Assembly: GCA_018825365.1 (NCBI GenBank)
Contig: JAHJEV010000003.1
Coordinates: 238,619-302,618, forward strand
Direction of reading: 5' to 3'
Length of the DNA stretch: 64,000 nucleotides
From: Patescibacteria group bacterium
Lineage (GTDB): Bacteria; Patescibacteriota; WWE3; UBA101185; UBA10185
Shown here: in pieces, positions 1 to 64,000 of the stretch
How the letters are laid out: the number at the start of each line of letters is the position of its first letter
Position numbering within the stretch: position 1 is the stretch's first letter
Made by a program: the position numbers and the translations under genes
The notes under the pieces: model-generated
The model's database searches: none
What the model saw: the letters and a program-made list of their open reading frames with translations, nothing else
Told to the model about the DNA's origin: nothing

Positions 1-140
1 GTCCAAAACCTGTATTTGAAAAAGTCTTAAAACGATAAGTAGGAAGAAAATAGTCAAACCCAAAACAATTGTATCGGTTCGCCAGTCCGCAAATAAATTC
101 TTTTTTGTTCTTTTTGGATACATAAAATAATTCTACTTTA

Positions 141-163
141 AAAAATACTCCCTGTAGCGGGAG
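141..163 (-). terminator. Intrinsic terminator after ftsL
   Basis: A CTCCC / 6-nt loop / GGGAG hairpin (148-163) is followed on the minus strand by a T-rich run (TATTTTTTAAA). It lies immediately 3' of the ftsL stop. Confidence 0.45.
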
Positions 164-193
164 TTAAGCAGTACCAAATTGCTACAACAAAAT

Positions 194-514
194 TTACTGG
201 TTTAAAACAGCAACTTGAACGGGAGCACTCGGATCAATTGCTAAAACTCTCTCTGTCATTTCAACAAATCCTATCTGCTTTGCCTGTTTTTCAATGCTAC
301 TTATAGCAGAAAGGGTGGAATCAATATAGGATAGCTTGGATATTTCTTCCTCAAGTCTTTTTCTCTGCAAAAAAGCCTGTTCCAAATCACTATTTCTAAC
401 AGCCAAACTGCCGCACAGATAAATTTTTGCTCCTAAACTTAAGACAAAAAGCACAATCGAAGAAATAAAACTAAGTCTAATTATTTTTTTTGCTTTCAGT
501 GACTTTGACTTCAT
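194..514 (-). CDS. ftsL: Cell division protein FtsL-like (septum formation initiator)
   Basis: A 106-aa bitopic protein with a basic N-terminus, one TM helix and a coiled-coil. It overlaps the rsmH stop by 4 nt, in the canonical mraZ-rsmH-ftsL order. Confidence 0.6.
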   Translation of the reverse strand: MKSKSLKAKKIIRLSFISSIVLFVLSLGAKIYLCGSLAVRNSDLEQAFLQRKRLEEEISKLSYIDSTLSAISSIEKQAKQIGFVEMTERVLAIDPSAPVQVAVLNQ

Positions 515-1389
515 ATTTTTTTAAAGACTCTCATCTTAGCGCTCCTGCTTCTTGGATTCCTGCTTATTTCGGCATCCAGAGGAACAACAGGTCCATCGAA
601 AGCCTCTTTTACACTAGGCCGCGCGCTACGGCCAAAATTCTTAGCCACTTTATCTTCCAAAGAATGGAAGGTGATCAAAATGATCACACTACCAGGCAGC
701 AACAGGCGCGCGGCCCGAGGCAGTGATTTTTCCAGGTTCGCTATTTCATCGTTTACCACAATTCGAAGCGCCTGGAAGGTTCGTGTAGCAGGGTTGATTC
801 TGCCACGTTCGTAACCTAGAGGAGAAACAGACTCTATAATTTCAGCAAGCTGTGCTGTTGTCTGAATCTTCTTCAGGTTGCGAGCTTTTACTATCTCCCT
901 TGCAAATCTACCTGCCAACTTTTCGTCGGAGTACTTCCTTATTAAATGTGCAAGTTCCTTTTCACCTAACGAATTGACCAAATCAGCTGCAGTAACTCCT
1001 AAGGTTTTATCAAGTCTCATATCAAGCGGATCATCTTTTTGAAAACTAAGACCCGTCCCAAGCTCCTCAAGTTCGTACGAGCTGTATCCAAGGTCATAAA
1101 TAATGCCGCTTACCTTTTCAAAACTGTTATTTTTGGCAATCTCTTCGATATTTTTAAAGTTCCCTAAAACCCCTATAAAATTTTCCCCAAGTCCCTCGTT
1201 TTTTATTCTTCCCTGAGCTCTTTTCAAAGCATCTTCGTTTACTTCGATTCCTAAAACTTTTCCTCCAAGTTTCAAAATTTCCAATGTGTGCCCACCATCG
1301 CCAAGAGTAGCATCGATATACAGCTTCCCTTTTTCCACCTTTAAACTTTTTATTGATTCTTTTAAAAGGACCGGTTCGTGATAAGTCAT
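511..1389 (-). CDS. rsmH: 16S rRNA (cytosine1402-N4)-methyltransferase RsmH
   Basis: The N-terminus MTYHEPVLLKE... and the DATLGDGGH motif are typical of RsmH/MraW. It lies directly downstream of mraZ. Confidence 0.9.
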   Translation of the reverse strand: MTYHEPVLLKESIKSLKVEKGKLYIDATLGDGGHTLEILKLGGKVLGIEVNEDALKRAQGRIKNEGLGENFIGVLGNFKNIEEIAKNNSFEKVSGIIYDLGYSSYELEELGTGLSFQKDDPLDMRLDKTLGVTAADLVNSLGEKELAHLIRKYSDEKLAGRFAREIVKARNLKKIQTTAQLAEIIESVSPLGYERGRINPATRTFQALRIVVNDEIANLEKSLPRAARLLLPGSVIILITFHSLEDKVAKNFGRSARPSVKEAFDGPVVPLDAEISRNPRSRSAKMRVFKKI

Positions 1390-1396
1390 TTGTCTT

Positions 1397-1807
1397 TTAG
1401 GCAGATAATTCCTGTGAAATTTTGCCTATTCTTGCGTTCCAGTTATCTAAATCCCATATTTCTACGTGATCTCCAGCCCCCACAACGGCTGTTCTTTTGT
1501 TAATTTCGGCGTAACTTAACAAACTAGCCGGAAGGACAACTCGACCCTGTGAATCAATTGTGGACTCTGAAGCACCCGCGTACATGTATCTTTTCAAATC
1601 TCTTGTTTTTGCGTCGCTTATTGGATTTTCAACCTGCTTTTGAGCCTCCGTAACCCAGTCCTCTTTATCGTAAACAAATATGCATTTCTCAAAACCTTTA
1701 GAGAGGATTAAATCATCCCCCCGTACTTGCTCCCGAAGTTTCTTGGGCAGAGCTATTCTTGATCCTTCGGTAATATTCGGTTGGTATTCCCCAAGAAACA
1801 TTCTCAT
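1397..1807 (-). CDS. mraZ: Transcriptional regulator MraZ
   Basis: The N-terminus MRMFLGEYQ... and a duplicated SpoVT/AbrB-like layout within 136 aa are typical of MraZ. It is the first gene of the dcw operon. Confidence 0.85.
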   Translation of the reverse strand: MRMFLGEYQPNITEGSRIALPKKLREQVRGDDLILSKGFEKCIFVYDKEDWVTEAQKQVENPISDAKTRDLKRYMYAGASESTIDSQGRVVLPASLLSYAEINKRTAVVGAGDHVEIWDLDNWNARIGKISQELSA

Positions 1808-1956
1808 ATCAATTCACCACTTGTCACCAGACTATATCCAATATCCACCATACCAAATCCATTGTCAATACAAATAAAACCCGAATATATCATAGGTACA
1901 GTGCTTCGCAGGCGTTAAAATTTGATTTCTAAATAAAAATTACGTACACTATCCAT

Positions 1957-2307
1957 TTGCGACAACAAAAAATGAAAGGAGAGACATGTACAATGTGTCA
2001 AATAACTAGGAAAGGTTCCATAGCATGGGAGAAGGGTCATAGAGAAAGGGTGATACGGCTAGAGGACGACGCAGACCGAATAACCGGAAAGGAGGTTAGT
2101 GAGTATCTTGGTTTCCCCTTTCAAAGAAATGAAATAAAATTATCGAAGTTGCCTAAAAGGATAGACCCTAAATACATACTACAACTTATAAAGGCAAGGG
2201 CAGACCAGATAAGAACTTATCGGAAAAGGGAGAAGACGGAACCAACATTCATAGAATTCATGACGAAGAGAAACAAAAAGACACTTCGAAAGATGAAAAT
2301 ATTATGA
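1957..2307 (+). CDS. Hypothetical basic protein
   Basis: A 116-aa K/R-rich ORF with no recognisable motif. Its local GC is higher than that of its neighbours. It is the sole plus-strand ORF between two minus-strand operons. Confidence 0.3.
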   Translation: MRQQKMKGETCTMCQITRKGSIAWEKGHRERVIRLEDDADRITGKEVSEYLGFPFQRNEIKLSKLPKRIDPKYILQLIKARADQIRTYRKREKTEPTFIEFMTKRNKKTLRKMKIL

Positions 2308-2315
2308 CCGAAACT

Positions 2316-2358
2316 GGGGAGTTAACGAAACACATTACCGTAAGCTCCCCACCTCTTT
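2316..2358 (+). terminator. Weak hairpin terminator between convergent genes
   Basis: A GGGAG ... CTCCCC stem with a long loop is followed by 'acctcttttaaa'. It lies between the 3' ends of the hypothetical ORF and glyQS. Confidence 0.25.
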
Positions 2359-3734
2359 TAAAGTCTGGGGATTAAATCAGAAATCTTTACTCTTTCCTGT
2401 TTCATAGTATCCCTATCTCTTATAGTTACTGTGTCATCTTCCAATGTTTGATAGTCTATAGTCACACATGAAGGAGTCCCGATCTCATCCTGTGCAAAGT
2501 ATCTCTTACCAATATTCCCTCTGTCATCCCAATCAACAGACATCCCAGTCTTTTGAATCATTTCAAAAACCTCTTTGGCCTTGTTTACCAATTCTTCTTT
2601 GTTTTTTACAAGCGGAAATACCGCAACTCTAAAAGGAGATACCATTTTATTTAACTTAAGTACTATCCTATCTTTTTCTTCCGTATAGCCATTTGTAAGA
2701 AGCGCCAAAAATATTCTTGCTGCACCAAATGTTGGTTCCATTGTGTGCGGTATAAACTTCTCCCTGGTCTCGGGGTCAGTATATTGCAAATCCGCTCCTG
2801 ATTTTTCTATGTGATTTCTCAAGTCAAAGTCGGTTCTATAAGCCAAACCAAACATTTCTTTATAACCAACGGTAAATTCAAAATCCAAATCTTCAGTTTT
2901 TACCGAATAGTGAGATCTTTCTTCAGCAGAGTGCTCCCTCCATCGAAGTTTCTTAGAAGATATCCCAAGTGACTCTACCCAATCTTTCATTTCCTTCTTC
3001 CAATATTCAAAAACATCTTCCCATTTCTGTTTTTGAGAATTAAAAAAGTATTCAAATTCCATAAGATCAAACTCCAGTGTTCTGAAAACAAAGTTTCCCT
3101 TAGTTATCTCATTTCTAAAAACTTTCCCCTGCTGAGCAATCCCAAAGGGAAGTTTCGGTCTCATTGTATCTAAAACATTTTTAAAGTTTACAAACATACC
3201 CTGAGCAAGCTCTCCCCTTAAGTAAGTAAGAGATTGATTTTCAGGAACAATTCCAATATTTGTCTCAAAAAGATTATTAAATTTTCTTGGTTTGGTCCAC
3301 TTAAACTCCCCACATTCGGGACATACAATTTTGTGATCATTTATAATCTGCTCAAGTTCCTCAACCGGCTTTCCTTCAACACTGGCGGGTTTTCCAACCT
3401 TCTCAAGATGGGCTTCAATCATTTTTTCCGCACCAGTTCTATTTTTACAATCCTTACAGTCAATTAACACTTCATTGAAACTGGCGGTGTGCCCTGAGGA
3501 GATCCAAACACTTGGGGACATTAAAACCGCGCTGTCCAATCCATACATATCTTTTCTTTTCGTAACGAAATTCTCCCACCAAAGATTTTGGATATTTCTC
3601 ATCATTAAAACACCAAGCGGCCCATAATCGTAAGTATTTGCGAGTCCTCCATAAATCTCTGAACCTGGGAACACAAATCCCCTTCTTTTACATAAGGAGA
3701 CTATTTTTTGTTGTAAATTATCACCTTCCTTCAT
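2358..3734 (-). CDS. glyQS: Glycine--tRNA ligase (single-chain GlyQS type, class II aaRS)
   Basis: The N-terminus ...RRGFVFPGSEIYGGLANTYDYGPLG... is the characteristic GlyRS motif. The 458-aa length fits the single-chain form. Confidence 0.9.
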   Translation of the reverse strand: MKEGDNLQQKIVSLCKRRGFVFPGSEIYGGLANTYDYGPLGVLMMRNIQNLWWENFVTKRKDMYGLDSAVLMSPSVWISSGHTASFNEVLIDCKDCKNRTGAEKMIEAHLEKVGKPASVEGKPVEELEQIINDHKIVCPECGEFKWTKPRKFNNLFETNIGIVPENQSLTYLRGELAQGMFVNFKNVLDTMRPKLPFGIAQQGKVFRNEITKGNFVFRTLEFDLMEFEYFFNSQKQKWEDVFEYWKKEMKDWVESLGISSKKLRWREHSAEERSHYSVKTEDLDFEFTVGYKEMFGLAYRTDFDLRNHIEKSGADLQYTDPETREKFIPHTMEPTFGAARIFLALLTNGYTEEKDRIVLKLNKMVSPFRVAVFPLVKNKEELVNKAKEVFEMIQKTGMSVDWDDRGNIGKRYFAQDEIGTPSCVTIDYQTLEDDTVTIRDRDTMKQERVKISDLIPRL

Positions 3735-3752
3735 CTTAAAAAGTATATCAAA

Positions 3753-4493
3753 TTAACCTTTATCTATCTCTAGGCTTTTAAACCTACTTTCCAGTTTTCT
3801 TCCAATATATATTTTCATTATTTTATCTATTTCCGATGCGACGTTCTTTAAATCCGGTGTAGTTTTTAATTTATAAAGATAAAACATCCCTAAAGCTGCT
3901 TCTTTTGAGATACCCACTCCATATTTCGAGCATTTCTCACATTCAAAAGACCCGTTTTCTACATTAAATAAGTATTTTAACCACAATTTAGTAAGAGCCC
4001 TTCCGCAAACTCTGCATTTATCCAAAGTCATTTTGTAACCCAGTAGATTCATAAGATGCATTTCAAAATAATTCACGACAAAATCCGGATCGGAAGTTTT
4101 TTGTATCATTTCCAAACTTTTCTGCAAAAGATCAAACAAGTCTTCGTTTTGTTCCCCCTCCTCGATAGATTTATGAATAAGTTCAATCAAATAATAAGCT
4201 GTCAAAGACTTTTTTAGGTCTCTTTTCAAATCTTTGTAGGATTCGATGGTTTTTACTTCTTCTATATCATTAAACGCATTTAGGTTTTCTCTAATAGAAA
4301 TAGAAACAAGATTTAGCGTGTCCAAATTTCCGGCTCTTCGTGAACTTATTTTTCTAACTCCTCTTGCAACGGCGGATATTTTACCCAAATCCTTAGAAAA
4401 CAAGGTAAAAACTTTGTCTGAATCTTTGTATTTAATGTTTTTTAAAACAAAAGCTTGTGTGTTGTATCTTTTCATGGACAAAAAGCCCCGCAT
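3753..4493 (-). CDS. recO: DNA repair protein RecO
   Basis: A conserved OB-fold N-terminus (...AFVLKNIKYKDSDKVFTLFSKDLGKISAVARG...) and a C-terminal CxxC...CxxC zinc motif match RecO. The true start may be the second Met at 4475, because the first start codon lies inside the terminator hairpin. Confidence 0.8.
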   Translation of the reverse strand: MRGFLSMKRYNTQAFVLKNIKYKDSDKVFTLFSKDLGKISAVARGVRKISSRRAGNLDTLNLVSISIRENLNAFNDIEEVKTIESYKDLKRDLKKSLTAYYLIELIHKSIEEGEQNEDLFDLLQKSLEMIQKTSDPDFVVNYFEMHLMNLLGYKMTLDKCRVCGRALTKLWLKYLFNVENGSFECEKCSKYGVGISKEAALGMFYLYKLKTTPDLKNVASEIDKIMKIYIGRKLESRFKSLEIDKG

Positions 4494-4507
4494 AAAAAAA
4501 GCGGGGC
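4484..4507. terminator. Bidirectional intrinsic terminator hairpin
   Basis: The hairpin is GCCCCGC / A-rich loop / GCGGGGC with T/A runs on both sides. It lies 3' of the 4535..6577 gene. Confidence 0.55.
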
Positions 4508-4534
4508 TTTTAAAACTACTTAATAATAAATCCT

Positions 4535-6577
4535 TTACAACTGAACAGTTATTTTTTTATCGGTCGTCAGCTCGATGTTCTGCTTCTTTCCGTTAGTTAT
4601 TATTATGTAATTCTCTTTATCAATTCCCGCCTGTTTCTGAATAGTTAAGTTGTAAGTATTACCTAATACTGTGTTTTCCGGCAGGTAATACTTAAATGTC
4701 ATTTCTTTTACCTCTCCGGGTCCAAGTTCGACATATCCGCTAAACCATACTTTATCTCTTTCCTGATCAGAGAGGTTCAAACTTTCGTCTTCCGAGCCGG
4801 TTGTTGATATAAGTTCGGAGCCGGCGGGAGCATAAACCCTGACCCAATCTCTAAACCTTTTAACAAACGGTGCGTAGTCTCCGTCAGGTTGCGTGTAAGT
4901 ATACTTGATATTAACTGTGTTTACCCATTTCGCACCCTCTTTTGCAAGTGTGTGTGTAATCTCCTTATGCGTGAACCAATTCGTCTTATCGCCACCAAGA
5001 TTTGTCGAAACAACCATTAAGTAATCTCCGACTACTTTGTCCTGGATTCTCCCCCCAATACCGTAGCTATCCACCAGAGCTTGGGCTTCGGTATCAAACA
5101 AATACAACGAAACGTGCTTTCTTTTTGCGAGATCTACACCCTTCTCAATAAGTTTGGGCCAAATATCGCTGTCCGATTGGAAAACATTGAGAAGCATGGC
5201 CTGCATTAAATCCCCAAGAACTTTCTTTCGGTTTGTTTGTTCAGCAAGTGCTAATGACGCGATTTTTTCAAGCTCTAAAACCACATTATCTTTGGTGTAT
5301 GTAACACCATTTACAGTTACGGGGCCTGTGACTTCCAAAAGTTCCTGGATTACATAAGTATCAATCATAAATATCCCATCGACCTGTTTTATCTCGTAAG
5401 GATTTATGGTTCCTGCCAAGTTATAAAACCTCATAAAATCAGTCATGGACGTTGGAAGATCTGGAGAGTAGTTCATATCCCTTGCAAACCAGTGTTCGAC
5501 CTTCAAAAGTCTTGTATAGGGAGTCGGTGCACTTGGGAAAGTATAATAGTAATCAATAATCTGCAAAGTTAAATCTACACTGTACATATCCTTTGATGTG
5601 AAATCGGAATCCAAAAGACCATTTGTGATCTTAAAGGTAGCGTAATTGGTCATAAACCCTCCGGTGGGTCTTATTTCTTTATCGTTTTGCATTATTATCA
5701 TGTATCTTTTTGTAGGAGTCCCAACCGCTAAAACCTGAGGAATTATTTGTAATGCTTTTTTAATATCCGGGGCGTAAGTATCAGCCTGAGAAAGAGTATC
5801 TTTAATAAACGCAACATTTGATCTTAGTGCAAACTTTCCAATTTTTACCGGATATTTGTTTACGTTAATCGGGGCAAGCTCTTCACCAATTTTTGCAACC
5901 TTCAAAATTACACCATCCATTTGATCCGCAACCTGTGGCATAACTGAAATCCATCCCTGGAAAGCTTCCATCAAGCCCTCTGCTTTTACGATCTCTTGAT
6001 CAGGAGATACTTTAAGACCTGCCGCACTTGCGAAGGGCGTAATTATTGTTGATGTCTCTCTTAAAGCATCGATAGCGTAAAGACCAGCATTAATAAAGCG
6101 GTCCGAGTCCGCATAGAATTCCTTGGCTTTAAAAAGACCAAGATTTTTCGCCCACCCAAATCTCTTCTCTTTATCGGCTTTGAGTATATTTAAATCCTTT
6201 TCTGCTTTATCCAAAGCTTCCGCCAAAGCAACAAGATCCCTTCCCCTAAGGGACTCACTTATCTGGGAACCATCATTTTTCAAAACCTTTGCGGTACCAT
6301 AAAGCGCCATCGCGGGACGTATGGCTACAACGTAAAGAATAATTAAAATTACAACCAGAGGAAGTAAAATTGTTAAACCTAATTTTCTTAGTTTTTTCAT
6401 AGAGTTATTATTTCCTGCCGGGTGAAATTCTGTTAATAAATTGCCTTTATTACTCCCGGGTAAATTTTCATTAGTTTTTGGTTTTTGCAAAACTTCTGGC
6501 TTTGAAGCTTTGGCACTATCCTGCAATTTTGTATTGCCGTTTGTTTGAGCAGCACCCCAAAATTTTGTTCTTGCCAT
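4535..6577 (-). CDS. Membrane-anchored exported protein of unknown function (possibly DUF4012-like), partner of the priming transferase
   Basis: It has a cytoplasmic low-complexity N-terminus, a single TM helix (LGLTILLPLVVILIILYVVAI) and a ~600-aa extracytoplasmic domain. The likely start is the ATG at 6577 (MARTKFW...), which has an AAGGAG RBS 7 nt upstream and forms a TAATG stop/start overlap with the transferase. The ORF track extends the ORF to 6631. Confidence 0.5.
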   Translation of the reverse strand: MARTKFWGAAQTNGNTKLQDSAKASKPEVLQKPKTNENLPGSNKGNLLTEFHPAGNNNSMKKLRKLGLTILLPLVVILIILYVVAIRPAMALYGTAKVLKNDGSQISESLRGRDLVALAEALDKAEKDLNILKADKEKRFGWAKNLGLFKAKEFYADSDRFINAGLYAIDALRETSTIITPFASAAGLKVSPDQEIVKAEGLMEAFQGWISVMPQVADQMDGVILKVAKIGEELAPINVNKYPVKIGKFALRSNVAFIKDTLSQADTYAPDIKKALQIIPQVLAVGTPTKRYMIIMQNDKEIRPTGGFMTNYATFKITNGLLDSDFTSKDMYSVDLTLQIIDYYYTFPSAPTPYTRLLKVEHWFARDMNYSPDLPTSMTDFMRFYNLAGTINPYEIKQVDGIFMIDTYVIQELLEVTGPVTVNGVTYTKDNVVLELEKIASLALAEQTNRKKVLGDLMQAMLLNVFQSDSDIWPKLIEKGVDLAKRKHVSLYLFDTEAQALVDSYGIGGRIQDKVVGDYLMVVSTNLGGDKTNWFTHKEITHTLAKEGAKWVNTVNIKYTYTQPDGDYAPFVKRFRDWVRVYAPAGSELISTTGSEDESLNLSDQERDKVWFSGYVELGPGEVKEMTFKYYLPENTVLGNTYNLTIQKQAGIDKENYIIITNGKKQNIELTTDKKITVQL

Positions 6578-7218
6578 TAAAATGCTCCTTTTCTTGTCAA
6601 AACTACGTATGGTGTTTTTAGCACTAACCATAAATCATACAAGAAAGAATACTTTTCTGCATATTCTGCATCCAGCTTTACCCTATCAACAAACCCTATC
6701 TCCGATCTTCCACTTACCTGCCAAAGACCGGTGAGGCCCGGTTTAACACTTAACACTTTATCTAAATACTTACTTGCTTCCGGAAATCTTTTTGTCTGTT
6801 CATCAAGTTCGAAAAAATAGTAGGCCCTTGGACCTACCAAACTCATTTCCCCTTTTAGTATGTTTATAAACTGAGGAAGTTCATCGAAACTGGATTTTCT
6901 GATAAACACACCCCCCTTAATAATTCTCGGGTCCTCCTCTGAGTCTAGTTTGTAATTATTCCTAACATACTTCTCATATAACTGAACATCTTTAACCAAG
7001 ATGTCGTGGGAATTAGGATACATGGATCTAAACTTATAAAAATGAAAGGATTTCTTTCCTTTCCCAACTCTTTCAGGAATATCAGCAAATATCGGACCTT
7101 CCGGAGATACCAGTTTTATCCACAAAGATATAACGATCATTATAGGAAAAAACAAAACCAAACCAACCAGCGCGCCAACAATGTCTATTATTCTTTTAAT
7201 ACAATTTCTGTACAACAT
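6577..7218 (-). CDS. Polyprenyl-phosphate sugar-phosphate transferase (bacterial sugar transferase, WbaP/PglC-like monotopic PGT)
   Basis: The DELPQ and SLVGPR motifs, a single N-terminal re-entrant helix and the ~210-aa size are typical of small phosphoglycosyl transferases. Confidence 0.85.
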   Translation of the reverse strand: MLYRNCIKRIIDIVGALVGLVLFFPIMIVISLWIKLVSPEGPIFADIPERVGKGKKSFHFYKFRSMYPNSHDILVKDVQLYEKYVRNNYKLDSEEDPRIIKGGVFIRKSSFDELPQFINILKGEMSLVGPRAYYFFELDEQTKRFPEASKYLDKVLSVKPGLTGLWQVSGRSEIGFVDRVKLDAEYAEKYSFLYDLWLVLKTPYVVLTRKGAF

Positions 7219-7232
7219 TCCGATTTATAATA

Positions 7233-8336
7233 TTATACCTTAACCAACCTTTTGATTTCTTTCTGAAAAAAAGACTGACTAAAACTTTTGGCTCTTTCCT
7301 TGCAATCCGCGGGAGAATACTTTTTTGTATCGAATGAACTTAACACATTTGCTAAACAATCAGAAGTCTGTTGATCAAAAAACTCACCTGTCATACCCTC
7401 GAAAATACTTTCCAAAACACCTCCGGCTTTGTAAGCAATTACGGGTTTTCCACAAGCCATAACTTCCAAAGGAACTATACCGAAATCTTCTTTTTGAGTG
7501 ACAATCAATGCTTTGCAGTTTCTCATAACATCTGCCTTATCTTTATCATTTAAATACCCCAAAACCTCAATTGTCGGACTGGCGAGAGACTTAAGCCTTT
7601 CAAAATCCGGGCCCTCCCCATAAACTCTTAGTGGTAATTCCAGGGCATTACAGGCCTCAACAGCAACATCTACCCTCTTCCAAGGAGCAAGTCTCGTAAC
7701 AACCAAGAAATAATCTTTGCCTTTAGGCGAAACGTTTTCAAAATCTTTGTAGTTAATAAAAGGATGAATAACCTCGCTATCCCTTCTGTAATATTTCTCA
7801 ATTTTCCTTTTTGTCGCTAGCGAGTTTGCTATAAATACGTCGACATTCTGGGCAGCATTAAAATCAACAATTCGTAAATAGCAAAGAGCCATTTTTAAAA
7901 AGGACTTTGAAAGAAATCTAAAAGGTTTCAAAAAACCAAACTTCTCGTTTTCAAAATAAGAATCAGACTCCCAGAACATTCTTCCCGGAGAATGCATATA
8001 ACAAATATGCTTTGTTGTGGGTTTTGTAATTATATGGTGAGCAAACCTTGACGAAGATGAGATGACAACATCAAACTCCGAAAAATCAAAACTTTCAAAC
8101 GCCAGTGTATGAAGAAAAAATGCTGAGTAGTAACGGTTTAATTTAACGGCAAACGGAAATTTCTGAAGAAACGATATTTTCACGATTCTTCCCTTTTGGG
8201 AAAACCTTTCCAGCCATTTCTCTGATGCAACACTTGTATAAAGTGGGGCATCTGGGTACATATCGGATAGTTCTTCTACGATTTTCTCGGCGCCTCCAAA
8301 TTGAATAAGGTCATCGCAAACAATAGCTAATTTCAT
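7233..8336 (-). CDS. Glycosyltransferase family 4
   Basis: It has GT-B architecture with an ...FGIVPLEVMACGKPVIA... E-x7-E-like region in the C-terminal half. Confidence 0.75.
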   Translation of the reverse strand: MKLAIVCDDLIQFGGAEKIVEELSDMYPDAPLYTSVASEKWLERFSQKGRIVKISFLQKFPFAVKLNRYYSAFFLHTLAFESFDFSEFDVVISSSSRFAHHIITKPTTKHICYMHSPGRMFWESDSYFENEKFGFLKPFRFLSKSFLKMALCYLRIVDFNAAQNVDVFIANSLATKRKIEKYYRRDSEVIHPFINYKDFENVSPKGKDYFLVVTRLAPWKRVDVAVEACNALELPLRVYGEGPDFERLKSLASPTIEVLGYLNDKDKADVMRNCKALIVTQKEDFGIVPLEVMACGKPVIAYKAGGVLESIFEGMTGEFFDQQTSDCLANVLSSFDTKKYSPADCKERAKSFSQSFFQKEIKRLVKV

Positions 8337-8356
8337 AGTATTATAGCTATTATATA

Positions 8357-9505
8357 ATGAAACTAATGAAAATCGGACTTAATGGACAAAAACTATTGAT
8401 AGACAGCCCAGCCGGACCTGAAAAGTATACATACAACCTATTCCAAGCTCTTGCGAAAATAGATAAAAAAAATAAGTATATTATTTATCTGGATAAAAAA
8501 CCGGGTAAGGAGTGGTTCAAAAACCTAACTTGCAACAATCCAAATTGCTCATACGTTGTTATTCCTAATACACTTTTTTGGACACAGATAAATTTGGCTG
8601 CCGAGCTTTTAAACAATCCTCCGGATGTGTTTTTCACTGCTATTCACACTATCCCAATGGTAAGAAGTTCCAAAACTAAGTTTGTGACTATGATTCACGG
8701 GCTCGAATACAAATACACTGCTGGATACGATAATCCTATATACAGATTCAAAATAGACAGGCCCGTCAAATACACAGCACAACATTCAGATAAAATAATT
8801 GTTCCCTCCCAAGCAACAAAATCAGCTTTGCTAAAACAAACTTGGGGTATTGATAGAGAAAAAATTGAAATCATTTATGAGGGGGTAAACACCAATTTCA
8901 AGAAAAAAACAGTAAAAGATGTGAATCTTATAAGAGAGAGGTATGAAATTGGGCAGTCGTCCTACCTTCTTTTTGTCTCAACTATCCAACCCAGAAAAAA
9001 TATTCCAAACACCGTTGCAGCCTTTTCAAAATTAATAAAGGAAAACACAAAATTCAAAGACACAAAGCTTTTACTAGCAGGAAAGTTTGGTTGGGATTTT
9101 AATGAGTCTTTGGACTCACCTAAAAAATATGGGGTCGAGAAAAATGTACTGTTTTTAGGCAGAGTTTTAGATGAAGACCTTCCGTCTTTGTTCTCAGGAG
9201 CCAAAGGATACATAAACATGTCTTTAGAGGAAGGGTTTGGCCTTCCTCTGTTGGAGGCAATGTCGTGCGAAACCCCCTGTTTGGTTTCTGATATTCCCGC
9301 GTTTGATGAAATAGGAAGTGGATTTCCAGTTTTTGCCGATCCAAACGATATAGAAAACATAAAAGAAGGAATGATAACAATACTTTCAGGTAAGGTCTCT
9401 GATGAGCATAGAAAGGAATCAAGAAAATATGCTCAATCATTCACGTGGGAAAATACGGCAAAAAGGACGCTAGCTGTTTTGGAGAATCTCGTTAAAAACG
9501 CCTAA
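8357..9505 (+). CDS. Glycosyltransferase family 4
   Basis: The EGFGLPLLEAMSCETPCLVSDIPAFDEI motif is typical of Glycos_transf_1. Confidence 0.8.
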   Translation: MKLMKIGLNGQKLLIDSPAGPEKYTYNLFQALAKIDKKNKYIIYLDKKPGKEWFKNLTCNNPNCSYVVIPNTLFWTQINLAAELLNNPPDVFFTAIHTIPMVRSSKTKFVTMIHGLEYKYTAGYDNPIYRFKIDRPVKYTAQHSDKIIVPSQATKSALLKQTWGIDREKIEIIYEGVNTNFKKKTVKDVNLIRERYEIGQSSYLLFVSTIQPRKNIPNTVAAFSKLIKENTKFKDTKLLLAGKFGWDFNESLDSPKKYGVEKNVLFLGRVLDEDLPSLFSGAKGYINMSLEEGFGLPLLEAMSCETPCLVSDIPAFDEIGSGFPVFADPNDIENIKEGMITILSGKVSDEHRKESRKYAQSFTWENTAKRTLAVLENLVKNA

Positions 9506-10633
9506 AGTTTGATCTGCGGTCTTATCCCAACTGTACTTCATAATATTTTTGTAACCCTTATTTATAAGATCCTGTCTAAGATCAGCGTCTGTAATAAGTA
9601 AGTTAATCTTCTCCGCCATGTCATCAATGTTTAGCGGATCAAAGTATAAAACTGAATCACTATAAACTTCCTTGTGAATTGGAATATCAGAAATTACACA
9701 AGCTTTACCGAAATACTGAGCCTCCATAGGGGTCAAACTAAATCCCTCTTTTAATGATGGGAAAATGTAAGCTTCACATTCTTTTCTCATACCGCAGGTC
9801 TCCTCGTCAGTTATGTATTCCCTCATCCCGGGCAACAACACTCTTTCACCAAGCCCCATACTAAAAACCAGCTGACTGATGTTTTCGGAAAATTTATCCT
9901 TTTTGCCAACAAGTACAAGCTGACCGTTGTAATTATATTTCTTAATCAAGACCTCAAATGCTTGGATTAAACGAGGAACATTTTTATGTTCATACATGCT
10001 GCTTATATACAAAAGAAATGGTTTGTTGATTCCAAACTTATCCAAGACTTCATATCCCCTACTCACATCAGCGATTTTTATATCCGGATCTATCCCTTCT
10101 TGGGCGATTACATATTTATCTTTGGAGGTTTGAGGGTAGTATTTGAGAAAATCTTCAAGAACGGTTTGGGCTGGAACAATAATTTTTTTGGACTTTACTA
10201 CTGCCCATTTAAACACCAGTTTATAAACTAGTTTTTTAAGTTTGAAATATGGTTTGAAAAGAGTTGTACCTTTTTCCGTGCTAAATGTATGCATTATTAA
10301 ATCGGGAATAGCGGTAACTAATTTTCCCGGATACAAAACAGGAATATTAAAATGTGGAACATATAAAAGATCTAATTTATATTTGAGTATTTTAAACAAA
10401 AATCTAAACTGCTCATCAAATGAATACCATTTATAGTCCGCTAACACTTTTTCAAAATTGGGATTCTCAGGTTTATAAGCATTAAATCCTTGCGGGCGTA
10501 GAAACACAACGTATCTGTTTAAACCATCTATTCTTTCCAAATGAGTGAGAATGTTTTTTGTGTACCTTCCAGGACCGGCTTCCCCATAGAATCTTGCGTC
10601 AATTCCAATTCTCTTTTGTTTTTCGCTTCTCAC
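9470..10633 (-). CDS. Glycosyltransferase family 4
   Basis: It carries the KEGFSLTPMEAQYFGKACVISD motif. It overlaps the previous GT convergently by 36 nt. Confidence 0.8.
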   Translation of the reverse strand: MRSEKQKRIGIDARFYGEAGPGRYTKNILTHLERIDGLNRYVVFLRPQGFNAYKPENPNFEKVLADYKWYSFDEQFRFLFKILKYKLDLLYVPHFNIPVLYPGKLVTAIPDLIMHTFSTEKGTTLFKPYFKLKKLVYKLVFKWAVVKSKKIIVPAQTVLEDFLKYYPQTSKDKYVIAQEGIDPDIKIADVSRGYEVLDKFGINKPFLLYISSMYEHKNVPRLIQAFEVLIKKYNYNGQLVLVGKKDKFSENISQLVFSMGLGERVLLPGMREYITDEETCGMRKECEAYIFPSLKEGFSLTPMEAQYFGKACVISDIPIHKEVYSDSVLYFDPLNIDDMAEKINLLITDADLRQDLINKGYKNIMKYSWDKTADQTLGVFNEILQNS

Positions 10634-10703
10634 ACCTTCATTTTATATGTGTTTGGGATTTGAAGCAAAAAAAGGAGGATAAGCTTCTACAAACAAGATA
10701 CCC

Positions 10704-11273
10704 TCAAGATAGACCATGAGTACTTTTAAACTGCTTTAGAGCAAACTTTATTGGTCCCAACTCACTCTTAATAACCCGAGGGTTTTCTCCTAAGCCACCA
10801 ACGTCTAGCCACTCAGAACCTTCCGATACTGTAGAATCGTCAGGTATTTGAGCCAAGTAGCACTGTACAACATCGGGACCACGCTTTGAGAGCTGGGGAA
10901 GTACCCCTACAAATATCGGATCTCCAACAAAATTACATTTTAATTCCTCGTGTTGAATTCTCTGGAATGCCCCATTTATTGGATTACCATCCTCTCTTAA
11001 GAAATCCATTCTTCTCAAAAGTTGTCCTGGGGAGTTAAGCATTCCTTCCCAAATAATATCTCGAGGGGGTCTTGGTAGAAGAAGAACTTGCACTTTCCCA
11101 TCATATAAACGAAATACGATAGTCTCTATAGCTGGCTGCGGAATAGCATAAGCTAACCAATTTAAGACCTTGGGGGAGAACCTTCCCCCTCCCGCGTCGG
11201 CCCACTTCTTTAATATGCAACAAAGTATCTCGTCCTCTTGGGGGGACAAACCCTCAGTTAAATCTTCAAACAT
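10704..11273 (-). CDS. Hypothetical protein (possibly a degenerate Nudix-fold hydrolase)
   Basis: The segment ...VQVLLLPRPP...WEGMLNSPGQ...AFQRIQHEELK loosely resembles the Nudix strand-loop-helix, but with a non-canonical box. The gene is clearly GC-richer than the rest of the window. Confidence 0.3.
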   Translation of the reverse strand: MFEDLTEGLSPQEDEILCCILKKWADAGGGRFSPKVLNWLAYAIPQPAIETIVFRLYDGKVQVLLLPRPPRDIIWEGMLNSPGQLLRRMDFLREDGNPINGAFQRIQHEELKCNFVGDPIFVGVLPQLSKRGPDVVQCYLAQIPDDSTVSEGSEWLDVGGLGENPRVIKSELGPIKFALKQFKSTHGLS

Positions 11274-11276
11274 ATA

Positions 11277-12281
11277 TTATTCAGCAGGCCTAAACCACCT
11301 TCCTTGTTTGTAACCCACAGAATCCCAAAAAAAGTCGGCGGGGCTTAATTTTTTATAAAACCATAAAGGTGCCCGATGATAAGAAAGTCTACCAAGCTGG
11401 TACCCCAACCATCCCATCGCAAGTTGAAAAAATGCAGTAGGAAACATTTTAAGTTCATTCTTTAAAACATATTGTAGAAGCCCCGCTGCATACCCTACTC
11501 CCCTTTTTTGATCCCCCCCGGTACCAAAATTAATTACTTTTTCCCACTGCTTTCTATACATCCCGGTATCAAAATGCCTAATAAACTCTTTCTTTGGTCC
11601 GTAATTGTGTGAGTGACTTACAACCGCATCCGCTACATACGCTATTTTATGACCCTTTTTAAGTAGCATCGCCGCGGCAATTGCGTCTTCGCCTGACAAG
11701 ACCCATCTAAACCCTCCTATTTCATCCAATGCTTTACTAAGATACGCGGTGCAAGCGTCAGAGCAAAAAGCTGTATATATACCGTATTTACCAGCATCCC
11801 TAGCACTTCTGATATTGCCTTCTTCTGGAAAACTAAACATTCTGCCATATCTCGAAACTATGTTTGCCCCTTCATAAGGAATTTGCTTCGCGTATGCTAT
11901 CGAAGACTTTCCCTCCATAATTGGTCTCACCAATTTCTCAAGCTGGTACTCATCAGTAAAGTAGGCATCGGGAGTCATCATCACAACAATGTCGGTTCCC
12001 AGCTTCTTTCTTGTTCTTTCTCGCGCCTCACCATGATTCATCTCAGTTCTTGGTATTGAAAATACTTCCATACCAAACTTTCTTGCCTCACCCACAGTAC
12101 CGTCATTAGTAGGTTTTATAGTACCGTCGTCCTCAAAATCAGAATTAAACACTATTACTTTGGGCTTTAAAGGGGAGTCTAGCAGCGGAGGTAAACACTT
12201 CTCCAGATGTTTTTTATCTTTATACGTAATAATGCCGACACCAACAGTCATATTTTTATTGTCTTGGTTAGTTTGTTCCAT
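11277..12281 (-). CDS. GT2-like glycosyltransferase (rhamnosyltransferase-like)
   Basis: The N-terminal VGVGIITYKD resembles the GT2 motif VSVIIPTYN. It has a Dx[DA]-like TPDAYF motif and a soluble ~330-aa size, with elevated GC. Confidence 0.45.
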   Translation of the reverse strand: MEQTNQDNKNMTVGVGIITYKDKKHLEKCLPPLLDSPLKPKVIVFNSDFEDDGTIKPTNDGTVGEARKFGMEVFSIPRTEMNHGEARERTRKKLGTDIVVMMTPDAYFTDEYQLEKLVRPIMEGKSSIAYAKQIPYEGANIVSRYGRMFSFPEEGNIRSARDAGKYGIYTAFCSDACTAYLSKALDEIGGFRWVLSGEDAIAAAMLLKKGHKIAYVADAVVSHSHNYGPKKEFIRHFDTGMYRKQWEKVINFGTGGDQKRGVGYAAGLLQYVLKNELKMFPTAFFQLAMGWLGYQLGRLSYHRAPLWFYKKLSPADFFWDSVGYKQGRWFRPAE

Positions 12282-13223
12282 TTATTTTCTATAATGGGAT
12301 ATGTAAAACTCAGCAAGGTCGTCCCAAGCAGTTTTTTCGTCCCAGCCCAATTCTTTAGCATTTAACTTTGTTGTGTTTACCCTCTTGCGTGGTTGTGGAA
12401 AATCAACTTGATCAAATATCTCTATTGGACAATCTACGTTCAACCTTATTTTCATTTCATCTGCAAATTGCTTTCCAAAATCTCCCTGACTCTTAACATA
12501 TTGACTTGGATTTATTCTCAACACACCTTTTTGCGAAATCAAGGATTCGGCAAATTCCTTATATGCCTTAGCAAGTAGAGAAACATGCATGTTGTCTCTA
12601 ATATACTTGGGAGTTTTTATCTTGGGCACTTCTTTTTTCAACCAAGATTCTATTAAATAAGAGGTAAATGTTGGAGATGGTTCCTCATAAGGACCGAAAG
12701 GATTCGGAATAACAAATTTTCCAATACTCATTCCCTTTGCTTGTGTATAATATTTAAATATTTCCCAAGTTAGCCCTTTGGATAACCCGTATGGTGAAAA
12801 CGCATTGAGAGGCTCATCCCCACTTCCCTCGTTTTGCTCGAATAAACTACCTGTGACGAGTAGATGGTCGCAATCCTGTTCTTTAAGAGAGTCTAAAACT
12901 TCAGAGATATTTAAGGTGTTACCTTGTAGTGCCTTTATAACATTAAAATCCGGCGATCGATAGTTTGTAACATCCGCGGCATGGTGACAAAACAAATCCC
13001 ATTTGGATGATTTAATCAAAGCAATAAATTCATCGTCACCAAAGTATTTCCCAATAACTGGGGTACATAAACTTTGTAGCAAAGCTACTCGTTCCTTTCT
13101 TATACCCTCAAACCCTTCTGGCTTTTGCTGGAAATGTGCGACAACTTCATGACCTGCACCATGTAACTCTTTAATAAACCAATAGCCCGTAAATGAACTT
13201 GAACCGTCAAATAGTATTTTCAT
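12282..13223 (-). CDS. Extended SDR NAD(P)-dependent sugar epimerase/reductase
   Basis: A Rossmann-like N-terminus (ILFDGSSSFTGYWF) and a catalytic YxxxK (SPYGLSK) are present. It overlaps the RmlC-like gene by 4 nt. Confidence 0.7.
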   Translation of the reverse strand: MKILFDGSSSFTGYWFIKELHGAGHEVVAHFQQKPEGFEGIRKERVALLQSLCTPVIGKYFGDDEFIALIKSSKWDLFCHHAADVTNYRSPDFNVIKALQGNTLNISEVLDSLKEQDCDHLLVTGSLFEQNEGSGDEPLNAFSPYGLSKGLTWEIFKYYTQAKGMSIGKFVIPNPFGPYEEPSPTFTSYLIESWLKKEVPKIKTPKYIRDNMHVSLLAKAYKEFAESLISQKGVLRINPSQYVKSQGDFGKQFADEMKIRLNVDCPIEIFDQVDFPQPRKRVNTTKLNAKELGWDEKTAWDDLAEFYISHYRK

Positions 13224-13786
13224 AAACTAACTGTATCCATACCCTGCAAATGCCATGCAGGATCAAAATCGGTTTGTTTGGAATCCTTTTCTGAAATATG
13301 TTTCGGTTCATAAGGCCACTTTAAATCAAATTTCGGATCATTCCATCTTATTATTCTTTCTTTGTCGAGAGTATAAAACTCACTCACTAGATATAGAAAC
13401 TCTGTATCTTTTTCCATGGTCATAAAACCATGGGCAAAACCCTTTGGGATGTACATCATTCTCCTATTTTCCGCCGTAAGCTCTATACCAAAAGACTTAC
13501 CAAAAGTAAGAGAACCAGACCTAAGATCTAAAGACATATCATAAGTAGCACCTTTTAAACATCTGGCAACTCTGATTTCCGCAGCGGGGGGAAGTTGGTA
13601 GTGCATACCTCGGAGTGTGTGCCTTTCTTTTGTTAATGAATTATTAATTTGAACTATTTTTCCTTCTAAACCATGATTTTTGAATTGATTTTCACAATAA
13701 AAACGGGCAAAGAAGCCTCGTTCATCTTCCCTTTTCTCCAAATCAATTATGAACAATCCAGGAATTGGGGTTTCTGTAAATATCAT
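13220..13786 (-). CDS. NDP-4-keto-6-deoxyhexose 3,5-epimerase (RmlC/RfbC cupin family)
   Basis: The sequence ...PGLFIIDLEKREDERGFFARFY...RGMHYQ... is a typical RmlC signature within a 188-aa length. Confidence 0.8.
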   Translation of the reverse strand: MIFTETPIPGLFIIDLEKREDERGFFARFYCENQFKNHGLEGKIVQINNSLTKERHTLRGMHYQLPPAAEIRVARCLKGATYDMSLDLRSGSLTFGKSFGIELTAENRRMMYIPKGFAHGFMTMEKDTEFLYLVSEFYTLDKERIIRWNDPKFDLKWPYEPKHISEKDSKQTDFDPAWHLQGMDTVSL

Positions 13787-14595
13787 AATTCTTTACCTTC
13801 ACCTTTTTCCCAAACAACCCAAGGGGGACTGCCACTTTCCCACAGCTTATTAAGACTTAGGTAATCTTTCATAGTATCCATGCAATGCCAAAAACCATCA
13901 TGCCTATACATGGAAAGTTTCTGATCTTCGGTCAGCCTGATTAGACTATCCTCAATCATTTCGTTTTTTTTGAAGTAAGAAACAGCTTTTTTGTTATAAA
14001 CCTGAAAACCACCATTAATATAATCTCTTAGGATAGGCTTCTTTTCGACAAACGCTGTAACGAGATTGTCCTTATTAAATGTTAGTACCCCATATTTGGA
14101 ATGTGGGTGAACACAAGAAACGGTGGCGTATGTTCCAAATTTTTTCTCTTGCTCCATATGAAAATCCACAAGTCTATTAATATCAATAGTGCTAACCCCA
14201 TCCCCATAGGTAACCATAAAATGGTCTTCTTCCACATGCTCTAAGGCCTGTAAGACCCTGTCTGTTGTCATAGTATCCTCTCCTGTCTCAACAAAAGTAA
14301 TATTGTGGTCGTGGTTGTGGCGTTTATTTAAAAGGGTAGTTTTACCTGTTTTCATATCAAACTTGAAATCGTCACTGTACCTGGAAAGGGTAAGGAAATA
14401 ATCCTTTATTAACTCACCTTTATAACCCAAACACACAATAAAATCCTTGTGACCGTAGTGTGCGTATATATTCATTATGTGTAGCAAAATTGGGTAACTG
14501 CCAATCTTAATAATAGGCTTCGGTTTAAATTCTGTTTCTTCCTGTAATCTCATCCCCCTTCCGCCACAAAGTATAATAGTTTTCATACGTAACAT
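13783..14595 (-). CDS. rfbF: Glucose-1-phosphate cytidylyltransferase
   Basis: The N-terminus MKTIILCGGRGMRLQEETEFKPKPIIKIGSYPILLHIM... is a near-canonical RfbF/DdhA N-terminus. Confidence 0.85.
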   Translation of the reverse strand: MLRMKTIILCGGRGMRLQEETEFKPKPIIKIGSYPILLHIMNIYAHYGHKDFIVCLGYKGELIKDYFLTLSRYSDDFKFDMKTGKTTLLNKRHNHDHNITFVETGEDTMTTDRVLQALEHVEEDHFMVTYGDGVSTIDINRLVDFHMEQEKKFGTYATVSCVHPHSKYGVLTFNKDNLVTAFVEKKPILRDYINGGFQVYNKKAVSYFKKNEMIEDSLIRLTEDQKLSMYRHDGFWHCMDTMKDYLSLNKLWESGSPPWVVWEKGEGKEL

Positions 14596-14788
14596 ATTAA
14601 CACGTGCAAATTTTTTTGTTAACCAAACAAATTACCTTATTTTCCAGCATCGTTTTCTCATGCCAATCTTATAGTTTATAATTAGTAAACGCGGGTTACA
14701 CCATGGCCAAACATTAAGATTGCACCAAATGAACTTGATTGCTTCCTTGCTCATTTCAACGTAAAATACTAAACATGGAGGAACAAAT

Positions 14789-15940
14789 ATGAATGCTATG
14801 TTCAATAATGTTTTTAATGGAGTAACTGTTCTCATAACGGGTCATACAGGTTTTAAAGGTTCTTGGCTTTGCATATGGTTAGAAAAATTGGGAGCTAAGG
14901 TAGTTGGTTACAGCATAGATATACCTACCACACCATCTAACTTCGACCTATCCAATTTAAATAAACATGTGATTGACATCAGAGGGGACACAAGAGACTT
15001 GCCTAAGCTACAGTCTGTAATAGAAGAGCACAAACCAAAGATAATATTTCACTTAGCCGCTCAAGCTATCGTATTAAAAGCCTATGACAGCCCTAAAGAA
15101 ACCTTCGATACAAACGCCGGGGGAACTGTAAATGTTCTTGAGGCAGTTAGAAAAACCAATTGTGTTGAGATAGTTGTATCAATAACCTCAGACAAGGTGT
15201 ATCACAATAACGAGTGGAATTGGGGTTACAGAGAGACGGATTTACTGGGAGACAAAGATCCGTATGCTGCAAGTAAAGCGATGGCAGAACTTGCTATAGA
15301 ATCTTATAGGAGATCCTACTTCGCTGAAGGTAGCCTCGGAAGTAAAAGGGTAGCGCTATCTTCCACAAGAGCAGGAAATGTTATCGGCGGCGGTGATTTT
15401 GCCGACTACAGACTTGTTCCAGATTCAATGAAAGCATTAATTCTTGGGGAGCCGATTAAAATAAGAAACCCGGCTAACGTTAGACCTTGGCAATTGGTTC
15501 TTGAACCTCTAAGCGGATATTTGTGGTTAGCTGCAAAAATGTTAGGTAACCCAAACGGTGAATACAACAAAGCATGGAACTTCGGTCCCCTTAATACAAA
15601 GGGGGTTACTGCGGGTGAAGTAACTGACACATTAGTAGAGCTGTGGGGGGAGGGGTCTTGGGTAAATACAGGCACAAATCAAGCTGAAAAAGAAGCCGGT
15701 CTTTTGATGCTAGACTGGTCCCTCGCCAACAGAGAGCTGGGTTGGAGACCTGTGTATACAGATAGAGAAACTTTATCTGAGGTAGTTTCGTGGCACAAGG
15801 AGTATGCAAGACAAAACACATCTTCAAGCAGCACATTAGATATGTTTGAGACCTGCAGTAAGCAAATTGATAAATATTCTGAAAGAGCCAAGGAATTAAA
15901 AATTCCATGGGCATTCACAGACACAAATAAGGCAATGTAA
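14789..15940 (+). CDS. rfbG: CDP-glucose 4,6-dehydratase
   Basis: The sequence ...VLITGHTGFKGSWLCIWLEKLGAKVVGYS... and the YAASKA catalytic region match RfbG/DdhB. A GGAGG RBS lies 8 nt upstream of the ATG. Confidence 0.85.
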   Translation: MNAMFNNVFNGVTVLITGHTGFKGSWLCIWLEKLGAKVVGYSIDIPTTPSNFDLSNLNKHVIDIRGDTRDLPKLQSVIEEHKPKIIFHLAAQAIVLKAYDSPKETFDTNAGGTVNVLEAVRKTNCVEIVVSITSDKVYHNNEWNWGYRETDLLGDKDPYAASKAMAELAIESYRRSYFAEGSLGSKRVALSSTRAGNVIGGGDFADYRLVPDSMKALILGEPIKIRNPANVRPWQLVLEPLSGYLWLAAKMLGNPNGEYNKAWNFGPLNTKGVTAGEVTDTLVELWGEGSWVNTGTNQAEKEAGLLMLDWSLANRELGWRPVYTDRETLSEVVSWHKEYARQNTSSSSTLDMFETCSKQIDKYSERAKELKIPWAFTDTNKAM

Positions 15941-15947
15941 ATTTCAA

Positions 15948-15970
15948 AACCCCAGGAAACCGGGGTTTAG
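15948..15970 (+). terminator. Possible hairpin terminator/attenuator after rfbG
   Basis: An ACCCCAGG-aaa-CCGGGGT imperfect hairpin is followed by TTTAGAGTT. The T tract is weak. Confidence 0.3.
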
Positions 15971-16012
15971 AGTTATCTACAAAAAATACTTATTCTGCTA
16001 ACATATACCCTG

Positions 16013-17242
16013 ATGAGCAAATCCTTCCAAAAAATCGTATTTGTAGGCTTTGGAAACGTATTTAACGCCATATTGGGGTTTGCGTTCATATCCGCATCGG
16101 CAAAGATATTAGACCTTGAATCCTTTGGAAAATACGCTCTTTTGACCACACTTTTAGTTGCCATATCCAAGCTTATAGATTTCGGCACAAATTCCGTTTA
16201 TGTCGCCAGAGCAATATCAACCGAGGACAAAACGCTTAATAATACCTTCTACACTCTAAAAATCATCCTTCTCACGGCGTCCATTCCGGTATCAATGATT
16301 ATTCTCTTAATATTCAGGCTAACTAGCCTCCATCTGACTTTGTATTTCATCTTAGGACTTATTGCCTATTCCATTAATTACACGCTTGCGCCGATTTTCC
16401 AAAAACTGGAAAAATTCACTCACTGGGTTTTGTTAAACACTCTACCGGCATTGATCAAGGGGACATTTGCAATTTTAATGTTTACAAATTTAATTGCGCT
16501 AACTCTTCCACAAGCATTCGGGGTATTTTCACTTTCTCTTTTTGCAAGTGTCTTTTTAGTATTTTTTGTTCCCAAAGAATACAAAGAATTTAAACTTAAT
16601 TTTTCAAAAATAAAAACTATCCTAAAGGAAGCAGCCCCAGCAGGGCTATCCTTACTTATCTACGAGGGCTGGCCATCAATAAGCAACGCCATAGCAAAAA
16701 TAGCTAAAGACTTTTCAAATGTAGGAATATTCGCCATTGCAGAAAAAATTACAAGCATATTGGCCTTAGCATCAGTGTCTGTATTTACAGTTCTTCTTCC
16801 AAAAAACGCTTACAGGAAAAAACAAAAAGAAAATTACGATTTTAAAGAGATTTTTATGATATCTGCTCTTATACTTTTAAGTGCTTTTATAGGTATCTTT
16901 ATCTCTAAGTTCTTTATTTTAAGATTCCTGGGAGATAAATTCTCAGATTCTATCCCGCTTCTTGGATTCTTGATATTCGCAAGTGCCTTTACCGCGATAC
17001 ACAATTTTATGGAACATTACTTTTTCATTGAAGCCAAAACCAAATACATAATGTTTTTGAATGTCGGAAAACTGGCCTTGTTTTTAATCCTATCTGCCAT
17101 ACTCACACCTGCTTACTCTCTACAAGGATTGGCCATAGCAAATGTTATAGCAGCTCTGGCAGCTCTTGTTGCCACCACACTTATAATAAGTAAGCATCAA
17201 AAAAGAAGGTCTGTTTTAGAAGATAATCTAATACTTAACTAA
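16013..17242 (+). CDS. Wzx-like oligosaccharide flippase (polysaccharide biosynthesis protein, MOP superfamily)
   Basis: A ~409-aa protein with about 12 predicted TM helices and a PST-family-like N-terminus. Confidence 0.6.
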   Translation: MSKSFQKIVFVGFGNVFNAILGFAFISASAKILDLESFGKYALLTTLLVAISKLIDFGTNSVYVARAISTEDKTLNNTFYTLKIILLTASIPVSMIILLIFRLTSLHLTLYFILGLIAYSINYTLAPIFQKLEKFTHWVLLNTLPALIKGTFAILMFTNLIALTLPQAFGVFSLSLFASVFLVFFVPKEYKEFKLNFSKIKTILKEAAPAGLSLLIYEGWPSISNAIAKIAKDFSNVGIFAIAEKITSILALASVSVFTVLLPKNAYRKKQKENYDFKEIFMISALILLSAFIGIFISKFFILRFLGDKFSDSIPLLGFLIFASAFTAIHNFMEHYFFIEAKTKYIMFLNVGKLALFLILSAILTPAYSLQGLAIANVIAALAALVATTLIISKHQKRRSVLEDNLILN

Positions 17243-20088
17243 TTCTCAACTATTGGTACGTAGCCGCCAGCTGCCTTGGGAGTTAAGTACCATAAGACCC
17301 AATCACCATCTGAAGCAACTATATGTGATAACTGTGTATACCCATACACATTTTGAGAATACCTGCCCTCTTTGGTAATAAGTATTAAAGGCTCGTTGCT
17401 AGGGACAGTTGGAACTCTATCCTCAAGATCGGGTCTAAAATCCAATGTTTCAAACTGGCTTTTTGAGTAATAAAGAGCTGTTGGAAAATCTATTCTGTCA
17501 AGATAAACCTTATATTTAGTACCAAAAACCTTATCCTTTTTTACAAGCAATCTGGCCTGAGAACCATTTAGGTCTGATGTGTAAACCATTCCCCTATTTA
17601 GGAAAAGATAAAATAGCGAAAAGGTAAGTAAAAGATACAAGGACAGAAATTTGAAAAGATAAGTATTTGTAAATTTAACTCTTCGCATCACCAAATCCAA
17701 AGTTCTCTCCATAAAACTTCCAACTATCAAGCTTAAAACTGGATAAAGAGGAATTACATACCAAATAAGCTTTGACTTTGCAACCGAGAAAAACAAAAAC
17801 ATGCTTAAAGCCCAAATTGTTAAAAATACAAACCTTTTATCCTTCTTGAAAGATTTAAACAATGAAAACGGAAAAGCTCCCAAAAGCGCAATAAACCAAA
17901 TTCTCATACTGACTTTTAAGACAATCACGTACCAGAAAAAAGGTCTTCCTTTATCTTCGATTGCGCTAAAAGCTCTTCCTAAAACATGATAACCAATATA
18001 GTTTTTCAAAAAGCTCTCGCCAAATTGTACATACATATAAATATGCCAGGGAAGTGCTACTAAAAGACAAGATAAAAACCCAAGCAAATAGTTTAATACT
18101 AATCTTACAGAAAATTTCTGTTTATCAAAAATGAAAAGATATAACTCATAAAGAAAAATTACCAAAAGCGGTAAAAACCCCACCACTCCTTTTACCATCA
18201 CACTCAAACCTGCCAAAAGTCCCGATAAGATCCACAGATATCTTTTATCCCTTTCCTTTGCAAGCCAATAAATAAACAAGGATATTGTCGTGAAAAATGT
18301 CAAAGTAACATCAAGCATGGCCATTCTTGAGTAGTACAGGAAATGAACCGTTGTGATTAGAGCCAGTGCTGATATGAAAGCTGTAGTTTTGTTGAAAAAC
18401 TTTTTGGCAATCATAAAAACTAAAACCACAGTCGCCAAACCAAAAATTGCACTTGGAAGTTTAGCAGACAGAGATGTAAAACCTAAAAGATTCATAAAAC
18501 CTGCCTGCATCCACATAAAAAGAGGCGGCTTTTCATACCAAGGTTTCAAAAGAGTATCCCAATGCAAAGTAACATACTGATTACTAGTTACCATGTTTTT
18601 GGCAATCTTTGAGTATATTGCCTCATCCCAAGGAATTAAGTGATTTACCCCCACATTTATAAAAATTAGATACACCGATATCAATCCGAGAATTCCCAGT
18701 AAAAATCCCACTTTGGAGAAAAAGAAATTTATAATCTTTTTTAAATACCCCTGCCCGATCATTCCAATAGACCAGATTAGAAATATAAAATTAATAATCC
18801 AGAAAAACTCGGAATTATAAGAATAAAAAATTCCCGCTATATACCAACCCAAAACTGCCGACGCCATTCCCAAACCTACCAAAGATTTTGATTTATCTTT
18901 TTCGGTGAAAAATACATAAAGGGGAGCAAAAAGTGCTAAAGAACAAAAAAGGATATACACAGATGTCCCTACGATTCCGGTCTCCGATAAACTCTCGCCC
19001 CAAATCGTGTGGGCAGGAACCCGTGTGTTCAAGGCAGCCGGATCGCGACTAAAAAAAGTCGGTGCTATTTTTGTCTTGCTAAACTGTTCAAAAAAGGATC
19101 CGTAGCCACCGCCCAGTATTGGGTATTTCTCAAAAATCTGAACTGCCCCGGTTAAAAGCATAAGATGTGAATCGTATGAGTCTATTCTGTAATGAAAATA
19201 GTCCTTAACTTTTGCTCTAAAAACACTTTTTCTGTTTTGGTACATTAAAACCGGCGGCGTGGCTATGATTATTCCTGCAAGCAAAACGTACAGTAAACCT
19301 TTTGCTCCGAATTTCTTTAATACCAAAACCGTAACAAATGTGATAAAAGCAAAACCTCCAAGCATCCATGCGGTTCTTGAATTTGTGATAAGTAAGGATC
19401 CGAAAAGCATTATAAAAATAGCTAAGTCAATAATTTTTCTCTTCCAGGATTTATCGGTCAGTATAAAAACACCAAATACCGGTAAAACAGCTGCGATTAA
19501 TGACCCGTAATGGTTCACATCCCAAAAAGTTGAGCCTACTCTTGGAAATTTTCCGGGAACATTCCACAATGCCCCGATTATTTTTCCCGTCTTTTCGTAT
19601 AAAACAAGCTGGATAATTCCAAAAAGGGCTAAAGCAAAAACTATGTATATGTAAAACCTAAGGTACTTTAAAAGTTCCTGGGGGTTGTTCCTAAATACAA
19701 TATAAACATATATACCCAAGGCCACGACAGTTGCAAAAAATCCAAATAGGAAAAGACTCGCTTGTAAATTGGCTGAGAATATTATCGAAACTCCCCTGGT
19801 CAACCAAACAAGTAACAGAATCAAAATAAAAGGATCTTTCAGGTATCTAAGGACAGTTCTTAGGCTTTGTGTCTTTGCAACGTGAAAGTATATTTTTGTT
19901 ATGCCTGCGCACAAAAGCCCCAGCATAAAAACTCTTACAGGCATCAAATCCCATTTATAAAAGCTGAAAAGCTCTTTATGAAGCAAAACCGAAAGAACAA
20001 TCAAAACATATAAGGATAGCTTAAAGTTCCTTAGAATTAATATGTACGAAGCTATAAATATTACCAGTATAATCGCTATATCAATCAT
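17239..20088 (-). CDS. Fusion protein: N-terminal O-antigen ligase/Wzy_C-like polytopic domain and C-terminal ArnT/PMT-like GT-C glycosyltransferase domain
   Basis: Residues ~1-460 are polytopic with ...LITNSRTAWMLGG..., a Wzy_C-like motif. Residues ~470-790 contain ...WDEAIYSKIAKNM...KPWYEKPPLFMW..., the hallmark of the ArnT/PMT (GT83/GT39) family. A ~150-aa soluble C-terminal tail follows. Confidence 0.6.
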   Translation of the reverse strand: MIDIAIILVIFIASYILILRNFKLSLYVLIVLSVLLHKELFSFYKWDLMPVRVFMLGLLCAGITKIYFHVAKTQSLRTVLRYLKDPFILILLLVWLTRGVSIIFSANLQASLFLFGFFATVVALGIYVYIVFRNNPQELLKYLRFYIYIVFALALFGIIQLVLYEKTGKIIGALWNVPGKFPRVGSTFWDVNHYGSLIAAVLPVFGVFILTDKSWKRKIIDLAIFIMLFGSLLITNSRTAWMLGGFAFITFVTVLVLKKFGAKGLLYVLLAGIIIATPPVLMYQNRKSVFRAKVKDYFHYRIDSYDSHLMLLTGAVQIFEKYPILGGGYGSFFEQFSKTKIAPTFFSRDPAALNTRVPAHTIWGESLSETGIVGTSVYILFCSLALFAPLYVFFTEKDKSKSLVGLGMASAVLGWYIAGIFYSYNSEFFWIINFIFLIWSIGMIGQGYLKKIINFFFSKVGFLLGILGLISVYLIFINVGVNHLIPWDEAIYSKIAKNMVTSNQYVTLHWDTLLKPWYEKPPLFMWMQAGFMNLLGFTSLSAKLPSAIFGLATVVLVFMIAKKFFNKTTAFISALALITTVHFLYYSRMAMLDVTLTFFTTISLFIYWLAKERDKRYLWILSGLLAGLSVMVKGVVGFLPLLVIFLYELYLFIFDKQKFSVRLVLNYLLGFLSCLLVALPWHIYMYVQFGESFLKNYIGYHVLGRAFSAIEDKGRPFFWYVIVLKVSMRIWFIALLGAFPFSLFKSFKKDKRFVFLTIWALSMFLFFSVAKSKLIWYVIPLYPVLSLIVGSFMERTLDLVMRRVKFTNTYLFKFLSLYLLLTFSLFYLFLNRGMVYTSDLNGSQARLLVKKDKVFGTKYKVYLDRIDFPTALYYSKSQFETLDFRPDLEDRVPTVPSNEPLILITKEGRYSQNVYGYTQLSHIVASDGDWVLWYLTPKAAGGYVPIVEN

Positions 20089-21221
20089 TTTTTCTTTATC
20101 TCAAGAACCTTTTTGTAAACCTCCAAGGTTCTTTTAGCAGCATTTTCCCAAGTATATTCCTGTCTGATTTTCTCATCAATTAATGGTCTTGGAGCAAAAT
20201 ACTCTTTTTTGATAGCATTTTTAATAGACTTAATATCATCGGGCAAACAAAAGGATGCGTAACCTCCAAGATACTCTTTTGCTCTCAAACCTGATGCCAC
20301 CGCGTTAGTACCGCAATACAAAGCCTCCAAACTTGTAAGACCGGTTGTCTCAAACCAGCTGGCTGAGACACAGACCTTCGCATAATGATAGTAGGAAGGA
20401 AGATCCTTATAAGGAACGCTGTTTACATGGTGTACCCAATCGTATTTTTTGAAACACTTTTTTATAAGTTGATTGTATTCAAAATGTTTTATTACACTCA
20501 TCTGCCCTACAAGAACCAAATGCAAATCCAAAGATGTTTCTTCTCTTAGTTTTTTTACTGCCTCTATAATGCTGATTTGATTTTTCCTGGGCTCCACTCT
20601 CCCAACACATATTATGTAGTTATCAAACTTAAATACCTTTTCAAATTCTGTTGCCTCAATGTATACCCTTCCCACACCGTTTAAAACCTTTTCCCACCTG
20701 ATTTCAACATCAAATGTTCTTTTCAAATCCTCCGCTTCTCTTACAGTTTGAACTAAAACCGTATCTGCCATCTTAAGAACTTCTCTTTGCATATTCTTAA
20801 ATCCCTTAAAAACGCTGGTGAGTGTGGGTTTGAGCATTCTCCAATCAAACAAAGATTTGTAAACATTCTTGAAAGTGTCTCTTTTGAACTGGTCACTAAA
20901 TAAAATCTTGGAAATTCTTCTTATATCAAACACAAATTTATCGTCATATTTTTTCACCTCCTTGACATCGTGATGAATTGGTGAAAGTACCAACGGCTTT
21001 TTAAACTGCTTTGCCTTTTTGGCATAAAAGTATGTCTCAGGAGTCCAATCCAATTGAAAAACATGGATAAGATCATAAGACGCAGGATCATAATCTAAAT
21101 CAGTCTTTATATCCACCTCAACTCCAAGACGTCTCAACTCCTCGGCAGTGTGCTCAACCTGAATTCTATCCCCACCTCTTGTTTCCAAAAGACCTATTCT
21201 TCCCAACATTAAAACTTTCAT
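20085..21221 (-). CDS. Glycosyltransferase family 4/1
   Basis: It has GT-B architecture. The likely start is MKVLMLGR at 21221, 1 nt after the upstream stop. The ORF track extends the ORF to 21269. Confidence 0.65.
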   Translation of the reverse strand: MKVLMLGRIGLLETRGGDRIQVEHTAEELRRLGVEVDIKTDLDYDPASYDLIHVFQLDWTPETYFYAKKAKQFKKPLVLSPIHHDVKEVKKYDDKFVFDIRRISKILFSDQFKRDTFKNVYKSLFDWRMLKPTLTSVFKGFKNMQREVLKMADTVLVQTVREAEDLKRTFDVEIRWEKVLNGVGRVYIEATEFEKVFKFDNYIICVGRVEPRKNQISIIEAVKKLREETSLDLHLVLVGQMSVIKHFEYNQLIKKCFKKYDWVHHVNSVPYKDLPSYYHYAKVCVSASWFETTGLTSLEALYCGTNAVASGLRAKEYLGGYASFCLPDDIKSIKNAIKKEYFAPRPLIDEKIRQEYTWENAAKRTLEVYKKVLEIKKK

Positions 21222-21222
21222 A

Positions 21223-22368
21223 TTATTTATTAAGAAACTTCTGGTACAAACCCAAATAGTTACTAACAAACTTTTGCATCGAATATTCTTTTTCGACTCT
21301 AAGTTTGGACTTGTCCGAAATGATCTTTCCTTCCCCGCCGATTTTTTCGTACAAACCAGTCATTTTTTGAGCTAAACTGTGGGAATTACCTTTTTCAAAA
21401 TAATCAACAACATCATTCCCCACTTCTTTAAGTACCTCAAGGTTTGAACAGATTGTCGGAAGACCCATATATAAAGCCTCAATAAGAACAACCCCAAAAC
21501 CTTCGGCTACTGAGGGAAACAAAAACGCATCAAATGTTGAATAAAACTTAACCTTTTCACACTCATCAAAAAACCCTACGATGACAACCTTATCATTAAT
21601 TTTTAATTCTTTTGCTTTATTTTTTAACTCCTCCTCAAGTTTCCCTCCTCCAGCAATCATTAGGTAAAAGTCTCTCTTGTGAAAAAAATCCGATTTAAGA
21701 AACTTCTCAAATGCCTTCAGTAAAGTTATATGTCCTTTTTCTTCAGTTAGCCTTCCGACTGTTCCAAAAACAAAAGCGGTTTTGGGTATTTCATATCTTT
21801 TTTTAATTTCTTCTTCAAATTCCGACCTTTGATTTGGTGTAATATCATATTTTGTTGTATCCAAAGCATTAGGAATAACAACAAGTTTATCTTCTTTTAT
21901 TCCTTCACCGATTTTTATCTTTTTAACTGACAAGGTAAGAGCAATCTCCGCGTCAGAATATTTATTCACAAAACGCCTATAGATAAATAAATCTAGTTTC
22001 TTTCTAAACTTTCCTATTTGCCACTGAGAAATGGGGGTGTGGCTATGAGAAATTTTTACTTTCACACCAGCCTTGTTTCCTGCAACCAAAGCATTACAGA
22101 TAGCCTTAAGTTCGTGAGCATGGATAACCTCTATGCCTTTTTGCTTAATAAAAGTTACAAGTTCTTTAATGTATGGGTGGTCAATATCCTTTTTAATCTG
22201 CTTTACGAAAACCTGCGCACCCAATCTTTTAAATACTTCTGTCATTTCCCCATCCGGGCACCAGACATAAACCTCGTTTCCTGCTTTAATCATACCTTTA
22301 ACAAGATCGTTAACATGCCACTCCATTCCTCCATATTTTCCTGAGTTTAAAACATAAAGTATTTTCAT
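21223..22368 (-). CDS. Glycosyltransferase family 4
   Basis: It has the N-terminus MKILYVLNSGKYGGME... and the AEGFGVVLIEALYMGLPTICSN motif. Confidence 0.8.
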   Translation of the reverse strand: MKILYVLNSGKYGGMEWHVNDLVKGMIKAGNEVYVWCPDGEMTEVFKRLGAQVFVKQIKKDIDHPYIKELVTFIKQKGIEVIHAHELKAICNALVAGNKAGVKVKISHSHTPISQWQIGKFRKKLDLFIYRRFVNKYSDAEIALTLSVKKIKIGEGIKEDKLVVIPNALDTTKYDITPNQRSEFEEEIKKRYEIPKTAFVFGTVGRLTEEKGHITLLKAFEKFLKSDFFHKRDFYLMIAGGGKLEEELKNKAKELKINDKVVIVGFFDECEKVKFYSTFDAFLFPSVAEGFGVVLIEALYMGLPTICSNLEVLKEVGNDVVDYFEKGNSHSLAQKMTGLYEKIGGEGKIISDKSKLRVEKEYSMQKFVSNYLGLYQKFLNK

Positions 22369-23573
22369 ATTTTATTCATATTTTCAGATATCAGACTTAA
22401 CATTGTATAAACTTTACCTTCCCAGGTGTTTTTACTTGCCTGTTCTTCTCGAAGTTTTATCTTTTCTTGCGAATTTTCCTCAAGCGCCCTTCTTATATTC
22501 TGTGAAAACTCATTTGGGTTTTTAGCTATGTAACAAACTGAAGAAAAAGGTGTATATGAAGGTAAATCGGTTACAACAACAGGAAGGCCCGCGGCTAAAT
22601 AATCTAAAAATTTAACTGGGAAGCACCCACCAACAGTGTAATCATTTAGCTGATATGGAATTATCATGACATCAAAGTTAGCCAAATACATAGGCATATC
22701 TTCATATTTTTTGGTTCCCAAAAAGAATACGTTTTTAAGATCCCCAAACCCAAGCTGCTTTGAAGAAATATTTTTATCCTTCAAAGCCACCGGTCCGATA
22801 ACAACAAAAGAATACCCCGGATAGTCTGATGCTACTTTTTTGAATAGCTGCTTATCAAATTTGTACTCATCCAGCGCTCCAGTAAAAGCAATGATCGGAC
22901 GGGGGATGTTTATTAGGTTTTCTGGAACCTCTTTTATTCTGCTTTTTATTTTGATAAACCTGTCGTAATCACCAACGTTTGGTGTAAAATAGCAATTCGG
23001 ATTGTACTTTCTAAGTTTTTCAACAAGACCCGGAGTTGTTGCAAAAACAATATTTGCGCGGGATGCTAAGAGTTTCTCCTGGTCAGAAATTTTTTTCCTT
23101 TTCTCCAGAGTGTCATATTTTGGGAAAGCTTCATAATTATCCACACAATCGTAAACCAAAAAATCATGCTTTATATATTTCAGATAATTCTCCAAACCCT
23201 CAAGTTCAACATGATAAACCCAAAGAATAGTTTTTCTTTGACTATCAAATAGTTGCTGCGCGGCGGTATCTATCTTTTTTGCATGTCTGACAGAAAGATA
23301 CTTTGTAAAATGATGGAAGTTTAAAGGTGAAAAAATCTCCAAGAATTCCGCTTCTTTTTTTCTCCATGTGAAAAATCTACTTATTGACCACTTTCCCTGA
23401 AACAGATACTTCAAAAATATTCTTCCAAAATTTATCGGGGGGTCCACAAACAAAACATTATGACCAAGCTTTGGCAACCTTCCCATAACATGTCTTTTGT
23501 TTGTCCATAAGGGAAAGTCCCATAGCTGGTTTGAAAGGCAGATAACATTGTATTTATCTTTTTCTTGCGCCAT
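22365..23573 (-). CDS. Glycosyltransferase (GT4-like)
   Basis: It has a GT-B-like layout. The likely ATG start is at 23573 (MAQEKDKYNVICLS...). The ORF track extends the ORF to a GTG at 23639. Confidence 0.55.
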   Translation of the reverse strand: MAQEKDKYNVICLSNQLWDFPLWTNKRHVMGRLPKLGHNVLFVDPPINFGRIFLKYLFQGKWSISRFFTWRKKEAEFLEIFSPLNFHHFTKYLSVRHAKKIDTAAQQLFDSQRKTILWVYHVELEGLENYLKYIKHDFLVYDCVDNYEAFPKYDTLEKRKKISDQEKLLASRANIVFATTPGLVEKLRKYNPNCYFTPNVGDYDRFIKIKSRIKEVPENLINIPRPIIAFTGALDEYKFDKQLFKKVASDYPGYSFVVIGPVALKDKNISSKQLGFGDLKNVFFLGTKKYEDMPMYLANFDVMIIPYQLNDYTVGGCFPVKFLDYLAAGLPVVVTDLPSYTPFSSVCYIAKNPNEFSQNIRRALEENSQEKIKLREEQASKNTWEGKVYTMLSLISENMNKI

Positions 23574-23828
23574 ATATCTTAAGTAATTATAGAGTAAACA
23601 GAGAGAAATTACTTCAGAAAATATATGCACATATAGCACCTAAAACATACCACACCATTCGATGATAGGTGAAAACCAAGATTTCTTTCCACTTCTTGCT
23701 TATAGAAAGTAACTAAAATTATGGCTTTTATAGTACAAAATAAGCAAAATTTAGATAATTTTATACTCATACGTAGCTTTACACCCTTAGGTACAGTGTA
23801 TAAACACGTTCCATCATAGTTAACATTT

Positions 23829-24536
23829 TTGTTAACTGTGATAGAATGTACATACATGGATAAAGAACTAGCTCAGCAACTAAGCAAAAAACTAAAAATA
23901 TCAACTCCTCAGATAGTTAGAGAGGAGTATGAACTTATTATCCTAAAAGAACTGTTTTCTAGTTCCATAGGTGAAAAATTAGTATTCAAAGGCGGAACTG
24001 CCTTAAGACTAGGTTACGATTCCCCTAGATTTTCGGATGATTTGGACTTTTCCACTATAGGAAAGATAAAGGAAGATGTTTTTAAAAAAGCGTGTCAAGA
24101 CATAGCAAATTCCAATCAAAATCTATCCTTAGTTGAGGCTTTAGAAAAAGCATATACTCTTTTTGCGCTCTTCAAGATTAGTGACCCTTCTCTATCACAA
24201 AATTTTAGTATAAAAATCGACATCTCTATAAGAAAGATTGACCTTGTAGAAGGTAAAGATTATGTACCTCTATTATTAAAAAGCTCCGTATCTCCAATAA
24301 ATTTAATTGCTAACACTACAACTCTTGAGAAAGTTCTTTCAGATAAACTTGATATTAGTCCAAAAAGAATAAGGGACATATTTGATATTTGGTTTGTTGA
24401 ACAAAGGTTTGGAAATGTAAGTAAGAAGATGGATTTTTCTCAATTTGGTAAAAACGAGGTAAGAAGGGAGCTTAATAGATTACTTCCAATAAGCTATAAA
24501 AGTCTTATAGATGGTTTAACTAAAACAAATGAATAA
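23829..24536 (+). CDS. Nucleotidyltransferase, AbiEii/AbiGii toxin family (DUF1814/COG2253)
   Basis: The ...KLVFKGGTALRLGYDSPRFSDDLDFS... motif is typical of AbiEii-type NTases. It is on the opposite strand from the surrounding glycan genes. Confidence 0.75.
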   Translation: MLTVIECTYMDKELAQQLSKKLKISTPQIVREEYELIILKELFSSSIGEKLVFKGGTALRLGYDSPRFSDDLDFSTIGKIKEDVFKKACQDIANSNQNLSLVEALEKAYTLFALFKISDPSLSQNFSIKIDISIRKIDLVEGKDYVPLLLKSSVSPINLIANTTTLEKVLSDKLDISPKRIRDIFDIWFVEQRFGNVSKKMDFSQFGKNEVRRELNRLLPISYKSLIDGLTKTNE

Positions 24537-25110
24537 TTTAAATGCTTTACAAGAATTACAGAAGTATAAAAAGGATTTCTATACTATTAGAGATCTACAA
24601 AATATATTTAATGTACCCGTAAAGTCTCTAAGGGTACAACTTTCAAGATGGTGCAAACGGGGAGTTTTTATTAGACTCACAAAGGGTATCTACACTCCCT
24701 ACAACACTGATATAGAAGTAGATAAGGTTGCTAATCAAATATATTATCCATCCTATTTATCTTTCGAAAGTGCTTTAAGCTATTACGGTATTTTAAGCCA
24801 AATTCCTTATACTTTAACTTTTGCTACACAAAAGAAGTCGAAGAAATTAGTATTAAAAGATACACAAATAGAATATACACAGTTAGCTAACAGGTTATTC
24901 TTTGGATATATTCTAGAAAACGGTATTTATTTAGCAACACCGGAAAAAGCTTTGATGGATACAATTTACCTAGTTTCAAAAGGTAACAGAACTTTGAATA
25001 TTAGTGAGTTATACCTAAAGAATATTGATAAAGAAAAATTCAAAGAGATTTCTTTAAAGTTCCCAAAGAACACTAAGGATATGGCTACAAGAATTATTGA
25101 AAATATCTAA
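24529..25110 (+). CDS. AbiEi-like antitoxin/transcriptional regulator (COG5340-type)
   Basis: It has an N-terminal wHTH (...LSRWCKRGVFIRLTKGIYT...) and a C-terminal SYLSFESALSYYGIL...ATPEKALMDTIYL region typical of AbiEi. It overlaps the NTase by 8 nt and lies downstream of it, which is the reversed order. Confidence 0.65.
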   Translation: MNNLNALQELQKYKKDFYTIRDLQNIFNVPVKSLRVQLSRWCKRGVFIRLTKGIYTPYNTDIEVDKVANQIYYPSYLSFESALSYYGILSQIPYTLTFATQKKSKKLVLKDTQIEYTQLANRLFFGYILENGIYLATPEKALMDTIYLVSKGNRTLNISELYLKNIDKEKFKEISLKFPKNTKDMATRIIENI

Positions 25111-25560
25111 GCTCTATTCTCTGGCATCAGCCTAATCTAAATTTTAATAAAGCAACAGCCTCTTCTTTTAAAATTTTACTTATCGAGTTGAATCTCACAT
25201 CTATCCATGTTTGCTTAACATGTACACTTATGTACATATTACCGCAACCAATTTTCTTGCTGTTTAGTGTAAATAGCTAGAATTTATTCACTAGTGATCA
25301 TCCAAATAATCGTTTCATTTATCGACTCATTATGATACGATAATTCGTCTTCAACGCAGACTGGTTCAAACTTGTTCCCTATGACTTGCTCCCCCACGAC
25401 TAATCAACACGAGAAAACACATACTTTATATTGATAAATATCGTACTACAACATAAGTCGTATTTAAAAGAAATCCTGGTTTTCAGTCGTCAACGTTGTG
25501 AAAGCTCTTACTGGTAGCATAAATCCTCGTGACTATTGGTTTAAAATGAAGGGGGGTTGA

Positions 25561-25585
25561 GTTGTCGACACTTTGTCGACAACTG
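25561..25585. promoter_or_regulatory. Nested palindrome (putative operator)
   Basis: In GTTGTCGAC-ACTTT-GTCGACAAC the 9-bp arms are exact reverse complements. Each arm contains the self-complementary core TGTCGACA, present as two copies at 25563-25570 and 25574-25581. Confidence 0.4.
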
Positions 25586-25627
25586 AAATTAGTATCATCC
25601 GATGATTGTTGCACTTTGAGGTGAAGT

Positions 25628-25644
25628 GGTGACAACTTGTCACC
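25628..25644. promoter_or_regulatory. Perfect inverted repeat GGTGACAA-c-TTGTCACC
   Basis: An 8+8 bp inverted repeat shares the half-site TTGTC/GACAA with the upstream palindrome. It overlaps the possible TTG start of the small ORF. Confidence 0.4.
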
Positions 25645-25690
25645 AGTTGAAAATGCCCCAGCCGATGAAAAAAATTGTTATTATTCGAAT

Positions 25691-25897
25691 ATGAATAGTG
25701 CCAATGAACAACTAATTGAATATAGAAGAAAGTATCAAAATAAATGGGTTGCTTTAGATAAAACGACCTCCGCAGTTTTGTATAGTAATAAAAACCTTAA
25801 AAGCCTAGTTAAAAAAGCAGATGCTGCGAGTAGAGAGTATGTGTTTGAAAAGGTCTTACCTATAAATACTGCGTTCATTCTCTACTCCCACATATAA
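25691..25897 (+). CDS. Small hypothetical protein (possibly DUF5678-like)
   Basis: The sequence ...YRRKYQNKWVALDKTTSAVLYSNKNLKSLVKKA...FEKV resembles a small 'KWVAI...V..sgdsleel..kA' family. The start is ambiguous (TTG at 25637 or ATG at 25691) and there is no clear RBS. Confidence 0.3.
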   Translation: MNSANEQLIEYRRKYQNKWVALDKTTSAVLYSNKNLKSLVKKADAASREYVFEKVLPINTAFILYSHI

Positions 25898-25997
25898 ATG
25901 TGAAATATACAAAGTGGCCCTACGAAGACACAAAGATTTTAGAGCTGATGAAATAAACATAATCTGTTTCTGATCGACTTACGCCCCACCTTATAAT

Positions 25998-27383
25998 CTA
26001 AAGGCACTTGGGACAGGCTTTGTCTAAAAGCTTTAGCTTAACCATAACTCTTCTCACATTAAACATAAATTCCGAGTCTTTAATTGACCAAAGCCAGGAT
26101 GTGTTTTTGTTACCCTGATCATAAGCGGCATGCCATATACCATCGAAGAAAAACATTCCAAATATCTGAACAAGAACAGAGAAAATTAAAGTTCCAATAA
26201 AAGCCTTTTTGTATTTTTTATAAATATCAGAATTTAAAAAAGGAACGATCAAAAGAATTAAATAAGGAATAACGTCCGAGCTCATTCTGTAACCAAATGA
26301 GTAACCTCCATACCAATGCTTCCATAAACTTATGATAAAGGTGTGAAAGATTACAATAAGGAAATAAACTAAATATTGGATATTTTCGTGCCAGCCTTTT
26401 CTCATAGCAATACAAAAGCCAATAATAGAAAACACAAAAATTGGAGAATAAACCAAAATACCTTTACTCGGAGACAACCAAACACCAATCAAACTCACCG
26501 GGAAGGGAGACACCCAACTTCCCAAAAGCTGGGTTGCATAACCTTGGTTTTGTATACCTACATAGTATTTGTTGTTATACCAAAGAAAAAATAATACGTT
26601 TAAAGCAAGTCCCACAAGAATACATAGGGCTGCCTTTGTAAAGATTTTTAAATTTGCTGATTTCATAAAAACCAATGTCACAATAAAAGCAAGGCCTAAT
26701 AGTGCTGTCGGACGGGAAAGGATTGCTAATCCGAAAAACAAACCCGACAGAAAAACGTCTGGAAGCTTCTTATCTTTGTCCATGCTGTTTAGGTAGTTAA
26801 GAATAAAGTAAAGGCCTAAGATTGAAAACATTTGAAGAGTCCCGTGTTGCCACATTGACTGAGAAACCATCGCAAAGTTTACCGTTCCAAAAATATAAGC
26901 GATTGTAAGAAGTAAAGATTTCTTCTCATCAAGAAAGTGCTTTTTGAGCAAGATATATAAGAACGTTCCGGAAGCCGAAACTATTAACATTGAGGAAATC
27001 TTTGATAAGAAAATCATATTTTCCCAAGTTACAGGCATACCAAGTTTTATCGGAAGATAAAATACCGGGAGAGATACTAAAGGAGTGATAATAGGAAAAG
27101 CTGAAAGATAGTGATTATTAACTTTTTCTAGGTAATACGGGGTTAGTCCCCTAAGTTGATTTTTGTCATCCGGTTGGGGATACCTTTGAATCATAGTATT
27201 GTAATAGGAATCCAGATACAGAGTCTTTTCCTTTATTATCGAGGCGGGAAGAAATAACGCAGGGACAGTATCTTCAGATTGGACAACAAGTCTGTTTATT
27301 CCTGTTTTATAAACGAATATCCAAGAAAAAAAGAGTACAAAAAAAGAAATAAAAAATAATTTTAGTGAAATATATTTTCCCAT
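25998..27383 (-). CDS. Polytopic membrane protein, putative GT-C-type glycosyltransferase
   Basis: A 461-aa protein with more than 10 predicted TM helices and an extracytoplasmic loop after TM1. No soluble catalytic motif was found. Confidence 0.4.
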   Translation of the reverse strand: MGKYISLKLFFISFFVLFFSWIFVYKTGINRLVVQSEDTVPALFLPASIIKEKTLYLDSYYNTMIQRYPQPDDKNQLRGLTPYYLEKVNNHYLSAFPIITPLVSLPVFYLPIKLGMPVTWENMIFLSKISSMLIVSASGTFLYILLKKHFLDEKKSLLLTIAYIFGTVNFAMVSQSMWQHGTLQMFSILGLYFILNYLNSMDKDKKLPDVFLSGLFFGLAILSRPTALLGLAFIVTLVFMKSANLKIFTKAALCILVGLALNVLFFLWYNNKYYVGIQNQGYATQLLGSWVSPFPVSLIGVWLSPSKGILVYSPIFVFSIIGFCIAMRKGWHENIQYLVYFLIVIFHTFIISLWKHWYGGYSFGYRMSSDVIPYLILLIVPFLNSDIYKKYKKAFIGTLIFSVLVQIFGMFFFDGIWHAAYDQGNKNTSWLWSIKDSEFMFNVRRVMVKLKLLDKACPKCL

Positions 27384-27456
27384 TGATTTAATAATACATT
27401 ACGGGGGCCATTTTGGAGATCATAAGAGTATTTTACTACCACTGCGTATGGAGAAA

Positions 27457-27729
27457 TTACTTATAATTTTCTAATAGTTTAATGTAGTAATCCTTAAAAT
27501 TCTCTGACCATTTCTCCGCGTATGTCTCGTTTTCAACCAAATTTCTAAGATCAATAAGTATATCTTTACCTCGTAAATTACTTATCTTTTTTGATAACTT
27601 CTCAAAAGCACTTTTTGTAGTATAAGACTCTGCGCCATCTTTTAGTAATTTTTCCTTGTTAGGAACAATTTTTCTGTTTCTGTATTCGGGATAGTTAACA
27701 TATTTTGTATACCATCTTAAATAGAACAA
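27457..27729 (-). CDS. Hypothetical small protein
   Basis: A 90-aa charged, K/E-rich protein with no recognisable motif. Confidence 0.3.
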   Translation of the reverse strand: MFYLRWYTKYVNYPEYRNRKIVPNKEKLLKDGAESYTTKSAFEKLSKKISNLRGKDILIDLRNLVENETYAEKWSENFKDYYIKLLENYK

Positions 27730-27870
27730 AACCTCAGGAGTTTTAGTTTCTATGAGCTACTGAGATAAGACAAAAGAATTTCTTACACCTTGTTTAGGCA
27801 TTACTATGAAATTGGGAGAAATTTATTAATTTGTGCAAAAGTACCACAGATTATCTATATTAACCCGTTT

Positions 27871-29556
27871 TTACCTAAATTTGTATAAAATCGCCGAATT
27901 CATCGTAACGGAACCCGCTTCTATAACCTGTAAAAATTTGAAGATCCTACGCTCGGATGGACCCTCCCCTTTGAAATCAATAATGTGCACAAGTTGGGGG
28001 CTATTCTCAAAAAAAACTGCGCTCTCGCTTTTGTCGACCATATAAAAATAAACCAAATACTTCGCACCCATGTATTGAGCTTCTTCCAGCCCAGAAGCGG
28101 TATTAAGAAGGTTTGTGAAATCTTCAGACACAAAACCCGTTGGTTTACTTTCATAAAATCGAGGATTTATTAGAGGTTGCTTATAAGCCGTCATCCAAAA
28201 AATAGCTTCGTTGGTTTTACTGTAGGGATATATAACCACAGGAGACTTTGAGAAGGCCGTTGTTCCAACGTATGAGTAAACTTCTGGTGGGGATCCAATA
28301 TGGGTTACTTTTAATGGGATAAAAAATTCAGAGACACTAAAAAGTGCCAGGATTACGAGAACAGATCGTATTACTAAAGGATTTATTTTCCTACTAGTCA
28401 ATAGATTTACCAACGCGCGGTAACCGTATCCGGTAAATATCAAAGTCAAAAACAAAATTAAAATACCCGCCCGTACCAAAACCCTAAACATCGGAAAAAT
28501 TTCAAACAGGATGTAACTTGGAGAATAAAACGTCATGTTTTTTAGGATAAACACTGGAGACATAGTTAAAAGTATGAGTGCGATGGTGGTTATTAAAAGT
28601 GCCGGGTAATTAATAGGTCTATCTCGTTTGGAACGAAATAACGAAAAAATCCCAACCAAAGCCAGGATCGTGTTTACCCAACCTAGATAAGAGGCGGAAT
28701 GTTCAGCTTTAAAATAGTTTTGTGTTAGATAATTTCCTCCGCTGGAGAGTTGATTTAAAAATTGTTTTGAAAGTTCACCGAAGAAAGGGTTGTCCACGGA
28801 GGGCAAAAGATAATACCAAGGCCGCGAGGAAAAGACTATGAAATCCTCAAAAGGCCTATTCAAAGCCTTACTGTCGGTATTTTCCTCTATCCGTGCTCTA
28901 GGCGCAAAAAAATTAGACTTTACGTAGGGTGCTAAAAATGTGGCTGAGAGAAAAATAAATACCACCAATGTTTTAACAATATCTCTCCAAGATTTTTTTA
29001 TAACGTTAATTTTTGACTCAGAAAAGATAAACTTAAACACCAAATAGATTGAGGTAAATAAAAGCGTAAAGTATCCGAGGTAGTTACTGATTCCAATAAT
29101 TAAGGTCAGTAAAAGTCCTAAAAATACAGCCTTGTGACGACTTTTAGAGAAAAAAAGAGTATCCAAAAACCAAATCACTGGCCAAAACTGCAGTAAGTCA
29201 ATATGCGAGCGACTCTGATAAGCTAAATAGGGACAACTTAGCAGTATCGTGGCTAGCAAAACTGCAACAAAGCGTCCAAAAATTTTCTTAAAAAAACGAA
29301 AAGCAAAAAAGAAATTTAGAGCCAGGCCGCCTAAAACTATAAGATTGTAAGCGAGTATGGGGTCGATCAATTTTGCGAGTAAAAAAACGGGAATAAAAAT
29401 TAAAGGTTGGTTATTGGCAAACAAATTTTGACAAATGCCAGTAGGATAACCTAAATAATCAGTGCAGCCCACTAAAACGTTGCTAATATGGCGGGGAATT
29501 GCAAAAAAACCCGCGTTGTCCTCTATAATGCCTATAAGATAGTTATTAAGAATCAT
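27871..29556 (-). CDS. Polytopic membrane protein, putative GT-C/YfhO-like glycosyltransferase
   Basis: A 561-aa protein with many TM helices in the first ~420 aa and a C-terminal extracytoplasmic domain. Confidence 0.4.
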   Translation of the reverse strand: MILNNYLIGIIEDNAGFFAIPRHISNVLVGCTDYLGYPTGICQNLFANNQPLIFIPVFLLAKLIDPILAYNLIVLGGLALNFFFAFRFFKKIFGRFVAVLLATILLSCPYLAYQSRSHIDLLQFWPVIWFLDTLFFSKSRHKAVFLGLLLTLIIGISNYLGYFTLLFTSIYLVFKFIFSESKINVIKKSWRDIVKTLVVFIFLSATFLAPYVKSNFFAPRARIEENTDSKALNRPFEDFIVFSSRPWYYLLPSVDNPFFGELSKQFLNQLSSGGNYLTQNYFKAEHSASYLGWVNTILALVGIFSLFRSKRDRPINYPALLITTIALILLTMSPVFILKNMTFYSPSYILFEIFPMFRVLVRAGILILFLTLIFTGYGYRALVNLLTSRKINPLVIRSVLVILALFSVSEFFIPLKVTHIGSPPEVYSYVGTTAFSKSPVVIYPYSKTNEAIFWMTAYKQPLINPRFYESKPTGFVSEDFTNLLNTASGLEEAQYMGAKYLVYFYMVDKSESAVFFENSPQLVHIIDFKGEGPSERRIFKFLQVIEAGSVTMNSAILYKFR

Positions 29557-29710
29557 AGCTCTATAGATATGTTATCAAAAATAACGGTACAAACCCAGCT
29601 CGGCGACCGATTTTATAAGCAGTGACAGTGGTATTTTTATTAATTAGATAGTTGATGTAAATCTCCTCACCCTGAGTGCTACCTAATTAACACGTATTTT
29701 AGTCGTGAGT

Positions 29711-30601
29711 TTAAATGTCATTCCCAATAGCTGAGTTAATTTTTATAACAGATGTGAGTTCTTTTATACTCATAAGAGGACAGTTCGCGATGTAATCTTC
29801 GTGTTTTTTCTCACCAGGTGAAGCTCCGATAGTCTCTATTGAAGAATATTTATTTCCTCTTACCTTCAGAAATGCCTGTGCCAGACTTTTTAGTTTAAAC
29901 TTTTTTGTATATTCCAAAGGGTAAAATATTTTACTACTGTCAGGATTAGTTGCTAATCCCACATCTACTAAAAACTTAGCGGCATCAGGAATATTAATAA
30001 AATACCTTGTCATTTCTGGATCAGTTATCTTTATTTTATTATCTTTTTTAAGCTGTTGTTCCCACAAAGGCAATACAGAACCCCTGGACCCTAAAAGATT
30101 TGGGCATCTAGCAATAATAAAAGTTGTGCCACTGTAAAGGTCAACACTCTCCTTCACAAGATACTCTGCAAGAAGTTTTGTAGCACCATAACAATTAGTA
30201 ACGTTTATTGCTTTATCTGATGAGACATATATCAAACGTTTAATAAGTTGGCTCGAATTCAGAATATTTAGAAGTCCGAGTATATTAACTCTGTGCGCTT
30301 CTCGAGGGTTTTGCTCTGCTAAAGATACATGCTTAATTGCGGCTGTATGGAATACAACATCGATGTCCTTCATTGCGTTAGCAATAAGTTCCTTATCAGC
30401 GATATCTCCTAGTTTAAACCTAACAAAACTGGAATTTATTTCATTTTCAGCTTCTTTTATTAGTCCTTCATCTCTGCTAATTGAAAGTATTTTCTCTGCC
30501 CCAAGATCCAAAAGTCTTTTGATAATATTTCTTCCTAACGAACCGCTCCCCCCAGTTATTAGAAATCTAGTATTTTTAATGGGTAACATTTTTTTATTCA
30601 T
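29711..30601 (-). CDS. NDP-sugar 4,6-dehydratase/epimerase, Polysacc_synt_2 (CapD/PseB-like)
   Basis: It has FLITGGSGSLGRNII..., ...FHTAAIKHVSLAEQNPREAHRVNILG... (compare PseB HAAALKQVP...NPMECIKTNI) and a YGATK YxxxK motif. Confidence 0.7.
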   Translation of the reverse strand: MNKKMLPIKNTRFLITGGSGSLGRNIIKRLLDLGAEKILSISRDEGLIKEAENEINSSFVRFKLGDIADKELIANAMKDIDVVFHTAAIKHVSLAEQNPREAHRVNILGLLNILNSSQLIKRLIYVSSDKAINVTNCYGATKLLAEYLVKESVDLYSGTTFIIARCPNLLGSRGSVLPLWEQQLKKDNKIKITDPEMTRYFINIPDAAKFLVDVGLATNPDSSKIFYPLEYTKKFKLKSLAQAFLKVRGNKYSSIETIGASPGEKKHEDYIANCPLMSIKELTSVIKINSAIGNDI

Positions 30602-30818
30602 ACGTCAGTATTCAACAATGTTACAATAAATAAATAATGCTGTAAACTTATGTATCTAGTGTTCAAAAATAACTTTCTATTCAGAACTGTGTCTTATTTA
30701 TAGTCTCTCTCGTAATTCTAATTTCGGGTATACTTATTTTGTCAGGCAGAAAGTCCCATAAGTGCTGTGCCGAAAGTATTCACATAGTTATCCATAAATA
30801 ACTTTTCAGGTACTGATT

Positions 30819-31505
30819 ATGAAAGACATTTATAAAAATAAGTACACAAAAAGTAACGATTTGGAGTTAATCCATAGCACCAGAATTAAAGTAATGCGTG
30901 AAATGATTAAATGTTCGGGTATTGATACCGATAACTCTACGGTACTGGATTTCGGTTGTTATGATGGAACCTTTTTGAGTCTTTTAAGTCCCAATAAGAA
31001 AAATTTATTTGGTATTGAGGCGAGCGATTACGGGGTCAAGTCATGTAGAGAAAAGTCACTAAACGTAAAACAGTTTTATCTAGAAGATACAACAATCATA
31101 CCCTTTGATGACGCGACCTTTGACCTGCTTGTAGCCGGTGAGATTATTGAGCATATTTACGACACTGATCACTTACTTGAAGAATTTTACAGGGTACTAA
31201 AACAAAAAGGTAAGTTAATTATCTCCACGCCCAATATAAGTTCCCTAGGCCGAAGATTACTCCTTCTGGTGGGTAAAAACCCTATCATTGAACTGTCACC
31301 AAATGAAACTGATAGTAGCGGGCATATAAGATATTTCACTTTTAGTACGCTTACTGATTTATTAAAGAAACATTTCTTTAAGGTCGTTGATAAACGTTCC
31401 GACGTTGTAAACCTTTCAGGAGACGGCAAATTAAGGCTTACGACTCCCGCGAGACTTCTTCCCTCAATTGGTCAGAGCATAATTATTTTAGCTGTAAAAG
31501 ATTAG
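30819..31505 (+). CDS. Class I SAM-dependent methyltransferase
   Basis: It has motif I VLDFGCYDGTF and a post-I acidic residue (Methyltransf_11/23-like). Confidence 0.75.
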   Translation: MKDIYKNKYTKSNDLELIHSTRIKVMREMIKCSGIDTDNSTVLDFGCYDGTFLSLLSPNKKNLFGIEASDYGVKSCREKSLNVKQFYLEDTTIIPFDDATFDLLVAGEIIEHIYDTDHLLEEFYRVLKQKGKLIISTPNISSLGRRLLLLVGKNPIIELSPNETDSSGHIRYFTFSTLTDLLKKHFFKVVDKRSDVVNLSGDGKLRLTTPARLLPSIGQSIIILAVKD

Positions 31506-31530
31506 ACGATATCTACTAGTAACGTATGAC

Positions 31531-31818
31531 CTAATATTCCCGCCTAAGATAGAAAAACACTGTTACACATAGAAACAAATAAAAAAGTGCTGATGAGTTT
31601 AAGTAAATCTTCTCTATTCCAATAAGGGAGGCCAGTAGCGTTAAGCTTAAAAAAGCTGCTGAAAGTATAAGACTGATCCCCGGGGCAACTTTAAAGGACT
31701 TTACTGCAATAAACCAGGAAACCAGGATCAGAATGTAAGTCACTATATATAAATCTGGAAAAATATAAGAAAGTAACAAAGAGAGAATAAATACTGCAAT
31801 AAGAATTTTTCTTGTCAT
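31531..31818 (-). CDS. Small membrane protein (3 TM)
   Basis: A 95-aa protein with three hydrophobic helices. It overlaps the giant upstream gene by 4 nt (ATGA). Confidence 0.4.
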   Translation of the reverse strand: MTRKILIAVFILSLLLSYIFPDLYIVTYILILVSWFIAVKSFKVAPGISLILSAAFLSLTLLASLIGIEKIYLNSSALFYLFLCVTVFFYLRREY

Positions 31819-34800
31819 TTTAAACCTCTTCTTAACCGCCCTACAACAACAAATACAGTTAATACAAATGTGAAGATTACGGACAAAATGATTCCAAAAT
31901 ACAGAATTCTTTGCGGTGTGTACTCGATTATCAGGTAATAATTGTTTAAGTTATTTGTATCTTTCGGATCTATTTTCCAAACGTTAGCGTAACCATTAAC
32001 CATAAAATGGGATTTGTCTGCGATCGACGATAAATTCCAAGTGTCAAACATATTTTTATATAAAAACAAGTCCGAGTGAGTGCCCTCATTTACTTTTCCA
32101 CCAAAGTATGAAGCCTGACGGGAATTTAGTCCGGTGTAACCCACATTTGGAACGAAGTATATTTTCCAATTGCTATTGAAATTTTCACCAAAAACTAAAT
32201 CATACGGTTTTTGAGCGCCGACCACTTTAACAACATACTTCGTTTGGTTCACCCTTATGTAATCAATACTTGGAATGTCCTCTTCTGGTGTAACTACCAA
32301 TGGTACTTTCTCTCTCAAGATAATTTTAGGACGGATATACTGAGTAACAGAAATGTTTCTGATTTTAGAAACAGACGCATTATCCTTATAAGCGTTGGAA
32401 TAAAATGCGATAAATGCATTTTTAGTATCTTTACTAGCCTTTACGACTTGTTCAAAAGTTCTGTAGCAAGAGCCTTCCTCAATATACGAGCAAGTTGCGT
32501 CGCCTTCAATATTCACATCCTCCTTATCAGATTTCCCATTAAATTCCTTTGAGTATATATTTCTGTAACTAAATGGATACAAGTCGGTAGAAAAGCTCCC
32601 GGTGTTGGAAGCCTTTGCATAATCGGGAACCTCTTCAATTACAGCGACACCTAAATTGCCATTCGTTACAGAATAATTAAACTTTATTTTGTATTCCTTA
32701 GAAGACTCCCATTCTTTAAGAGGATTAACTGTAATGGGACGGTCATATGACGCACCCTTTTTTTCGGGAGTGAATAATGTGGAAACTATCGATTGTGATC
32801 TAAGATCCAAACCGTTTAAATTATTCGAACTTACAGATTCCCACTTCTTACTGTCAACCAAATTCTTAAAAGTAGGTAACGAAAAACCATATTTATACTC
32901 CTGATCGGTATTTAACTTAACTCTTCCTAAATTAACCCAATCATCCTTTTTATTTTCACTGCTAATTAATTTCGTTAGTGTCGTATCGTGGGCAGCCATA
33001 ACTATATCAAGTGACTCGGTATTAACACTATTTAAGATTCCCGTGGTATCCAAATATACATCATATTCGCCGGATTTTGGCATAGTAAATTTATAGCAAT
33101 ATTCGGCACAGTCCGGATTTCCTACCACGGTTATCCAATCTTTTAACTTATCGTAGGACTGTAAAACTTTTGCACGTTGCTGAGGGCTTACCGAGCTGGA
33201 TAAAACTGCATCCTTGGATTTACCTATATACACAAATGTTTTGCGGACGATACCCCAGAATGCAGGGGTATATTCAGTTTCAGGTATAGATGAGAGCATT
33301 TTTTTAATAGCGCCAAGCTCCTCTACGTAACTATTAATAATCGAGTCCTTATGAGAGGGGTCTAAATCGTATTTTAATAATTCGGCAGACCTCTTGGCGG
33401 ATAACCATACATATACATCAACTTTATCCAGAACCTCGGATTTTATATATATATCTTTGAGTTCGATTAATTTAACTGCGAGGTATTTTATGCTTACTGG
33501 TGAAGTGTTAGCTTCCGGCCAGGCCCACCCTTTGTTCCAAAACATCGTACTGGCAGATAGCTGACTGATCTGTTGTTGAGGTATTACAAAAAAGTCGCTT
33601 GCGGTGTTTTGAACATTTGATGGTATTTCGTGCTTTATTCTTTCATTCGGGTCAAGATAATACACTTGAGATCTCATATCGTAATTCTCAAAATCTACCA
33701 CATTGTGAATGTCGGCCAGACTTGACTGCACATACAAGACTTTATTAGGCACATATAACTTAGGTAGGTATTTTTCGAGAGGTACTTTGTACAAAGTGAA
33801 ATACCTGTTGTCGACTAGTTGTGTAAATGAATTAGTTGTATCAAATGTAGGAACACTCATAGAATCCTTTTGCAACAGGATATGGCTAGTATTGTTGAAG
33901 ATAAAAGAATTATACAAACCGGCTCCGTTTTGAATACCAGACTTATCCTCTATACTAAGGCCATACTCGTCTTGGCGTGCTACCAGCTCCTTTTTCGAAA
34001 TCCATGTCAAAAGATCAGCGCCCGAGTATCCCCACTTTTTACTAATATAACCGTTGGAAAGAGGCAGGAACATCACTTTTGAATCTGTCTTTATAGAATC
34101 TAAGGATTTTCCCATACTCCAATATTCGTTAGGTAGTTTATAGCCTTTGCGCTCAAAGTTGCTTGAGGAATAGTTAAAAAACTTGTGTCCGAAATAAATG
34201 GGGAAAAATATCACTAGATGAATAACTATTAAGATATTTAACAATGAGTTTCCTTTTTTATATTCGCTAATTTTCGTTGCTATTAAAGCAAGAGCAAGTG
34301 AGTAAAACATTGCCGCTCCTATTGCCACGTACGCGGTTGTTCTGAACATGCGGGCCTGAGGGATGTTTACTATTATAAGTCTATAGAGATCTCCAAAAGG
34401 CGGATTTGGTCCCTTTGCAATAAAAACTAACACTAACATTGCACTAAGTAGCAATAAAAATACCTTTCTTTTTTTATTATCCCTGTTGAAAAAATAAAAT
34501 CCGCTTAGCAGAAGTGCCTGAAGGAAAAAGGTCCAAATCACAAAATACCAACTGGTTAAATAATCATGGATACCTGGATAGATATTAATGATTGCACTAT
34601 TAAAAAACCGGATAATATAAAAAATTGAAGCGGTGTGAAGGTCAGCCGACCCTCCGTATGAAGAAAGGTTACTGGAAAATCCTCCCACAGCACCCCAGAA
34701 AATGCTGTAAGTAAAAGGGATAATGACCCACAGATTCAGGCCCACAGTAATTATAAATGCCTTCGACAGATCCAAAATGAGATTTCGTATTTTTGTTGGG

Positions 34801-35411
34801 TATAGGTGCTTGTATATAGCCAGTAAGAACATGGTTGATATAGAAAAAATTATGAGTTGCTTAAGCTGGGGAAGGTCTATAAAGAAAAAGAAGTTTACGC
34901 AAAGAGCAAAGAAAACAGCGTAGATTAGCTTTTTACTTTTTAAATACTTTATGAGAAGGAAGGAGCATATAGGAAATCCGTATAGCGGTAGATATGCGTC
35001 AACAACTAGATAGTAGATCGGGTTTAGGACATAAAAAGTGGCTGCGGCTAAAGCTCCCTTTCCCACATTGGCAACCGCATTAGTAAATAATTCTTTGAAT
35101 AGCAAATAGCTGAATACAAAACCAAGAATGATTAAAGTCAGGATGAGTATTTTATGGGCAATAAAACTGGGGACTCCGATAGACCCTAATATAAAATAAA
35201 ACAGGTACCAAAAAAAATGCGAAGAATTCTGAGACTCGCTTCCGGCATCCCACATAAAAGATTTATTCACGTTGTTTAAAGGGTTAAGAGGAAACATCAC
35301 ATCCCCACCAATGTAGTAATTCTTATCCATCATTGAACAGGCAAAAACTACCAAAGCCACGACAAAGGCTAATTCAATTGCATGGGTTTTTAGATAATTA
35401 ATTATTTTCAT
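31815..35411 (-). CDS. Giant membrane glycosyltransferase-like protein (AftD-like architecture)
   Basis: A 1198-aa protein. The first ~430 aa are polytopic (more than 10 TM). A ~700-aa extracytoplasmic Asn/Ser/Tyr-rich domain follows. A single C-terminal TM anchor (ILYFGIILSVIFTFVLTVFVVVG) is followed by RLRRGLK. Confidence 0.55.
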   Translation of the reverse strand: MKIINYLKTHAIELAFVVALVVFACSMMDKNYYIGGDVMFPLNPLNNVNKSFMWDAGSESQNSSHFFWYLFYFILGSIGVPSFIAHKILILTLIILGFVFSYLLFKELFTNAVANVGKGALAAATFYVLNPIYYLVVDAYLPLYGFPICSFLLIKYLKSKKLIYAVFFALCVNFFFFIDLPQLKQLIIFSISTMFLLAIYKHLYPTKIRNLILDLSKAFIITVGLNLWVIIPFTYSIFWGAVGGFSSNLSSYGGSADLHTASIFYIIRFFNSAIINIYPGIHDYLTSWYFVIWTFFLQALLLSGFYFFNRDNKKRKVFLLLLSAMLVLVFIAKGPNPPFGDLYRLIIVNIPQARMFRTTAYVAIGAAMFYSLALALIATKISEYKKGNSLLNILIVIHLVIFFPIYFGHKFFNYSSSNFERKGYKLPNEYWSMGKSLDSIKTDSKVMFLPLSNGYISKKWGYSGADLLTWISKKELVARQDEYGLSIEDKSGIQNGAGLYNSFIFNNTSHILLQKDSMSVPTFDTTNSFTQLVDNRYFTLYKVPLEKYLPKLYVPNKVLYVQSSLADIHNVVDFENYDMRSQVYYLDPNERIKHEIPSNVQNTASDFFVIPQQQISQLSASTMFWNKGWAWPEANTSPVSIKYLAVKLIELKDIYIKSEVLDKVDVYVWLSAKRSAELLKYDLDPSHKDSIINSYVEELGAIKKMLSSIPETEYTPAFWGIVRKTFVYIGKSKDAVLSSSVSPQQRAKVLQSYDKLKDWITVVGNPDCAEYCYKFTMPKSGEYDVYLDTTGILNSVNTESLDIVMAAHDTTLTKLISSENKKDDWVNLGRVKLNTDQEYKYGFSLPTFKNLVDSKKWESVSSNNLNGLDLRSQSIVSTLFTPEKKGASYDRPITVNPLKEWESSKEYKIKFNYSVTNGNLGVAVIEEVPDYAKASNTGSFSTDLYPFSYRNIYSKEFNGKSDKEDVNIEGDATCSYIEEGSCYRTFEQVVKASKDTKNAFIAFYSNAYKDNASVSKIRNISVTQYIRPKIILREKVPLVVTPEEDIPSIDYIRVNQTKYVVKVVGAQKPYDLVFGENFNSNWKIYFVPNVGYTGLNSRQASYFGGKVNEGTHSDLFLYKNMFDTWNLSSIADKSHFMVNGYANVWKIDPKDTNNLNNYYLIIEYTPQRILYFGIILSVIFTFVLTVFVVVGRLRRGLK

Positions 35412-35461
35412 ATGTCCCGATAATAGTTTTTTAACCTGTCTTGAAATTCACTTGCCATATT

Positions 35462-36592
35462 TTAATATCCAAAAGCTGAAAGTTCTATTGACGCGATAGT
35501 GTCCCATGAATATTTGTCTAACAGCACCATTCCTGCCCTATTTATAAAATCTCCACTTTTTAACAAACTCAATACTTTGGCTGCAGTTGCCATAGTATCA
35601 CCTTTCTTTACAAAATAAACCTCATCTTTAACATACAGCGGTTTATACGCATCCAAATCGTATGCAATACACTTAAGCCCACTGCAGACTGCCTCTAAAA
35701 GAGAGACCCCAAAGCTCTCATTAGGGCTTAAAAACAGGTATATTTTACTGCTTCCAATAATATCAAATTTCTCTCTTCCTGCTTTGAATCCAAGCATTAT
35801 TACATTTTTTTGCAAACCAAGTTCGTTTACTTTTTTCTGAAAAGAACTTTCGGAGGAATCGTCGCCCCTTCCCATCAAAGCTAGTAGAAAATCGGGGTAC
35901 TCTTTTTTTACAATAAGCAGTACTTTAAGCAAGTCATAAACCCCCTTGGTTTCATTAATTCTACCAACAAACAGGGCGTCATATTTATACACACCCCGGG
36001 GTTTTGTCTCTTTAATCAGCTCTACTTCCACAGCACAACCAGTTATATGAATAACACCTTTCTTAAAACCTCTGTCTAACATAAAATTGTTTAGGTCTTG
36101 GGTGATTACAAAAATAGCATCAGCCTTTTTTAATAAAAGTAAGCTCATTTCAAAAAAAATATAGGCCAGAAGCTTAATATATTTATTACCAGGCTCTTTA
36201 TATGACACTGTGTTATCAAAATTCACGCCCCATATAAACTTTTCCCCGAATATTTTAAGAAGATATGGAATAAGAAGAAGATCTAAAACCGCTGACAAAG
36301 AATATATAACATCAAAACTTGATTGCCTAATTAGCTTTATATATTTTAGAGCAAACAAATTGCGCTTCATGAATTCGAATATTAGCACTATCCGATTAGT
36401 CGGGTTTACAGCGTTATCGATAGTGTAGTAGGTAATATTTCCTAAATTCTTTTCGTATGCCTGTTTGGCGTCCTTGGTGCACAGCATGTGTATATCGCAA
36501 CCGTTTTTCTGCCAATAACGAATCTTTGAAATTACCGGTACCCGATTATTTCCTACTATAAAACTTAAATCATTTATCAGTATTTTTTTCAT
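35462..36592 (-). CDS. Glycosyltransferase family 4
   Basis: It has the NESFGVSLLEAVCSGLKCIAYD motif. Confidence 0.7.
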   Translation of the reverse strand: MKKILINDLSFIVGNNRVPVISKIRYWQKNGCDIHMLCTKDAKQAYEKNLGNITYYTIDNAVNPTNRIVLIFEFMKRNLFALKYIKLIRQSSFDVIYSLSAVLDLLLIPYLLKIFGEKFIWGVNFDNTVSYKEPGNKYIKLLAYIFFEMSLLLLKKADAIFVITQDLNNFMLDRGFKKGVIHITGCAVEVELIKETKPRGVYKYDALFVGRINETKGVYDLLKVLLIVKKEYPDFLLALMGRGDDSSESSFQKKVNELGLQKNVIMLGFKAGREKFDIIGSSKIYLFLSPNESFGVSLLEAVCSGLKCIAYDLDAYKPLYVKDEVYFVKKGDTMATAAKVLSLLKSGDFINRAGMVLLDKYSWDTIASIELSAFGY

Positions 36593-37755
36593 AATAAATT
36601 TTTAAAGATTGTATCAAACTCTGCGGCTGAAATCTCCCACGAGTACTTCTTTGAGTTCGTTAAACCTTTTTGAATTAGATCGTTACGTAACACATCGTTT
36701 GTAAGCATTTTATTCATGCACTCAGCGATCTGATCGGCTTCTTGAGCATTAGCCAAAAGGGCCGCGTCACCGCATATTTCTATAAGACTGGAGTTATCTG
36801 AGGTAATAACAGGGCAGCTATTTTGCATCGCCTCAAGTATAGGGAGCCCAAACCCCTCATAATAAGGACAGTAAACAAGACATACCGCTTTAGCGTATAA
36901 AACCTTAAGTTCCAAGGCGCTTATATAACGGTCGGTTAACACTACCTGATTGGAGTTTAAACCGAATGAATTCACAGAACGATTGATAATACTTTCCATT
37001 TCTCTGTTGTTAACTACAACCACCAGTTTTAGATCTCCGTTTATTTTCGCAACCTTTGAAAATGCCTCAATGGTTTTTTCAACATTTTTTCTTTTGGAAG
37101 TTCCCATGGTCAGAAAATATTTAGTGTTTTCGGTCAGACATAACCCTTTTAATATCTCTCTTCCTCTCTTGTCTGGGATTACGCCTGATTTTAAATCCCG
37201 ATCTATTCCTAAGTGAACGACCTTGACCATAGATTCATCAATTTTAAACAATTTTAATAAATCGTTTTTGGTGCAATTTGAAATAGTAACGATGCTATCT
37301 GCGCGTTTAAGGCTGGTCTTTAGATATATATCGTAATAGGTTTTGAGTGTAAGGGTTGTGGTCTTTGGAACAATAAATGTACACAAATCTAAAACTCCAA
37401 CAATGTGAGGAACTTTTCTATTTTTAAAAAATGGAAGTATGTCAACAGGGCTGAAATATAAATCGTACTTTTTTATATATTTATTAATAAAGAAAATATC
37501 GAATAAAACTCCGAAGATGTTGTTATTAAACCCCCAAGCACTCACCAAATGAACATTTTTATAAGACAAAAGGTCGTTTATATAGGTATTAGAGTTATCG
37601 TAATTAACTACAATTATGTAGAAATCAAAATCCCGGGATTGGCTTACCAGTGCACGAAGTAAGTTGTAAACATAGCTTTGAACCCCTGTGTAAGGTTGTT
37701 GCAGCAGGCGTAGATTTATAAGAATCTTCTTTTTCATTTTTGTGAAACCATCCAA
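36589..37755 (-). CDS. Glycosyltransferase family 4
   Basis: It has the YEGFGLPILEAMQNSCPVITSD motif. Confidence 0.8.
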   Translation of the reverse strand: MDGFTKMKKKILINLRLLQQPYTGVQSYVYNLLRALVSQSRDFDFYIIVVNYDNSNTYINDLLSYKNVHLVSAWGFNNNIFGVLFDIFFINKYIKKYDLYFSPVDILPFFKNRKVPHIVGVLDLCTFIVPKTTTLTLKTYYDIYLKTSLKRADSIVTISNCTKNDLLKLFKIDESMVKVVHLGIDRDLKSGVIPDKRGREILKGLCLTENTKYFLTMGTSKRKNVEKTIEAFSKVAKINGDLKLVVVVNNREMESIINRSVNSFGLNSNQVVLTDRYISALELKVLYAKAVCLVYCPYYEGFGLPILEAMQNSCPVITSDNSSLIEICGDAALLANAQEADQIAECMNKMLTNDVLRNDLIQKGLTNSKKYSWEISAAEFDTIFKNLL

Positions 37756-38336
37756 AGTTGTCCGCCCAGACCCAGGTTGTTCACAAAAAGCTGTACAACT
37801 TTTGGAAGAGGGTGAAAGGGAGCAGTGGCTTTGACAACTTTAAATCCGGCAACCTCCAAGATAAACTCCAGTGACTTTGAAGTAAATAAGTATTTGTGCG
37901 TTTTATCCCCATACCCGTGCCATGATTTTCCAGATAAAAATCTGCCCAAAGAGTTTAAATTAGGGGTAGTTAGTAATAACTTACCGTTAGGTTTTAAAAT
38001 ACGTCGGCATTCCCGTAAAAACCCCACTGGGCTTTCCAAATGTTCTATCACATCAAATGCTGAAATAAAACTAAACGTATCGTTTGCAAAAATTCCCAGT
38101 CCCTTATCACAGTCATGCTTGGTAAGTTGGGCTTTAGTTACTTTTTTTGCTTCATCAAGATATTCCTCAGATATGTCAATTCCCCAAGTCTTTAAACCAA
38201 AATCGTCACAGCATTTTAAGAACGAGCCTGTAGCGCAGCCTATATCTAACACCGAGGAACCCTTTGCAATCCCTTCTTTTATAATCGCTTCGGGAAAATA
38301 TATTTTATTTATTAATGTTTCAGACTTTATTATCAT
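37734..38336 (-). CDS. Class I SAM-dependent methyltransferase
   Basis: It has motif I VLDIGCATGSF and a 200-aa size. Confidence 0.75.
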   Translation of the reverse strand: MIIKSETLINKIYFPEAIIKEGIAKGSSVLDIGCATGSFLKCCDDFGLKTWGIDISEEYLDEAKKVTKAQLTKHDCDKGLGIFANDTFSFISAFDVIEHLESPVGFLRECRRILKPNGKLLLTTPNLNSLGRFLSGKSWHGYGDKTHKYLFTSKSLEFILEVAGFKVVKATAPFHPLPKVVQLFVNNLGLGGQLWMVSQK

Positions 38337-38337
38337 C

Positions 38338-39063
38338 TTATTTCTTCTTGGCCTGTAAATAAAACCTTGTCGGGATGGTCTGATTTGACACTAAACCCTC
38401 AAATATTTTCTTGTACATCCACACCGAGGTTTTATATTGGCGGTGAAATATGTGTTTATAGATATACAAAATTAGCATATCTATATCCCAGTAAATATTT
38501 CCTATCAAGTCAAGCTTTGTTAATTTAAAACCACCTTCCTCAAGCATACTCAGCATCTGCTTTTTTGAGTAATGGCGATGGCCAAGAAACCAGGCAGGGT
38601 CTATAAAATTAAAAATGTGGCTGTACATAGTACTTAAGACTAAACTACCGTCAGGTTTTAAAAGTTCACCAAGCGTTTTAAGCACTGCAGTCTCTGTGTC
38701 CTGTGGTACGTGCTCAATAACATCAAGAATAAATACAGTATCAAAGAAGTTTTTATATTTTTCCAAAAATACCTTCGGAGGGTTTATGAGATCCAACTCC
38801 TGAAAAGTATACTCAGGGAAGTTCCTCCTGGCGGTGGCTAACGCGTCCTTATTAATATCACTTCCAACTAATTCACATTTAATACCCTCTTTTTTTATCT
38901 CCCCTTCCAAAGTGCCCGTCCAGCACCCTGCATCAAGCACCTTTTTCCCCTCTATGTCCTTCTTGAATGTTTTCACAACATGTTCATGTTGATAGTTAGT
39001 CCTAATACAGGCATCGTTTAGGTTTTGAAATTCCATTTGTCCGTTGTAAAAGAAAGATCTCAT
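38338..39063 (-). CDS. Class I SAM-dependent methyltransferase
   Basis: It has motif I VLDAGCWTGTL and a 241-aa size. Confidence 0.75.
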   Translation of the reverse strand: MRSFFYNGQMEFQNLNDACIRTNYQHEHVVKTFKKDIEGKKVLDAGCWTGTLEGEIKKEGIKCELVGSDINKDALATARRNFPEYTFQELDLINPPKVFLEKYKNFFDTVFILDVIEHVPQDTETAVLKTLGELLKPDGSLVLSTMYSHIFNFIDPAWFLGHRHYSKKQMLSMLEEGGFKLTKLDLIGNIYWDIDMLILYIYKHIFHRQYKTSVWMYKKIFEGLVSNQTIPTRFYLQAKKK

Positions 39064-39064
39064 T

Positions 39065-40246
39065 TTATAAACTCCTTTCGGTAAATAGTGTTTTATACAA
39101 ACTGTAGTAGCTTTCTGCCGTAGCTTGCGGCGTTCTGGATTGCGCTTTTATACTAACATTTTTCTCAATCTCTGCCACTAACTGCGGGTTATCTACAATA
39201 TACTCAAACGCCTTGTCCCACTTGTCGTTTTCAACCAATATACCGGTTTTGTTGTCATCAATATCCTCCAAAAAATGCCCGATGTTTGAAGTAAGCACAC
39301 ACTTATGGTAGCTATTTGAATGGAAAAGCGGACCGCTGGATCCCATGGATAAAATTGCAGGGATTACCACCGCAGAAGCGTGAGTATACAAATCATCCTG
39401 CATCTCTTGCTTGATAAAGCCTTTTATTTCCACTTTATTTTCAAGCCTGTACTTTTTTACCATTTCTTTAATTTCTTCAAACGCCTGTTCCTGGCCTTCA
39501 ATAACACCGCCAGCCAGGATAAATTTAAAATCCGACATGGGGTGCTTGTCACTAAACTTCTTGAAACCCTCAAGCGCAAAACCCAAACCTTTTCTTCTTA
39601 CCATATAACCAAAATAGAAAAAGTAATGGTCATTAGTTGCGTTTGACATGTCACGCTTCGGGATGGCGGTTGGAATGACCTGAATCTTTTTGGCAGGGGC
39701 ACCGTAGTCCTGGGTTAAAATTTGTTTTGTAAGGTTTGTATGAACAATATTAAAGTTTGAAAAGTTGGTTACTGTAAAATAGACATAACTAAAAAAAGCT
39801 TTTACCAAAAAGGGGCTTATTTTATCCGGATCGTACCCAAAGGTTTCGATAAATTTTGTGTTGACCTGCTTTTTATACACCGTTGCATGTACTGTTGTTA
39901 CAACTTTAAAGCCCATGATTCTTGCCGTCAGTATTAGAAAGGGAAACATTACTGCCGTAATTTGACCGCCATACATATTTAACTCGTGTTGAAAATGCAC
40001 AATGTTTGGTTTGTCTATGCGTAACTGTTTGAGAATTTCAAAAAAAAACCTCCAGCTCTTAGACCAAACAGGCTTAATAGTTCCACAACCGGCAATGTCC
40101 AGATTTTCCTGTCTTTTGTCTGTATAAACTACTAATTCGATGTTGGGATTTAAGGCTAACCCTGACGTTATATACTGCGAATAATGCCCATTGGGAAGCA
40201 TTCCCGATACGAAGACAACTTTGAGTTTTTTGCTAGTTATAGCCAC
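39065..40246 (-). CDS. Glycosyltransferase (GT4-like, divergent)
   Basis: It has a GT-B-like two-domain layout with a degenerate EX7E region. Confidence 0.5.
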   Translation of the reverse strand: MAITSKKLKVVFVSGMLPNGHYSQYITSGLALNPNIELVVYTDKRQENLDIAGCGTIKPVWSKSWRFFFEILKQLRIDKPNIVHFQHELNMYGGQITAVMFPFLILTARIMGFKVVTTVHATVYKKQVNTKFIETFGYDPDKISPFLVKAFFSYVYFTVTNFSNFNIVHTNLTKQILTQDYGAPAKKIQVIPTAIPKRDMSNATNDHYFFYFGYMVRRKGLGFALEGFKKFSDKHPMSDFKFILAGGVIEGQEQAFEEIKEMVKKYRLENKVEIKGFIKQEMQDDLYTHASAVVIPAILSMGSSGPLFHSNSYHKCVLTSNIGHFLEDIDDNKTGILVENDKWDKAFEYIVDNPQLVAEIEKNVSIKAQSRTPQATAESYYSLYKTLFTERSL

Positions 40247-40257
40247 TTTTGCAACAG

Positions 40258-42588
40258 TTAAATAATTTCAAATTTCGGTAAAGGGAAAACTAAGTGCCCA
40301 CCTTGTTTTAAATAATCCTTTTCCTTTTCAATTATGGTATCCCTAAAATGCCAAGGCAGGACAAAAAGATAATCCGGCTTTAATTTTCTAGCCTCAGATT
40401 CAGGGATAATTGGTATTCGTGTACCCGGAGTAGTTCTACCGTATTTATATTCGTTGACTTCCGCGATAGCTGGTAGTAGTTCGTAATTAATATCGAAATA
40501 CTGTAATAAAACATTTCCTTTAGTGGAAGCGCCGTAACCAAAAATCTTTTTGTTTTCAGATTTTATTTTTCGCAAAAATCCAATAACATCCATTTTAGTT
40601 TTATCTATATTCTCTTTAAATTCATCAAATACTTTGCTGGTCGAAAACAACTTATTTTCTTTTGCTAACGCTCGTGCGAGTTTAGGTCCGCAGTCTTTAT
40701 AGATAGAATCTTTTTTAGCAATTACCAAGATAAAACTCCCCCCGTTGGTATCGTTAAAATCCAAATCAACAATTTTTAAATGAGCTTTATCACACATCCA
40801 AAGAATTTGTTTTAAACCGTAGTACTCCACATGTTCGTGACAAATGGTATCAAAGGATCTCTGTTTTAACATTTCAGGAAAATAGCTCTGTTCCGTAACC
40901 CAAATTCCTTCTTTATCATCTAATACGCTTGCAATGGATTTTACAAATTTTAGTGGTTCAAGAAGGTCATAAAACATGGCGATTGTTGTAACAATTTTAG
41001 CTTTTTTAGACGTAAACCCTTTTACAACCTGAGCGCTAAAGAATTTTGAAATATATTTAACGTAGCGTGGATAATATTCTTTAAACTTTTTGGCAGTTGG
41101 ATCTATACCCAAAAGTAGATATCCCTTATCCCCATATAAACTTAATAGCGTCCCATCGTTGCTACCAATATCTACAATTAAATCCCCTTTCTCCAGTTTC
41201 ACTAGTTTTGTTAGTTTCTCCACTATCCCACTAAGATGCGTTACCATGGATTTATTAAGTCCTGATCTATAACCATAATTGTCGCCGTAAAGTTCGGTAA
41301 GATCGTAATCATGTGCAAGCTGTGTTAGGCCGCAACCCTCTCCGTTTCGATCGTCGCATTTTACTAACGCAAGTGGGCCTACAGTTACCCGCTCACTTGG
41401 TAATGGGAAAACTCCGGTAAGACTTTGATTTCCTAAACTGATAATTTCATATAGTTTTTTGTTTCCGCAGATCCTGCAACTATCAATCCTTTTGCAAGTT
41501 ACGTCGCTTTCATTTTTACGATTGGCCCCACTTAGTTCTCTTTGGACATCGTTAATATCTTCTTTGATCATTATGTTTACTAATTCAGAAAAACTTGTGC
41601 GTGGTTTCCAGCCAAGTAGCTTTTTTGCTTTAGTGGCATCCCCGAGCAATTGCTCTACTTCCGCAGGTCTAAAAAAAGCCGGATCTACTTCAACAAGTGT
41701 TTTTCCGGTATTAGTTTCGATACCCTTCTCCCCGACACCTTTTCCTACCCACTTAATGTTTATACCTACACGCTTAAAAGACTCTTCACAAAAATCTCGC
41801 ACCGTGTGGTTTTTTCCCATAGCAATCACGAAATCCTGCGGTTCTTTCTGCTGTAGCATTAGCCACATAGCCTCTACGTAATCTTTTGCGTAACCCCAGT
41901 CTCTTTGGGCACCTAAATTACCTAGCACAAGTTTATCCTGTAGCCCATACTTTATTCGGGCAACAGACTTGGTGATTTTCTTTGTTACAAAAAGATCTCC
42001 ACGTCTGGGAGATTCGTGATTAAAAAGAATTCCGTTTACACAAAACAGATTGAAAGATTCTCTGTAGTTTATTGTAATCCAGTATGCATAGAGCTTCGCC
42101 ACTCCATAGGGAGATCTGGGATGAAATGGAGTATTTTCGTTTTGGGGCGTTTCTCTAACCTTTCCAAAAAGTTCAGATGTTGACGCCTGATAGAACTTAC
42201 ATTTGGGAACTATAGTTTTCATTGCCTCCAAAAGGCGTAATGTACCCAAAGCATTGACTTCTCCTGTAAGTTCCGGCTCTTGAAAGGATATATGTACTTG
42301 AGACTGTGCCGCTAGGTTATATATCTCATCAGGTTTTATACTTTCGATTATTCTATGAATATTAGCTGAGTCGGTTAGATCGCCATATAGCAGGTGTACC
42401 CGTTTAATAATAATTTCAGGAAGGTTGATAAGATGGTTTATTCTCTCTGTATTAGAAACGGAGCTGGATCTTTGTATCCCATAAACCTCATACCCCTTAT
42501 GGAGCAAAAACTCCGCTAAATATGAGCCGTCTTGTCCGGTTATTCCTGTGATAAGAGCTTTTTTCATAACTAGGGCATTATATAACAT
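40258..42588 (-). CDS. gmd: Bifunctional GDP-mannose 4,6-dehydratase / NDP-hexose C-methyltransferase (TylC3-like) fusion
   Basis: The N-terminal ~350 aa is canonical Gmd ([19 protein letters not shown]..., YNLAAQSHV-like, [12 protein letters not shown]). The C-terminal ~410 aa has the Zn-ribbon C-x4-C-x2-C...C-x7-C, a class I MT fold ([12 protein letters not shown]) and a C-terminal domain as in the TylC3/NovU/CloU sugar C3-methyltransferases. Confidence 0.75.
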
Positions 42589-42615
42589 AAAATATACAAA
42601 ACCATCACTTACTTT

Positions 42616-44220
42616 TTAACTCTTCAAACGTTTGATAAATCCTCTACCTGCATCGACCCAAAACTTAGGAGACAACATATTAACTTTAGTTTGATTCTTA
42701 TCAAAATCAAACAAATGGCCTATTAGTTTCTTTGCGGAGTAAGCTAAAAATTTAACATCCTGCCAACTTCTAATACCTGTAATTTTCCTGTACAAATACT
42801 GAGGGGAGAGAAACGATGAATACAATGCTTGGGTGAGTTCCATCAGTCTTTCCTGCGAAAAGGGAACGCTCATAACTGGTTTTCTCATATCAAACTGCTC
42901 ATAATCTTTTGGGTCTACAATAAACCATTTATTCTCCAAGCACTGCTTATAAAGCTCAGATCCGGGATAGGGAATGACAATTGTAGCCTGCATGGTATCT
43001 ACATGTCCGTCTTTAAACAGCTTTTTTGCCAAAACGATCGTGTTTTGAGCCATTTCCTCTGTCTCCCATGGGTACCCAAGCATAACAGTAATGTGAGGCT
43101 CAAGACCGGCCTTTTTTGCTTCCGCAAGATGCGGCTCTATTTCCTCCACTTTCAATCCTTTTTGGAGCCTGTCCAAAGTTTCCTGATTTGCCGACTCAAG
43201 ACCATAAAGGATAAATCTGAAATTAGCTTTCTTCATCAGCTCGCAGTATTCCTTAGTTAAGGCGTTTATCCTCATATTACAGCTGTATACTACTTTCTTG
43301 TTGTAACCGGAATTAATCATTAATTCACAAAATTTCTTTAACGGGGCGCCAATATAAAATGTTCCAGCATCGTCAAATATTTCTTTCACGCCATATGTAT
43401 CAACAACATGTTTTACTTCCTCAAATAGTCTTTCAGGACTAAATCTTCTGTATGTTCCAAAGGGATACAAAGTGAAATTCCATATACAAAAAGTACACTT
43501 ACCCCACCAACAATCTCTTCCAGAATACATATAAGTCCCGGGTTTATACTTATAATTCCCGTTTTCATACGCATAAAGCTCCCACTTCGTCAGGTCCCTG
43601 TCTATAAAAGGTAAAACGTCCAACTCGTGTTTCATATCAACAGGTCCGGAGTTCCAGTATTTCCCATGATGGGCTGCAGTTTCACCAAGCTTGACACTTT
43701 TGTTCTCTTCCCTTCCCCAAATTCCTCCTGTTAATATCTCTCCACTTTCAATAGATCTGACCAGATCCAAAAGAAGAAAATCATAGTCCCCCCCGGTTAT
43801 TATGTAATCGGCAGGACATCTTTCTAAAGTCTCAACGGGAAGGTAAGTTACGTGATCCCCAACCATAACAATTATTAAATTCGGAAATTTTTGCTTGATC
43901 TGCTTTACCAGTCCCCAACAAATCTTTATAACGGGGGTCTTCGATTCAATCATTACTAAATCCGGTTTTTCATCTTCAAGCTGCCCCGTCCACTCATCAA
44001 ATGTTTTTTTCTCCGCAATTCCATCCATCCAGATAACCTCGTAACCTTTTGACTTAAGCAAGGAAGCAGCGTAAGCCGGGACCATCGGATAAACATATGT
44101 AGGAGCATTAAAGTATTGGAACTGTCTGTTTTGGGATAAAAGCGGAACTCCCTTATCACTTTGGATTGGCGGATAACCTATTGCAACTTTAAATGTTTTT
44201 TTTTGCTTATCTTTTGGCAT
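42616..44220 (-). CDS. B12-binding-domain radical SAM protein (class B), putative methyltransferase
   Basis: It has an N-terminal cobalamin-binding-like Rossmann region and a radical SAM core with an unusual CX4CX2C motif (DCWWGKCTFC). Size is 534 aa. Confidence 0.65.
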   Translation of the reverse strand: MPKDKQKKTFKVAIGYPPIQSDKGVPLLSQNRQFQYFNAPTYVYPMVPAYAASLLKSKGYEVIWMDGIAEKKTFDEWTGQLEDEKPDLVMIESKTPVIKICWGLVKQIKQKFPNLIIVMVGDHVTYLPVETLERCPADYIITGGDYDFLLLDLVRSIESGEILTGGIWGREENKSVKLGETAAHHGKYWNSGPVDMKHELDVLPFIDRDLTKWELYAYENGNYKYKPGTYMYSGRDCWWGKCTFCIWNFTLYPFGTYRRFSPERLFEEVKHVVDTYGVKEIFDDAGTFYIGAPLKKFCELMINSGYNKKVVYSCNMRINALTKEYCELMKKANFRFILYGLESANQETLDRLQKGLKVEEIEPHLAEAKKAGLEPHITVMLGYPWETEEMAQNTIVLAKKLFKDGHVDTMQATIVIPYPGSELYKQCLENKWFIVDPKDYEQFDMRKPVMSVPFSQERLMELTQALYSSFLSPQYLYRKITGIRSWQDVKFLAYSAKKLIGHLFDFDKNQTKVNMLSPKFWVDAGRGFIKRLKS

Positions 44221-44223
44221 AAC

Positions 44224-45237
44224 TCAACCTTCAACATAATTCCCAGTTTTCTCATCAAATCTTTTTAATTTTAACTTAGGTTTTCTTAATAAACCAATTA
44301 GAAAATTGACTCCATAAACGACATGGGTCATAAACACTGCTACCTCAAACTCAAAGAATGCGACAATATTCTTCTCTTTAAAAGCAACTTTTGCCGACTC
44401 GAAGAACAAAACCGAGAGATAAACAATAATAACCCAATAATAAATGTTCCACAAAGGGGGAATGAGAAAGCAAAGAAACGGTCCTAAAACTATACCAAGA
44501 ACAAAAGCTGATGGAGCAAAATAACTAGGTATTCTTGAGGTTTCAGGAAATATTTTTGCAAACTGTCCTCTGTGTTGTCCATACCTTGAAATTTGTTTCA
44601 GATGGGGAAGTAGTAACCCTCTTCTGTGGTGGTAAACCAAAACTGATGGATCATACGAAAACCTCCTATCATATTTTTTAACTAAATCCAAACAAAGTTT
44701 GGTGTCTTCTCCCGGCCAAAATTCAGTTGTAAATCCTCCAACAGAGTCAAAAGAGTCCTTTCTTACAAAAAGATTTACCGAAGGATAATCATCAACCATT
44801 CTTTTTGGCTTAGGTATATATCTGTATGTTGTGTTGCCACTCACAAATGCGGACTCTATCACTCTACCAAACATCCTCTCGGAGTACCCAGCATCTAAAG
44901 GAGTTTCGGCAGGTCCTCCCAGTGCGTAAATACTGGCATCCGCAAATATAATTGCTGCATTCGTCAGCCAATCTTTTTTAGGATAGGAGTCGTCGTCTAA
45001 AAAGGCTAATATTTCCCCTGTTGCATTTCTTGCTCCCTGATTTCTTTTTCCTCCTGGGCTAAATTGATCGGCAAGCAAAAGTTTGAATCTGGAATCTCCA
45101 AAGTCAAACTCCTCTTTTACGTCCGTAATAATAAACACCTCAAAATTTGAGTAATTTAGGTTTTTTACATGAAAAATTATTTCTTTTACGTAATCGTTTA
45201 TTTTTCTAACGATTATTACTATCGAGAACTTAATCAT
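44224..45237 (-). CDS. GT2 glycosyltransferase with C-terminal TM pair (GtrB/ArnC-like polyprenyl-phosphate glycosyltransferase)
   Basis: A GT-A domain with an LDDDS DxD motif is followed by two C-terminal TM helices. Confidence 0.65.
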   Translation of the reverse strand: MIKFSIVIIVRKINDYVKEIIFHVKNLNYSNFEVFIITDVKEEFDFGDSRFKLLLADQFSPGGKRNQGARNATGEILAFLDDDSYPKKDWLTNAAIIFADASIYALGGPAETPLDAGYSERMFGRVIESAFVSGNTTYRYIPKPKRMVDDYPSVNLFVRKDSFDSVGGFTTEFWPGEDTKLCLDLVKKYDRRFSYDPSVLVYHHRRGLLLPHLKQISRYGQHRGQFAKIFPETSRIPSYFAPSAFVLGIVLGPFLCFLIPPLWNIYYWVIIVYLSVLFFESAKVAFKEKNIVAFFEFEVAVFMTHVVYGVNFLIGLLRKPKLKLKRFDEKTGNYVEG

Positions 45238-46060
45238 TTATTACTTCTCCTGTATTAACCCTCATATCAAGCTCTTTGTCGTATACCCAAAGTCTTTTGC
45301 TTTTATCGCTATAATAATGAAGAATTTTTAATCTATAAAAAACCGCAAGAGTGTCTAAAATCATATTTCTTATATTCTTATCCAAAAATAAAAAGGGTGT
45401 GAAATTAGTGTTAGCGTTATTCCAATCTATTTGTATTGGAGCCTCGTAAATTCTTTCAAATCCCAAATATTTTGAAACTGCCAATATTTCTATATCAAAA
45501 GCAAACGCTTTGACCAGAAGTCTTGGCAAAACCTTTTCTAACACTTCTCTTTTAAAAACCTTAAGACCGGACTGAGTATCTGTAATCTTCAAACCAAAGA
45601 GAATTCTGACAAATCTACTGTAAACCCAACTATAAAGTCTTCTTATAAAAGGGTATGCGACTTTTGATGCTGGGTGTCTTTTGCTTCCAACAATTATATC
45701 GGCGTTGTACCACTGCATGTGCTCCAAAATCATAGATACCCCATTCGGATTTATATCCATTCCGGAATCAATGAAAACAATGTAATCACCAAGGGACCTT
45801 GCCATTCCGTATCTTATTGCATAGCCTTTTCCCCTGTTTGTCTTATACCCGACAACCTTAACATCGAAAGTTTCAAGCGTTTTTGCCATTTCGTATGTTT
45901 TATCCATAAACCCATCAACAACAACAATAACTTCATAGGCCCACCTAGTTTGGGACATTACATCGACAATTCTTTGAACATCTTTAACAATGGTTTTTTC
46001 TTGTTTATAAGCAGGGATTATTACTGAAACTAATTTTTTATCTGCAGTATTTTCGGACAT
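45230..46060 (-). CDS. GT2 glycosyltransferase, DPM1-like (polyprenol-phosphate hexose synthase)
   Basis: It has VSVIIPAYKQEKTI, VVVDGFMDKT and FIDSGMD (DxD) motifs and is soluble at 276 aa. Confidence 0.8.
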   Translation of the reverse strand: MSENTADKKLVSVIIPAYKQEKTIVKDVQRIVDVMSQTRWAYEVIVVVDGFMDKTYEMAKTLETFDVKVVGYKTNRGKGYAIRYGMARSLGDYIVFIDSGMDINPNGVSMILEHMQWYNADIIVGSKRHPASKVAYPFIRRLYSWVYSRFVRILFGLKITDTQSGLKVFKREVLEKVLPRLLVKAFAFDIEILAVSKYLGFERIYEAPIQIDWNNANTNFTPFLFLDKNIRNMILDTLAVFYRLKILHYYSDKSKRLWVYDKELDMRVNTGEVIND

Positions 46061-47313
46061 TTAATGACTTGGGCATATAGATAAATTATTAAAAGACTCA
46101 GCGTAATTATACATATAATAATATTTACCCAAATAACCTGAAATAAAGATACGTGGTAAATATTTAGCAGAATATACTGCAGAAGCACTCCAGGAAGAAG
46201 CAATAAAGAAACCTTCTTCTTATCGATGGCAAGGAAAAACATCACAAAAAAGCTAATTAAAATATAAAGGCCAATGAATATTGAAAACAGAGGAAGGAAT
46301 TGGATAGAATTCTCAAATGTTTTCCCGAAGAAAAGGTGTGTGAGAAGTTGTGGAAAAATATGATAGCAAATGACTCCTGCGATCACAATAAAAATAAGCA
46401 AGGATGTTAATTTTTTAAATTCTTTAAGATAACCCTCGCCTTTAGCGTACAAACCTGTAATTTTTGGAAACATAATCACACTCACAGCTCCAGACCCAAA
46501 CAAAAATATTTTTCCTAAGGTTGCAGTTCCAGCATAGTATCCAGCGTCCAACCCCGAAAAAAATCTTTTAACCATTATTAGATCCATATTGTTTAAAGCT
46601 ATAAGGAAAAAATTCACAAACAAAACAGGCAGACTAAACGAAATAAGTTTTTTATAGTATTCATTAAGATTGAAACTTTCACTCCCAGTAACTTTGAAAC
46701 TTCCTCTTATTAATAAGAGTGATAGAACGAAAGTCAGAAGAGCTGCACCAACCATTCCTCCGAATACACCGACAAGTCCAAAACCGGCGAAAACTAAAAG
46801 TGTGGGAATAACAAACCTATTAAAAGAGCCCAGTACTTGGTATGCAGAGTACTTTTTAAATTTCTGTAAACCCTGTAAGTAAACTGGTGGAAGTGTTGAA
46901 AGAAAACCCAATCCCAATAAAACCGCGAACAACGTAATCGAAGGGACACTTTCAACCTTAAAACCGCTCGAAATTCTAAACCTTAAAAAGAAAAACACAG
47001 ATGTAAAAACGAATCCTAACAATAAAGAAGCCACGGAAAGCTTGAGGAAAAGTTTTTTCATTTTTCCTTTCTCTCCTCTCACATAAAGCTCTGACACAAT
47101 TTTTATAAGGGATATACCAAAAACAGATATAGGAACACTAACAAGGGAAGAAAGCGACAACAGCACGTTAAAAGACCCATAATCGGACACGGAAAGTTTT
47201 CTACCAAGCACAAACTGCAAAAGATAGCTAAAAAAAGCTCCAATTAGTGTCCCTGCTCCAACAATAATCGTTTGTTGTATATCTGAATTTTTTGTTGTTT
47301 CTTTATTACTCAA
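46030..47313 (-). CDS. Wzx-like flippase (MOP superfamily)
   Basis: A 427-aa protein with about 12 TM helices and a PST-family N-terminus. Confidence 0.6.
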   Translation of the reverse strand: MSNKETTKNSDIQQTIIVGAGTLIGAFFSYLLQFVLGRKLSVSDYGSFNVLLSLSSLVSVPISVFGISLIKIVSELYVRGEKGKMKKLFLKLSVASLLLGFVFTSVFFFLRFRISSGFKVESVPSITLFAVLLGLGFLSTLPPVYLQGLQKFKKYSAYQVLGSFNRFVIPTLLVFAGFGLVGVFGGMVGAALLTFVLSLLLIRGSFKVTGSESFNLNEYYKKLISFSLPVLFVNFFLIALNNMDLIMVKRFFSGLDAGYYAGTATLGKIFLFGSGAVSVIMFPKITGLYAKGEGYLKEFKKLTSLLIFIVIAGVICYHIFPQLLTHLFFGKTFENSIQFLPLFSIFIGLYILISFFVMFFLAIDKKKVSLLLLPGVLLQYILLNIYHVSLFQVIWVNIIICIITLSLLIIYLYAQVIKCPKILQIKN

Positions 47314-48943
47314 TTAAATTTTTCGCCTCTCTAATGTAAACCTTGTACACAGGAACGCCCCTTAATTTGACATCACCTATATATTTAATCACGTACCTGT
47401 CTTCTAATTTTGAATCATCATCCCAAACAGGATATACAAAATACCTAGTTTTATTGGCAAATGGAGTTAGGTTTCTTATAACTGCCCAAGCTCCAAACTT
47501 TCTGAAAAATGGCCAAACTTGCGAGTAATTTTTCTCTCTAAAACCAACGGTTACAACTTGTAATACTTCCTTCCCATATCCCTTATAAACAAGTTCCTCA
47601 AAAGAAGAGTCGGTTGAGATTATATAGCCATCTCTTTTTTGAACATTCTTAAAATAATCAATTAAAGGGTCAACGCCAATTAACCACTTGGGTTCGAGAA
47701 CATTTATTCCTGTTTTCAAACCCCCAAAAGCTGGGTTGTAATAAGATAAGTAGTCTGGATGAAGATAAATAGCTGTTAATAATACCGGGATTAATGCAAT
47801 AAGAATTTTTATCTTTCCAAATTTTAATTTTTCAAATAACCAAACAAAAAATATTGACGAGGTCAGCATCATAACAAGCTGTTCAGGCAAAATATATCGA
47901 TCAAGCTTTTTTGTAGGCAACGTTAGCTGGATAAAATAAAAAAAGATAAACACCAAAAGGTAATCCAAAAAGTTTTTGTAATAAGTTGGTAATTTTTTTC
48001 TAATAAACAATACACCTATAAAACCTACCAAAAGATAAATTGATGATCTAAATCCAAGAACAACAAAATAAAAGCTCGGTCCTGGATTAGTGACTAGTTT
48101 TCCAAAGTACAGTTGCTCATGATCCCCTTCTATTCCAATATCAACAATTCCTGAGTAAAGTGTTTTAAAAACTTCTCCTGGTTTAACCCAAAGGGCAGGC
48201 CACAAAAGGAAAAAAGTTGCGACAAGTGCAAACAACCATAAAAGGAATGGTCTTACAGATAATTTAACTGCTTTAAAAAAGTGTTTCTCTTCACGGAAAA
48301 AGAATAAAAACGATGCTAAACCAATAAAAGGAAGGAGAAACAAGGCAGAGGTCTTTGTAAGAATGGCAAGTCCAGCAAAGATTCCTGAAATCACTGCTCT
48401 TCTTATCAATTTTTTATCTGCAAGGTAGTAGTAAAACCAAAGAATGCTAACTAACATAAATGTTGATTCCAAGCCTTCCAAGTGGATTACCCGAGTCAGT
48501 GCTAAATAAAATGGCTCAAAATTTAACAAAATAAAGGTAACAATTGCATATTTCAACCCAAACAACTTTCTTAAAACATAAAATGCAAACCCGAATGCTA
48601 CTGCCTGGCCTGAAACAATAAAAATCTTTTGCCAAAGATCAAGTTGAAACACCGTGACCATACTGTTGAGTGCAGGATCCGAGTGATTAACTATATCAGA
48701 ATACAAATTATAAAACTTAATGCCAAAGCCTCCGAGCCACATCAGAGTTACACCCGGATGGTAAGTTTGCAGAGTCTGGTCAAATTTCAGTGTAAAAAAG
48801 CCGTTTCCGAAATCGTAAGTTCTTGCTTTCCACCTCCACACATCGGTGTTAAAACCGTCATTCCCTAAAGCAGGCAACCGGGTGAGTATAAAAAACAAAA
48901 CTACCAATATTTCGTATTTAATATTTTTAAAATTCTTAATCAT
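47306..48943 (-). CDS. GT-C family membrane glycosyltransferase (ArnT/PMT_2-like)
   Basis: A polytopic protein with the first-loop motif ...TYHPGVTLMW.... It is a paralog of 50450..52054. Confidence 0.6.
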   Translation of the reverse strand: MIKNFKNIKYEILVVLFFILTRLPALGNDGFNTDVWRWKARTYDFGNGFFTLKFDQTLQTYHPGVTLMWLGGFGIKFYNLYSDIVNHSDPALNSMVTVFQLDLWQKIFIVSGQAVAFGFAFYVLRKLFGLKYAIVTFILLNFEPFYLALTRVIHLEGLESTFMLVSILWFYYYLADKKLIRRAVISGIFAGLAILTKTSALFLLPFIGLASFLFFFREEKHFFKAVKLSVRPFLLWLFALVATFFLLWPALWVKPGEVFKTLYSGIVDIGIEGDHEQLYFGKLVTNPGPSFYFVVLGFRSSIYLLVGFIGVLFIRKKLPTYYKNFLDYLLVFIFFYFIQLTLPTKKLDRYILPEQLVMMLTSSIFFVWLFEKLKFGKIKILIALIPVLLTAIYLHPDYLSYYNPAFGGLKTGINVLEPKWLIGVDPLIDYFKNVQKRDGYIISTDSSFEELVYKGYGKEVLQVVTVGFREKNYSQVWPFFRKFGAWAVIRNLTPFANKTRYFVYPVWDDDSKLEDRYVIKYIGDVKLRGVPVYKVYIREAKNLIE

Positions 48944-50469
48944 TTTGTATTTAAACTATACACAGAAATTGAGGGACCCAGTCTTAAATTATCGCTAAAG
49001 TATACAATTTTTTTCAATTTTGATTTATTAGAATCCAAAAAATCTTTATCATTTTTCTCATCGGCTAAAATCAGCAGAGAGTTTGGATAATCCTTACTTA
49101 AAGTTATTCCCTTAATTGAATTTATTCCAAGACTTCCAAACACATCCTGCAAAGTTGAGTCGTTGTAAACGATTGTGGACCCAGGTTTGTTGTTTTTTAT
49201 AAGCCATGCTTGTAGTTGGTTTCTGGTATCGCCTCTGATAAACGAATAGGATTGGAGAAGTGAAAACATAAGAGGTGGTAAAAACACTGCGATTAGAAAC
49301 AACATTTTCAAGAACTTACCCGATTTTTCAAATAGAAACGAAAAGTAATCTACAAAATAACCAAAGGTTAAGGCCAAAAATGGATATGCTACGAAATAAT
49401 AGTGCGAACGATTCTTTTCAAATCCTGAAACGTACCATATTAGAAAAAGCGACATTAAATACAAAAACACTAAGTAAAACTCCCGTTGCTCCATTTTTTT
49501 CCTAATAAGTCTATATAAAAGCCATGAGAACAAGACAATAAAGCCAATCATTACTGTGTATCCGGTATCAACTAACAATTTATTAGCTATATCCGAGAAA
49601 AACTTAGTAAAATGTTCAGACAGCTTTACTGAACCAACATTTGTAAACTGCCAAAAAGCTCCTGCTGGACTGTCCGTTTTAGAAAAAGTCTTAAAATCAA
49701 GCACGGAATAAGGCGTACCTACAACAAATCCTACCAGTGCCGCTAAACCGGCTAAAACCAAGGCTTCCAAACCTTTTAAAGTTATCCTTTTAACTGCCCT
49801 ATCCTGTTTTTTCTTCTCAAAAACCCTTAAAAAATGGGCAACGGGAACCATAAGCGCAGAAAGTCCGCCGTTGTACTTTGTTGAAGCCGAAAATCCGACA
49901 AAAAGGCCCGACAAAATATAGTTCTTAATACCGGTTTCTTTAATAATACGGGTCGCAAAGTAAAGTCCCCAAGCAAGGAAAAAAGTCATCGGCACATCAG
50001 GCAAAGAATAGTGCGAGTGCCTTACATGGTAGGGCATAAGTGCAAAAACAAGTGCCGAAAAAAACCCCGCACTTTTCCCAAACAGTTCCTTACCTGATAA
50101 GTAAATGGGTATGACGGTTAAAGCTCCAAGTATGGCGCTGAAACATCTGGTTAAATAGTAAAAAACCAATTTATCATCCCACATTAAAGGAAATATCTTT
50201 ATAAAAAGGTCGCTTAATCCTAAACCCGGAACAAAACTTCTAAACTTCGCAAATACCATATATAAAAAATAATTTAAATAAATATAAAAGTGAGGCCAAT
50301 CAAAATGCTTCGGATTAATTTCAAACCTAATTCCCAGCGCAGATCTTACAATAGTCGGCTCGTCTGGATGAAATATGAAAGGAAATCCATGCTCAATCCC
50401 TGCCAGCCTAACAGCTAAAGCCAACACTATTATTAACAGTAAAATCCAGTTATTTCTTTTTTGTAACAT
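48940..50469 (-). CDS. GT-C family membrane glycosyltransferase (ArnT/PMT_2-like)
   Basis: A polytopic protein with an N-terminal loop containing ...GFPFIFHPDEPTIVRSA.... It resembles lipid-carrier-dependent GT39/GT83 enzymes. Confidence 0.6.
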   Translation of the reverse strand: MLQKRNNWILLLIIVLALAVRLAGIEHGFPFIFHPDEPTIVRSALGIRFEINPKHFDWPHFYIYLNYFLYMVFAKFRSFVPGLGLSDLFIKIFPLMWDDKLVFYYLTRCFSAILGALTVIPIYLSGKELFGKSAGFFSALVFALMPYHVRHSHYSLPDVPMTFFLAWGLYFATRIIKETGIKNYILSGLFVGFSASTKYNGGLSALMVPVAHFLRVFEKKKQDRAVKRITLKGLEALVLAGLAALVGFVVGTPYSVLDFKTFSKTDSPAGAFWQFTNVGSVKLSEHFTKFFSDIANKLLVDTGYTVMIGFIVLFSWLLYRLIRKKMEQREFYLVFLYLMSLFLIWYVSGFEKNRSHYYFVAYPFLALTFGYFVDYFSFLFEKSGKFLKMLFLIAVFLPPLMFSLLQSYSFIRGDTRNQLQAWLIKNNKPGSTIVYNDSTLQDVFGSLGINSIKGITLSKDYPNSLLILADEKNDKDFLDSNKSKLKKIVYFSDNLRLGPSISVYSLNTK

Positions 50470-52054
50470 ATATTCTCCAGTACTCTAAACCGTTAATTAT
50501 CAAAGAAGAGTCCTTTTCAACATAGTAATTTTTGTCATTTAAAACATTACTCGGCATATCTTCGTTCATCGGAAGCACTAGTAAATCGTAGTTTGAGGGA
50601 CCATAAGTTTTAACATAAAAAATTCTGGAATGGGGATAAATCGCACCCATTGGTTTAACATCGTAAAAACCCAGTTTTGGCTGACCTCCATAGCGTTTCA
50701 ATATAAAATCCCTAAGCTCGTGTATACCGACTCCAAACGCCTTCTGAACCACTATCCGATTCGCGTTCTCAGAACTTCCGACCAATGGACTTGTATATGC
50801 AAAATAGTAGGGGTAGAGCTTGATTAGCGGGTATATCCAAAACACAACTGAAAAAGCACTTATGGATAACCAAAAAAGGATTTTTGTTCTTTTGGTTCTG
50901 CAAAGGGAAAGTATCCTTGAATATCCGATTACCGCAAGAAGGGCCATAAAGGGGTAAATAACTATCATATACCTATCTATCTTCTTTGCAGGATAAATCA
51001 TCGCGGCAACATATCCAAGATTAAAGACCGCTAAATATAAACCAAAATTCAAAAACTTACTTTTTGTATCCTTTAATATCTCCCCGACTTTTTTCAAACT
51101 CGTTATTAACCCTGCGATAAACCCAATTATTAAAAACGGGGATGCCTTGACTAAAATTACCAACGGATAAAACCAAAAACCCGGATCCTTTGTCACCTCC
51201 CCAAGCAAAATCTGACTATGCCCTTTCCTCACACCTACTCGGATCGATTCGCTAAATATAAACGAAAGATAATAAACCGGTTTGACCCAAAGGGCGGGGA
51301 ATAGAAGAAATATGAAAAACACAAAAGAAAGAAAAGTCATCATGCAGTACTTAAATATTCTTCTTGGCTGCTTTGAGAATATGAAATAGCTAATTGCATA
51401 AAATAAAACAAATAAAACTGCGCCTATCGAGACACTTTTTGTAAGAAAAGATAAAGCTAAGAATAAACCAGTCAAAATTTGATAGACTATCTTTTCCTTT
51501 TTTAATCCTAAGAATGCAAAAATCAAAGAAAGTAGTAATAGAAGCGTGGTTAATACATCCAGGTGGTATAAGCGTGAGTTTCCCACAAAGAAAGGTTCGA
51601 AAGTGAAAAATACCACTGTTAAAAATGTTTTATAAAAACCAATAATCTTAGGTAAGATACAAAGTATTAGTATCAAAAGAACAAATTGGACAAGAACAAG
51701 TGAAGTTTTAGCAATCAAATCAAATGTTTCAAAATTGCTGTTGTTATATACAGTATCGTTTGTGATCTGCTTGTAAAGTTCAATCGGAATTCCAGTAACC
51801 CACATCAAAATTACACCCGGATGATAATGCTGGTAAGTTTTATCAAATTGCTGGTATTTTAAACCTACAACAAACTGCTCAGATCTGTAATGCCAATTTA
51901 CAGCATCGGGACTTATCACATCTGTCTTTAAACCCGGCAGTCTAGTTACGAAAAATAGGAGCGAGAATAAAACAATAAGAAAAATTCTAACCTGTTTATT
52001 TCTTTCTGCGCTGAATAGAAATTCAAGTAGTCTACGCGTCTTTTCCAAGAGCAT
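50450..52054 (-). CDS. GT-C family membrane glycosyltransferase (ArnT/PMT_2-like), paralog
   Basis: It has ...QHYHPGVILMW... in the first extracytoplasmic loop, as in 47306..48943, and is polytopic. Confidence 0.6.
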   Translation of the reverse strand: MLLEKTRRLLEFLFSAERNKQVRIFLIVLFSLLFFVTRLPGLKTDVISPDAVNWHYRSEQFVVGLKYQQFDKTYQHYHPGVILMWVTGIPIELYKQITNDTVYNNSNFETFDLIAKTSLVLVQFVLLILILCILPKIIGFYKTFLTVVFFTFEPFFVGNSRLYHLDVLTTLLLLLSLIFAFLGLKKEKIVYQILTGLFLALSFLTKSVSIGAVLFVLFYAISYFIFSKQPRRIFKYCMMTFLSFVFFIFLLFPALWVKPVYYLSFIFSESIRVGVRKGHSQILLGEVTKDPGFWFYPLVILVKASPFLIIGFIAGLITSLKKVGEILKDTKSKFLNFGLYLAVFNLGYVAAMIYPAKKIDRYMIVIYPFMALLAVIGYSRILSLCRTKRTKILFWLSISAFSVVFWIYPLIKLYPYYFAYTSPLVGSSENANRIVVQKAFGVGIHELRDFILKRYGGQPKLGFYDVKPMGAIYPHSRIFYVKTYGPSNYDLLVLPMNEDMPSNVLNDKNYYVEKDSSLIINGLEYWRIYVTKKK

Positions 52055-52946
52055 ATAAAACTCCTCCGATTAAACTTACTCCGATTCTGGATATGTGATA
52101 AATAATTGAAGCACTCAGTGCCGTGGTTACCGGAACCCCCACAATTGCAAATGTACTCATATACAAAGCATCCTGCACTCCAAAACCGTTTAAGGACGGG
52201 ATAAAAAAGCCTACTAGAGTAATTACAGGAAATGCCAAAAAGGCATAAAAAATTGGAATTCTCACCCCAATGGCCATAAATGTGAAGTACTGAACAAAGA
52301 TGGAGAGCACCTGAACGATTATTGAGGTCAGCATCGCAAAGCCCAGAACCTTCGGATAATTCTTATAGATAATAAGGGCGTTATAAACTTTGCCTAAAAA
52401 TTTAATCTTTCCGCTTAAAAGTTTAAGAGAAAAAATTCCAATATAAACACCAAGAATAAACCAAATAAGCAACACTAAAATTCCAAAACCCAAAGTTTTT
52501 GTCATGCTAAGAAGAGCTATCAACGCTAACATAACAATTCCGGTAAATCTCTCTGTAAAAACCGACGAAAAACCTATTCCCGGATCCCCTACTTTTTTAG
52601 CCATATGGTACATCTTGTAAACATCGCCGCCGATACTTGTCGGCATGAAGTTATTAAAAAAAGCTCCGATAAAATAAAGTGACAGAAGATATCTAACAGG
52701 CACGCCCTTTGCTTTTTCATGAACTAGCAAAGACTTCCATCTAAATGAGCTGACAACATAGTGGCCCACTATGAGCAAAAATATTAAGGGTATAAATCTC
52801 CAGTCCAAAAGCTCAAAGTTCTTAATAAACTCGGCCTTATCTACCTTCTTAAGAACAATGTACAAAATAAGCGTAAGACTCACCAACACTTTAATAATCG
52901 TATTTAGCTTTTTGGTTTTCTCTTTTCTCTCAAACTGTGGATCCAT
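52032..52946 (-). CDS. UPF0104/LPG_synthase_TM 'flippase-like' membrane protein
   Basis: A ~300-aa protein with 8 TM helices and a ...FNNFMPTSIGGDVYKMY... motif typical of the MprF-like TM domain. Such proteins often pair with DPM1-like GT2s. Confidence 0.5.
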   Translation of the reverse strand: MDPQFERKEKTKKLNTIIKVLVSLTLILYIVLKKVDKAEFIKNFELLDWRFIPLIFLLIVGHYVVSSFRWKSLLVHEKAKGVPVRYLLSLYFIGAFFNNFMPTSIGGDVYKMYHMAKKVGDPGIGFSSVFTERFTGIVMLALIALLSMTKTLGFGILVLLIWFILGVYIGIFSLKLLSGKIKFLGKVYNALIIYKNYPKVLGFAMLTSIIVQVLSIFVQYFTFMAIGVRIPIFYAFLAFPVITLVGFFIPSLNGFGVQDALYMSTFAIVGVPVTTALSASIIYHISRIGVSLIGGVLYALGKDA

Positions 52947-52949
52947 TTT

Positions 52950-54416
52950 TTACCCTTTTGATAGTAAACTTTTAAATCTTCTAAACCAGGAGACGAAATC
53001 CTTCTTTGATACAAACTCCGCAATAAAAAATGACGATGCTAATAAAAAGGCAAATGGGACAAACATTAGTAACTTAATTTCCAAACTTGGAAAAACACAC
53101 AACACGGATATAGAAAATGCCTGAACCAGTATAGCAGCGTGGTCTATATTAAAAAACATGAACTTCATTCTTTTCCTTACCCAATAAATCATAAATATTA
53201 AGCAGATAAAAGATCCAAAAGTCATTGCCCAAGAAACAGCAGATAAAAGAGGTATAAATTTGTACATTCCTAAAAACGCCAGGACAGAGCCTATAATCAA
53301 AAACAGGTAACTTACTATCATGCTTTTGGCCATCTTTGCCGGAATCATAACGCTAGAACTTATAAGGTTAATAAAGGAATAAAGGATAAATGTGAAAATC
53401 ATCGGCGGGATAAGGGGTAAAGTCGCATTATACTTGTCTCCCCCCACCAATATCTTTATAACAAAAGGCGCGAAATAAGAAGCAAACGCTCCGGAAAATA
53501 CAATCAGGGAAAAGAGTTTATTGAAGTTCTTCTCAAATAAATCCCTAAACTCATTAAGATTTCTAACGTATTTTTCTGAAAAAATCGGGATGTTAACTGT
53601 TGTCACAGAATCCGAAATACTCATTAGCTTTTTGGCGTAAAGCATTGCGAATGCATAAATTGCCACAACTTCGGTTGAATTGAAAAGACCCAAAGCGTTA
53701 CTTCCAAGCTTTTCCCAGTTCGTATAAATTATTTTTATTATATAAATAGCAATGCTGATAGAAAATATGTCCTTAAACAATCTCTTAAAATCCTTCGTTG
53801 TCGGCATTAATAGTTTTCCCTTCAAGGGTTTAAATGCCATAAAGGATAAAACTAGGGAAGAGATAATGTTAAATATCAAAAACGCGTAGAAAAACCCGTT
53901 AACTCTGTAAAGATAAACAAGGGGGATGCTGATCAAAATACTTACAAAAGCTATAGTTACTTGGTAAATAAAAAGTGCTCTGAATCTTTTCGTACCAGAA
54001 ATAACGGAATTTAAAATACCCTGAACTCCCTGAAAAAGTAGCGTAACAGAATAGATCTGAAGGGGAATCACTAACGAAACATTTTTGTACAAAACTGTGG
54101 CAAGGTAATGTGCGGAGAAGAAAAGTCCGATCGCAATTGGTAAAGTCACACAGTACCTAATAACTGATGAGGTTACAAAAATCTTAAAAATATCTTCTTC
54201 GTTTTCCGCTGAGGAAATCTCGCGTGTACTAGCTGAGACTAAACCTAGGTGCTGGTATATTCCTAAAGCTCCCCCAATAGAAATAGCCAGCTGAATTACT
54301 CCCCACTCTCCGAGACTTAGAATTCTTATGATAATAAAGGTTTGGATAATACCAAGCACCATCGCCATTCCCTGGGATAACATACTAATAATTTGCCATT
54401 TTCCAAGATCTTTCAT
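52950..54416 (-). CDS. Wzx-like flippase (MOP superfamily)
   Basis: A 488-aa protein with about 14 TM helices and a PST-family-like N-terminus. Confidence 0.6.
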   Translation of the reverse strand: MKDLGKWQIISMLSQGMAMVLGIIQTFIIIRILSLGEWGVIQLAISIGGALGIYQHLGLVSASTREISSAENEEDIFKIFVTSSVIRYCVTLPIAIGLFFSAHYLATVLYKNVSLVIPLQIYSVTLLFQGVQGILNSVISGTKRFRALFIYQVTIAFVSILISIPLVYLYRVNGFFYAFLIFNIISSLVLSFMAFKPLKGKLLMPTTKDFKRLFKDIFSISIAIYIIKIIYTNWEKLGSNALGLFNSTEVVAIYAFAMLYAKKLMSISDSVTTVNIPIFSEKYVRNLNEFRDLFEKNFNKLFSLIVFSGAFASYFAPFVIKILVGGDKYNATLPLIPPMIFTFILYSFINLISSSVMIPAKMAKSMIVSYLFLIIGSVLAFLGMYKFIPLLSAVSWAMTFGSFICLIFMIYWVRKRMKFMFFNIDHAAILVQAFSISVLCVFPSLEIKLLMFVPFAFLLASSFFIAEFVSKKDFVSWFRRFKSLLSKG

Positions 54417-54417
54417 G

Positions 54418-56565
54418 TTAATCTACCTTCAAATCTCCCAAATACATACTCATATATCTTATTCTGTTGGTTAAACTTACAAAAACTTTGTAGTTGCCGG
54501 CCTTTACATAGGAAGGCAAGGCGATATCAATGTTTTCCACGTAATAATACCCTTTTTCCCACTCTTCCGGTCTATAAAATGCAAAGGACGGCAGGTTTGC
54601 AACCTGATACATCTCCCCGGTTTTGCTGTTAACATAACTTGTGTAAAGCATGTATCCATTTAAGCTTCCCAGCTCATTTCTTTGATAAACAATTGTAGCC
54701 TTAGCATCGACTCCCCTTACGACTCTTTCCGGCAAACTATAATCTACAACACTCATGAGTTCAGAAAAAGGATAGTTAAATTTTTCTTTATACATGAATT
54801 TTTCCTGAATTGGATAGATGTCCAAAGCATTAGGATTCGCGACAGCATCTTTTTTAAACAAAAATAAATTTCCACAAGCCATAACAAGTGTGTGATCCCT
54901 ACTTGTTATTAAAAACTTCCCCACCTCACTAACAATATTTGAATCAAGCATCAAAAGAAGGGTAATTTTTCGTGAGAGCACATCTAGTATTACGTAATCG
55001 GCTTCATTCCAAAGAGCGGGGTACAAAGCATAAGTTTCTCTCATAGACAAGTGAGCTCCCAGGTTATCCGGACCGCTTACTGAAACACCGTCAGGTATCT
55101 GAGAGATTATTGCATTTGCACACTTTACATCTCTGACATCGATATCCTTAAGTTTAACGACATCACCTAGCTTCAGATCTGTTCGCTTAATAATATCCGT
55201 ATCGTACTTAGCCTGAACTCTTCTCATGACAGCCTGAGTAAACCATAAATACATGGGGTTGTCGTAATATTTCGATGTAACTAAACAGGAAACCGCAATC
55301 GCTGAGGAAAATAGAATGATAAAAACCCTCTCTGCGTTTTTACTAACGTTCTGATTTTTTATGAGCTGGCTCAAAGATTTTGATATAAAACCCACTGCGT
55401 AAATTGAAGATATTATCAGTATCGGAATTATCATAGAGATTCTGTGGTTTTGTATTTCAGAAGTACCTATTCCCTCTTCTGTTGTAAGGTAATTCATAAG
55501 AAAATCAGGAGCAGATATCAAAAGCATGGATGGGTTCAATAAAGGAGCATACAAAAGAGGCGTGAAAGTCATGCTTAAATTTTCGAGTTTATCGGTCCCG
55601 AAAAACACTCTGATAACTTTTCTGTGGTTCAGAATCATGTTTATAATCACATCCTTATAGGAGCTACCGAAGCCTTCGTATCTTCCCAGAAAATAATTTT
55701 CAAGTGTAACATTGGCACTGCTATTTACATCAACATTCAATGATTTTAAAAATCTGTTGTAACTTTCAGTTCTAAGAGGGGCGTATTTAGGTATTATCAC
55801 AAAAAAGGCCACACAAAACCAAAGAAACCCGGAAATAACCATCCCCAACCCTATCTTTGTGTTAACTTTTAAGATCCATTTTCTAAACCACTCCCTTGTG
55901 AACTTGAAGGAATCTGTAACACCGTTTCTAAAAACCAGAATAAATAACCCCCACATAAATATGTAAAGGGGAACCTGTTCCTTGCCTGACATTGTGATTA
56001 TTAAGAGTATTGATAGAACGATAATTCCTTTGGAGGTAAATCCCTTTTTATACATTTTTTCAAATACATAAAAGGCACCAAGGAAAAAAGGCACCGCTGC
56101 GGTAACCCCATGAAATCCCATTGTGGAATTAATAAAACCAAGAGCCGGATACATTAAATAGGAAACAGCAAAGGCGCACGAAGCCCATCCGGACTTGAGC
56201 TCCATGTTTGCTATCGCATAAACAATAAAGGCGCTAAGAACAACAAGTATAAGCTGGGCGTAAGCTAACGTCATCGGATGTTGGAAAAGGGCAAATACGG
56301 GCGCGAACAGCAAAAGAATTGGGTCTACGTGGCTCATTGACCATCTCGGAACGTTGGATCCAAAGTAGTCAGTCAAATACAAAATTCTCCCGTGCAACGT
56401 ATTCCAAACCATCTGAGTCATGTTCCCCTGGTCAAATTTCCCAAAGTCAAAGTTATTAAATTTAAAAATGTAAAGTCTCAGAGCTATAAAAAGGTATACT
56501 GCCGAAAAACCACCAAGTACAAGTAGATAAATATTATTTTTTATAAAATTCTTTATCTTATTCAT
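54418..56565 (-). CDS. Large polytopic membrane protein with C-terminal extracytoplasmic domain (GT-C-like; possibly DUF2079-type)
   Basis: A 715-aa protein with a polytopic N-terminal ~450 aa, including ...HVDPILLLF..., and a ~250-aa soluble C-terminal domain. Confidence 0.4.
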   Translation of the reverse strand: MNKIKNFIKNNIYLLVLGGFSAVYLFIALRLYIFKFNNFDFGKFDQGNMTQMVWNTLHGRILYLTDYFGSNVPRWSMSHVDPILLLFAPVFALFQHPMTLAYAQLILVVLSAFIVYAIANMELKSGWASCAFAVSYLMYPALGFINSTMGFHGVTAAVPFFLGAFYVFEKMYKKGFTSKGIIVLSILLIITMSGKEQVPLYIFMWGLFILVFRNGVTDSFKFTREWFRKWILKVNTKIGLGMVISGFLWFCVAFFVIIPKYAPLRTESYNRFLKSLNVDVNSSANVTLENYFLGRYEGFGSSYKDVIINMILNHRKVIRVFFGTDKLENLSMTFTPLLYAPLLNPSMLLISAPDFLMNYLTTEEGIGTSEIQNHRISMIIPILIISSIYAVGFISKSLSQLIKNQNVSKNAERVFIILFSSAIAVSCLVTSKYYDNPMYLWFTQAVMRRVQAKYDTDIIKRTDLKLGDVVKLKDIDVRDVKCANAIISQIPDGVSVSGPDNLGAHLSMRETYALYPALWNEADYVILDVLSRKITLLLMLDSNIVSEVGKFLITSRDHTLVMACGNLFLFKKDAVANPNALDIYPIQEKFMYKEKFNYPFSELMSVVDYSLPERVVRGVDAKATIVYQRNELGSLNGYMLYTSYVNSKTGEMYQVANLPSFAFYRPEEWEKGYYYVENIDIALPSYVKAGNYKVFVSLTNRIRYMSMYLGDLKVD

Positions 56566-56566
56566 C

Positions 56567-57253
56567 TCAATTCGTAAATCTAAACTTGATTAACGACCAG
56601 ACGGCTTTAATACCATCTCTCCACGTTATCTTTTTACCCTCACCAAAACTTCTCCCCTTATAATTAATCGGAACTTCTTTAATTCTTAGTCCAGACTTTA
56701 GTATTTTTGCGGTTATCTCAGGCTCAAACTCAAATCCTTCGGATTTAATATTCAGTTTTCTTACAAAATCTCCCGGCATGAGCTTATAACAGGTTTCCAT
56801 ATCGGTCAGTTTTACTCCAAACAAAATATTGGTAGCGAGTGTTAAGATCTTGTTTCCAAAATAATGAAGGGTAGTCATTTTTTCGTAACTTCCAGAGAAT
56901 CTAGACCCATAGACTACATCAGCATTGTTTTCCTCAAGCGTTCTCAAAAGCTTTTTATAATCCTGCGGGTCATATTCAAGATCCGCGTCCTGAACGATCA
57001 CATACTCTCCACTTGTATGCGCAAAACCTACCTTCAAAGTGTCTCCCTTTCCTTTGTTAGCAGTTTTATAAATAACTTTCATATCAGGATATTTCTTTTC
57101 CAGATTCTTTAATATTTCTACTGATCCATCACTTGAAGCATCGTCTACTATAACAATCTCAAGATCGACACCATCAACAGATCTGACCAAATTCACCAAC
57201 TGCTCAATTGTATTTTTTTCATTATATACGGGTATAACAACCGAAAGCTTCAT
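56567..57253 (-). CDS. GT2 glycosyltransferase, DPM1-like (polyprenol-phosphate hexose synthase)
   Basis: It has LSVVIPVYNEKNTI, VIVDDASSDGS and QDADLEYDP motifs and is soluble at 228 aa. Confidence 0.8.
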   Translation of the reverse strand: MKLSVVIPVYNEKNTIEQLVNLVRSVDGVDLEIVIVDDASSDGSVEILKNLEKKYPDMKVIYKTANKGKGDTLKVGFAHTSGEYVIVQDADLEYDPQDYKKLLRTLEENNADVVYGSRFSGSYEKMTTLHYFGNKILTLATNILFGVKLTDMETCYKLMPGDFVRKLNIKSEGFEFEPEITAKILKSGLRIKEVPINYKGRSFGEGKKITWRDGIKAVWSLIKFRFTN

Positions 57254-58869
57254 TGCTGTTTTTCCTTGTTAAACTTCAAAATATCGGTGAAGAAAATTTT
57301 CCCGTTTATAGTATACCTAAACTCTTTAACAAGCGTCAGATAAGGTCTTTTCTCAATTCCAAAATACATATCGGTATTATTTTCGTTAGTTAGTAAAATA
57401 TAATCCGGGTTTTTTCCTGAAATCCTTTTATAACTGATATCATGAAGGATCAAAACATCGTGCCGATCCCCATACACATTTTTATTTATTCCCGACCTGT
57501 TAAGATACCAGTCGGCAATTCCATATGTGTCGTTGTAAATAACATACCCGCTAAGATTTTTAGCAGCATACACGGCCGCTTCCTTCATGGAAATGTAAAT
57601 AAATCTATGGACCCAAATTGTGGCTAAACCCCAGACAAGTAGAGATATAAAAGAAAACATAAGAAACATTTTTTCTTTTCTTAAGATGAGAAAAATCAGA
57701 ATAATAATCTGCAAAATAAAAACAAATAGAAAAGCCCACTGGTTAGAAACAAGAAACTGAAGTTTAAAAATGTACTGAGTCAAGCCGAAGTTGCCAATTA
57801 GAAAAGCAAGAGCAATATAATCCAAAGCTCTCAAATGAGGGCCATTTGACTGAAACTCTTCATAAGAAAGGACAAGAAGAATCACGAAAAACGGTATTAT
57901 TGCACTGAAAAGTCGGGGCACGGCTGCCGGCCACCAAAGTATGAGAATTATTTCCAATAAGATATAAACTGATATTCCGACATTTTCCATCAAAAATCTA
58001 ACAGCAGAGCCTGTTTTTTTATATGAAAAAATGTTCTTAAAAATAAAATAAAAAAACGGTAAAAATCCAAGTATATAAAAAAGTGACGAGAAATAAACCC
58101 AAATAAGTCTCCAATCAAACGTTCTATACTCCTGTTCGCCGAAATATTTAGAATCTAAAGGACTTCTAAAGAACCAATACGGAAGTAACACAAGCAAGGT
58201 CGTTAATCCTAGAGGGAGTAAAAATTTAAGCTCGTGCCAAAGACCGAAAAAGAAAGTTCTTGGTTTAAATGCACTAAGCTTCAACCCGGAATTGAGAAAA
58301 ACTACCCCGATAAACAACGCAAAAAATAAAATGTATCCCTCAAACCTTGTTAAAATAGACAACCCGGCTAAAGCCCCAAGCAAAATACTTTTTTTGATAT
58401 CCAATTTTTCTTTCCATCTTGAAAGAAGATAAAAAATCACAATTCCAAAGAAAGAAAACGGAATATCGGACATGATTCTTATCGACCAATACAGATAAAC
58501 CGGATTTAGCGTAAAAAGGATTAGTGCAAATTTTTGATATTTCTTACTTTTTATGTGTTGACAAACTAATTTATCGAAAACGATAAACGACGCAAAACTG
58601 AAAACAAAGACCACTCCCCTACCCCACGAAATTGCATTCACTCCATGTGGTCTTGTAGCTAAAACCACTGAAAAAAATGGGGGTCTTTTCTCTTTCTGAG
58701 GATAAATACCTGTTTTTATGCTCTCCGCCGACCTTAGAATGCTGTATGAATCCCCCCATTCGGTCGCGTTGATGTTAAACAAAAACAGGTGCAGTACTAT
58801 AAAAAACGCGTATATGAGCAGTTTGCTTTTAAATATTTCAGAGAAGATAATTCTTTTTTGCGAATTCAT
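57250..58869 (-). CDS. GT-C family membrane glycosyltransferase (PMT_2/ArnT-like)
   Basis: It is polytopic, and ...YPQKEKRPPFF... resembles the 'EKPPL' loop motif. Confidence 0.6.
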   Translation of the reverse strand: MNSQKRIIFSEIFKSKLLIYAFFIVLHLFLFNINATEWGDSYSILRSAESIKTGIYPQKEKRPPFFSVVLATRPHGVNAISWGRGVVFVFSFASFIVFDKLVCQHIKSKKYQKFALILFTLNPVYLYWSIRIMSDIPFSFFGIVIFYLLSRWKEKLDIKKSILLGALAGLSILTRFEGYILFFALFIGVVFLNSGLKLSAFKPRTFFFGLWHELKFLLPLGLTTLLVLLPYWFFRSPLDSKYFGEQEYRTFDWRLIWVYFSSLFYILGFLPFFYFIFKNIFSYKKTGSAVRFLMENVGISVYILLEIILILWWPAAVPRLFSAIIPFFVILLVLSYEEFQSNGPHLRALDYIALAFLIGNFGLTQYIFKLQFLVSNQWAFLFVFILQIIILIFLILRKEKMFLMFSFISLLVWGLATIWVHRFIYISMKEAAVYAAKNLSGYVIYNDTYGIADWYLNRSGINKNVYGDRHDVLILHDISYKRISGKNPDYILLTNENNTDMYFGIEKRPYLTLVKEFRYTINGKIFFTDILKFNKEKQQ

Positions 58870-60037
58870 AGACTTGCTCTAACTCCCTTGCCCTTGCGTC
58901 CCAAGAATAAATTGCAGACACCCGGCTACTGTCAACAGATATGGGATTATCTAGAATATTAGTAATATAGCTGGCTATATATTCGGGTTTTAAACTTTCC
59001 AAATAGTACAAACCCCGTATCTCCTGGGATAGTTTAAAGCCTGATACCAAACAGGGCGTTCCACAAGCAATACCCTGCATGACAACTTTTGGGAGTCCTT
59101 CCCAAGACGACGGCAAAACAAAAATATCGGAAATCTGATACCCAACCGGTGTTTGGGGATATGGTGTGTAACCGGTTTGCATTATTCTGTCGGAAAGTCC
59201 ACTTACTTTTATTTCTTCATTTATTTTCCCCATATATCCCAAGTCCCCAGATCCAACCAAAAGTAATTTATAATTTCTAGGAAGAAACTTCATGGCCTCA
59301 ATTAAAAGTAATATATTTTTCCTTTCAGACATCACGCCATGATTCAGAACTATCTTGTCGTAAATATCAAATCCTATGTCTCTTCTTGATTTTTCTTTTT
59401 CTTCTTGGGTCACGGGCTTAAACAAGTTGGGGTTTACTCCGGTTTCGACCACAAAGCATCTTTGTGTGTTAGCCTTGTAAAGCTCTATCGCTTTTTTCTT
59501 GTTTTCCATACTAACAAATACACAAGCCGCAGCAGACTTAACTGCTTTTTTATCTGAAAAAACTGAGAGCGGCCAAACCAGATATTTTGACAAAATCGAT
59601 ATTTGTTTTTTCTGCCTAACCATTGAATTCCATCTATCTTCAGCTATGTTGTGAAAATGAACAACCAAAGGAGTTTTAAGCTCTTTTGACCAAGGGAAAA
59701 ACTTTTGCAAGAAAGACCGATACATGTAAATCCAAACGGCAAAGTGACCATGCGAGTGAATTATATCTACATCTTTGTTTTTCTTTCTCCAGCAAAGATA
59801 CTTAAAAAACAAGACTACTGAGCTCGTAAAAAATATTGTTCCGGGAAAAGGCTCTCTCATAATCGGGAGTATCTTGACTCCTTTTGGTGTCTCAACACTA
59901 CCAGCCCTTGGCCACCTACCACAAAATATTTCGATAGTGTGCCCCTTTTTGGCCTGAGACACGGTAAGCTCATAAGGGTGGGGAGCCAAACCTTGCCAAG
60001 GCGGCGGCCAATCATAAATTATTCGAAGAATTTTCAT
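58838..60037 (-). CDS. Glycosyltransferase family 4
   Basis: It has GT-B architecture with a ...PSSWEGLPKVVMQGIACGTPCLVSG... motif. Confidence 0.65.
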   Translation of the reverse strand: MKILRIIYDWPPPWQGLAPHPYELTVSQAKKGHTIEIFCGRWPRAGSVETPKGVKILPIMREPFPGTIFFTSSVVLFFKYLCWRKKNKDVDIIHSHGHFAVWIYMYRSFLQKFFPWSKELKTPLVVHFHNIAEDRWNSMVRQKKQISILSKYLVWPLSVFSDKKAVKSAAACVFVSMENKKKAIELYKANTQRCFVVETGVNPNLFKPVTQEEKEKSRRDIGFDIYDKIVLNHGVMSERKNILLLIEAMKFLPRNYKLLLVGSGDLGYMGKINEEIKVSGLSDRIMQTGYTPYPQTPVGYQISDIFVLPSSWEGLPKVVMQGIACGTPCLVSGFKLSQEIRGLYYLESLKPEYIASYITNILDNPISVDSSRVSAIYSWDARARELEQVYEFAKKNYLL

Positions 60038-61212
60038 TTCAATACCTCCATAAAAATCTTTTCATAAGTATCTATCATTTTACCAATTGTAAACTCGGAA
60101 AGAGCTTTTTCTCTTCCAGCCAAACCCAATTTATTTCTTAACTCCAAATTACCGATTAAACTTTCAAGTTTGAGTTTAAATTCTTTGTTATTTCCAGCCT
60201 TAATTAAATATCCGGTTTTTTCATTTTCAATCGCATCCGTAACCCCGCCAAGATTAAATGCCACAACAGGAAGACCAAGCAACATGCTTTCAACCAAAAC
60301 CATCGGAAAACCTTCAATTCTTTGAGTTGGGAAAACAAAAATATCTGGTTTTAGGTTCTTAACAAATTCTTTATAAGGAACCTTCCCGTGAAATACAACT
60401 TTATCCGACACTCTCATCTTTTTAGAAATTCTTTTTGCATCCTCAAGATCTGGTCCTTCCCCAACAACATGCAAGACATAATCATTTTTTATATCAGAAA
60501 TTATTTTCAAAATAGTAAGTATGCCCTTTGACTTCTCTACCCTGCCTAAAAACAAAAGCTTAACCCCATCATCAGTTGACTCCTCCAGCAAATCAAAGTC
60601 CTTTGGGTCAACTCCGTTGGACACTACTTCTATTTTTCTGTCATCCGCAAAACACTCATTAATCAGTGCGGTCTTAACATAATTTGAAACGGCAATAACT
60701 TTATCCGAATGCAACACATACCTTCTTTGCCTTCCGAAGAATTGTCTTAGAAAATACTGGGTATTTCTGGCGAACCAATAAAAATCTTTGAGATTTTTAA
60801 TATTTTTTAGAAATGTAATGTATTCAGAAGCAGCAGATCCGTGGGCAACAGAAACAACCTTAACTCCCAGCTTTTTCTTATTTTCTATTATGCTTTCTGC
60901 TGAGGCGCTTTGACTCAAAACTAAATCAAACGAATCTGCTTTATGAATTTCCTGAAATTTTTCTAAAGATTTTTTAAACCAGCTGTTTTTGTTAAGTCTC
61001 GCAAACAGATACTTTTTGTATTCCGATGTTATAAAAACATATCTAACTAAGTTTTCACTTTTCTCATCGATATCAAGTTCTTTTTTCGTGGAAAATACTG
61101 TAATGCGGTGTCCTCTTTTTGCTAATTCCTCACATAAAGATCTGCTCTGGGTTTCCAAACCCCCAGATCCCTTATGAAAGGTGGTTAATTTTATAAATAC
61201 TGCAATATTCAT
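60034..61212 (-). CDS. Glycosyltransferase family 4
   Basis: It has the IEGFPMVLVESMLLGLPVVAFNLGGV motif. Confidence 0.8.
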   Translation of the reverse strand: MNIAVFIKLTTFHKGSGGLETQSRSLCEELAKRGHRITVFSTKKELDIDEKSENLVRYVFITSEYKKYLFARLNKNSWFKKSLEKFQEIHKADSFDLVLSQSASAESIIENKKKLGVKVVSVAHGSAASEYITFLKNIKNLKDFYWFARNTQYFLRQFFGRQRRYVLHSDKVIAVSNYVKTALINECFADDRKIEVVSNGVDPKDFDLLEESTDDGVKLLFLGRVEKSKGILTILKIISDIKNDYVLHVVGEGPDLEDAKRISKKMRVSDKVVFHGKVPYKEFVKNLKPDIFVFPTQRIEGFPMVLVESMLLGLPVVAFNLGGVTDAIENEKTGYLIKAGNNKEFKLKLESLIGNLELRNKLGLAGREKALSEFTIGKMIDTYEKIFMEVLK

Positions 61213-62408
61213 TGATTAATTAGTTCCTCCAGTTTTACAATATTTGCGCTAGAATCAAAACCGCTAATTACCCTGGCATATGCGTTTTTACAAAGATTGG
61301 ATGCGAAGCTTTTGTCAGTTAAAAGCATCTCGACCGCATTGGCGATAGCATTTGGATGCCGTTGTGGAACCACTAACCCTGTTTCTCCATCAGAAATAAG
61401 CTCACAAGTACTCCCAGCATCTGTTGCAACAATTGGAAGACTTAAAGCTCCAGCTTCCAACAAAACATTTGCGATCCCGTCAACATCCCCTTCTGCTGTC
61501 TGAATACTTGAAAGAACAAAAACATCGGAAACTTTCATGAGTCCCAAGGTCTCGCTGTTTGATAAACCTTTGTTTTCTCCGAGAATTTTAACTTGCTCTT
61601 CCAAATCCAAATCCGAAATCTGCCTCTTAAGATCCTGATACAAGGGCCCGAAACCAACGATATAGCAAACAAAATCTAAACCTCTGTCTTTTAATATTTT
61701 TGCGGTGTCAATAAGGTAACTAAACCCTTTTTTCTCGGTAAGTCTTCCCACAGAAAGTATTAGATACTTATCCGGCCTTTTGATACCGCCCAAAGCCTCC
61801 CTCATCACCCTTCCCGAATCAACCCCGTGATAATTTAAATAAACATTCCCGGGATTATTGCCGCCAAGAAGATTTAAAAGAAAATAGTAGGCGCTTTTGT
61901 TGCAAACTGTAATAAATTTTGCCTCACTTGCCTTTTTTTCAACATATTCATAAGTTACAGTTACATCTTTTGCATGCGCAGAGATCGCAAAAGGAACCCC
62001 CAATATTTCGGAGGATACCATCGCTATCGTTGAGGGCTCTGACAAAAAGTGTGAAAGGATTAGATCTGGCTTTTGGGTTGCAAATTTCAAAGAGTAACCG
62101 ACAGATTTTAGTATTAAAAACAACCTACTATGAGAACCGGGTTTCAAATCCCCATAAATCTTTGAAATCTTATCGAAATGAGAAAAAGTGTATTTTAGTA
62201 TTCCAAATATATCGGGAAATCCCAATCTTTGATATAAAACCTTCGTTCTTAAGTTTTCGGATAAGTGTCCAGTGCCCTTTTTTAGCGAAAACACAACAAG
62301 GTCAACATTGTTTCTTTCAACCAATTTGGAAAGTTCTCTTTCAATAAAAGTTTCGGTCAAAACCGGAAATTCCGGAATAAAAACCAAAACTTTTTTATTA
62401 GTTTCCAT
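61209..62408 (-). CDS. Glycosyltransferase family 4
   Basis: It has the ...AEGDVDGIANVLLEAGALSLPIVATDAGS... motif. Confidence 0.8.
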   Translation of the reverse strand: METNKKVLVFIPEFPVLTETFIERELSKLVERNNVDLVVFSLKKGTGHLSENLRTKVLYQRLGFPDIFGILKYTFSHFDKISKIYGDLKPGSHSRLFLILKSVGYSLKFATQKPDLILSHFLSEPSTIAMVSSEILGVPFAISAHAKDVTVTYEYVEKKASEAKFITVCNKSAYYFLLNLLGGNNPGNVYLNYHGVDSGRVMREALGGIKRPDKYLILSVGRLTEKKGFSYLIDTAKILKDRGLDFVCYIVGFGPLYQDLKRQISDLDLEEQVKILGENKGLSNSETLGLMKVSDVFVLSSIQTAEGDVDGIANVLLEAGALSLPIVATDAGSTCELISDGETGLVVPQRHPNAIANAVEMLLTDKSFASNLCKNAYARVISGFDSSANIVKLEELINQ

Positions 62409-63768
62409 TCCTTAATATTACACCAGGAGTCCCCGCGGGTCTTCTATCCAAAAGCTCCGTGCCGCTTGTTTTCTTCCCTATTGTGAAGTATGTAAACCCG
62501 GCGCTTTCTACCTTTTTTCTATCTAATAATATTCTCCCATCAAATATCACCTGGTTTTTGAGAGACATTCTCACTTTATCAAGATCCAAAGTTGAAAACT
62601 CCTGCCACTCGGTCAAGATTATTAAAGCATCAGTCCCTTCGATTGCCTCATACTTATCTAAACAGTACTTAATACTCACCTCTCCCAAAACCTTTTTAGC
62701 GTTATACATAGCTTGCGGATCAAATACTTTCTGGTAGGCTCCTAAACCTCTTAACATTTTCACTATTTCTACCCCAACTGAATCTCTAATATCATCGGTG
62801 TTGTTTTTGAAAGCAAGCCCCAAAACTCCGAAAGTTTTCCCGGATAAAGCTCCGTCAAAATATCTAACTATCTTGTTAACAAAGTGTTCTTTTTGACTTT
62901 CGTTAACCTCCATAACACCTCTTAAGAGCTTAAAGTCATAGGCTTGATCAGATGAAGTCTTGTACAAAGCGGCGACATCTTTAGGAAAGCAGCTTCCGCC
63001 GTAGCCTATACCGGCGTTTAGGAATTTCGGACCAATTCTGCTATCAAGTCCCATTCCTTTGGCTACAACAGTAATATCGGCTCCAGATTTTTCACAAATC
63101 TGAGCCATTTCGTTAATAAAAGATATTTTTGAAGCGAGAAATGCGTTTGAAGCGTACTTGATCATCTCAGAGGACCTAAAATCGCATTCAACAATAGGCT
63201 TGCCTAAGTGTTCATAAAGCCTTCTCATTATTCCCAAGGCTTTTTCTGAGTCTGAACCAACAACAGTCCTATCTGGATTTTGCATATCCTCAACCGAGTA
63301 ACCCTCTCTTAAAAATTCGGGGTTAGAAACTACATCAAACTCTGCTGACATTTTCATATTCTCTCTAATTACATTTTTGATCTTCTCGTTTGTTCCTACA
63401 GGGACCGTGCTTTTAAGTACGATTACTTTGTATCCGAAGAGGTTTTCACCAATTTGTTTAGCAACCTCCCAAACTGCTGAAAGATCCGCATCTCCTGTCT
63501 CACTTTGGGGAGTACCTACACAAATAAAAACTGCCTCGGCTTCTTTCATTCCATCAACCAGAGATGTGGTGAAAGACAATCTGTTTGCGGAAATATTTTT
63601 CACTACAAGATCTGAAAGCCCCGGTTCATAAATTGGCATTTCGCCTTTTTTTATTCGCTCAATTTTCTCAGCGTCTATATCAACGCCAACAACTTGATTG
63701 CCCCAATCAGAAAAAATGGCAGCGCCTACCAAACCGACGTAGCCTGTACCTACCACACATAGTTTCAT
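62398..63768 (-). CDS. ugd: UDP-glucose 6-dehydrogenase (nucleotide-sugar dehydrogenase family)
   Basis: It has the N-terminus MKLCVVGTGYVGLV, the catalytic GGSCFPKD and a three-domain UDPG_MGDP_dh layout. Confidence 0.9.
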   Translation of the reverse strand: MKLCVVGTGYVGLVGAAIFSDWGNQVVGVDIDAEKIERIKKGEMPIYEPGLSDLVVKNISANRLSFTTSLVDGMKEAEAVFICVGTPQSETGDADLSAVWEVAKQIGENLFGYKVIVLKSTVPVGTNEKIKNVIRENMKMSAEFDVVSNPEFLREGYSVEDMQNPDRTVVGSDSEKALGIMRRLYEHLGKPIVECDFRSSEMIKYASNAFLASKISFINEMAQICEKSGADITVVAKGMGLDSRIGPKFLNAGIGYGGSCFPKDVAALYKTSSDQAYDFKLLRGVMEVNESQKEHFVNKIVRYFDGALSGKTFGVLGLAFKNNTDDIRDSVGVEIVKMLRGLGAYQKVFDPQAMYNAKKVLGEVSIKYCLDKYEAIEGTDALIILTEWQEFSTLDLDKVRMSLKNQVIFDGRILLDRKKVESAGFTYFTIGKKTSGTELLDRRPAGTPGVILRNGN

Positions 63769-63793
63769 AATTTAAACATAATGCCCCAAATTT

Positions 63794-64000
63794 TTACTTA
63801 GAATTCTTATCGGAGCGTTTGGCAGTCTTATACTTCCCCCTTAAATCGTTAAGTCTGACCTTAAAAACATCCCATGCCATTTTGATTGAGGATGTTATCA
63901 CGTTAAACTTCTTGGTCTTAACATATGTCCATGTCACAGGAACCTGTTTGATAGTATACCCCATTTTTCTGGCTAAAAACAAAACCTCAACATCCCAAGC
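63794..64000 (-). CDS. C-terminal fragment of a GT2 (DPM1-like) glycosyltransferase; gene continues beyond the window
   Basis: The tail ...KMGYTIKQVPVTWTY... is typical of the C-terminus of DPM1-like GT2s. The ORF is open to the window edge. Confidence 0.45.
   Translation of the reverse strand, partial: AWDVEVLFLARKMGYTIKQVPVTWTYVKTKKFNVITSSIKMAWDVFKVRLNDLRGKYKTAKRSDKNSK

Follow-up and report, generated by a model that had tools for sequence, protein, structure and literature searches.

The window, by which we mean the entire 64-kb stretch of DNA analyzed here, is given over almost wholly to glycan synthesis and includes a conserved cluster of ~20 kb near mraZ-mraW. One gene of this cluster (17239..20088, minus strand) starts with ATG and runs through 949 codons to a TAG stop, encoding a membrane protein of 949 aa in which the Pfam scan recovers two non-overlapping domains, each over its gathering cut-off: Wzy_C (PF04932; residues 224-379, 41.9 bits against a cut-off of 31.7) in the N-terminal half and PMT_2 (PF13231; residues 520-683, 80 bits against 26.1) in the C-terminal half, where PMT (PF02366; residues 466-688, 72.1 bits against 22.7) also matches. 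The first-pass annotation had delimited this ORF exactly and had read it as a two-domain fusion from an NSRTAWMLGG motif and an ArnT/PMT hallmark. Both are present, the former at residues 236-245 and the latter as DEAIYSKIAKNM (residues 488-499) and WYEKPPLFMW (residues 517-526), and two distinct modules emerge by sequence as well as by fold, rather than a single GT-C domain across the whole protein. Chance falls far short of explaining an ORF of 949 codons that matches two HMMs and has over 120 full-length homologs. NCBI has it only as "GT39 family protein", an incomplete annotation that omits the ligase half, and we found no published description of the fusion in the literature.

The conserved synteny comprises a GT-C gene, three GT4 genes, the fusion, a convergent Wzx, further GT4 genes, a phosphoglycosyl transferase and DUF4012. 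Directly upstream in the same operon lie three glycosyltransferase genes (GT4_d, GT4_e and GT4_f; 20085..23639, minus strand), and the fusion start shares an ATGA at 20085-20088 with the stop of the adjoining GT4, an overlap absent from the first-pass annotation. Hyp461 (25998..27383, minus strand), a conserved polytopic GT-C_A protein of PMT_2-like type matching NCBIfam LA_3751/3752, heads the operon in relatives, where its homologs carry PF13231 and are named GT39. The rest of the conserved module (4535..10633) consists of GT4_c, GT4_b and GT4_a together with a Bac_transf phosphoglycosyl transferase (6577-7218) and DUF4012 (4535-6631). Downstream, a Wzx-like flippase gene (Polysacc_synt; 16013..17242, plus strand) faces the fusion convergently, and the two stops overlap in the shared C-TAA at 17239-17242, where TAA is the stop of the plus strand and TAG that of the minus strand. 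That this leaves no room for independent terminators, as had been remarked, is true as a fact but hardly notable, since the fusion also overlaps the 3' end of Wzx in 39 of 48 relatives, by 4-68 nt; no terminator signals exceeding chance were found. In most related loci a Wzx homolog comes next after the fusion, and in nearly all it is convergent.

The operon-like cluster possesses the full set of proteins for building and flipping an Und-PP-linked oligosaccharide, namely a phosphoglycosyl transferase of the WbaP type, some six GT4 proteins and Wzx. The conserved core has no further Wzy/WaaL-type protein, hyp461 being of the GT-C_A type. In WWE3 the candidate Und-P-sugar synthase lies outside the conserved core around the fusion: this is a 228-aa GT2 (56567..57253, minus strand) of the polyprenyl-phosphate-sugar-synthase class, which matches NCBIfam AglJ (4.6e-36) and ArnC (4.4e-17) as well as Dol-P-hexose transferase and PpgS. 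It may tentatively be regarded as the maker of an Und-P-sugar donor, the link to the fusion being tentative because the GT2 is ~37 kb away; a GT2 of the same class also adjoins the fusion in a sister lineage.

Conservation and a split form

The same full-length architecture is widespread in related genomes: it occurs in more than 120 protein clusters of WWE3/Patescibacteria at 47-89% identity and in 95 species-level genomes of this assemblage, with homologs as distant as 47% identity still spanning 97-100% of the query. The fusion is a conserved core gene of this uncultivated lineage, shared across an entire candidate class. The earlier statement that its two domains are normally separate proteins is borne out, as most of the 64,299 profile matches are single-domain, and in one other lineage the two parts are encoded in the same order by a gene for a 460-aa Wzy_C protein and, 55 nt from it, one for a 497-aa PMT_2 protein, both situated among orthologous GT4 genes. 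The fusion and the split adjacent form together constitute Rosetta-stone evidence, drawn from gene organization, which suggests cooperation between a WaaL-type ligase and an ArnT-type transferase, a partnership previously undescribed.

Architecture and conserved residues of the two modules

The polypeptide combines a 12-TM O-antigen-ligase-type module (residues 1-444) with an ArnT-type GT-C module bearing a soluble C-terminal domain (residues 460-949), and the AlphaFold2 model (pLDDT 91.5, pTM 0.90) packs both together. The N-terminal module (18757..20088, minus strand), recognized as WaaL/Wzy_C-like and of the GT-C_B type by Pfam, the AlphaFold2 model and Foldseek, has 12 helices in the model, with a long extracytoplasmic loop at ~285-361 preceding TM10. 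Foldseek matches this half to WaaL (7TPG_B; E=1.6e-5, TM 0.58), the sole GT-C_B-type structure among its top 50 matches, from which RodA, FtsW and WzyE are absent. Members of the O-antigen ligase family have 12 TM helices and, toward the C-terminus, a long extracytoplasmic loop; in Cupriavidus metallidurans WaaL, R191 and R265 bind the Und-PP phosphates and H313 activates the acceptor (PMC10920833). Single-sequence and profile searches gave no detectable match between the solved WaaL and the fusion, and, because WaaL is not alignable by sequence, the Arg and His equivalences proposed here rest on model position and spacing. R238 (codon 19375..19377, minus strand; in TNSRTAW) is the candidate Und-PP phosphate-binding arginine, and H360 (codon 19009..19011, minus strand; in VPAHTIWGE) the candidate acceptor-activating histidine, a ligase hallmark. 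They are separated by 122 residues, a spacing identical to that of R191 and H313 in the C. metallidurans enzyme, and both are invariant in 115 sequences and present in every divergent or split form; R301 or R291 might serve as the second phosphate-binding arginine.

The acceptor-activating position is occupied by His in O-antigen ligases, and by Asp/Glu in SEDS proteins and GT-C1 polymerases (PMC10920833). A ligase is favored over a polymerase because the His is invariant at this position; in some lineages with two Wzy_C paralogs, both carrying the His, this residue alone cannot separate the two activities. The Wzy_C cut-off is also passed by divergent, paralogous and split forms, and the Pfam family takes in some polymerases and protein O-oligosaccharyltransferases too.

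The modules are joined by a cytoplasmic linker (residues 445-459; 18712..18756, minus strand), which is basic-rich and poorly conserved and contains a short helix (448-457). With 12 helices the first module ends in the cytoplasm and the second begins there, so that both sets of conserved residues are predicted to face outward. The ArnT/PMT_2-like membrane module of GT-C_A type (residues 460-830; 17599..18711, minus strand), delineated by Pfam, NCBIfam, PDB sequence and Foldseek matches, ends at ~830 rather than at ~790 as first annotated. The AlphaFold2 model places an extracytoplasmic alpha/beta domain (residues 831-949; 17242..17598, minus strand) like the periplasmic domain of ArnT; this soluble C-terminal domain had gone unremarked.

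ArnT is the sole PDB sequence match of the C-terminal module (5EZM; E=2.5e-24 with a single sequence, 3.2e-41 with a profile), with no PMT matched in the PDB. It is also the top fold match (5F15; E=8.5e-13, TM 0.66, 565 columns), and Pmt4 and Pmt1/2 rank far below it in Foldseek (E ~1e-5 to 1e-2). ArnT D55, E84, K85, D158, R270 and Y345 align to D488, E519, K520, D593, R705 and Y777, all invariant in the 115 sequences, and a conserved equivalent of H265 can also be read from the ArnT alignment. D488-E489 (codons 18622..18627, minus strand; in WDEAIY), located in the first outer loop, are invariant and align to ArnT D55/E56, and E519-K520 (codons 18529..18534, minus strand; in WYEKPP) correspond to E84/K85 of the YFEKP motif. 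The ArnT motifs YFEKP and RYA appear here as WYEKP and IY(S/A); the Tyr of RYA is kept, and the Arg of RYA and ArnT His267 are not conserved in the alignment. The score against the NCBIfam ArnT equivalog (PRK13279) is 105 bits, below its cut-off of 567. As for a companion Ara4N pathway (ArnA, ArnB, ArnC and ArnD), the 50 window ORFs scanned include just a UDP-glucose dehydrogenase and a generic ArnC/DPM1-class GT2, and lack any aminotransferase, formyltransferase or deformylase. Of the signatures of PMTs (GT39), the fusion has the above-cut-off PF02366 match and, in loop 1, the acidic DE motif (D488-E489), and its Pfam scan gave no match to the MIR domain or the PMT_4TMC module of eukaryote-type PMTs.

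Proposed activity and alternative readings

On balance we lean toward the fusion being a bifunctional extracytoplasmic enzyme that would catalyze both the en bloc transfer of an Und-PP-oligosaccharide and the addition of one sugar from a polyprenyl-P-sugar on the same acceptor, a proposal built on residue conservation, the structural model and analogy to characterized enzymes. Its product would probably be a surface glycoconjugate, made on the outer side of the membrane by two coupled reactions. The N-terminal module would take the flipped Und-PP-oligosaccharide and move it en bloc onto the acceptor, with R238 holding the diphosphate together with another arginine, either R301 or R291, and H360 activating the acceptor hydroxyl. 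The C-terminal module would move a single sugar from a polyprenyl-phosphate-sugar via D488, E519/K520, D593, R705 and Y777, and the fusion, or adjacency where the genes are split, would couple both steps on one acceptor. The first-pass annotation had proposed a coupling between polymerization or ligation of an Und-PP-linked unit and its decoration. The coupling may reasonably be inferred and is strengthened by the split adjacent form, and the other two parts can be refined: the invariant His favors ligation and not polymerization, and the ArnT-like half, if WadA is a guide, may serve to prime the acceptor instead of decorating the product. Most likely it installs the sugar later extended by the ligase, like the GT25 domain of WadA; decoration of the ligation product is less likely.

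WWE3 and other Patescibacteria are regarded as single-membraned and without LPS. A strict WaaL function, i.e. ligation to lipid A-core, is therefore unlikely, and the acceptor would be a membrane lipid or glycolipid (compare TacL and lipoteichoic acid) or a surface protein. A more specific scenario, offered tentatively, is that the ArnT-like step would glycosylate a membrane lipid, possibly scavenged from a host, and the WaaL-like step would then ligate the flipped Und-PP-oligosaccharide to the sugar so added, giving these single-membrane CPR bacteria an LPS- or LTA-like lipoglycan that defines the lineage. If so, it would represent the first enzyme with GT-C_B and GT-C_A in tandem, and the first ligase to be combined with an acceptor-priming enzyme within one outward-facing assembly. 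We know of almost no experimental exploration of the CPR/Patescibacteria cell envelope; the fusion offers a testable entry into which glycoconjugate such cells display and what its anchor is.

Unlikely, if deserving of serious weight, is that the N-terminal module is a Wzy-type repeat-unit polymerase of a classical Wzx/Wzy pathway, with the ArnT-like module modifying the growing polymer and the functions for final attachment, such as an LCP enzyme, encoded elsewhere. Polymerases do fall within Pfam Wzy_C, and the core, with its phosphoglycosyl transferase, several GT4 proteins and Wzx, offers no other Wzy candidate; moreover, DUF4012 occurs in Gram-positive CPS/EPS clusters, and inspection of the window revealed neither an LCP gene nor another ligase. 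However, the invariant His matches what O-antigen ligases have at the acceptor-activating position, where related inverting polymerases and SEDS proteins have Asp/Glu, WaaL is the only GT-C_B-type fold among the top 50 matches, and no Wzz/PCP-type co-polymerase was detected.

It is rather improbable that the protein is instead a dedicated protein O-glycosylation machine acting on surface proteins such as pilins or S-layer proteins, with a PglL/PilO-type O-oligosaccharyltransferase as its N-terminal module and a PMT-like C-terminal one. In both sequence and fold the latter lies far nearer to ArnT, an enzyme with a lipid acceptor, than it does to PMTs; the MIR domain and PMT_4TMC matches are missing, and the cluster has no conserved protein that might be the acceptor. 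These points have to be set against the PMT and PMT_2 scores over cut-off and the DE motif, and against the fact that PglL and PilO are themselves Wzy_C members that use a conserved His. The prominence of pili and cell-cell interaction families in CPR bacteria also speaks for such a role (PMC6744442).

That the ligase module alone is catalytic, the ArnT-like module serving as a scaffold or to bind the carrier lipid or the acceptor, seems most doubtful. The ArnT-type key residues are all invariant in the protein's own family, in a clade at 33% identity and in the split 497-aa protein, which is hard to explain without catalysis. What lends the idea some substance is a sister class of ~850 aa that keeps the fusion although D488, E519 and D593 are mostly replaced and the segment with H701, R705, K773 and Y777 is missing; this persistence despite decay suggests that the partnership need not always involve catalysis by the C-terminal module. 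Finally, an assembly or frameshift artefact joining two genes, to which three fragmented loci (L060, L071 and L079) and the truly split form might point, is refuted by cross-genome conservation, for 65 of the 80 independent loci fetched, the complete genome CP006914 included, hold a single intact ORF, 12 are merely truncated by contig ends, the three breaks lie away from the domain boundary, and the two modules pack together in the model.

Relation to known systems

The bifunctional enzyme that we favor has its closest precedent in WadA (GT25 plus O-antigen ligase) of Brucella and other Rhizobiales, in which a ligase module is likewise fused to a second glycosyltransferase acting on the same acceptor, the acceptor sugar being made first and the ligation following. 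WadA's partner domain is a soluble cytoplasmic GT25 of GT-A type that uses a nucleotide-sugar donor and is N-terminal to the ligase, whereas that of the fusion is a membrane GT-C_A module that follows the ligase and has its active site at the outer face and presumably a polyprenyl-P-sugar donor. The Pfam scan found no GT25 domain in the fusion, which is analogous to WadA in logic and not a WadA-type member; the concept of a bifunctional O-antigen ligase, so far confined to WadA, is extended to a membrane GT-C partner.

With WaaL itself (PF04932, GT121, GT-C_B; 7TPG) the fusion shares the 12 TM helices, the long outer loop before TM10 and, going by position and spacing, an invariant Arg and His, but it is tied to a second transferase, and its acceptor must differ, as lipid A-core is not expected in the host lineage. 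ArnT, the Und-P-L-Ara4N:lipid A transferase (GT83, GT-C_A; 5EZM, 5F15), resembles the C-terminal module in fold, down to the C-terminal soluble domain, in its key residues and in the YFEKP-like WYEKP, and differs in the sub-threshold equivalog score, the Ara4N pathway genes missing from the window and the lipid A not expected here. A parallel from an organism with no outer membrane, compared by description, is TacL (RafX) of Streptococcus pneumoniae, a Wzy_C-type lipoteichoic acid ligase proposed to transfer an Und-PP-linked chain to a membrane glycolipid with inversion; it is a stand-alone protein of 397 aa. The three-component extracytoplasmic glycosylation systems, built from a GT2 that synthesizes the Und-P-sugar, a flippase and a GT-C (GtrC, YfhO or ArnT, for example), have a small GtrA/ArnE/F-type flippase of which we identified no counterpart; the C-terminal module and the ArnC/DPM1-class GT2 genes fit this scheme, with the difference that the GT-C is here covalently joined to a ligase.

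Architecture and key residues of the fusion protein

The fusion is encoded by a 949-residue minus-strand ORF (17239..20088), whose ATG start codon overlaps the stop codon of the upstream GT4 gene (ATGA). Its Pfam matches fall into two regions without overlap: Wzy_C at residues 224-379 (41.9 bits against a gathering cut-off of 31.7), and PMT_2 at 520-683 (80 bits) with PMT at 466-688 (72 bits), both above their gathering scores. This HMM scan bears out the first-pass annotation, which had proposed a joining of Wzy-like and ArnT/PMT-type domains; the motifs it quoted, NSRTAWMLGG (236-245), DEAIYSKIAKNM (488-499) and WYEKPPLFMW (517-526), lie where it placed them.

An AlphaFold2 model from 115 sequences (pLDDT 91.5, pTM 0.90) comprises four parts, namely an N-terminal module of 12 helices (2-444), in which residues 173-186 form a β-hairpin loop and 285-361 a long outer region, a basic linker consisting of one short helix (448-457), a membrane module with helices throughout (460-830), and an α/β domain (840-949). 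The short K/R-rich loops alternate as predicted for an intracellular N-terminus, an arrangement in which the conserved loops of each module face outward and which allows the first module to end, and the second to start, in the cytoplasm. The top Foldseek match in the PDB is ArnT (5F15; E=8.5e-13, target TM-score 0.66). WaaL (7TPG_B; E=1.6e-5, TM 0.58, 449 columns) is the sole GT-C_B-type structure among the top 50 matches, and the other significant matches are GT-C_A enzymes such as AglB, PglB, STT3, ALG9/12 and Pmt4. As the HMM and fold matches are separate for the two modules, a single GT-C domain extending across the whole protein can be ruled out.

Sequence searches recover ArnT 5EZM with E=2.5e-24 for the single protein and 3.2e-41 for the family profile. 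In the 5EZM alignment (ArnT numbers converted from PDB chain numbering, which is native + 3), D488, E519/K520, D593 and H701 correspond to D55, E84/K85, D158 and H265 of ArnT, and R705, K773 and Y777 to R270, K341 and Y345; all these residues are unchanged across 115 family members. RYA and YFEKP, the signature motifs of ArnT (PMC5377068), take the form IY(S/A) and WYEKP in the fusion. The C-module has the fold and residues of ArnT, but the ArnT model, although the top NCBIfam match (469-836), scores only 105 bits, far below its equivalog cut-off of 567, and the Ara4N pathway is absent nearby; hence we regard the module as ArnT-like rather than as ArnT.

The N-module has no sequence match to solved structures, WaaL included, with either the single sequence or the 115-sequence profile, which precludes a residue-level alignment to WaaL. 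In CmWaaL, R191 and R265 bind Und-PP and H313 activates the acceptor (PMC10920833). The fusion has invariant R238 and H360, which are 122 residues apart as are R191 and H313 of CmWaaL, a match by position only. The second Und-PP-binding arginine may be R291 or R301, both of which lie on the long outer helix. The N-module has the Pfam domain and fold of the O-antigen ligases; for its candidate Arg/His set the correspondence is one of position only.

Conservation and divergent relatives

A homologue search of 5.8 billion proteins recovered at least 120 clusters resembling the fusion at 92-100% query coverage (97-100% in most) and 47-89% identity, all with both Pfam domains. Every cluster with a named source derives from Patescibacteria or candidate division WWE3; some members are called "ArnT-like glycosyltransferase/O-antigen ligase" by JGI and "GT39 family protein" by NCBI. 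When 1.84 billion representatives were searched exhaustively with a profile, about 40 full-length fusion clusters (50% identity level) emerged among 64,299 relatives, mostly single-domain. The search for the same fusion in related genomes, suggested by the first-pass annotation, finds it in 95 species-representative genomes, including the complete genome CP006914 (RAAC2_WWE3_1). Both halves lie in an intact single ORF in 65 of the 80 fetched loci; contig ends cut 12 others, and frameshifts break only 3, in all of which the domain boundary is spared. Conservation across genomes rules out an assembly artefact or frameshift as the origin of the fusion. Among loci L002-L078, many genome records with the WWE3-type cluster bear the title "uncultured Candidatus Saccharibacteria bacterium", and that of L076 reads "Candidatus Woesearchaeota archaeon"; these labels look unreliable because gene content and synteny fit WWE3.

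Three groups of more divergent relatives were recovered. In a clade about 33% identical to the fusion the gene is still intact (1014-1038 aa) and has directly after it a further gene of about 740 aa, a second Wzy_C paralogue (L073 11047-13272; L075 8506-10746; also L072, L074 and L076). The N-half of this paralogue keeps R238 and H360, and Pfam matches nothing in the roughly 300 aa of its C-half. A split form occurs on a 285-kb metagenome contig and five more contigs. Its Wzy_C gene encodes 460 aa with 35% identity to the N-half, and 55 nt beyond it comes a PMT_2 gene for 497 aa that is 34% identical to the C-half and retains every ArnT-type residue; orthologues of GT4_e, GT4_d and GT4_f, a second Wzy_C paralogue and Wzx surround the pair. 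In L083 (7001-9932; same contig as L086; also L084) the two genes are in different frames, the spacer carries a GTCGTC...GACGAC inverted repeat, and two genes further downstream comes the second paralogue (428 aa).

The third group, the 850-aa class (about 785-875 aa, 27% identical), still combines Wzy_C and PMT_2 and occupies the same syntenic slot, adjoining GT4_c, the phosphoglycosyl transferase, DUF4012 and RecO (L081 9001-11625 and L082 9001-11553, proteins P0258 and P0190; also P0188, P0192, P0205, P0254, P0260 and P0223). Most members lack D488, E519, D593 and, in the missing distal part of the GT-C module, the segment from H701 through Y777, and the gene is directly followed by a GT2 with ArnC as its best match. 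The C-half of this class may be a pseudo-enzyme partner. R183, D190, N192, R238, H308, H360, E365 and E369 are kept in the fusion and the 33% clade as well as in the paralogues, the 850-aa class and the split genes.

The conserved gene cluster and proposed function

Comparison of the ORFs from 80 loci with the window proteins by blastp revealed a remarkably constant gene order: hyp461 (25998..27383, -), GT4_f, GT4_e, GT4_d, the fusion, a convergent Wzx and a variable region, followed by GT4_c, GT4_b, GT4_a, a Bac_transf phosphoglycosyl transferase, DUF4012, RecO and a tRNA synthetase. In GT4_d (20085-21269, -) the called TTG start creates a 46-nt overlap with GT4_e, and an in-frame, overlap-free ATG 16 codons on (MKVLMLGR...) is the likelier start. 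Between GT4_f and hyp461 the window has an AbiEii-like nucleotidyltransferase toxin gene (235 aa) followed by an AbiEi_4-like antitoxin gene (193 aa; 23829-25110, +); as homologues are absent from this spot in all 80 related loci, the pair resembles an insertion specific to this strain in an otherwise fixed operon.

Downstream of the fusion lies the Wzx-type flippase gene (Polysacc_synt; 16013..17242, +). The 4-nt overlap of their stop codons (C-TAA, 17239-17242), which the first-pass annotation had singled out, is real but unremarkable: 39 of 48 relatives overlap by 4-68 nt, most commonly by 4. Terminator-like sites in the region (9, against 6.2 ± 2.2 in shuffled sequence) are not in excess and the junction has no strong hairpin, which together with the frequency of the overlap in relatives speaks against special regulation at this point.

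With these genes a glycan can be started on Und-P, lengthened by about six GT4 enzymes and flipped; the fusion is the evident candidate for using it once flipped. Alongside the observed architecture, outward-facing topology, conservation and genomic partnership, we propose that the N-module would transfer the flipped Und-PP-oligosaccharide en bloc to an acceptor, to which the C-module would attach one sugar from a polyprenyl-P-sugar. By analogy with WadA, in which a GT25 domain adds a core sugar that the ligase domain then uses (PMC9938171, PMC10920833), we favor an order of "prime, then ligate". The partner domain in WadA, the known bimodular ligase, is a soluble cytoplasmic GT25, whereas that in the fusion is a membrane GT-C on the same face. 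TacL is a precedent for a Wzy_C-type ligase without an outer membrane (PMC5727136).

The N-module could instead be a Wzy-type polymerase, as the conserved core has no other polymerase: hyp461, considered as a concealed Wzy, is ruled out by homologue annotation as a divergent GT-C of the PMT_2/GT39 type, which leaves the N-module as the only Wzy/WaaL-type protein of the core. However, in SEDS proteins and related inverting polymerases Asp or Glu takes the place of the activating His of the ligase (PMC10920833), and the fusion has His. A protein O-glycosylation pair is a further rival, but the C-module resembles ArnT and not PMT. A non-catalytic C-module is unlikely for the fusion, with its unchanged ArnT-type residues, and perhaps applies to the 850-aa class.

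In the literature searched there is no description of a Wzy_C + PMT_2/ArnT fusion, nor discussion of one for WWE3. Both halves are members of known superfamilies; the fusion is solid, conserved and testable, yet built from familiar parts.

Other glycan genes in the window

In the window, the variable region that separates Wzx from GT4_c is taken up by a dTDP-sugar module (10704-15940) of RmlA-like, RmlC, epimerase/reductase and 334-aa GT2 genes, an unannotated 189-aa ORF and an opposite-strand dehydratase. Relatives have other or no genes there, which suggests that the glycan varies at the strain level. A 776-aa fusion of GDP-mannose 4,6-dehydratase and C-methyltransferase (Methyltransf_13/23/14; 40258-44220, -) adjoins a B12-binding radical SAM enzyme (534 aa), and together they would be a route to C-methylated deoxysugars.

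A second GT-C-rich block (46030-58869, -) contains three tandem PMT_2 paralogues (545, 509 and 534 aa), a fourth (539 aa), an LPG_synthase_TM protein, two more Wzx-like flippases and a DUF2079 protein (715 aa). Its 228-aa GT2 (56567-57253, -), of the polyprenyl-P-sugar-synthase class, adjoins further GT-C genes. Its best match is AglJ, and it also matches ArnC, Dol-P-hexose transferase and PpgS.

Two large polytopic proteins lack a family assignment. In hyp1198 (31815-35411, -), about 11 TM helices at the N-terminus precede a large outer region and a C-terminal TM helix, and the only match, to Golvesin_C, is weak; PDB sequence searches with it, hyp461 and DUF4012 gave no useful match. Hyp561 (27871-29556, -) has about 11 TM helices, and many related loci encode a weak homologue (27-38% identity), mostly upstream of hyp461. 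Complete genomes of this lineage measure only about 0.9 Mb, and glycan machinery fills nearly all 64 kb of the window.

Follow-up and report, generated by a model that had tools for sequence, protein, structure and literature searches.

Described AbiE-type systems

The closest described relatives of the locus reported here are the AbiE systems of L. lactis (pNP40) and S. agalactiae. These bicistronic operons pair a two-domain winged-helix antitoxin of ~195 aa with a DUF1814/PF08843 toxin, a pol-beta-type nucleotidyltransferase whose motifs I-IV have been defined (PMC3985639). In canonical AbiE, the regulator gene precedes the nucleotidyltransferase gene (Dy et al. 2014; PMC3985639), and two 23-bp inverted repeats lie at the operon promoter. 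Thr65 has been described as the phosphoacceptor of S. agalactiae AbiEii (bioRxiv 10.64898/2026.01.19.700257). Abortive infection has been demonstrated for AbiE of L. lactis; S. agalactiae AbiE did not protect E. coli when challenged with 32 coliphages. Even among AbiE members that have been studied, a role against phages cannot be taken for granted.

Other families share parts of this architecture. The proteobacterial pairs RlegTA and SdenTA are validated DUF1814-COG5340 systems (Sberro et al. 2013). According to a preprint, the gene for the 205-aa COG5340 protein RlegA follows that for the DUF1814 toxin RlegT, the same order as in the pair described below, and RlegT carries Thr71 as the equivalent of the phosphoacceptor (bioRxiv 10.64898/2026.01.19.700257). 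SanaTA, from a plasmid of Shewanella sp. ANA-3, has a 136-aa DUF6088 antitoxin upstream of a 313-aa DUF1814 toxin (NC_008573, 21935-23283). Both SanaTA and RlegTA have a reported effect on T7. The MenAT pairs of M. tuberculosis (MenA3-MenT3 and MenA4-MenT4) are antitoxin-first, with COG5340 antitoxins and toxins of ~290 aa, and their proposed mechanism combines antitoxin-induced autophosphorylation of the toxin with modification of the tRNA acceptor stem. As MenT4 is not phosphorylated, this mechanism does not hold for every family member. Among type II systems, higBA, hicAB, and mqsRA have the toxin gene first as a fixed trait, and the antitoxin is still the repressor; neither their protein families nor their toxic activities are related to those of the pair described below.

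An AbiEii-AbiEi gene pair in a surface-glycan cluster

The window, meaning the whole 64-kb stretch of DNA that was analyzed, comes from a Patescibacteria bacterium; the host is uncultured. On the plus strand, a gene for an AbiEii-type DUF1814 nucleotidyltransferase toxin (23856-24536, 226 aa) is followed by one for an AbiEi-type antitoxin/regulator (24529-25110, 193 aa). The AbiEi start and the AbiEii stop overlap by 8 nt (ATGAATAA). The true start of AbiEii is the ATG at 23856 and not the TTG at 23829. Apart from this pair and a small ORF at 25691-25897, all larger ORFs between 17239 and 30601 lie on the minus strand. The ORF map thus agrees with the preliminary description of the locus, made from the sequence alone, which had recognized the overlapping DUF1814 and AbiEi-like genes and their interruption of a co-directional minus-strand array. 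Profile searches likewise backed both of its family assignments (PF08843 and PADLOC for AbiEii; PADLOC and NCBIfam TAA_AbiEi for AbiEi).

The toxin matched Pfam PF08843 (AbiEii) with 60.7 bits (cutoff 22.5) and the PADLOC AbiEii model with E = 1e-20. As in L. lactis and S. agalactiae AbiE, all pol-beta nucleotidyltransferase motifs were found, i.e., I (hGG), II (DhD), III, and IV (+DxxD), and the motif residues include G46-G47, S60, D62-L63-D64, and R173-D174-x-x-D177. Alignment of 28 toxin sequences revealed G46, G47, S60, D62, L63, D64, K164, R171, D174, and D177 to be invariant and R173 to be nearly so. The invariant serine lies two residues ahead of motif II (RFS60DD62LD64), where the two AbiE toxins also carry a Ser/Thr ahead of their DxD motif. 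S60 and D62 are the equivalents of T65 and D67 of S. agalactiae AbiEii, and S60 is a candidate phosphoacceptor.

Structural comparisons placed the toxin in the same fold class as solved relatives. A profile search of the PDB matched JHP933 of Helicobacter pylori at 2.4e-9 and also matched MenT4. When the AF2 model of the toxin (pLDDT 92) was submitted to Foldseek, 4O8S was recovered at 6e-9 and MenT4 (6Y56), which has the same toxin fold, at 3e-5. JHP933 (PDB 4O8S / 4OK0), described as a plasticity-zone nucleotidyltransferase, is the nearest solved structure and also the best sequence match in the PDB; its size is similar (~230 aa) and its motifs are the same, at an identity of 20-21%.

The antitoxin belongs to the COG5340/AbiEi family. 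Residues 14-180 aligned with positions 7-184 of the 199 in the PADLOC AbiEi profile (E = 5e-33). The match to NCBIfam TAA_AbiEi (E = 1e-17, 64.5 bits) was under the curated equivalog cutoff of 150, and the Pfam AbiEi_4 score of 21.3 was under the cutoff of 25; PF13338 was present in most antitoxin homologs at ~50% identity. A winged helix occupies approximately residues 17-57 at the N-terminus, and the motif PSYLSFE..L..YGILSQIP (74-93) is invariant in family alignments. The AF2 model of the antitoxin was moderate (pLDDT 75.5), and its Foldseek matches were to wHTH proteins only, with 6Y8Q not among them. Consistent with the low sequence similarity to L. lactis and S. agalactiae AbiE, a sequence search of the PDB with the antitoxin yielded no match to a solved AbiEi.

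Several features set the pair apart from the described systems. The toxin, at 226 aa, is shorter than those of L. lactis and S. agalactiae AbiE, and the gene order is the reverse of canonical AbiE, with the toxin ahead of the antitoxin. SanaTA, which the PADLOC AbiEii/AbiEi models also recognize, differs both in its organization and in the models that fit it best (PDLC02229 and PDLC02297, compared with PDLC02241 and PDLC02330 for the window pair). The pair is nonetheless a further member of the known AbiE family and not a new kind of system.

Promoter, putative operator, and gene order

A promoter scan identified a sigma-70-like promoter at 23820-23847 (+ strand), with a -35 box TTAACA, a 16-nt spacer, and an extended -10 box TGaTAGAAT; it was the best site (10/12 matches, with the TG). 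The -10 box ends 8 nt ahead of the AbiEii ATG, so that the mRNA would be leaderless or nearly so. A leaderless transcript, which we consider probable by analogy, would be a further difference from AbiE. A repeat search found an inverted repeat, the putative AbiEi operator, at 23806-23849 (+ strand), and its core TTAACA-TTTT-TGTTAA at 23820-23835 is a perfect palindrome over the -35 box. The operon resembles those of L. lactis and S. agalactiae in having an inverted repeat at its promoter, but where those systems have two 23-bp repeats, it has one 6-N4-6 palindrome. The region containing these elements (23711-23855, + strand) travels with the cassette: by blastn against L084, L085-L090, L135, and L144-146, it accompanies the close copies of the pair throughout, at 77-81% conservation.

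The operator motif is conserved in related loci. Of 65 toxin-first loci, 53 carry it, 52 of them with the 4-nt spacer of TTAACA-N4-TGTTAA; its median position is -32 relative to the toxin start codon, and the background was 0.07 per 150 nt. The exact motif was present as a single copy per locus in 45 loci, always on the + strand, and lay just upstream of the AbiEii start in every locus with known AbiEii coordinates. In the whole window, it occurs once, ahead of the AbiE pair. AbiE pairs with the same operator were found in unrelated contexts in many phyla.

Gene order was equally uniform. The toxin gene comes first in 74 of 80 genome loci, which are all of the related loci with an intact partner; contig ends cut four more, and the remaining two, both archaeal with 27% identity, are antitoxin-first. 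In a neighbor-joining tree, the 76 toxin-first sequences group in a single clade, inside which no other gene order occurs. Overlaps of 4-46 nt between toxin and antitoxin genes are usual across the related loci. Because all 74 intact related loci are toxin-first and fall in one clade, the order in the window does not reflect a local rearrangement. The preliminary description was correct that the order is reversed relative to canonical AbiE (PMC3985639), but as a local oddity the reversal does not hold, being fixed in a large subfamily. Taken across these loci, the comparison shows gene order in AbiE systems as a clade-level trait that is tied to a conserved operator. Such a trait is useful for annotation rules and helps in choosing members for experiments on the phosphorylation mechanism proposed recently.

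More speculatively, and with low confidence, we suggest that toxin-first AbiE pairs might form a separate architectural subfamily, undescribed before, that spans more than 10 phyla and is marked by a leaderless operon whose operator, TTAACA-N4-TGTTAA, is almost universal. Among Patescibacteria, the subfamily might move as a bare 1.4-kb cassette by a recombinase-independent route that prefers the junctions of surface-glycan clusters (which encode probable phage receptors), giving rise to small defence or addiction hotspots that turn over by deletion.

Insertion and loss of the cassette

The whole inserted segment is ~2.38 kb (23618-25997), as defined by alignment to the empty sites L096 and L097, by tblastn maps, and by the copies in L083 and L095. 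It is bounded by the conserved GT424 promoter region and the stop codon of M461. In tblastn maps of 49 metagenome loci, M461 and GT424 were adjacent in ~35 related loci, with gaps of ~10-160 nt; the closest empty site (L096) shares 74% amino acid identity and has a 52-nt gap. Since the flanking genes are directly adjacent in these loci, 23618-25997 is an insertion. At the M461/GT424 site, the AbiE pair was present only in the same species (L083 and L095) and in L084; across the pair, the three assemblies of that species share 99-100% identity. This presence/absence pattern bears out the earlier reading of the segment as an island or insertion and is not that of a conserved core pair with invariable flanks. 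The island is a real accessory island, and a fairly ordinary one.

Synonymous divergence was lower in the AbiE genes (dS of 0.53-0.85) than in the flanks (at least 1.95), though saturation and the cassette's strong AT bias may exaggerate this contrast. The cassette is found at two positions of the same glycan cluster, beside the relics of other modules. In L144-147, the toxin gene is cut in frame to 37 codons and the operator and AbiEi are intact; in L135, a promoter-operator scar alone is left at the same site. Decay of this kind resembles that of toxin-antitoxin modules. Intact, toxin-deleted, scar-only, and empty states are thus all seen at one site, and the locus offers a clean natural example of how toxin-antitoxin modules turn over within a glycan locus of the receptor type, here in a bacterium of the Candidate Phyla Radiation.

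As for the vehicle of insertion, no ORF for a recombinase (transposase or integrase) was seen, and no direct repeats or target duplication were seen at the insertion boundaries. A transposon, MITE, or integron cassette is not supported on these grounds and because a 19-nt inverted repeat around the pair is absent from L084.

Proposed mode of action and biological role

Judged from its sequence features, the locus is likely a functional AbiE-family toxin-antitoxin/abortive-infection module of the distinct and widespread toxin-first subfamily, carried on a cassette of ~1.4 kb (promoter-operator, AbiEii, and AbiEi) that entered a conserved surface-glycan cluster between two of its genes. By analogy with studied systems, transcription from the single promoter (TTAACA-16-TGaTAGAAT) would yield a leaderless or near-leaderless bicistronic mRNA, and the 8-nt overlap may allow AbiEi to be translated by coupling. 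The AbiEi winged helix probably binds TTAACA-N4-TGTTAA and represses the operon. We propose that the invariant AbiEi loop GILSQIP contacts the toxin and leads to autophosphorylation of Ser60, analogous to Thr65 of S. agalactiae AbiEii. Were the supply of antitoxin to fail, e.g., because a phage infects the cell or the cassette is lost, translation would be blocked by the nucleotidyltransferase, a step modeled on the MenT relatives, which modify tRNA acceptor ends.

The same mechanism could serve a purely selfish addiction module, in which loss of the cassette kills the cell, the glycan cluster is stabilized incidentally, and phage defence has no part; the two readings differ only in biological role. 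The lateral spread suggested by dS would suit such a module, as would the two positions in one cluster near relics, which fit the build-up and decay of toxin-antitoxin modules in variable regions, and the failure of S. agalactiae AbiE to protect E. coli. Relatives of the pair were not found on viral contigs or in PHROGs, and this lack of a link to phage sequences is compatible with a selfish element and bears neither way on defence. We nevertheless regard a purely selfish role as possible but somewhat unlikely. The cassette was cleanly lost in L135 and the toxin alone in L144, which indicates that loss is tolerated, and L. lactis AbiE, SanaTA, and RlegTA all have demonstrated or reported effects on phages.

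The adjoining 0.9-kb stretch and neighboring relics

The stretch that follows AbiEi (25111-25997) had been taken for ~0.9 kb of non-coding DNA with one doubtful small ORF; this is wrong in part, as the ORF at 25691-25897 (+ strand) is an intact, conserved gene of 68 aa. Its homologs fall in five clusters, at 76-88% identity and equal length. The protein is weakly DUF5678-like, scoring 17.6 bits against Pfam PF18929 over profile positions 4-46 of 49 (homologs 20-21; cutoff 23.2). Immediately downstream, at 25900-25956 (+ strand), alignments revealed an 18-codon in-frame relic of a retropepsin-like partner gene. The relic reads VKYTKWPYED/TKILELMK before its stop codon, and ~122 codons have been lost, the DTGA motif among them. 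L150-L152 retain an intact 142-aa partner with the DTGA motif, which scores 14-17 bits against Asp_protease_2 / gag-asp_proteas (cutoffs 24-28). Elsewhere, the module of small gene and partner adjoins tRNA-Gln. The suspicion of a degraded second module was therefore well founded. We conclude that the 0.9 kb lies outside the AbiE module and is a mosaic of debris that includes the small gene, now orphaned, and what is left of its protease-like partner.

All palindromes named in the preliminary description exist. An AT-rich hairpin, ATGTACA-ctta-TGTACAT (25220-25237, fold z = -3.5), lies within a 175-nt segment (~25121-25295) that is missing from L084. Repeat searches and folding identified two perfect hairpins spanning 25557-25644, the first (25557-25587) containing the TGTCGACA palindromes at 25563-25570 and 25574-25581, which have no other copies in the 64 kb, and the second (25628-25644) being the palindrome GGTGACAA-c-TTGTCACC.

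We considered whether the 0.9 kb could be a functional unit of its own, such as a noncoding RNA, a regulatory region, or the termini of a mobile element by which the pair arrived. A 45-nt element with three ATCGnnnTCAT repeats (25300-25344) recurs downstream of AbiEi in L084 with 44 of 45 positions identical, against ~85% for the adjacent genes; it has neither a fold signal nor a match in Rfam. The pair is bracketed by a 19-nt inverted repeat (left arm, 23670-23688; right arm, 25467-25485), whose arms are 18/19 complementary and are the sole copies in the 64 kb, and the region 25540-25660 has a fold z of -4.4. The significance of the 19-nt repeat is only suggestive, and both arms fall in segments that L084 lacks. 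With the same cassette at the same site, L084 is without the repeat arms, the hairpins, and the small gene; the hairpins at 25557-25644 were also not found at other loci that carry the small gene. Cassette copies at the second position in the glycan cluster (position B) stop at the AbiEi stop codon. Together with the lack of an Rfam match, transposase, integrase, or target duplication and the derivation of the small gene and relic from a module next to tRNA-Gln elsewhere, these data make a functional unit improbable.

Base composition also supports the insertion of the pair. The GC content of 25111-25997 (0.352) is higher than that of the AbiE genes, and the locally higher GC reported earlier holds in that comparison only, as the value is near the window mean (0.365). 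The compositional outlier is the AT-rich AbiE pair and not the non-coding stretch: its GC of 0.304 (vs 0.364; GC3 of 0.23-0.26 vs 0.31-0.37) ranks it among the lowest-GC segments of the window (4 of 628).

A relic of a second, antitoxin-first AbiE module, orf90 (27457-27729, - strand), was recognized by its match to the AbiEii of L084. Its residues 16-90 match the last 75 aa of that 279-aa protein (85% identity, E = 7e-42). This relic lies beyond the neighboring gene, outside the coordinates of the preliminary description.

Integrity of the AbiE pair

With relics all round (25900-25956 and orf90) and the toxin or both genes deleted in relatives, the pair could itself be a decaying, inactive remnant whose ORFs are open but functionless. 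We consider this very unlikely. Both ORFs are full length with all catalytic and family-invariant residues kept, the promoter and perfect operator are also kept, and the same-species assemblies are nearly identical. The AbiE genes are under purifying selection, with dN/dS values against L084 of 0.16 for the toxin and 0.06 for the antitoxin. This selection, together with the in-frame loss of the toxin beside an intact antitoxin in L144-147, lends indirect support to a toxin-antitoxin phenotype.

The idea that the pair is a domesticated regulator of the glycan cluster, with AbiEi as a transcription factor for neighboring glycosyltransferase genes and the nucleotidyltransferase acting on a sugar or nucleotide, is scarcely credible: close relatives also carry the pair inside glycan clusters, and a Mesorhizobium AbiEi is reported to have wider regulatory effects (PMC8436566), but the only exact operator in the window precedes the pair itself, the same pair and operator occur in unrelated contexts, ~35 relatives have the same cluster without the pair, and the insertion left the conserved GT424 promoter region intact.

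A plus-strand AbiE pair within a minus-strand glycan cluster

Across positions 17239-30601, every substantial ORF lies on the minus strand and has a glycan-type function, save for a plus-strand interruption by an AbiE pair. The minus-strand genes encode a 949-aa Wzy_C/PMT_2 protein, three GT4 glycosyltransferases, a 561-aa membrane protein, an epimerase, and a putative glycosyltransferase of 461 aa (M461; 25998-27383). The pair comprises the AbiEii gene (23856-24536; 226 aa) and the AbiEi gene (24529-25110; 193 aa), which overlap by 8 nt (ATGAATAA), and a gap of 887 nt (25111-25997) separates AbiEi from the M461 stop codon. No tRNA or tmRNA was found in the window.

The 226-aa protein is a DUF1814/AbiEii nucleotidyltransferase. 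It scored 60.7 bits against Pfam PF08843 (cutoff 22.5) and 1e-20 against the PADLOC AbiEii model, and a profile of 28 homologs matched the DUF1814 structures JHP933 (2.4e-9) and MenT4. Its AlphaFold 2 (AF2) model (pLDDT 92) yielded structural matches to 4O8S and 6Y56. Every catalytic motif described for AbiEii (PMC3985639) is conserved in the family. In our family alignment, G46-G47, D62-L63-D64, K164, R171, D174, and D177 are invariant and R173 nearly so, with R173-D174-x-x-D177 forming a motif IV-type stretch. Likewise invariant is S60, which lies two residues ahead of the DxD motif, the same placement as the phosphoacceptor T65 of Streptococcus agalactiae AbiEii (bioRxiv 10.64898/2026.01.19.700257). 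The viral contigs searched contained no relative of the toxin, and a PHROGs search returned no matches.

By family assignment, the 193-aa protein is a predicted AbiEi-type antitoxin. The PADLOC AbiEi profile was covered nearly in full (5e-33). NCBIfam TAA_AbiEi matched at 1e-17, the protein falling under the curated Pfam and NCBIfam cut-offs, and most homologs at ~50% identity carry PF13338. The AF2 model was of moderate quality (pLDDT 75.5), with the Foldseek match limited to the N-terminal winged helix, and no solved AbiEi was recovered when PDB chains were searched by sequence. Model confidence was lowest at residues 74-77 and 91-100, inside the most conserved sequence, PSYLSFE..L..YGILSQIP. 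A flexible loop of AbiEi is required for antitoxicity (bioRxiv 10.64898/2026.01.19.700257), and the low-confidence conserved stretch would fit this loop.

The toxin-first order is shared by a whole clade

The preliminary description had noted an AbiE-like pair in reversed order, and both this observation and its interpretation were supported overall. According to Dy et al. (PMC3985639), the regulator gene lies ahead of the nucleotidyltransferase gene. RlegA is stated to be encoded downstream of RlegT (bioRxiv 10.64898/2026.01.19.700257). A genome scan with a single protein as query gave nothing, whereas an alignment of toxin homologs retrieved 80 genome loci, in which both partners were located by HMMs built in this analysis. 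The toxin precedes the antitoxin in 74 of these, with an overlap that is nearly always 4-46 nt. Four others are cut by contig ends, and the remaining two are archaeal, with 27% identity, and antitoxin-first. Where a locus holds a more distant second copy, that copy is either antitoxin-first or solitary. Hosts include Patescibacteria, Chloroflexota, Actinomycetota, Aminicenantes, Bacteroidota/Ignavibacteria, Marinimicrobia, and Omnitrophota, among others. In a neighbor-joining tree, 76 toxin-first toxins formed one clade with no other sequence inside. A local inversion at this site can be rejected, because the order is clade-wide.

Among annotated plasmids with both partners matched, the closest is Ammonifex degensii pADEG01, which is toxin-first and annotated as AbiEii followed by AbiEi. 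At least 10 further plasmid records with both partners matched are antitoxin-first. SanaTA from the Shewanella ANA-3 plasmid (NC_008573.1, 21935-23283) was considered as a toxin-first precedent and rejected: the record places a 136-aa DUF6088 antitoxin upstream of the toxin, so that the "TA" of its name is no guide to gene order. SanaTA sits immediately upstream of a type I restriction-modification operon.

The pair belongs to a toxin-first subfamily of the known AbiE/DUF1814 family and is probably active.

A conserved putative operator overlaps the predicted promoter

The best promoter-like site of the region in a promoter scan was TTAACA-16 nt-TAGAAT with a TG extension (23820-23847). This site falls within an inverted repeat of 20 nt, with the perfect palindrome TTAACA-TTTT-TGTTAA at its core. 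Among 65 upstream regions from the clade, 53 carry the 6-N4-6 motif when ≤2 substitutions are allowed (background, 0.07 per 150 nt), at a median position of -32 from the start codon and with a spacer of 4 nt in 52 of the 53. In 45 loci the exact motif has a single copy, which lies on the plus strand in each and, wherever AbiEii coordinates are known, just upstream of the toxin start; the 64-kb window likewise contains it once.

The -10 element ends 8 nt ahead of the AbiEii ATG, and a Shine-Dalgarno sequence is missing, so the AbiE mRNA is probably leaderless. The overlap of the antitoxin start with the toxin gene implies that AbiEi translation would be coupled to that of AbiEii. A terminator scan found no plus-strand terminator after AbiEi.

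The pair was inserted at a variable junction

A metagenome scan with M461 as query returned 49 loci. The order M461-GT424-GT381-GT394-PMT949 is contiguous in ~35 of these, with 10-160 nt between M461 and GT424. The closest relative (L096; 74% amino acid identity) has a gap of 52 nt and no cassette. Window positions 23588-23617 and the empty sites of L096 and a second locus, L097, share a conserved block upstream of GT424, ATTATAGAG...AAATTAC..TTCAG. Read on the minus strand, this block contains CTCTATAAT, likely a -10 element by its sequence. Since the conserved GT424 promoter region is kept on the left, the inserted block spans ~23618-25997, in almost exact agreement with the segment originally delimited, and the promoter of the glycosyltransferase operon appears undisturbed.

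Among M461 relatives, the M461-GT424 junction (site A) is occupied by the pair only in two loci of the same species (L083 and L095) and in a related lineage (L084). The AbiE proteins of L084 are 84-89% identical to those in the window, compared with ~70% for the flanks. The dS values are 0.53 and 0.85 for the AbiE genes versus 1.95 and 2.77 for the flanks, a contrast subject to saturation and AT bias, and dN/dS of the AbiE genes is 0.06-0.16. L096 is nearer to the window yet empty, which favors lateral movement of the cassette. The pair is a compositional outlier, with a GC content of 0.304 versus 0.364 ± 0.021 and a GC3 of 0.23-0.26 versus 0.31-0.37. Further copies (59-81% identity) occupy the other side of M461, site B, in L003, L004, L107, and L085-L090. 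The traveling unit consists of a 110-145-nt upstream region and both AbiE genes.

Other loci preserve states of decay. In L144-L147, the promoter, operator, and a full-length, 85%-identical AbiEi are retained, and the toxin is cut in frame to 37 codons (L144, 3147-3838). At site A of L135 (778-1170), no AbiE genes are left between M461 and GT424, only a promoter-operator scar with the exact TTAACA-N4-TGTTAA. Site A of L099 (6462-7364) instead holds a split ORF on the opposite strand, judged by eye to be sulfotransferase-like, marking the M461-GT424 junction as a variable position of the cluster. We conclude that the pair was inserted as an accessory cassette and that the glycan locus accumulates and loses such modules. 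In kind, the object is ordinary, and neither the clade-wide operator nor the decay series, neat as they are, comes as a surprise.

The downstream stretch is a mosaic

The stretch at 25111-25997, initially taken to be ~0.9 kb of non-coding DNA, is a mosaic. That view fails for 25691-25897, a conserved gene with homologs of the same length in five clusters (76-88% identity); the stretch also holds a gene relic and other elements. The 68-aa product has a weak likeness to DUF5678. A TTG at 25637 had been proposed as an alternative start and is rejected, because the homologs begin at the ATG at 25691.

Elsewhere, the small gene lies directly downstream of tRNA-Gln(CTG) and overlaps by 4 nt the next gene, which encodes a 142-aa partner with a DTGA motif and weak retropepsin-type profile matches. 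This module of a 68-70-aa DUF5678-like and a 142-aa retropepsin-like protein adjoins tRNA-Gln(CTG) in several Patescibacteria (L150, 643-1280; L151; L152; L094, 2211-2848). L094 has a frameshift in the 142-aa-type gene, which L091-L093 and the window have lost by deletion. What is left of it in the window is VKYTKWPYED/TKILELMK plus the stop codon (25900-25956; the slash marks an in-frame loss of ~122 codons), which bears out the earlier suspicion of a degraded second module. The downstream non-coding stretch holds no tRNA-Gln fragment. Neither the small ORF nor the protease-like partner had a PADLOC match, and a literature search turned up no account of what DUF5678 does or of a retropepsin paired with an antitoxin. 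The ORFs of 75-83 aa that precede the small gene in L149 and L150 overlap tRNA-Gln and were therefore rejected as genes. In L091 (3226-3435), a 69-aa Cys/His/Asp-rich ORF with no family match lies between an NYN-domain gene and tRNA-Gln.

Downstream of AbiEi, a 45-nt element with three ATCGnnnTCAT repeats (25300-25344) is identical at 44 of 45 positions in L084 (2558-2602); neighboring genes of the two lineages are 71-85% identical. No copy was found on the viral contigs searched. A 19-nt inverted repeat (18/19) surrounds the pair (23670-23688 and 25467-25485); these are its only copies in the window, and it is absent from L084. Two perfect hairpins lie at 25557-25644. Rfam gave no credible match over the window at gathering thresholds or over 25000-26100 at permissive thresholds, including the 45-nt element, inverted repeat, and hairpins. 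When the 887-nt stretch was compared with all loci by tblastx and blastn, its only matching parts were the small gene, the relic, and the 45-nt element.

A relic of a second AbiE module lies beyond M461

On the far side of M461, orf90 (27457-27729, minus strand) corresponds to the last 75 aa of a 279-aa AbiEii of L084, with 85% identity. In L084, this antitoxin-first AbiE module is intact (4077-5572); ~1.25 kb, including a 223-aa AbiEi, is deleted from the window. The orf90 gene is the relic of a second AbiE module of canonical order, so that AbiE modules of both architectures flank M461.

Follow-up and report, generated by a model that had tools for sequence, protein, structure and literature searches.

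AftD and other GT-C glycosyltransferases

The closest known system to the gene described here is AftD of Mycobacterium (PDB entries 6W98, 6WBX and 6WBY; PF11847, GT-C_AftD, formerly DUF3367), an alpha-(1->3)-arabinofuranosyltransferase that takes decaprenyl-phospho-arabinofuranose as donor and adds alpha-(1->3)-Araf to arabinan. This cell-wall enzyme is essential in mycobacteria and counts as a candidate drug target. A GT-C fold and a presumed lipid-phosphate sugar donor also characterize ArnT, PMT_2-type enzymes, AftA and the Emb arabinosyltransferases, and in the oligosaccharyltransferases STT3, AglB and PglB the GT-C fold of the membrane part is joined by an alpha/beta domain on the outside. 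In the GtrA/GtrB/Gtr* and ArnC/ArnE-F/ArnT systems, a GT-C transferase is accompanied by a GT2 lipid-phosphate-sugar synthase and a small membrane protein of four helices; GtrA and ArnE/ArnF are flippases for the lipid-linked sugar.

The AftD structural paper described AftD homologues as confined to Actinobacteria. The locus analysed here, within a 64-kb stretch of DNA (hereafter the window), shows a large AftD-related superfamily beyond Actinobacteria, in bacteria of the candidate phyla radiation (CPR). The host is a low-GC, uncultivated CPR bacterium, whereas AftD belongs to an actinobacterium. We read the 1198-residue product of the largest gene as an active glycosyltransferase of the GT-C type that depends on a lipid-phosphate sugar and belongs to a divergent branch within the AftD/PF11847 superfamily (probability around 0.7); it most likely adds sugar to a surface polysaccharide outside the cell. 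Homology, fold, residue conservation and the retained gene pair are results of the analysis, and catalytic activity, type of donor, acceptor, the roles of single residues and binding of the partner are inferences. The evidence supports a distant, hitherto unannotated relative of AftD, so that we see in it a variation on an established type of enzyme rather than a novel system. In bacteria with largely unexplored envelopes, the largest gene of a conserved surface-glycan cassette thereby becomes open to functional study.

Gene and protein layout

31815..35411, (-): AftD-like GT-C glycosyltransferase gene, 1198 aa (ORF, translation, exact database match, homologues, AlphaFold model)
34182..35411, (-): GT-C membrane domain, residues 1-410 (hydropathy, AlphaFold model, profile A2, BLASTP)
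35301..35303, (-): codon of Asp37, GGD motif, first extracytoplasmic loop (conservation, AftD alignment)
34335..34415, (-): outside loop K333-T359, family signature AKGPNPPFG...FRTT (conservation)
33522..34181, (-): mixed alpha/beta extracytoplasmic domain, part of the GT-C super-domain, residues ~411-630 (DSSP of the model)
33117..33506, (-): five-helix bundle insert, residues ~636-765 (DSSP helices at 643-763)
32328..33116, (-): two CBM-like beta-sandwich modules, residues ~766-1028 (Foldseek of the soluble-region model)
31917..32327, (-): conserved C-terminal beta-sandwich, residues ~1029-1165 (conservation, alignment)
31815..31916, (-): C-terminal TM helix 1166-1194, cytoplasmic tail RLRRGLK and stop codon (hydropathy, model)

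The open reading frame starts with ATG and its product is identical to the NCBI entry hypothetical protein KKC62_02385 (Patescibacteria group bacterium). It is a real gene, because 24 homologues were found by a single-sequence search and more than 10,000 cluster representatives were matched by the family profile (~10,700 at E<=1e-3 and ~2,300 at E<=1e-30). In a genome scan the AftD-related superfamily appeared in CPR bacteria, and less similar members came from Chloroflexi and from archaea of the DPANN and Bathyarchaeota groups; the family members looked up are annotated as 'hypothetical' throughout.

Hydropathy and the AlphaFold model (pLDDT 79.8, pTM 0.76) divide the protein into a helical membrane domain (residues 1-410), a soluble region of ~755 residues (~411-1165) and a C-terminal TM helix (1166-1194) with the tail RLRRGLK. 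An earlier note on this DNA had described a polytopic N-terminal domain, an extracytoplasmic domain of ~700 residues and a terminal TM helix followed by basic residues, a description borne out by translation, hydropathy and the model, the soluble region being close to the estimated length. The gene is also by far the largest of the locus, as had been claimed, the second-largest ORF of the window encoding 949 aa.

Relationship to AftD

Among the Pfam and NCBIfam models none picks up the protein, and PF11847, YfhO, PMT_2 and STT3 all fall short of significance. A Pfam scan at E<=0.01 gave no PF11847 match and a sub-threshold Golvesin_C alone, and the curated gathering cut-off of PF11847 (26 bits) is not reached. 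The AftD-like GT-C architecture proposed in the earlier note thus has no direct DUF3367/PF11847 or YfhO match to lean on; its link to PF11847 emerges at the profile level. A profile of 19 close homologues (A1) finds two PF11847-bearing proteins, P0022 and P0028, at 8.5e-42 and 9.6e-34, and a third, P0141, scores 287 bits with this profile and 85.5 bits with PF11847. BLASTP connects the query directly to P0141, both over residues 35-568 (E 5e-11) and in the C-terminal beta-sandwich (E 6e-12), and when the family was aligned by hhalign with the PF11847-bearing set, the probability reached 100% (E 1.6e-72, 851 columns). AftD itself (6W98) is matched at E 9.3e-16 in three collinear stretches by a profile that includes the bridging sequences (A2), a match that is marginal (E 0.013) when the profile holds close homologues alone.

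The fold comparison is in agreement with these profile links and with the proposed architecture. When the AlphaFold model was searched against the PDB with Foldseek, the AftD entries took the top three places (E 1e-14 to 1e-12, ~1500 aligned columns), the best being 6W98 (E 1.1e-14, TM 0.42/0.38), and the N-terminal domain displays a GT-C fold. The next tier comprises STT3/AglB (1.9e-5 to 1.2e-4), and ArnT/AftA (2e-3 to 4e-3) rank below these. Unlike ArnT, PMT_2-type enzymes, AftA and Emb, with which it shares the GT-C fold and the presumed type of donor, the query matches no PMT_2 or ArnT HMM and has a far larger soluble region.

At an identity of ~10%, the query and AftD share the same order of parts: an N-terminal GT-C domain (read as 11 TM helices), an outside mixed alpha/beta domain, CBM-type beta-sandwiches, a conserved beta-sandwich at the end and, after it, one re-entry TM helix. 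In each protein the first outside loop holds a conserved acid, matched between the two to within 2 residues, and the proline-rich loop that joins helices nine and ten holds a conserved Arg. They differ in the variable insert, which consists of a five-helix bundle and two beta-sandwiches in the query and of three CBMs in AftD, and at the C-terminus, where the query lacks the ACP-binding four-helix bundle TM13-16 of AftD, its polypeptide stopping 4 residues past the C-terminal TM helix; it therefore contains no ACP-binding site.

Domains and conserved residues

DSSP assignments and the positive-inside rule point to 11 TM helices in the membrane domain, with juxtamembrane helices in the first outside loop. 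Residues ~18-242 align with AftD 21-243 in profile A2. On the outer side of the membrane, this domain would bind a sugar linked to polyprenyl phosphate. Position 37, in the first outside loop, is acidic (Asp or Glu) in 146 of the 150 family proteins aligned (97%), making Asp37 a candidate catalytic or metal-binding acid. The HMM alignment places it on AftD K39, between AftD D37 and D41, with a register 2 residues off D41; K39 and D41 were reported as essential in the AftD structural paper. W54 is kept in 156 of 157 family proteins, and D257 and D466 are conserved in part only (83/163 and 56/163).

The K333-T359 loop is a candidate phosphate-binding loop on account of its conservation: R/K357 is present in 161 of 163 family proteins (99%), P338 in 152 and G334 in 144. 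Arg357 and Lys333 of the KGPNPPFG...FRTT signature may grip the phosphate of the donor. AftD is not retrieved by a sub-profile built on residues 236-425, so that a sequence equivalence of EL4/EL5 residues between the two proteins is tentative. The position of the loop corresponds to EL5 of AftD.

This conservation bears on whether the protein is an enzyme at all. A catalytically inactive scaffold or molecular ruler, with CBM-like domains that would attach to the polymer and with the other GT-C enzymes of the locus arranged around it, is suggested by the very large soluble region with several CBM-like modules, by the several other GT-C enzymes encoded nearby and by the tandem paralogues of related loci. 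We regard it as highly improbable, since the expected GT-C catalytic positions (D/E37, R/K357 and the KGPNPPFG loop) are the most conserved of the family, and a protein that served as a scaffold alone would hardly account for such purifying selection on residues of membrane loops.

The alpha/beta domain (~411-630) carries the conserved motifs IP.EY and LP..GY..K.W.Y.G and aligns with AftD 438-542, AftD W469-G470 falling on W460-G461 and AftD E475 on D466; in AftD, D474/E475 are conserved acids of the outside alpha/beta domain. The five-helix bundle that follows is restricted to long-form homologues and is missing from short forms of ~730-790 aa, and the two CBM-like modules are part of the same long-form insert. 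Foldseek matches of the soluble-region model include the CBM-type domains of Vip3Aa (5e-7) and EngBF/GH101 (7.5e-6), the CBM4 3k4z (2.3e-4), the CBM16 2zey (TMt 0.50, rmsd 3.8 A), a porphyran CBM, 8xmz (TMt 0.53), and the CBM of the EndoMA1 arabinanase. Given the resemblance to CBM-type beta-sandwiches, these modules may bind glycan. The same search found no protease or hydrolase catalytic fold in the soluble region; what it contains are CBM-like sandwiches, which the earlier note had proposed to look for, and a helical bundle. The enzyme as read here would move the sugar onto a polymeric surface glycan held by the alpha/beta domain and the CBM-like beta-sandwiches.

The last beta-sandwich (~1029-1165) is common to short and long forms and shows the motifs KINPTKY, LVFSE.F..WK.Y and H..VNGYAN.W, with H1135 in 93/94, N1143 and W1145 each in 94/94 and W1082 in 92/93 of the proteins. 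Its alignment with AftD 1194-1256 (VNGWQQGW) is weak and not significant alone (i-Evalue 1.1e3). The single C-terminal TM helix, with which almost all of the top 150 family representatives end, is the counterpart of AftD TM12 and would re-anchor the soluble part in the membrane. These results define a core architecture made up of GT-C domain, last beta-sandwich and a lone TM helix, in which the glycan-binding insert can be exchanged.

Gene neighbourhood

29711-30601: PseB-like SDR, adjoining
30819-31505, (+): SAM methyltransferase, adjoining
35462..42588, (-): conserved upstream cassette, co-oriented with the GT-C gene (Pfam and NCBIfam matches)
25998..29556, (-): downstream pair of additional polytopic membrane proteins, 561 aa and 461 aa (conserved neighbourhood)

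The adjoining SDR and methyltransferase correspond to the PseB-like dehydratase and methyltransferase genes already pointed out in the earlier note. Upstream, the cassette encodes two GT4, two SAM methyltransferases, one further GT4 and a fusion of GDP-mannose 4,6-dehydratase with a sugar C-methyltransferase; the gene order is identical in locus L001, where it precedes P0002, a 38%-identical homologue of the target. Downstream, the 561-aa protein is 31% identical to the product of the 535-aa gene after P0002, and the 461-aa protein shares 51% identity with the PMT_2 gene product of L001 and matches the putative glycosyltransferases LA_3751/LA_3752. Tandem paralogues occur in related loci. Donor and acceptor sugars would probably come from this neighbouring cassette, by way of a methylated GDP-6-deoxyhexose and the GT4 enzymes. 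No arabinose-pathway, arabinan or decaprenyl-phospho-arabinose genes were seen in the 64-kb window.

Genes for glycan synthesis extend from 4.5 to 64 kb of the window. No polyprenyl-phosphate sugar synthase was found within the conserved 10-gene cassette, the candidates lying 10-22 kb off, and none was seen in 22 kb of L001. Instead of adding single sugars, an enzyme of the oligosaccharyltransferase or polymerase/ligase kind could transfer en bloc, to protein or to a growing polymer, a lipid-pyrophosphate-oligosaccharide built by the GT4 enzymes and flipped by a Wzx-like protein. Such a transfer would fit a cassette with many GT4 enzymes and, within it, no synthase for polyprenyl-phosphate monosaccharides; it would also fit the Bac_transf priming enzyme and the three Wzx-like flippases that the window encodes, and the second-best structural matches, STT3 and AglB. 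However, the AftD fold match is nine orders of magnitude better than that of STT3, the sequence profiles point to PF11847 and not to STT3, and the CBM-like modules suggest a glycan rather than a peptide acceptor. Moreover, a motif search found no WW dipeptide in the 1198-aa sequence, which therefore lacks the WWDxG motif of STT3/PglB/AglB; unlike these enzymes, the query also has a long CBM-like insert and a terminal TM helix. En bloc transfer is in our view unlikely, and the AftD-type use of a lipid-phosphate sugar is preferred.

A probable small membrane partner

31531..31818, (-): small membrane partner gene, 95 aa (NCBI: hypothetical KKC62_02380; hydropathy, homologous ORFs)

This ORF overlaps the stop of the GT-C gene by 4 nt (aaaATGAcaag), as previously noted, and is translationally coupled to it through the ATGA overlap; a Shine-Dalgarno-like GAAGAGG lies upstream. 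Its product had been taken for a three-TM protein and displays four hydrophobic segments, with a predicted N-in/C-in topology. The suggestion that it might be a small partner subunit is strengthened by the retention of the pairing, a small ORF lying directly 3' of the GT-C homologue in 9/9 loci examined. In eight of them (L001, L002, L006, L010, L016, L021, L022 and L023) the partner has 99-130 aa and is spaced -41 to +4 nt from the GT-C gene (-8 to +4 in 7/8), and a partner profile search recovered 35 stand-alone proteins of 95-130 aa. The co-translated protein could act as a membrane subunit of the enzyme.

The tight coupling of a GT-C gene to a small 4-TM protein recalls the Gtr and Arn systems, and two GT2 enzymes of the window have polyprenyl-phosphate sugar synthases (AglJ, PgfS, ArnC and PpgS-type) as best matches. 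Both observations would suit a GtrABC/YfhO/ArnT-type decorator that adds single side-chain sugars to a finished wall polymer, the 4-TM protein being the flippase of the lipid-linked sugar. These GT2 matches are, however, all far below the curated cut-offs, and the conserved cassette, unlike the three-part Gtr and Arn systems, contains no GT2. The partner is also dissimilar to the GtrA and SMR-type families: nine homologues compared with Pfam at E<=10 gave no GtrA (PF04138) or SMR/EamA match, only scattered single-member chance matches. The GT-C protein, in turn, matches neither YfhO (PF09586) nor PMT_2 (PF13231), whereas six other proteins of the window match PMT_2. We consider such a decorator quite improbable and retain the AftD-type transferase with a putative small subunit.

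Whereas TM13-16 of AftD belong to the same chain, the query has its 4-TM protein encoded separately downstream. A speculative reading, about which we are doubtful, is that of a 'split AftD', in which the partner would be the counterpart of TM13-16 and the ACP-binding module would have begun as a free protein, later fused in Actinobacteria. If true, the mycobacterial ACP-binding/regulatory module would be a former independent subunit, still free in CPR bacteria; the conserved partner could illuminate the origin or role of the unusual C-terminal bundle of AftD. No PDB chain, not even that of AftD, was detectably similar to the 95-aa protein. The relative P0141 may carry a partial fusion. The 11 + 1 + 4 helices of the two query proteins equal the 16 of AftD, and the N-in/C-in topology is alike.

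Architecture of the target protein

The target gene, the largest ORF in the window (3597 nt, ATG start), overlaps the gene of a small membrane protein:

31815..35411, minus strand: 1198-aa AftD-like GT-C protein (target)
31531..31818, minus strand: 95-aa membrane protein (partner), its ATG lying in an ATGA that contains the target's stop codon

NCBI already has the identical protein, on a contig of 460 kb, under the name 'hypothetical protein KKC62_02385 [Patescibacteria group bacterium]', and no paralogue of the target was found within the window. The following domain layout comes from the hydropathy profile and from a model made with AlphaFold2 (mean pLDDT 79.8, pTM 0.76; alignment of 30 sequences):

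Residues 1-410: helical membrane domain
Residues ~420-615: mixed alpha/beta domain
Residues 643-763: five-helix bundle
Residues 771 to 1164: beta-sandwich modules
Residues 1166-1194: single C-terminal TM helix, then RLRRGLK

The ORF, the hydropathy profile and the model bear out every element of the gene layout described in the earlier note, the sole correction being that the small protein, taken there to have three TM helices, displays four hydrophobic segments instead. Promoter and terminator scans of the 30.5-36.7 kb region gave sites no more numerous than in shuffled sequence, an outcome compatible with an operon, yet uninformative.

Sequence relationship with AftD

Pfam and NCBIfam scans of the target gave only Golvesin_C (E 1e-3) and MmpA (E 2e-3), respectively, both far below cut-off. 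DUF3367/PF11847 (the GT-C_AftD family), YfhO, PMT_2 and STT3 were not matched in these scans, and the comparison with DUF3367, YfhO and GT-C models that the earlier note had suggested thus produced no direct match to the target.

Judged by sequence, the relationship of the target to AftD, the mycobacterial arabinofuranosyltransferase, is one that emerges at the profile level. Profile A1, built from the query together with 18 close homologues, retrieved PF11847-bearing proteins at E 8.5e-42 and 9.6e-34. When four homologous proteins were re-scanned with PF11847 (cut-off 26 bits), the scores were 32.3 bits for P0022, 39.7 for P0028, 252.6 for P0031 and 85.5 for P0141. The last of these matched A1 end to end (287 bits) and was aligned with the target by BLASTP over residues 35-568 (E 5e-11), GGD motif to GGD motif, and over residues 1047-1197 (E 6e-12). 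In hhalign, A1 was matched with a probability of 100% (E 1.6e-72, 851 columns) to an alignment of six proteins that hit PF11847, five of them over the cut-off and one under it. Against PDB sequences AftD was the best match of A1, marginal at E 0.013 and significant only once bridging sequences were added; a profile of 30 sequences including these bridging members (A2) matched AftD 6W98 (E 9.3e-16) along three collinear stretches (A2 versus AftD):

18-242 versus 21-243: membrane domain
431-528 versus 438-542: outside alpha/beta domain
701-777 versus 1194-1256: last beta-sandwich, a weak stretch (VNGYANGW versus VNGWQQGW)

The kind of enzyme is already known and was correctly identified in the earlier note. 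What is new with respect to AftD is the setting (CPR bacteria and, for the remoter relatives, Chloroflexi and the archaeal groups DPANN and Bathyarchaeota), together with the size of the unannotated family, a different insert, the missing ACP-binding bundle and a conserved 4-TM partner encoded in trans. The paper on the AftD structure describes homologues only in Actinobacteria (bioRxiv 10.1101/2019.12.22.885152), and a search of the literature on DUF3367 and on GT-C enzymes in Patescibacteria found nothing relevant outside mycobacteria. A profile search put the family at ~10,700 cluster representatives with E<=1e-3, or ~2,300 with E<=1e-30; it is 'hypothetical' or nameless in every record examined.

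Fold comparison and proposed function

In a Foldseek comparison of the full model with the PDB, three AftD entries ranked first (E 1.1e-14 to 1.3e-12), with an alignment of ~1500 columns and a TM-score of 0.42/0.38, in agreement with the AftD-like GT-C membrane domain previously proposed. Yeast and human STT3 came next (2e-5 to 1e-4), followed by AglB, ArnT (2e-3) and AftA (4e-3). The soluble insert, modelled on its own (residues 636-1165, pLDDT 72), matched Vip3Aa (5e-7), the multi-beta-sandwich GH101 enzyme EngBF (7.5e-6) and Cry toxins. Among isolated carbohydrate-binding modules it resembled a porphyran-binding CBM (TMt 0.53), the module of an endo-arabinanase, CBM4 3k4z and CBM16 2zey (TMt 0.50, rmsd 3.8 Å, 138 columns). 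The structural matches of the insert model included no catalytic fold of a protease or hydrolase, and the CBM-type beta-sandwiches among them accord with the expectation of a glycan-related soluble domain. Since GT-C similarity was found and no such catalytic fold was, the AftD-type interpretation stands.

What was observed for the target is its homology, fold, residue conservation and gene pairing; beyond this we propose, with a probability of roughly 70%, an active GT-C transferase, and infer its catalysis, donor, acceptor and complex formation. At the outer membrane face, the enzyme would accept a sugar carried on polyprenyl phosphate and add it to a surface polysaccharide gripped by the CBM-like modules. 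D37 would be a candidate catalytic or metal-binding acid, R357 and K333 candidate phosphate binders, and the small 4-TM protein a membrane subunit of the enzyme. The kinship with AftD does not imply arabinofuranosyl specificity, and no arabinose-pathway genes were seen within the 64-kb window. The STT3 and AglB matches would also suit an enzyme that transfers a lipid-PP-oligosaccharide en bloc, as an OST or a polymerase does; the AftD entries rank ahead of both, and we regard this alternative as unlikely.

Comparison of the family members shows two length classes, short (~700-830 aa) and long (~1100-1260 aa), the target being of the long class. In the short forms almost nothing separates the alpha/beta domain from the conserved final beta-sandwich and C-terminal TM helix, whereas the long forms carry an insert of ~450 residues that combines a helical bundle with two beta-sandwiches. 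The core conserved in both classes is therefore the GT-C super-domain with a single beta-sandwich and a single TM helix, while the glycan-binding modules make up the variable insert. AftD follows the same logic of core and insert, its insert being three CBMs.

Membrane anatomy and conserved residues

AftD comprises 11 GT-C helices, an alpha/beta outside domain, TM12 and a bundle of four helices (TM13-16) to which acyl carrier protein binds; its essential residues are K39, D41, E251, K361 and D474, and its EL5 loop, which is specific to the enzyme, has an invariant R357 (bioRxiv 10.1101/2019.12.22.885152). Read from the DSSP helix order of the model and the positive-inside rule, the membrane domain of the target would fit the 11-helix plan. 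Basic loops lie at 155-161, 200-217, 308-316 and 383-388. The same reading predicts that the first outside loop contains juxtamembrane helices, that a long seventh helix continues into a large outside loop and that helices 9 and 10 are connected by an outside loop rich in proline.

Conservation was counted over 163 family proteins. At D37, in the GGD motif of the first outside loop, 146 of 150 proteins have D or E, W54 is kept in 156 of 157 and position 357 is R or K in 161 of 163, while the KGPNPPFG loop is near-invariant. Wherever the last beta-sandwich aligned, its residues H1135, N1143, W1145 and W1082 varied little or not at all. An inactive scaffold or ruler, a role that the large binding insert might serve, is highly improbable beside this conservation in the membrane domain.

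The HMM alignment, in which the 6W98 chain numbering equals native + 3, places AftD E475 on query D466 and AftD W469-G470 on W460-G461. D37 of the family falls on AftD K39, between AftD D37 and D41, and the register is therefore uncertain by two residues. A sub-profile of residues 236-425, built for the EL4/EL5 loops (E251, R357 and K361 in AftD), did not find AftD; equating query R357 with AftD R357 is thus unsupported, and likewise D257 with E251 and K333 with K361.

The small 4-TM partner

The TM13-16 bundle of AftD is missing from the target, which ends four residues after its lone C-terminal helix, and the same single-helix ending is found in nearly all of the best 150 relatives. A small ORF lies directly 3' of the GT-C gene in all nine loci examined for the long form or the 888-aa form; in the window it is preceded by a ribosome-binding-like GAAGAGG motif.

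Table. Small partner ORFs: locus, length, spacing from the GT-C gene (nt; negative, overlap)
Window: 95 aa, -4
L001: 106 aa, -4, missed by the gene caller
L002: 115 aa, -4
L006: 126 aa, -8
L016: 111 aa, -8
L021: 113 aa, +3
L022: 130 aa, overlapping
L023: 112 aa, +1
L010: 99 aa, +4, after the 888-aa form

The L001 ORF (13642-13962) is uncalled in the source assembly, leaving a 320-nt 'intergenic' gap, so small partners of this family are probably under-annotated. All nine can be aligned and show four hydrophobic segments, the last of them preceded by a common motif, AE.(F/L)(S/A)VW.(F/Y)L; basic residues at the N-terminus, second loop and C-terminus predict an N-in/C-in topology. No such ORF follows the short forms (L003-L005) or the genes of two more distant relatives (L019, L020).

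A small polytopic protein encoded beside a GT-C gene would also fit a decorating enzyme of the Gtr/YfhO type, for which the partner would serve as flippase. The partner family gave no Pfam match even at E<=10, GtrA and SMR-type families included, and no PDB match, and we consider this reading quite improbable. As for the membrane subunit that we favour, the separate 4-TM protein could correspond to the bundle of AftD, a split enzyme whose topology would match (11 + 1 + 4 = 16 helices); by topology such a correspondence is conceivable, if rather doubtful. A profile search with the partner returned 35 stand-alone proteins of 95-130 aa, with no fusions among the matches listed. P0141, a JGI metagenome protein and PF11847 member, has two extra C-terminal TM helices past the usual last helix (residues 1060-1137), with the partner-like motif IAEGLAVWAYLSLATG. 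This tail scored 13.7 bits against the second half of the partner profile, a value reached by 0 of 2000 shuffled tails (reversed sequences, 12.5), a weak hint of a partial fusion of the partner. TmaT, of the TmaT-AftD complex, was discarded as an analogy, being a 10-TM acyltransferase unrelated to the 95-aa protein.

Genomic context

From ~4.5 kb to the window end, nearly all genes are for glycan synthesis. They include a DUF4012 protein, a Bac_transf priming enzyme, rhamnose-pathway genes, many GT4, three Wzx-like flippases, DUF2079 and LPG_synthase_TM proteins, a UDP-glucose dehydrogenase, a B12 radical-SAM enzyme and six PMT_2-type GT-C enzymes, one of them a Wzy_C-PMT fusion. At least eight GT-C-type or related membrane transferases lie in the 64 kb, counting the target, this 949-aa fusion and a 461-aa gene. 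The best matches of two GT2, all sub-threshold, are polyprenyl-phosphate sugar synthases (AglJ, PgfS, ArnC, PpgS).

Ten genes, from a Gmd/C-methyltransferase fusion to the small partner (31531-42588), keep an identical order in L001, where the target homologue P0002 is 38% identical. Downstream lie two further genes:

25998-29556, minus strand: two polytopic membrane proteins (561 and 461 aa), no Pfam match

Their L001 counterparts are 31% and 51% identical, respectively. The 561-aa protein had no match in any library searched; the 461-aa protein weakly matched the Leptospira LA_3751/LA_3752 putative glycosyltransferase family, and its L001 counterpart does match PMT_2.

In a subfamily of ~28% identity, both genes flanking the long form and its partner belong to the same GT-C family, the upstream ones with 710-971 aa (A1 HMM E 1e-209 to 1e-254) and the downstream ones with 655-703 aa (E 1e-19 to 1e-25), forming tandem arrays of three AftD-like genes:

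L002, 7876-15701
L021, 1079-9876
L022, 2145-10697

Several AftD-like enzymes therefore work side by side in these loci, as Aft and Emb enzymes do in mycobacteria.

Other features of the window were also recorded:

17239-20088, minus strand: 949-aa protein with a Wzy_C O-antigen-ligase/polymerase-type domain (224-379) and a PMT/PMT_2 GT-C domain (466-688), an unusual fusion of two membrane glycan-handling modules
23829-25110, plus strand: AbiEii toxin/AbiEi-like antitoxin pair, on the opposite strand, breaking the run of minus-strand glycan genes in the window's lowest-GC stretch (0.32)
40258-42588, minus strand: 776-aa fusion of GDP-mannose 4,6-dehydratase (TIGR01472, 531 bits) and TylC3-type sugar C-methyltransferase (Methyltransf_13/14)
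42616-44220, minus strand: B12-binding radical-SAM enzyme adjoining this fusion, best match HpnJ
47306-52054 and 57250-58869, minus strand: three tandem PMT_2-type GT-C genes and a fourth further on, in a stretch that also holds the DUF2079 and LPG_synthase_TM proteins and two Wzx-like flippases

The dehydratase/C-methyltransferase fusion and the adjoining radical-SAM gene suggest that the glycan may contain a C-methylated 6-deoxyhexose; the two fused parts are encoded by separate genes in L001. Close homologues also occur in MAG records labelled 'uncultured Pseudomonadales' or 'Gammaproteobacteria' (L004, L005, L006, L008, L012 and L017), those in L004 and L005 sharing 37-38% identity with the CPR-type gene, and these taxonomic labels look doubtful.
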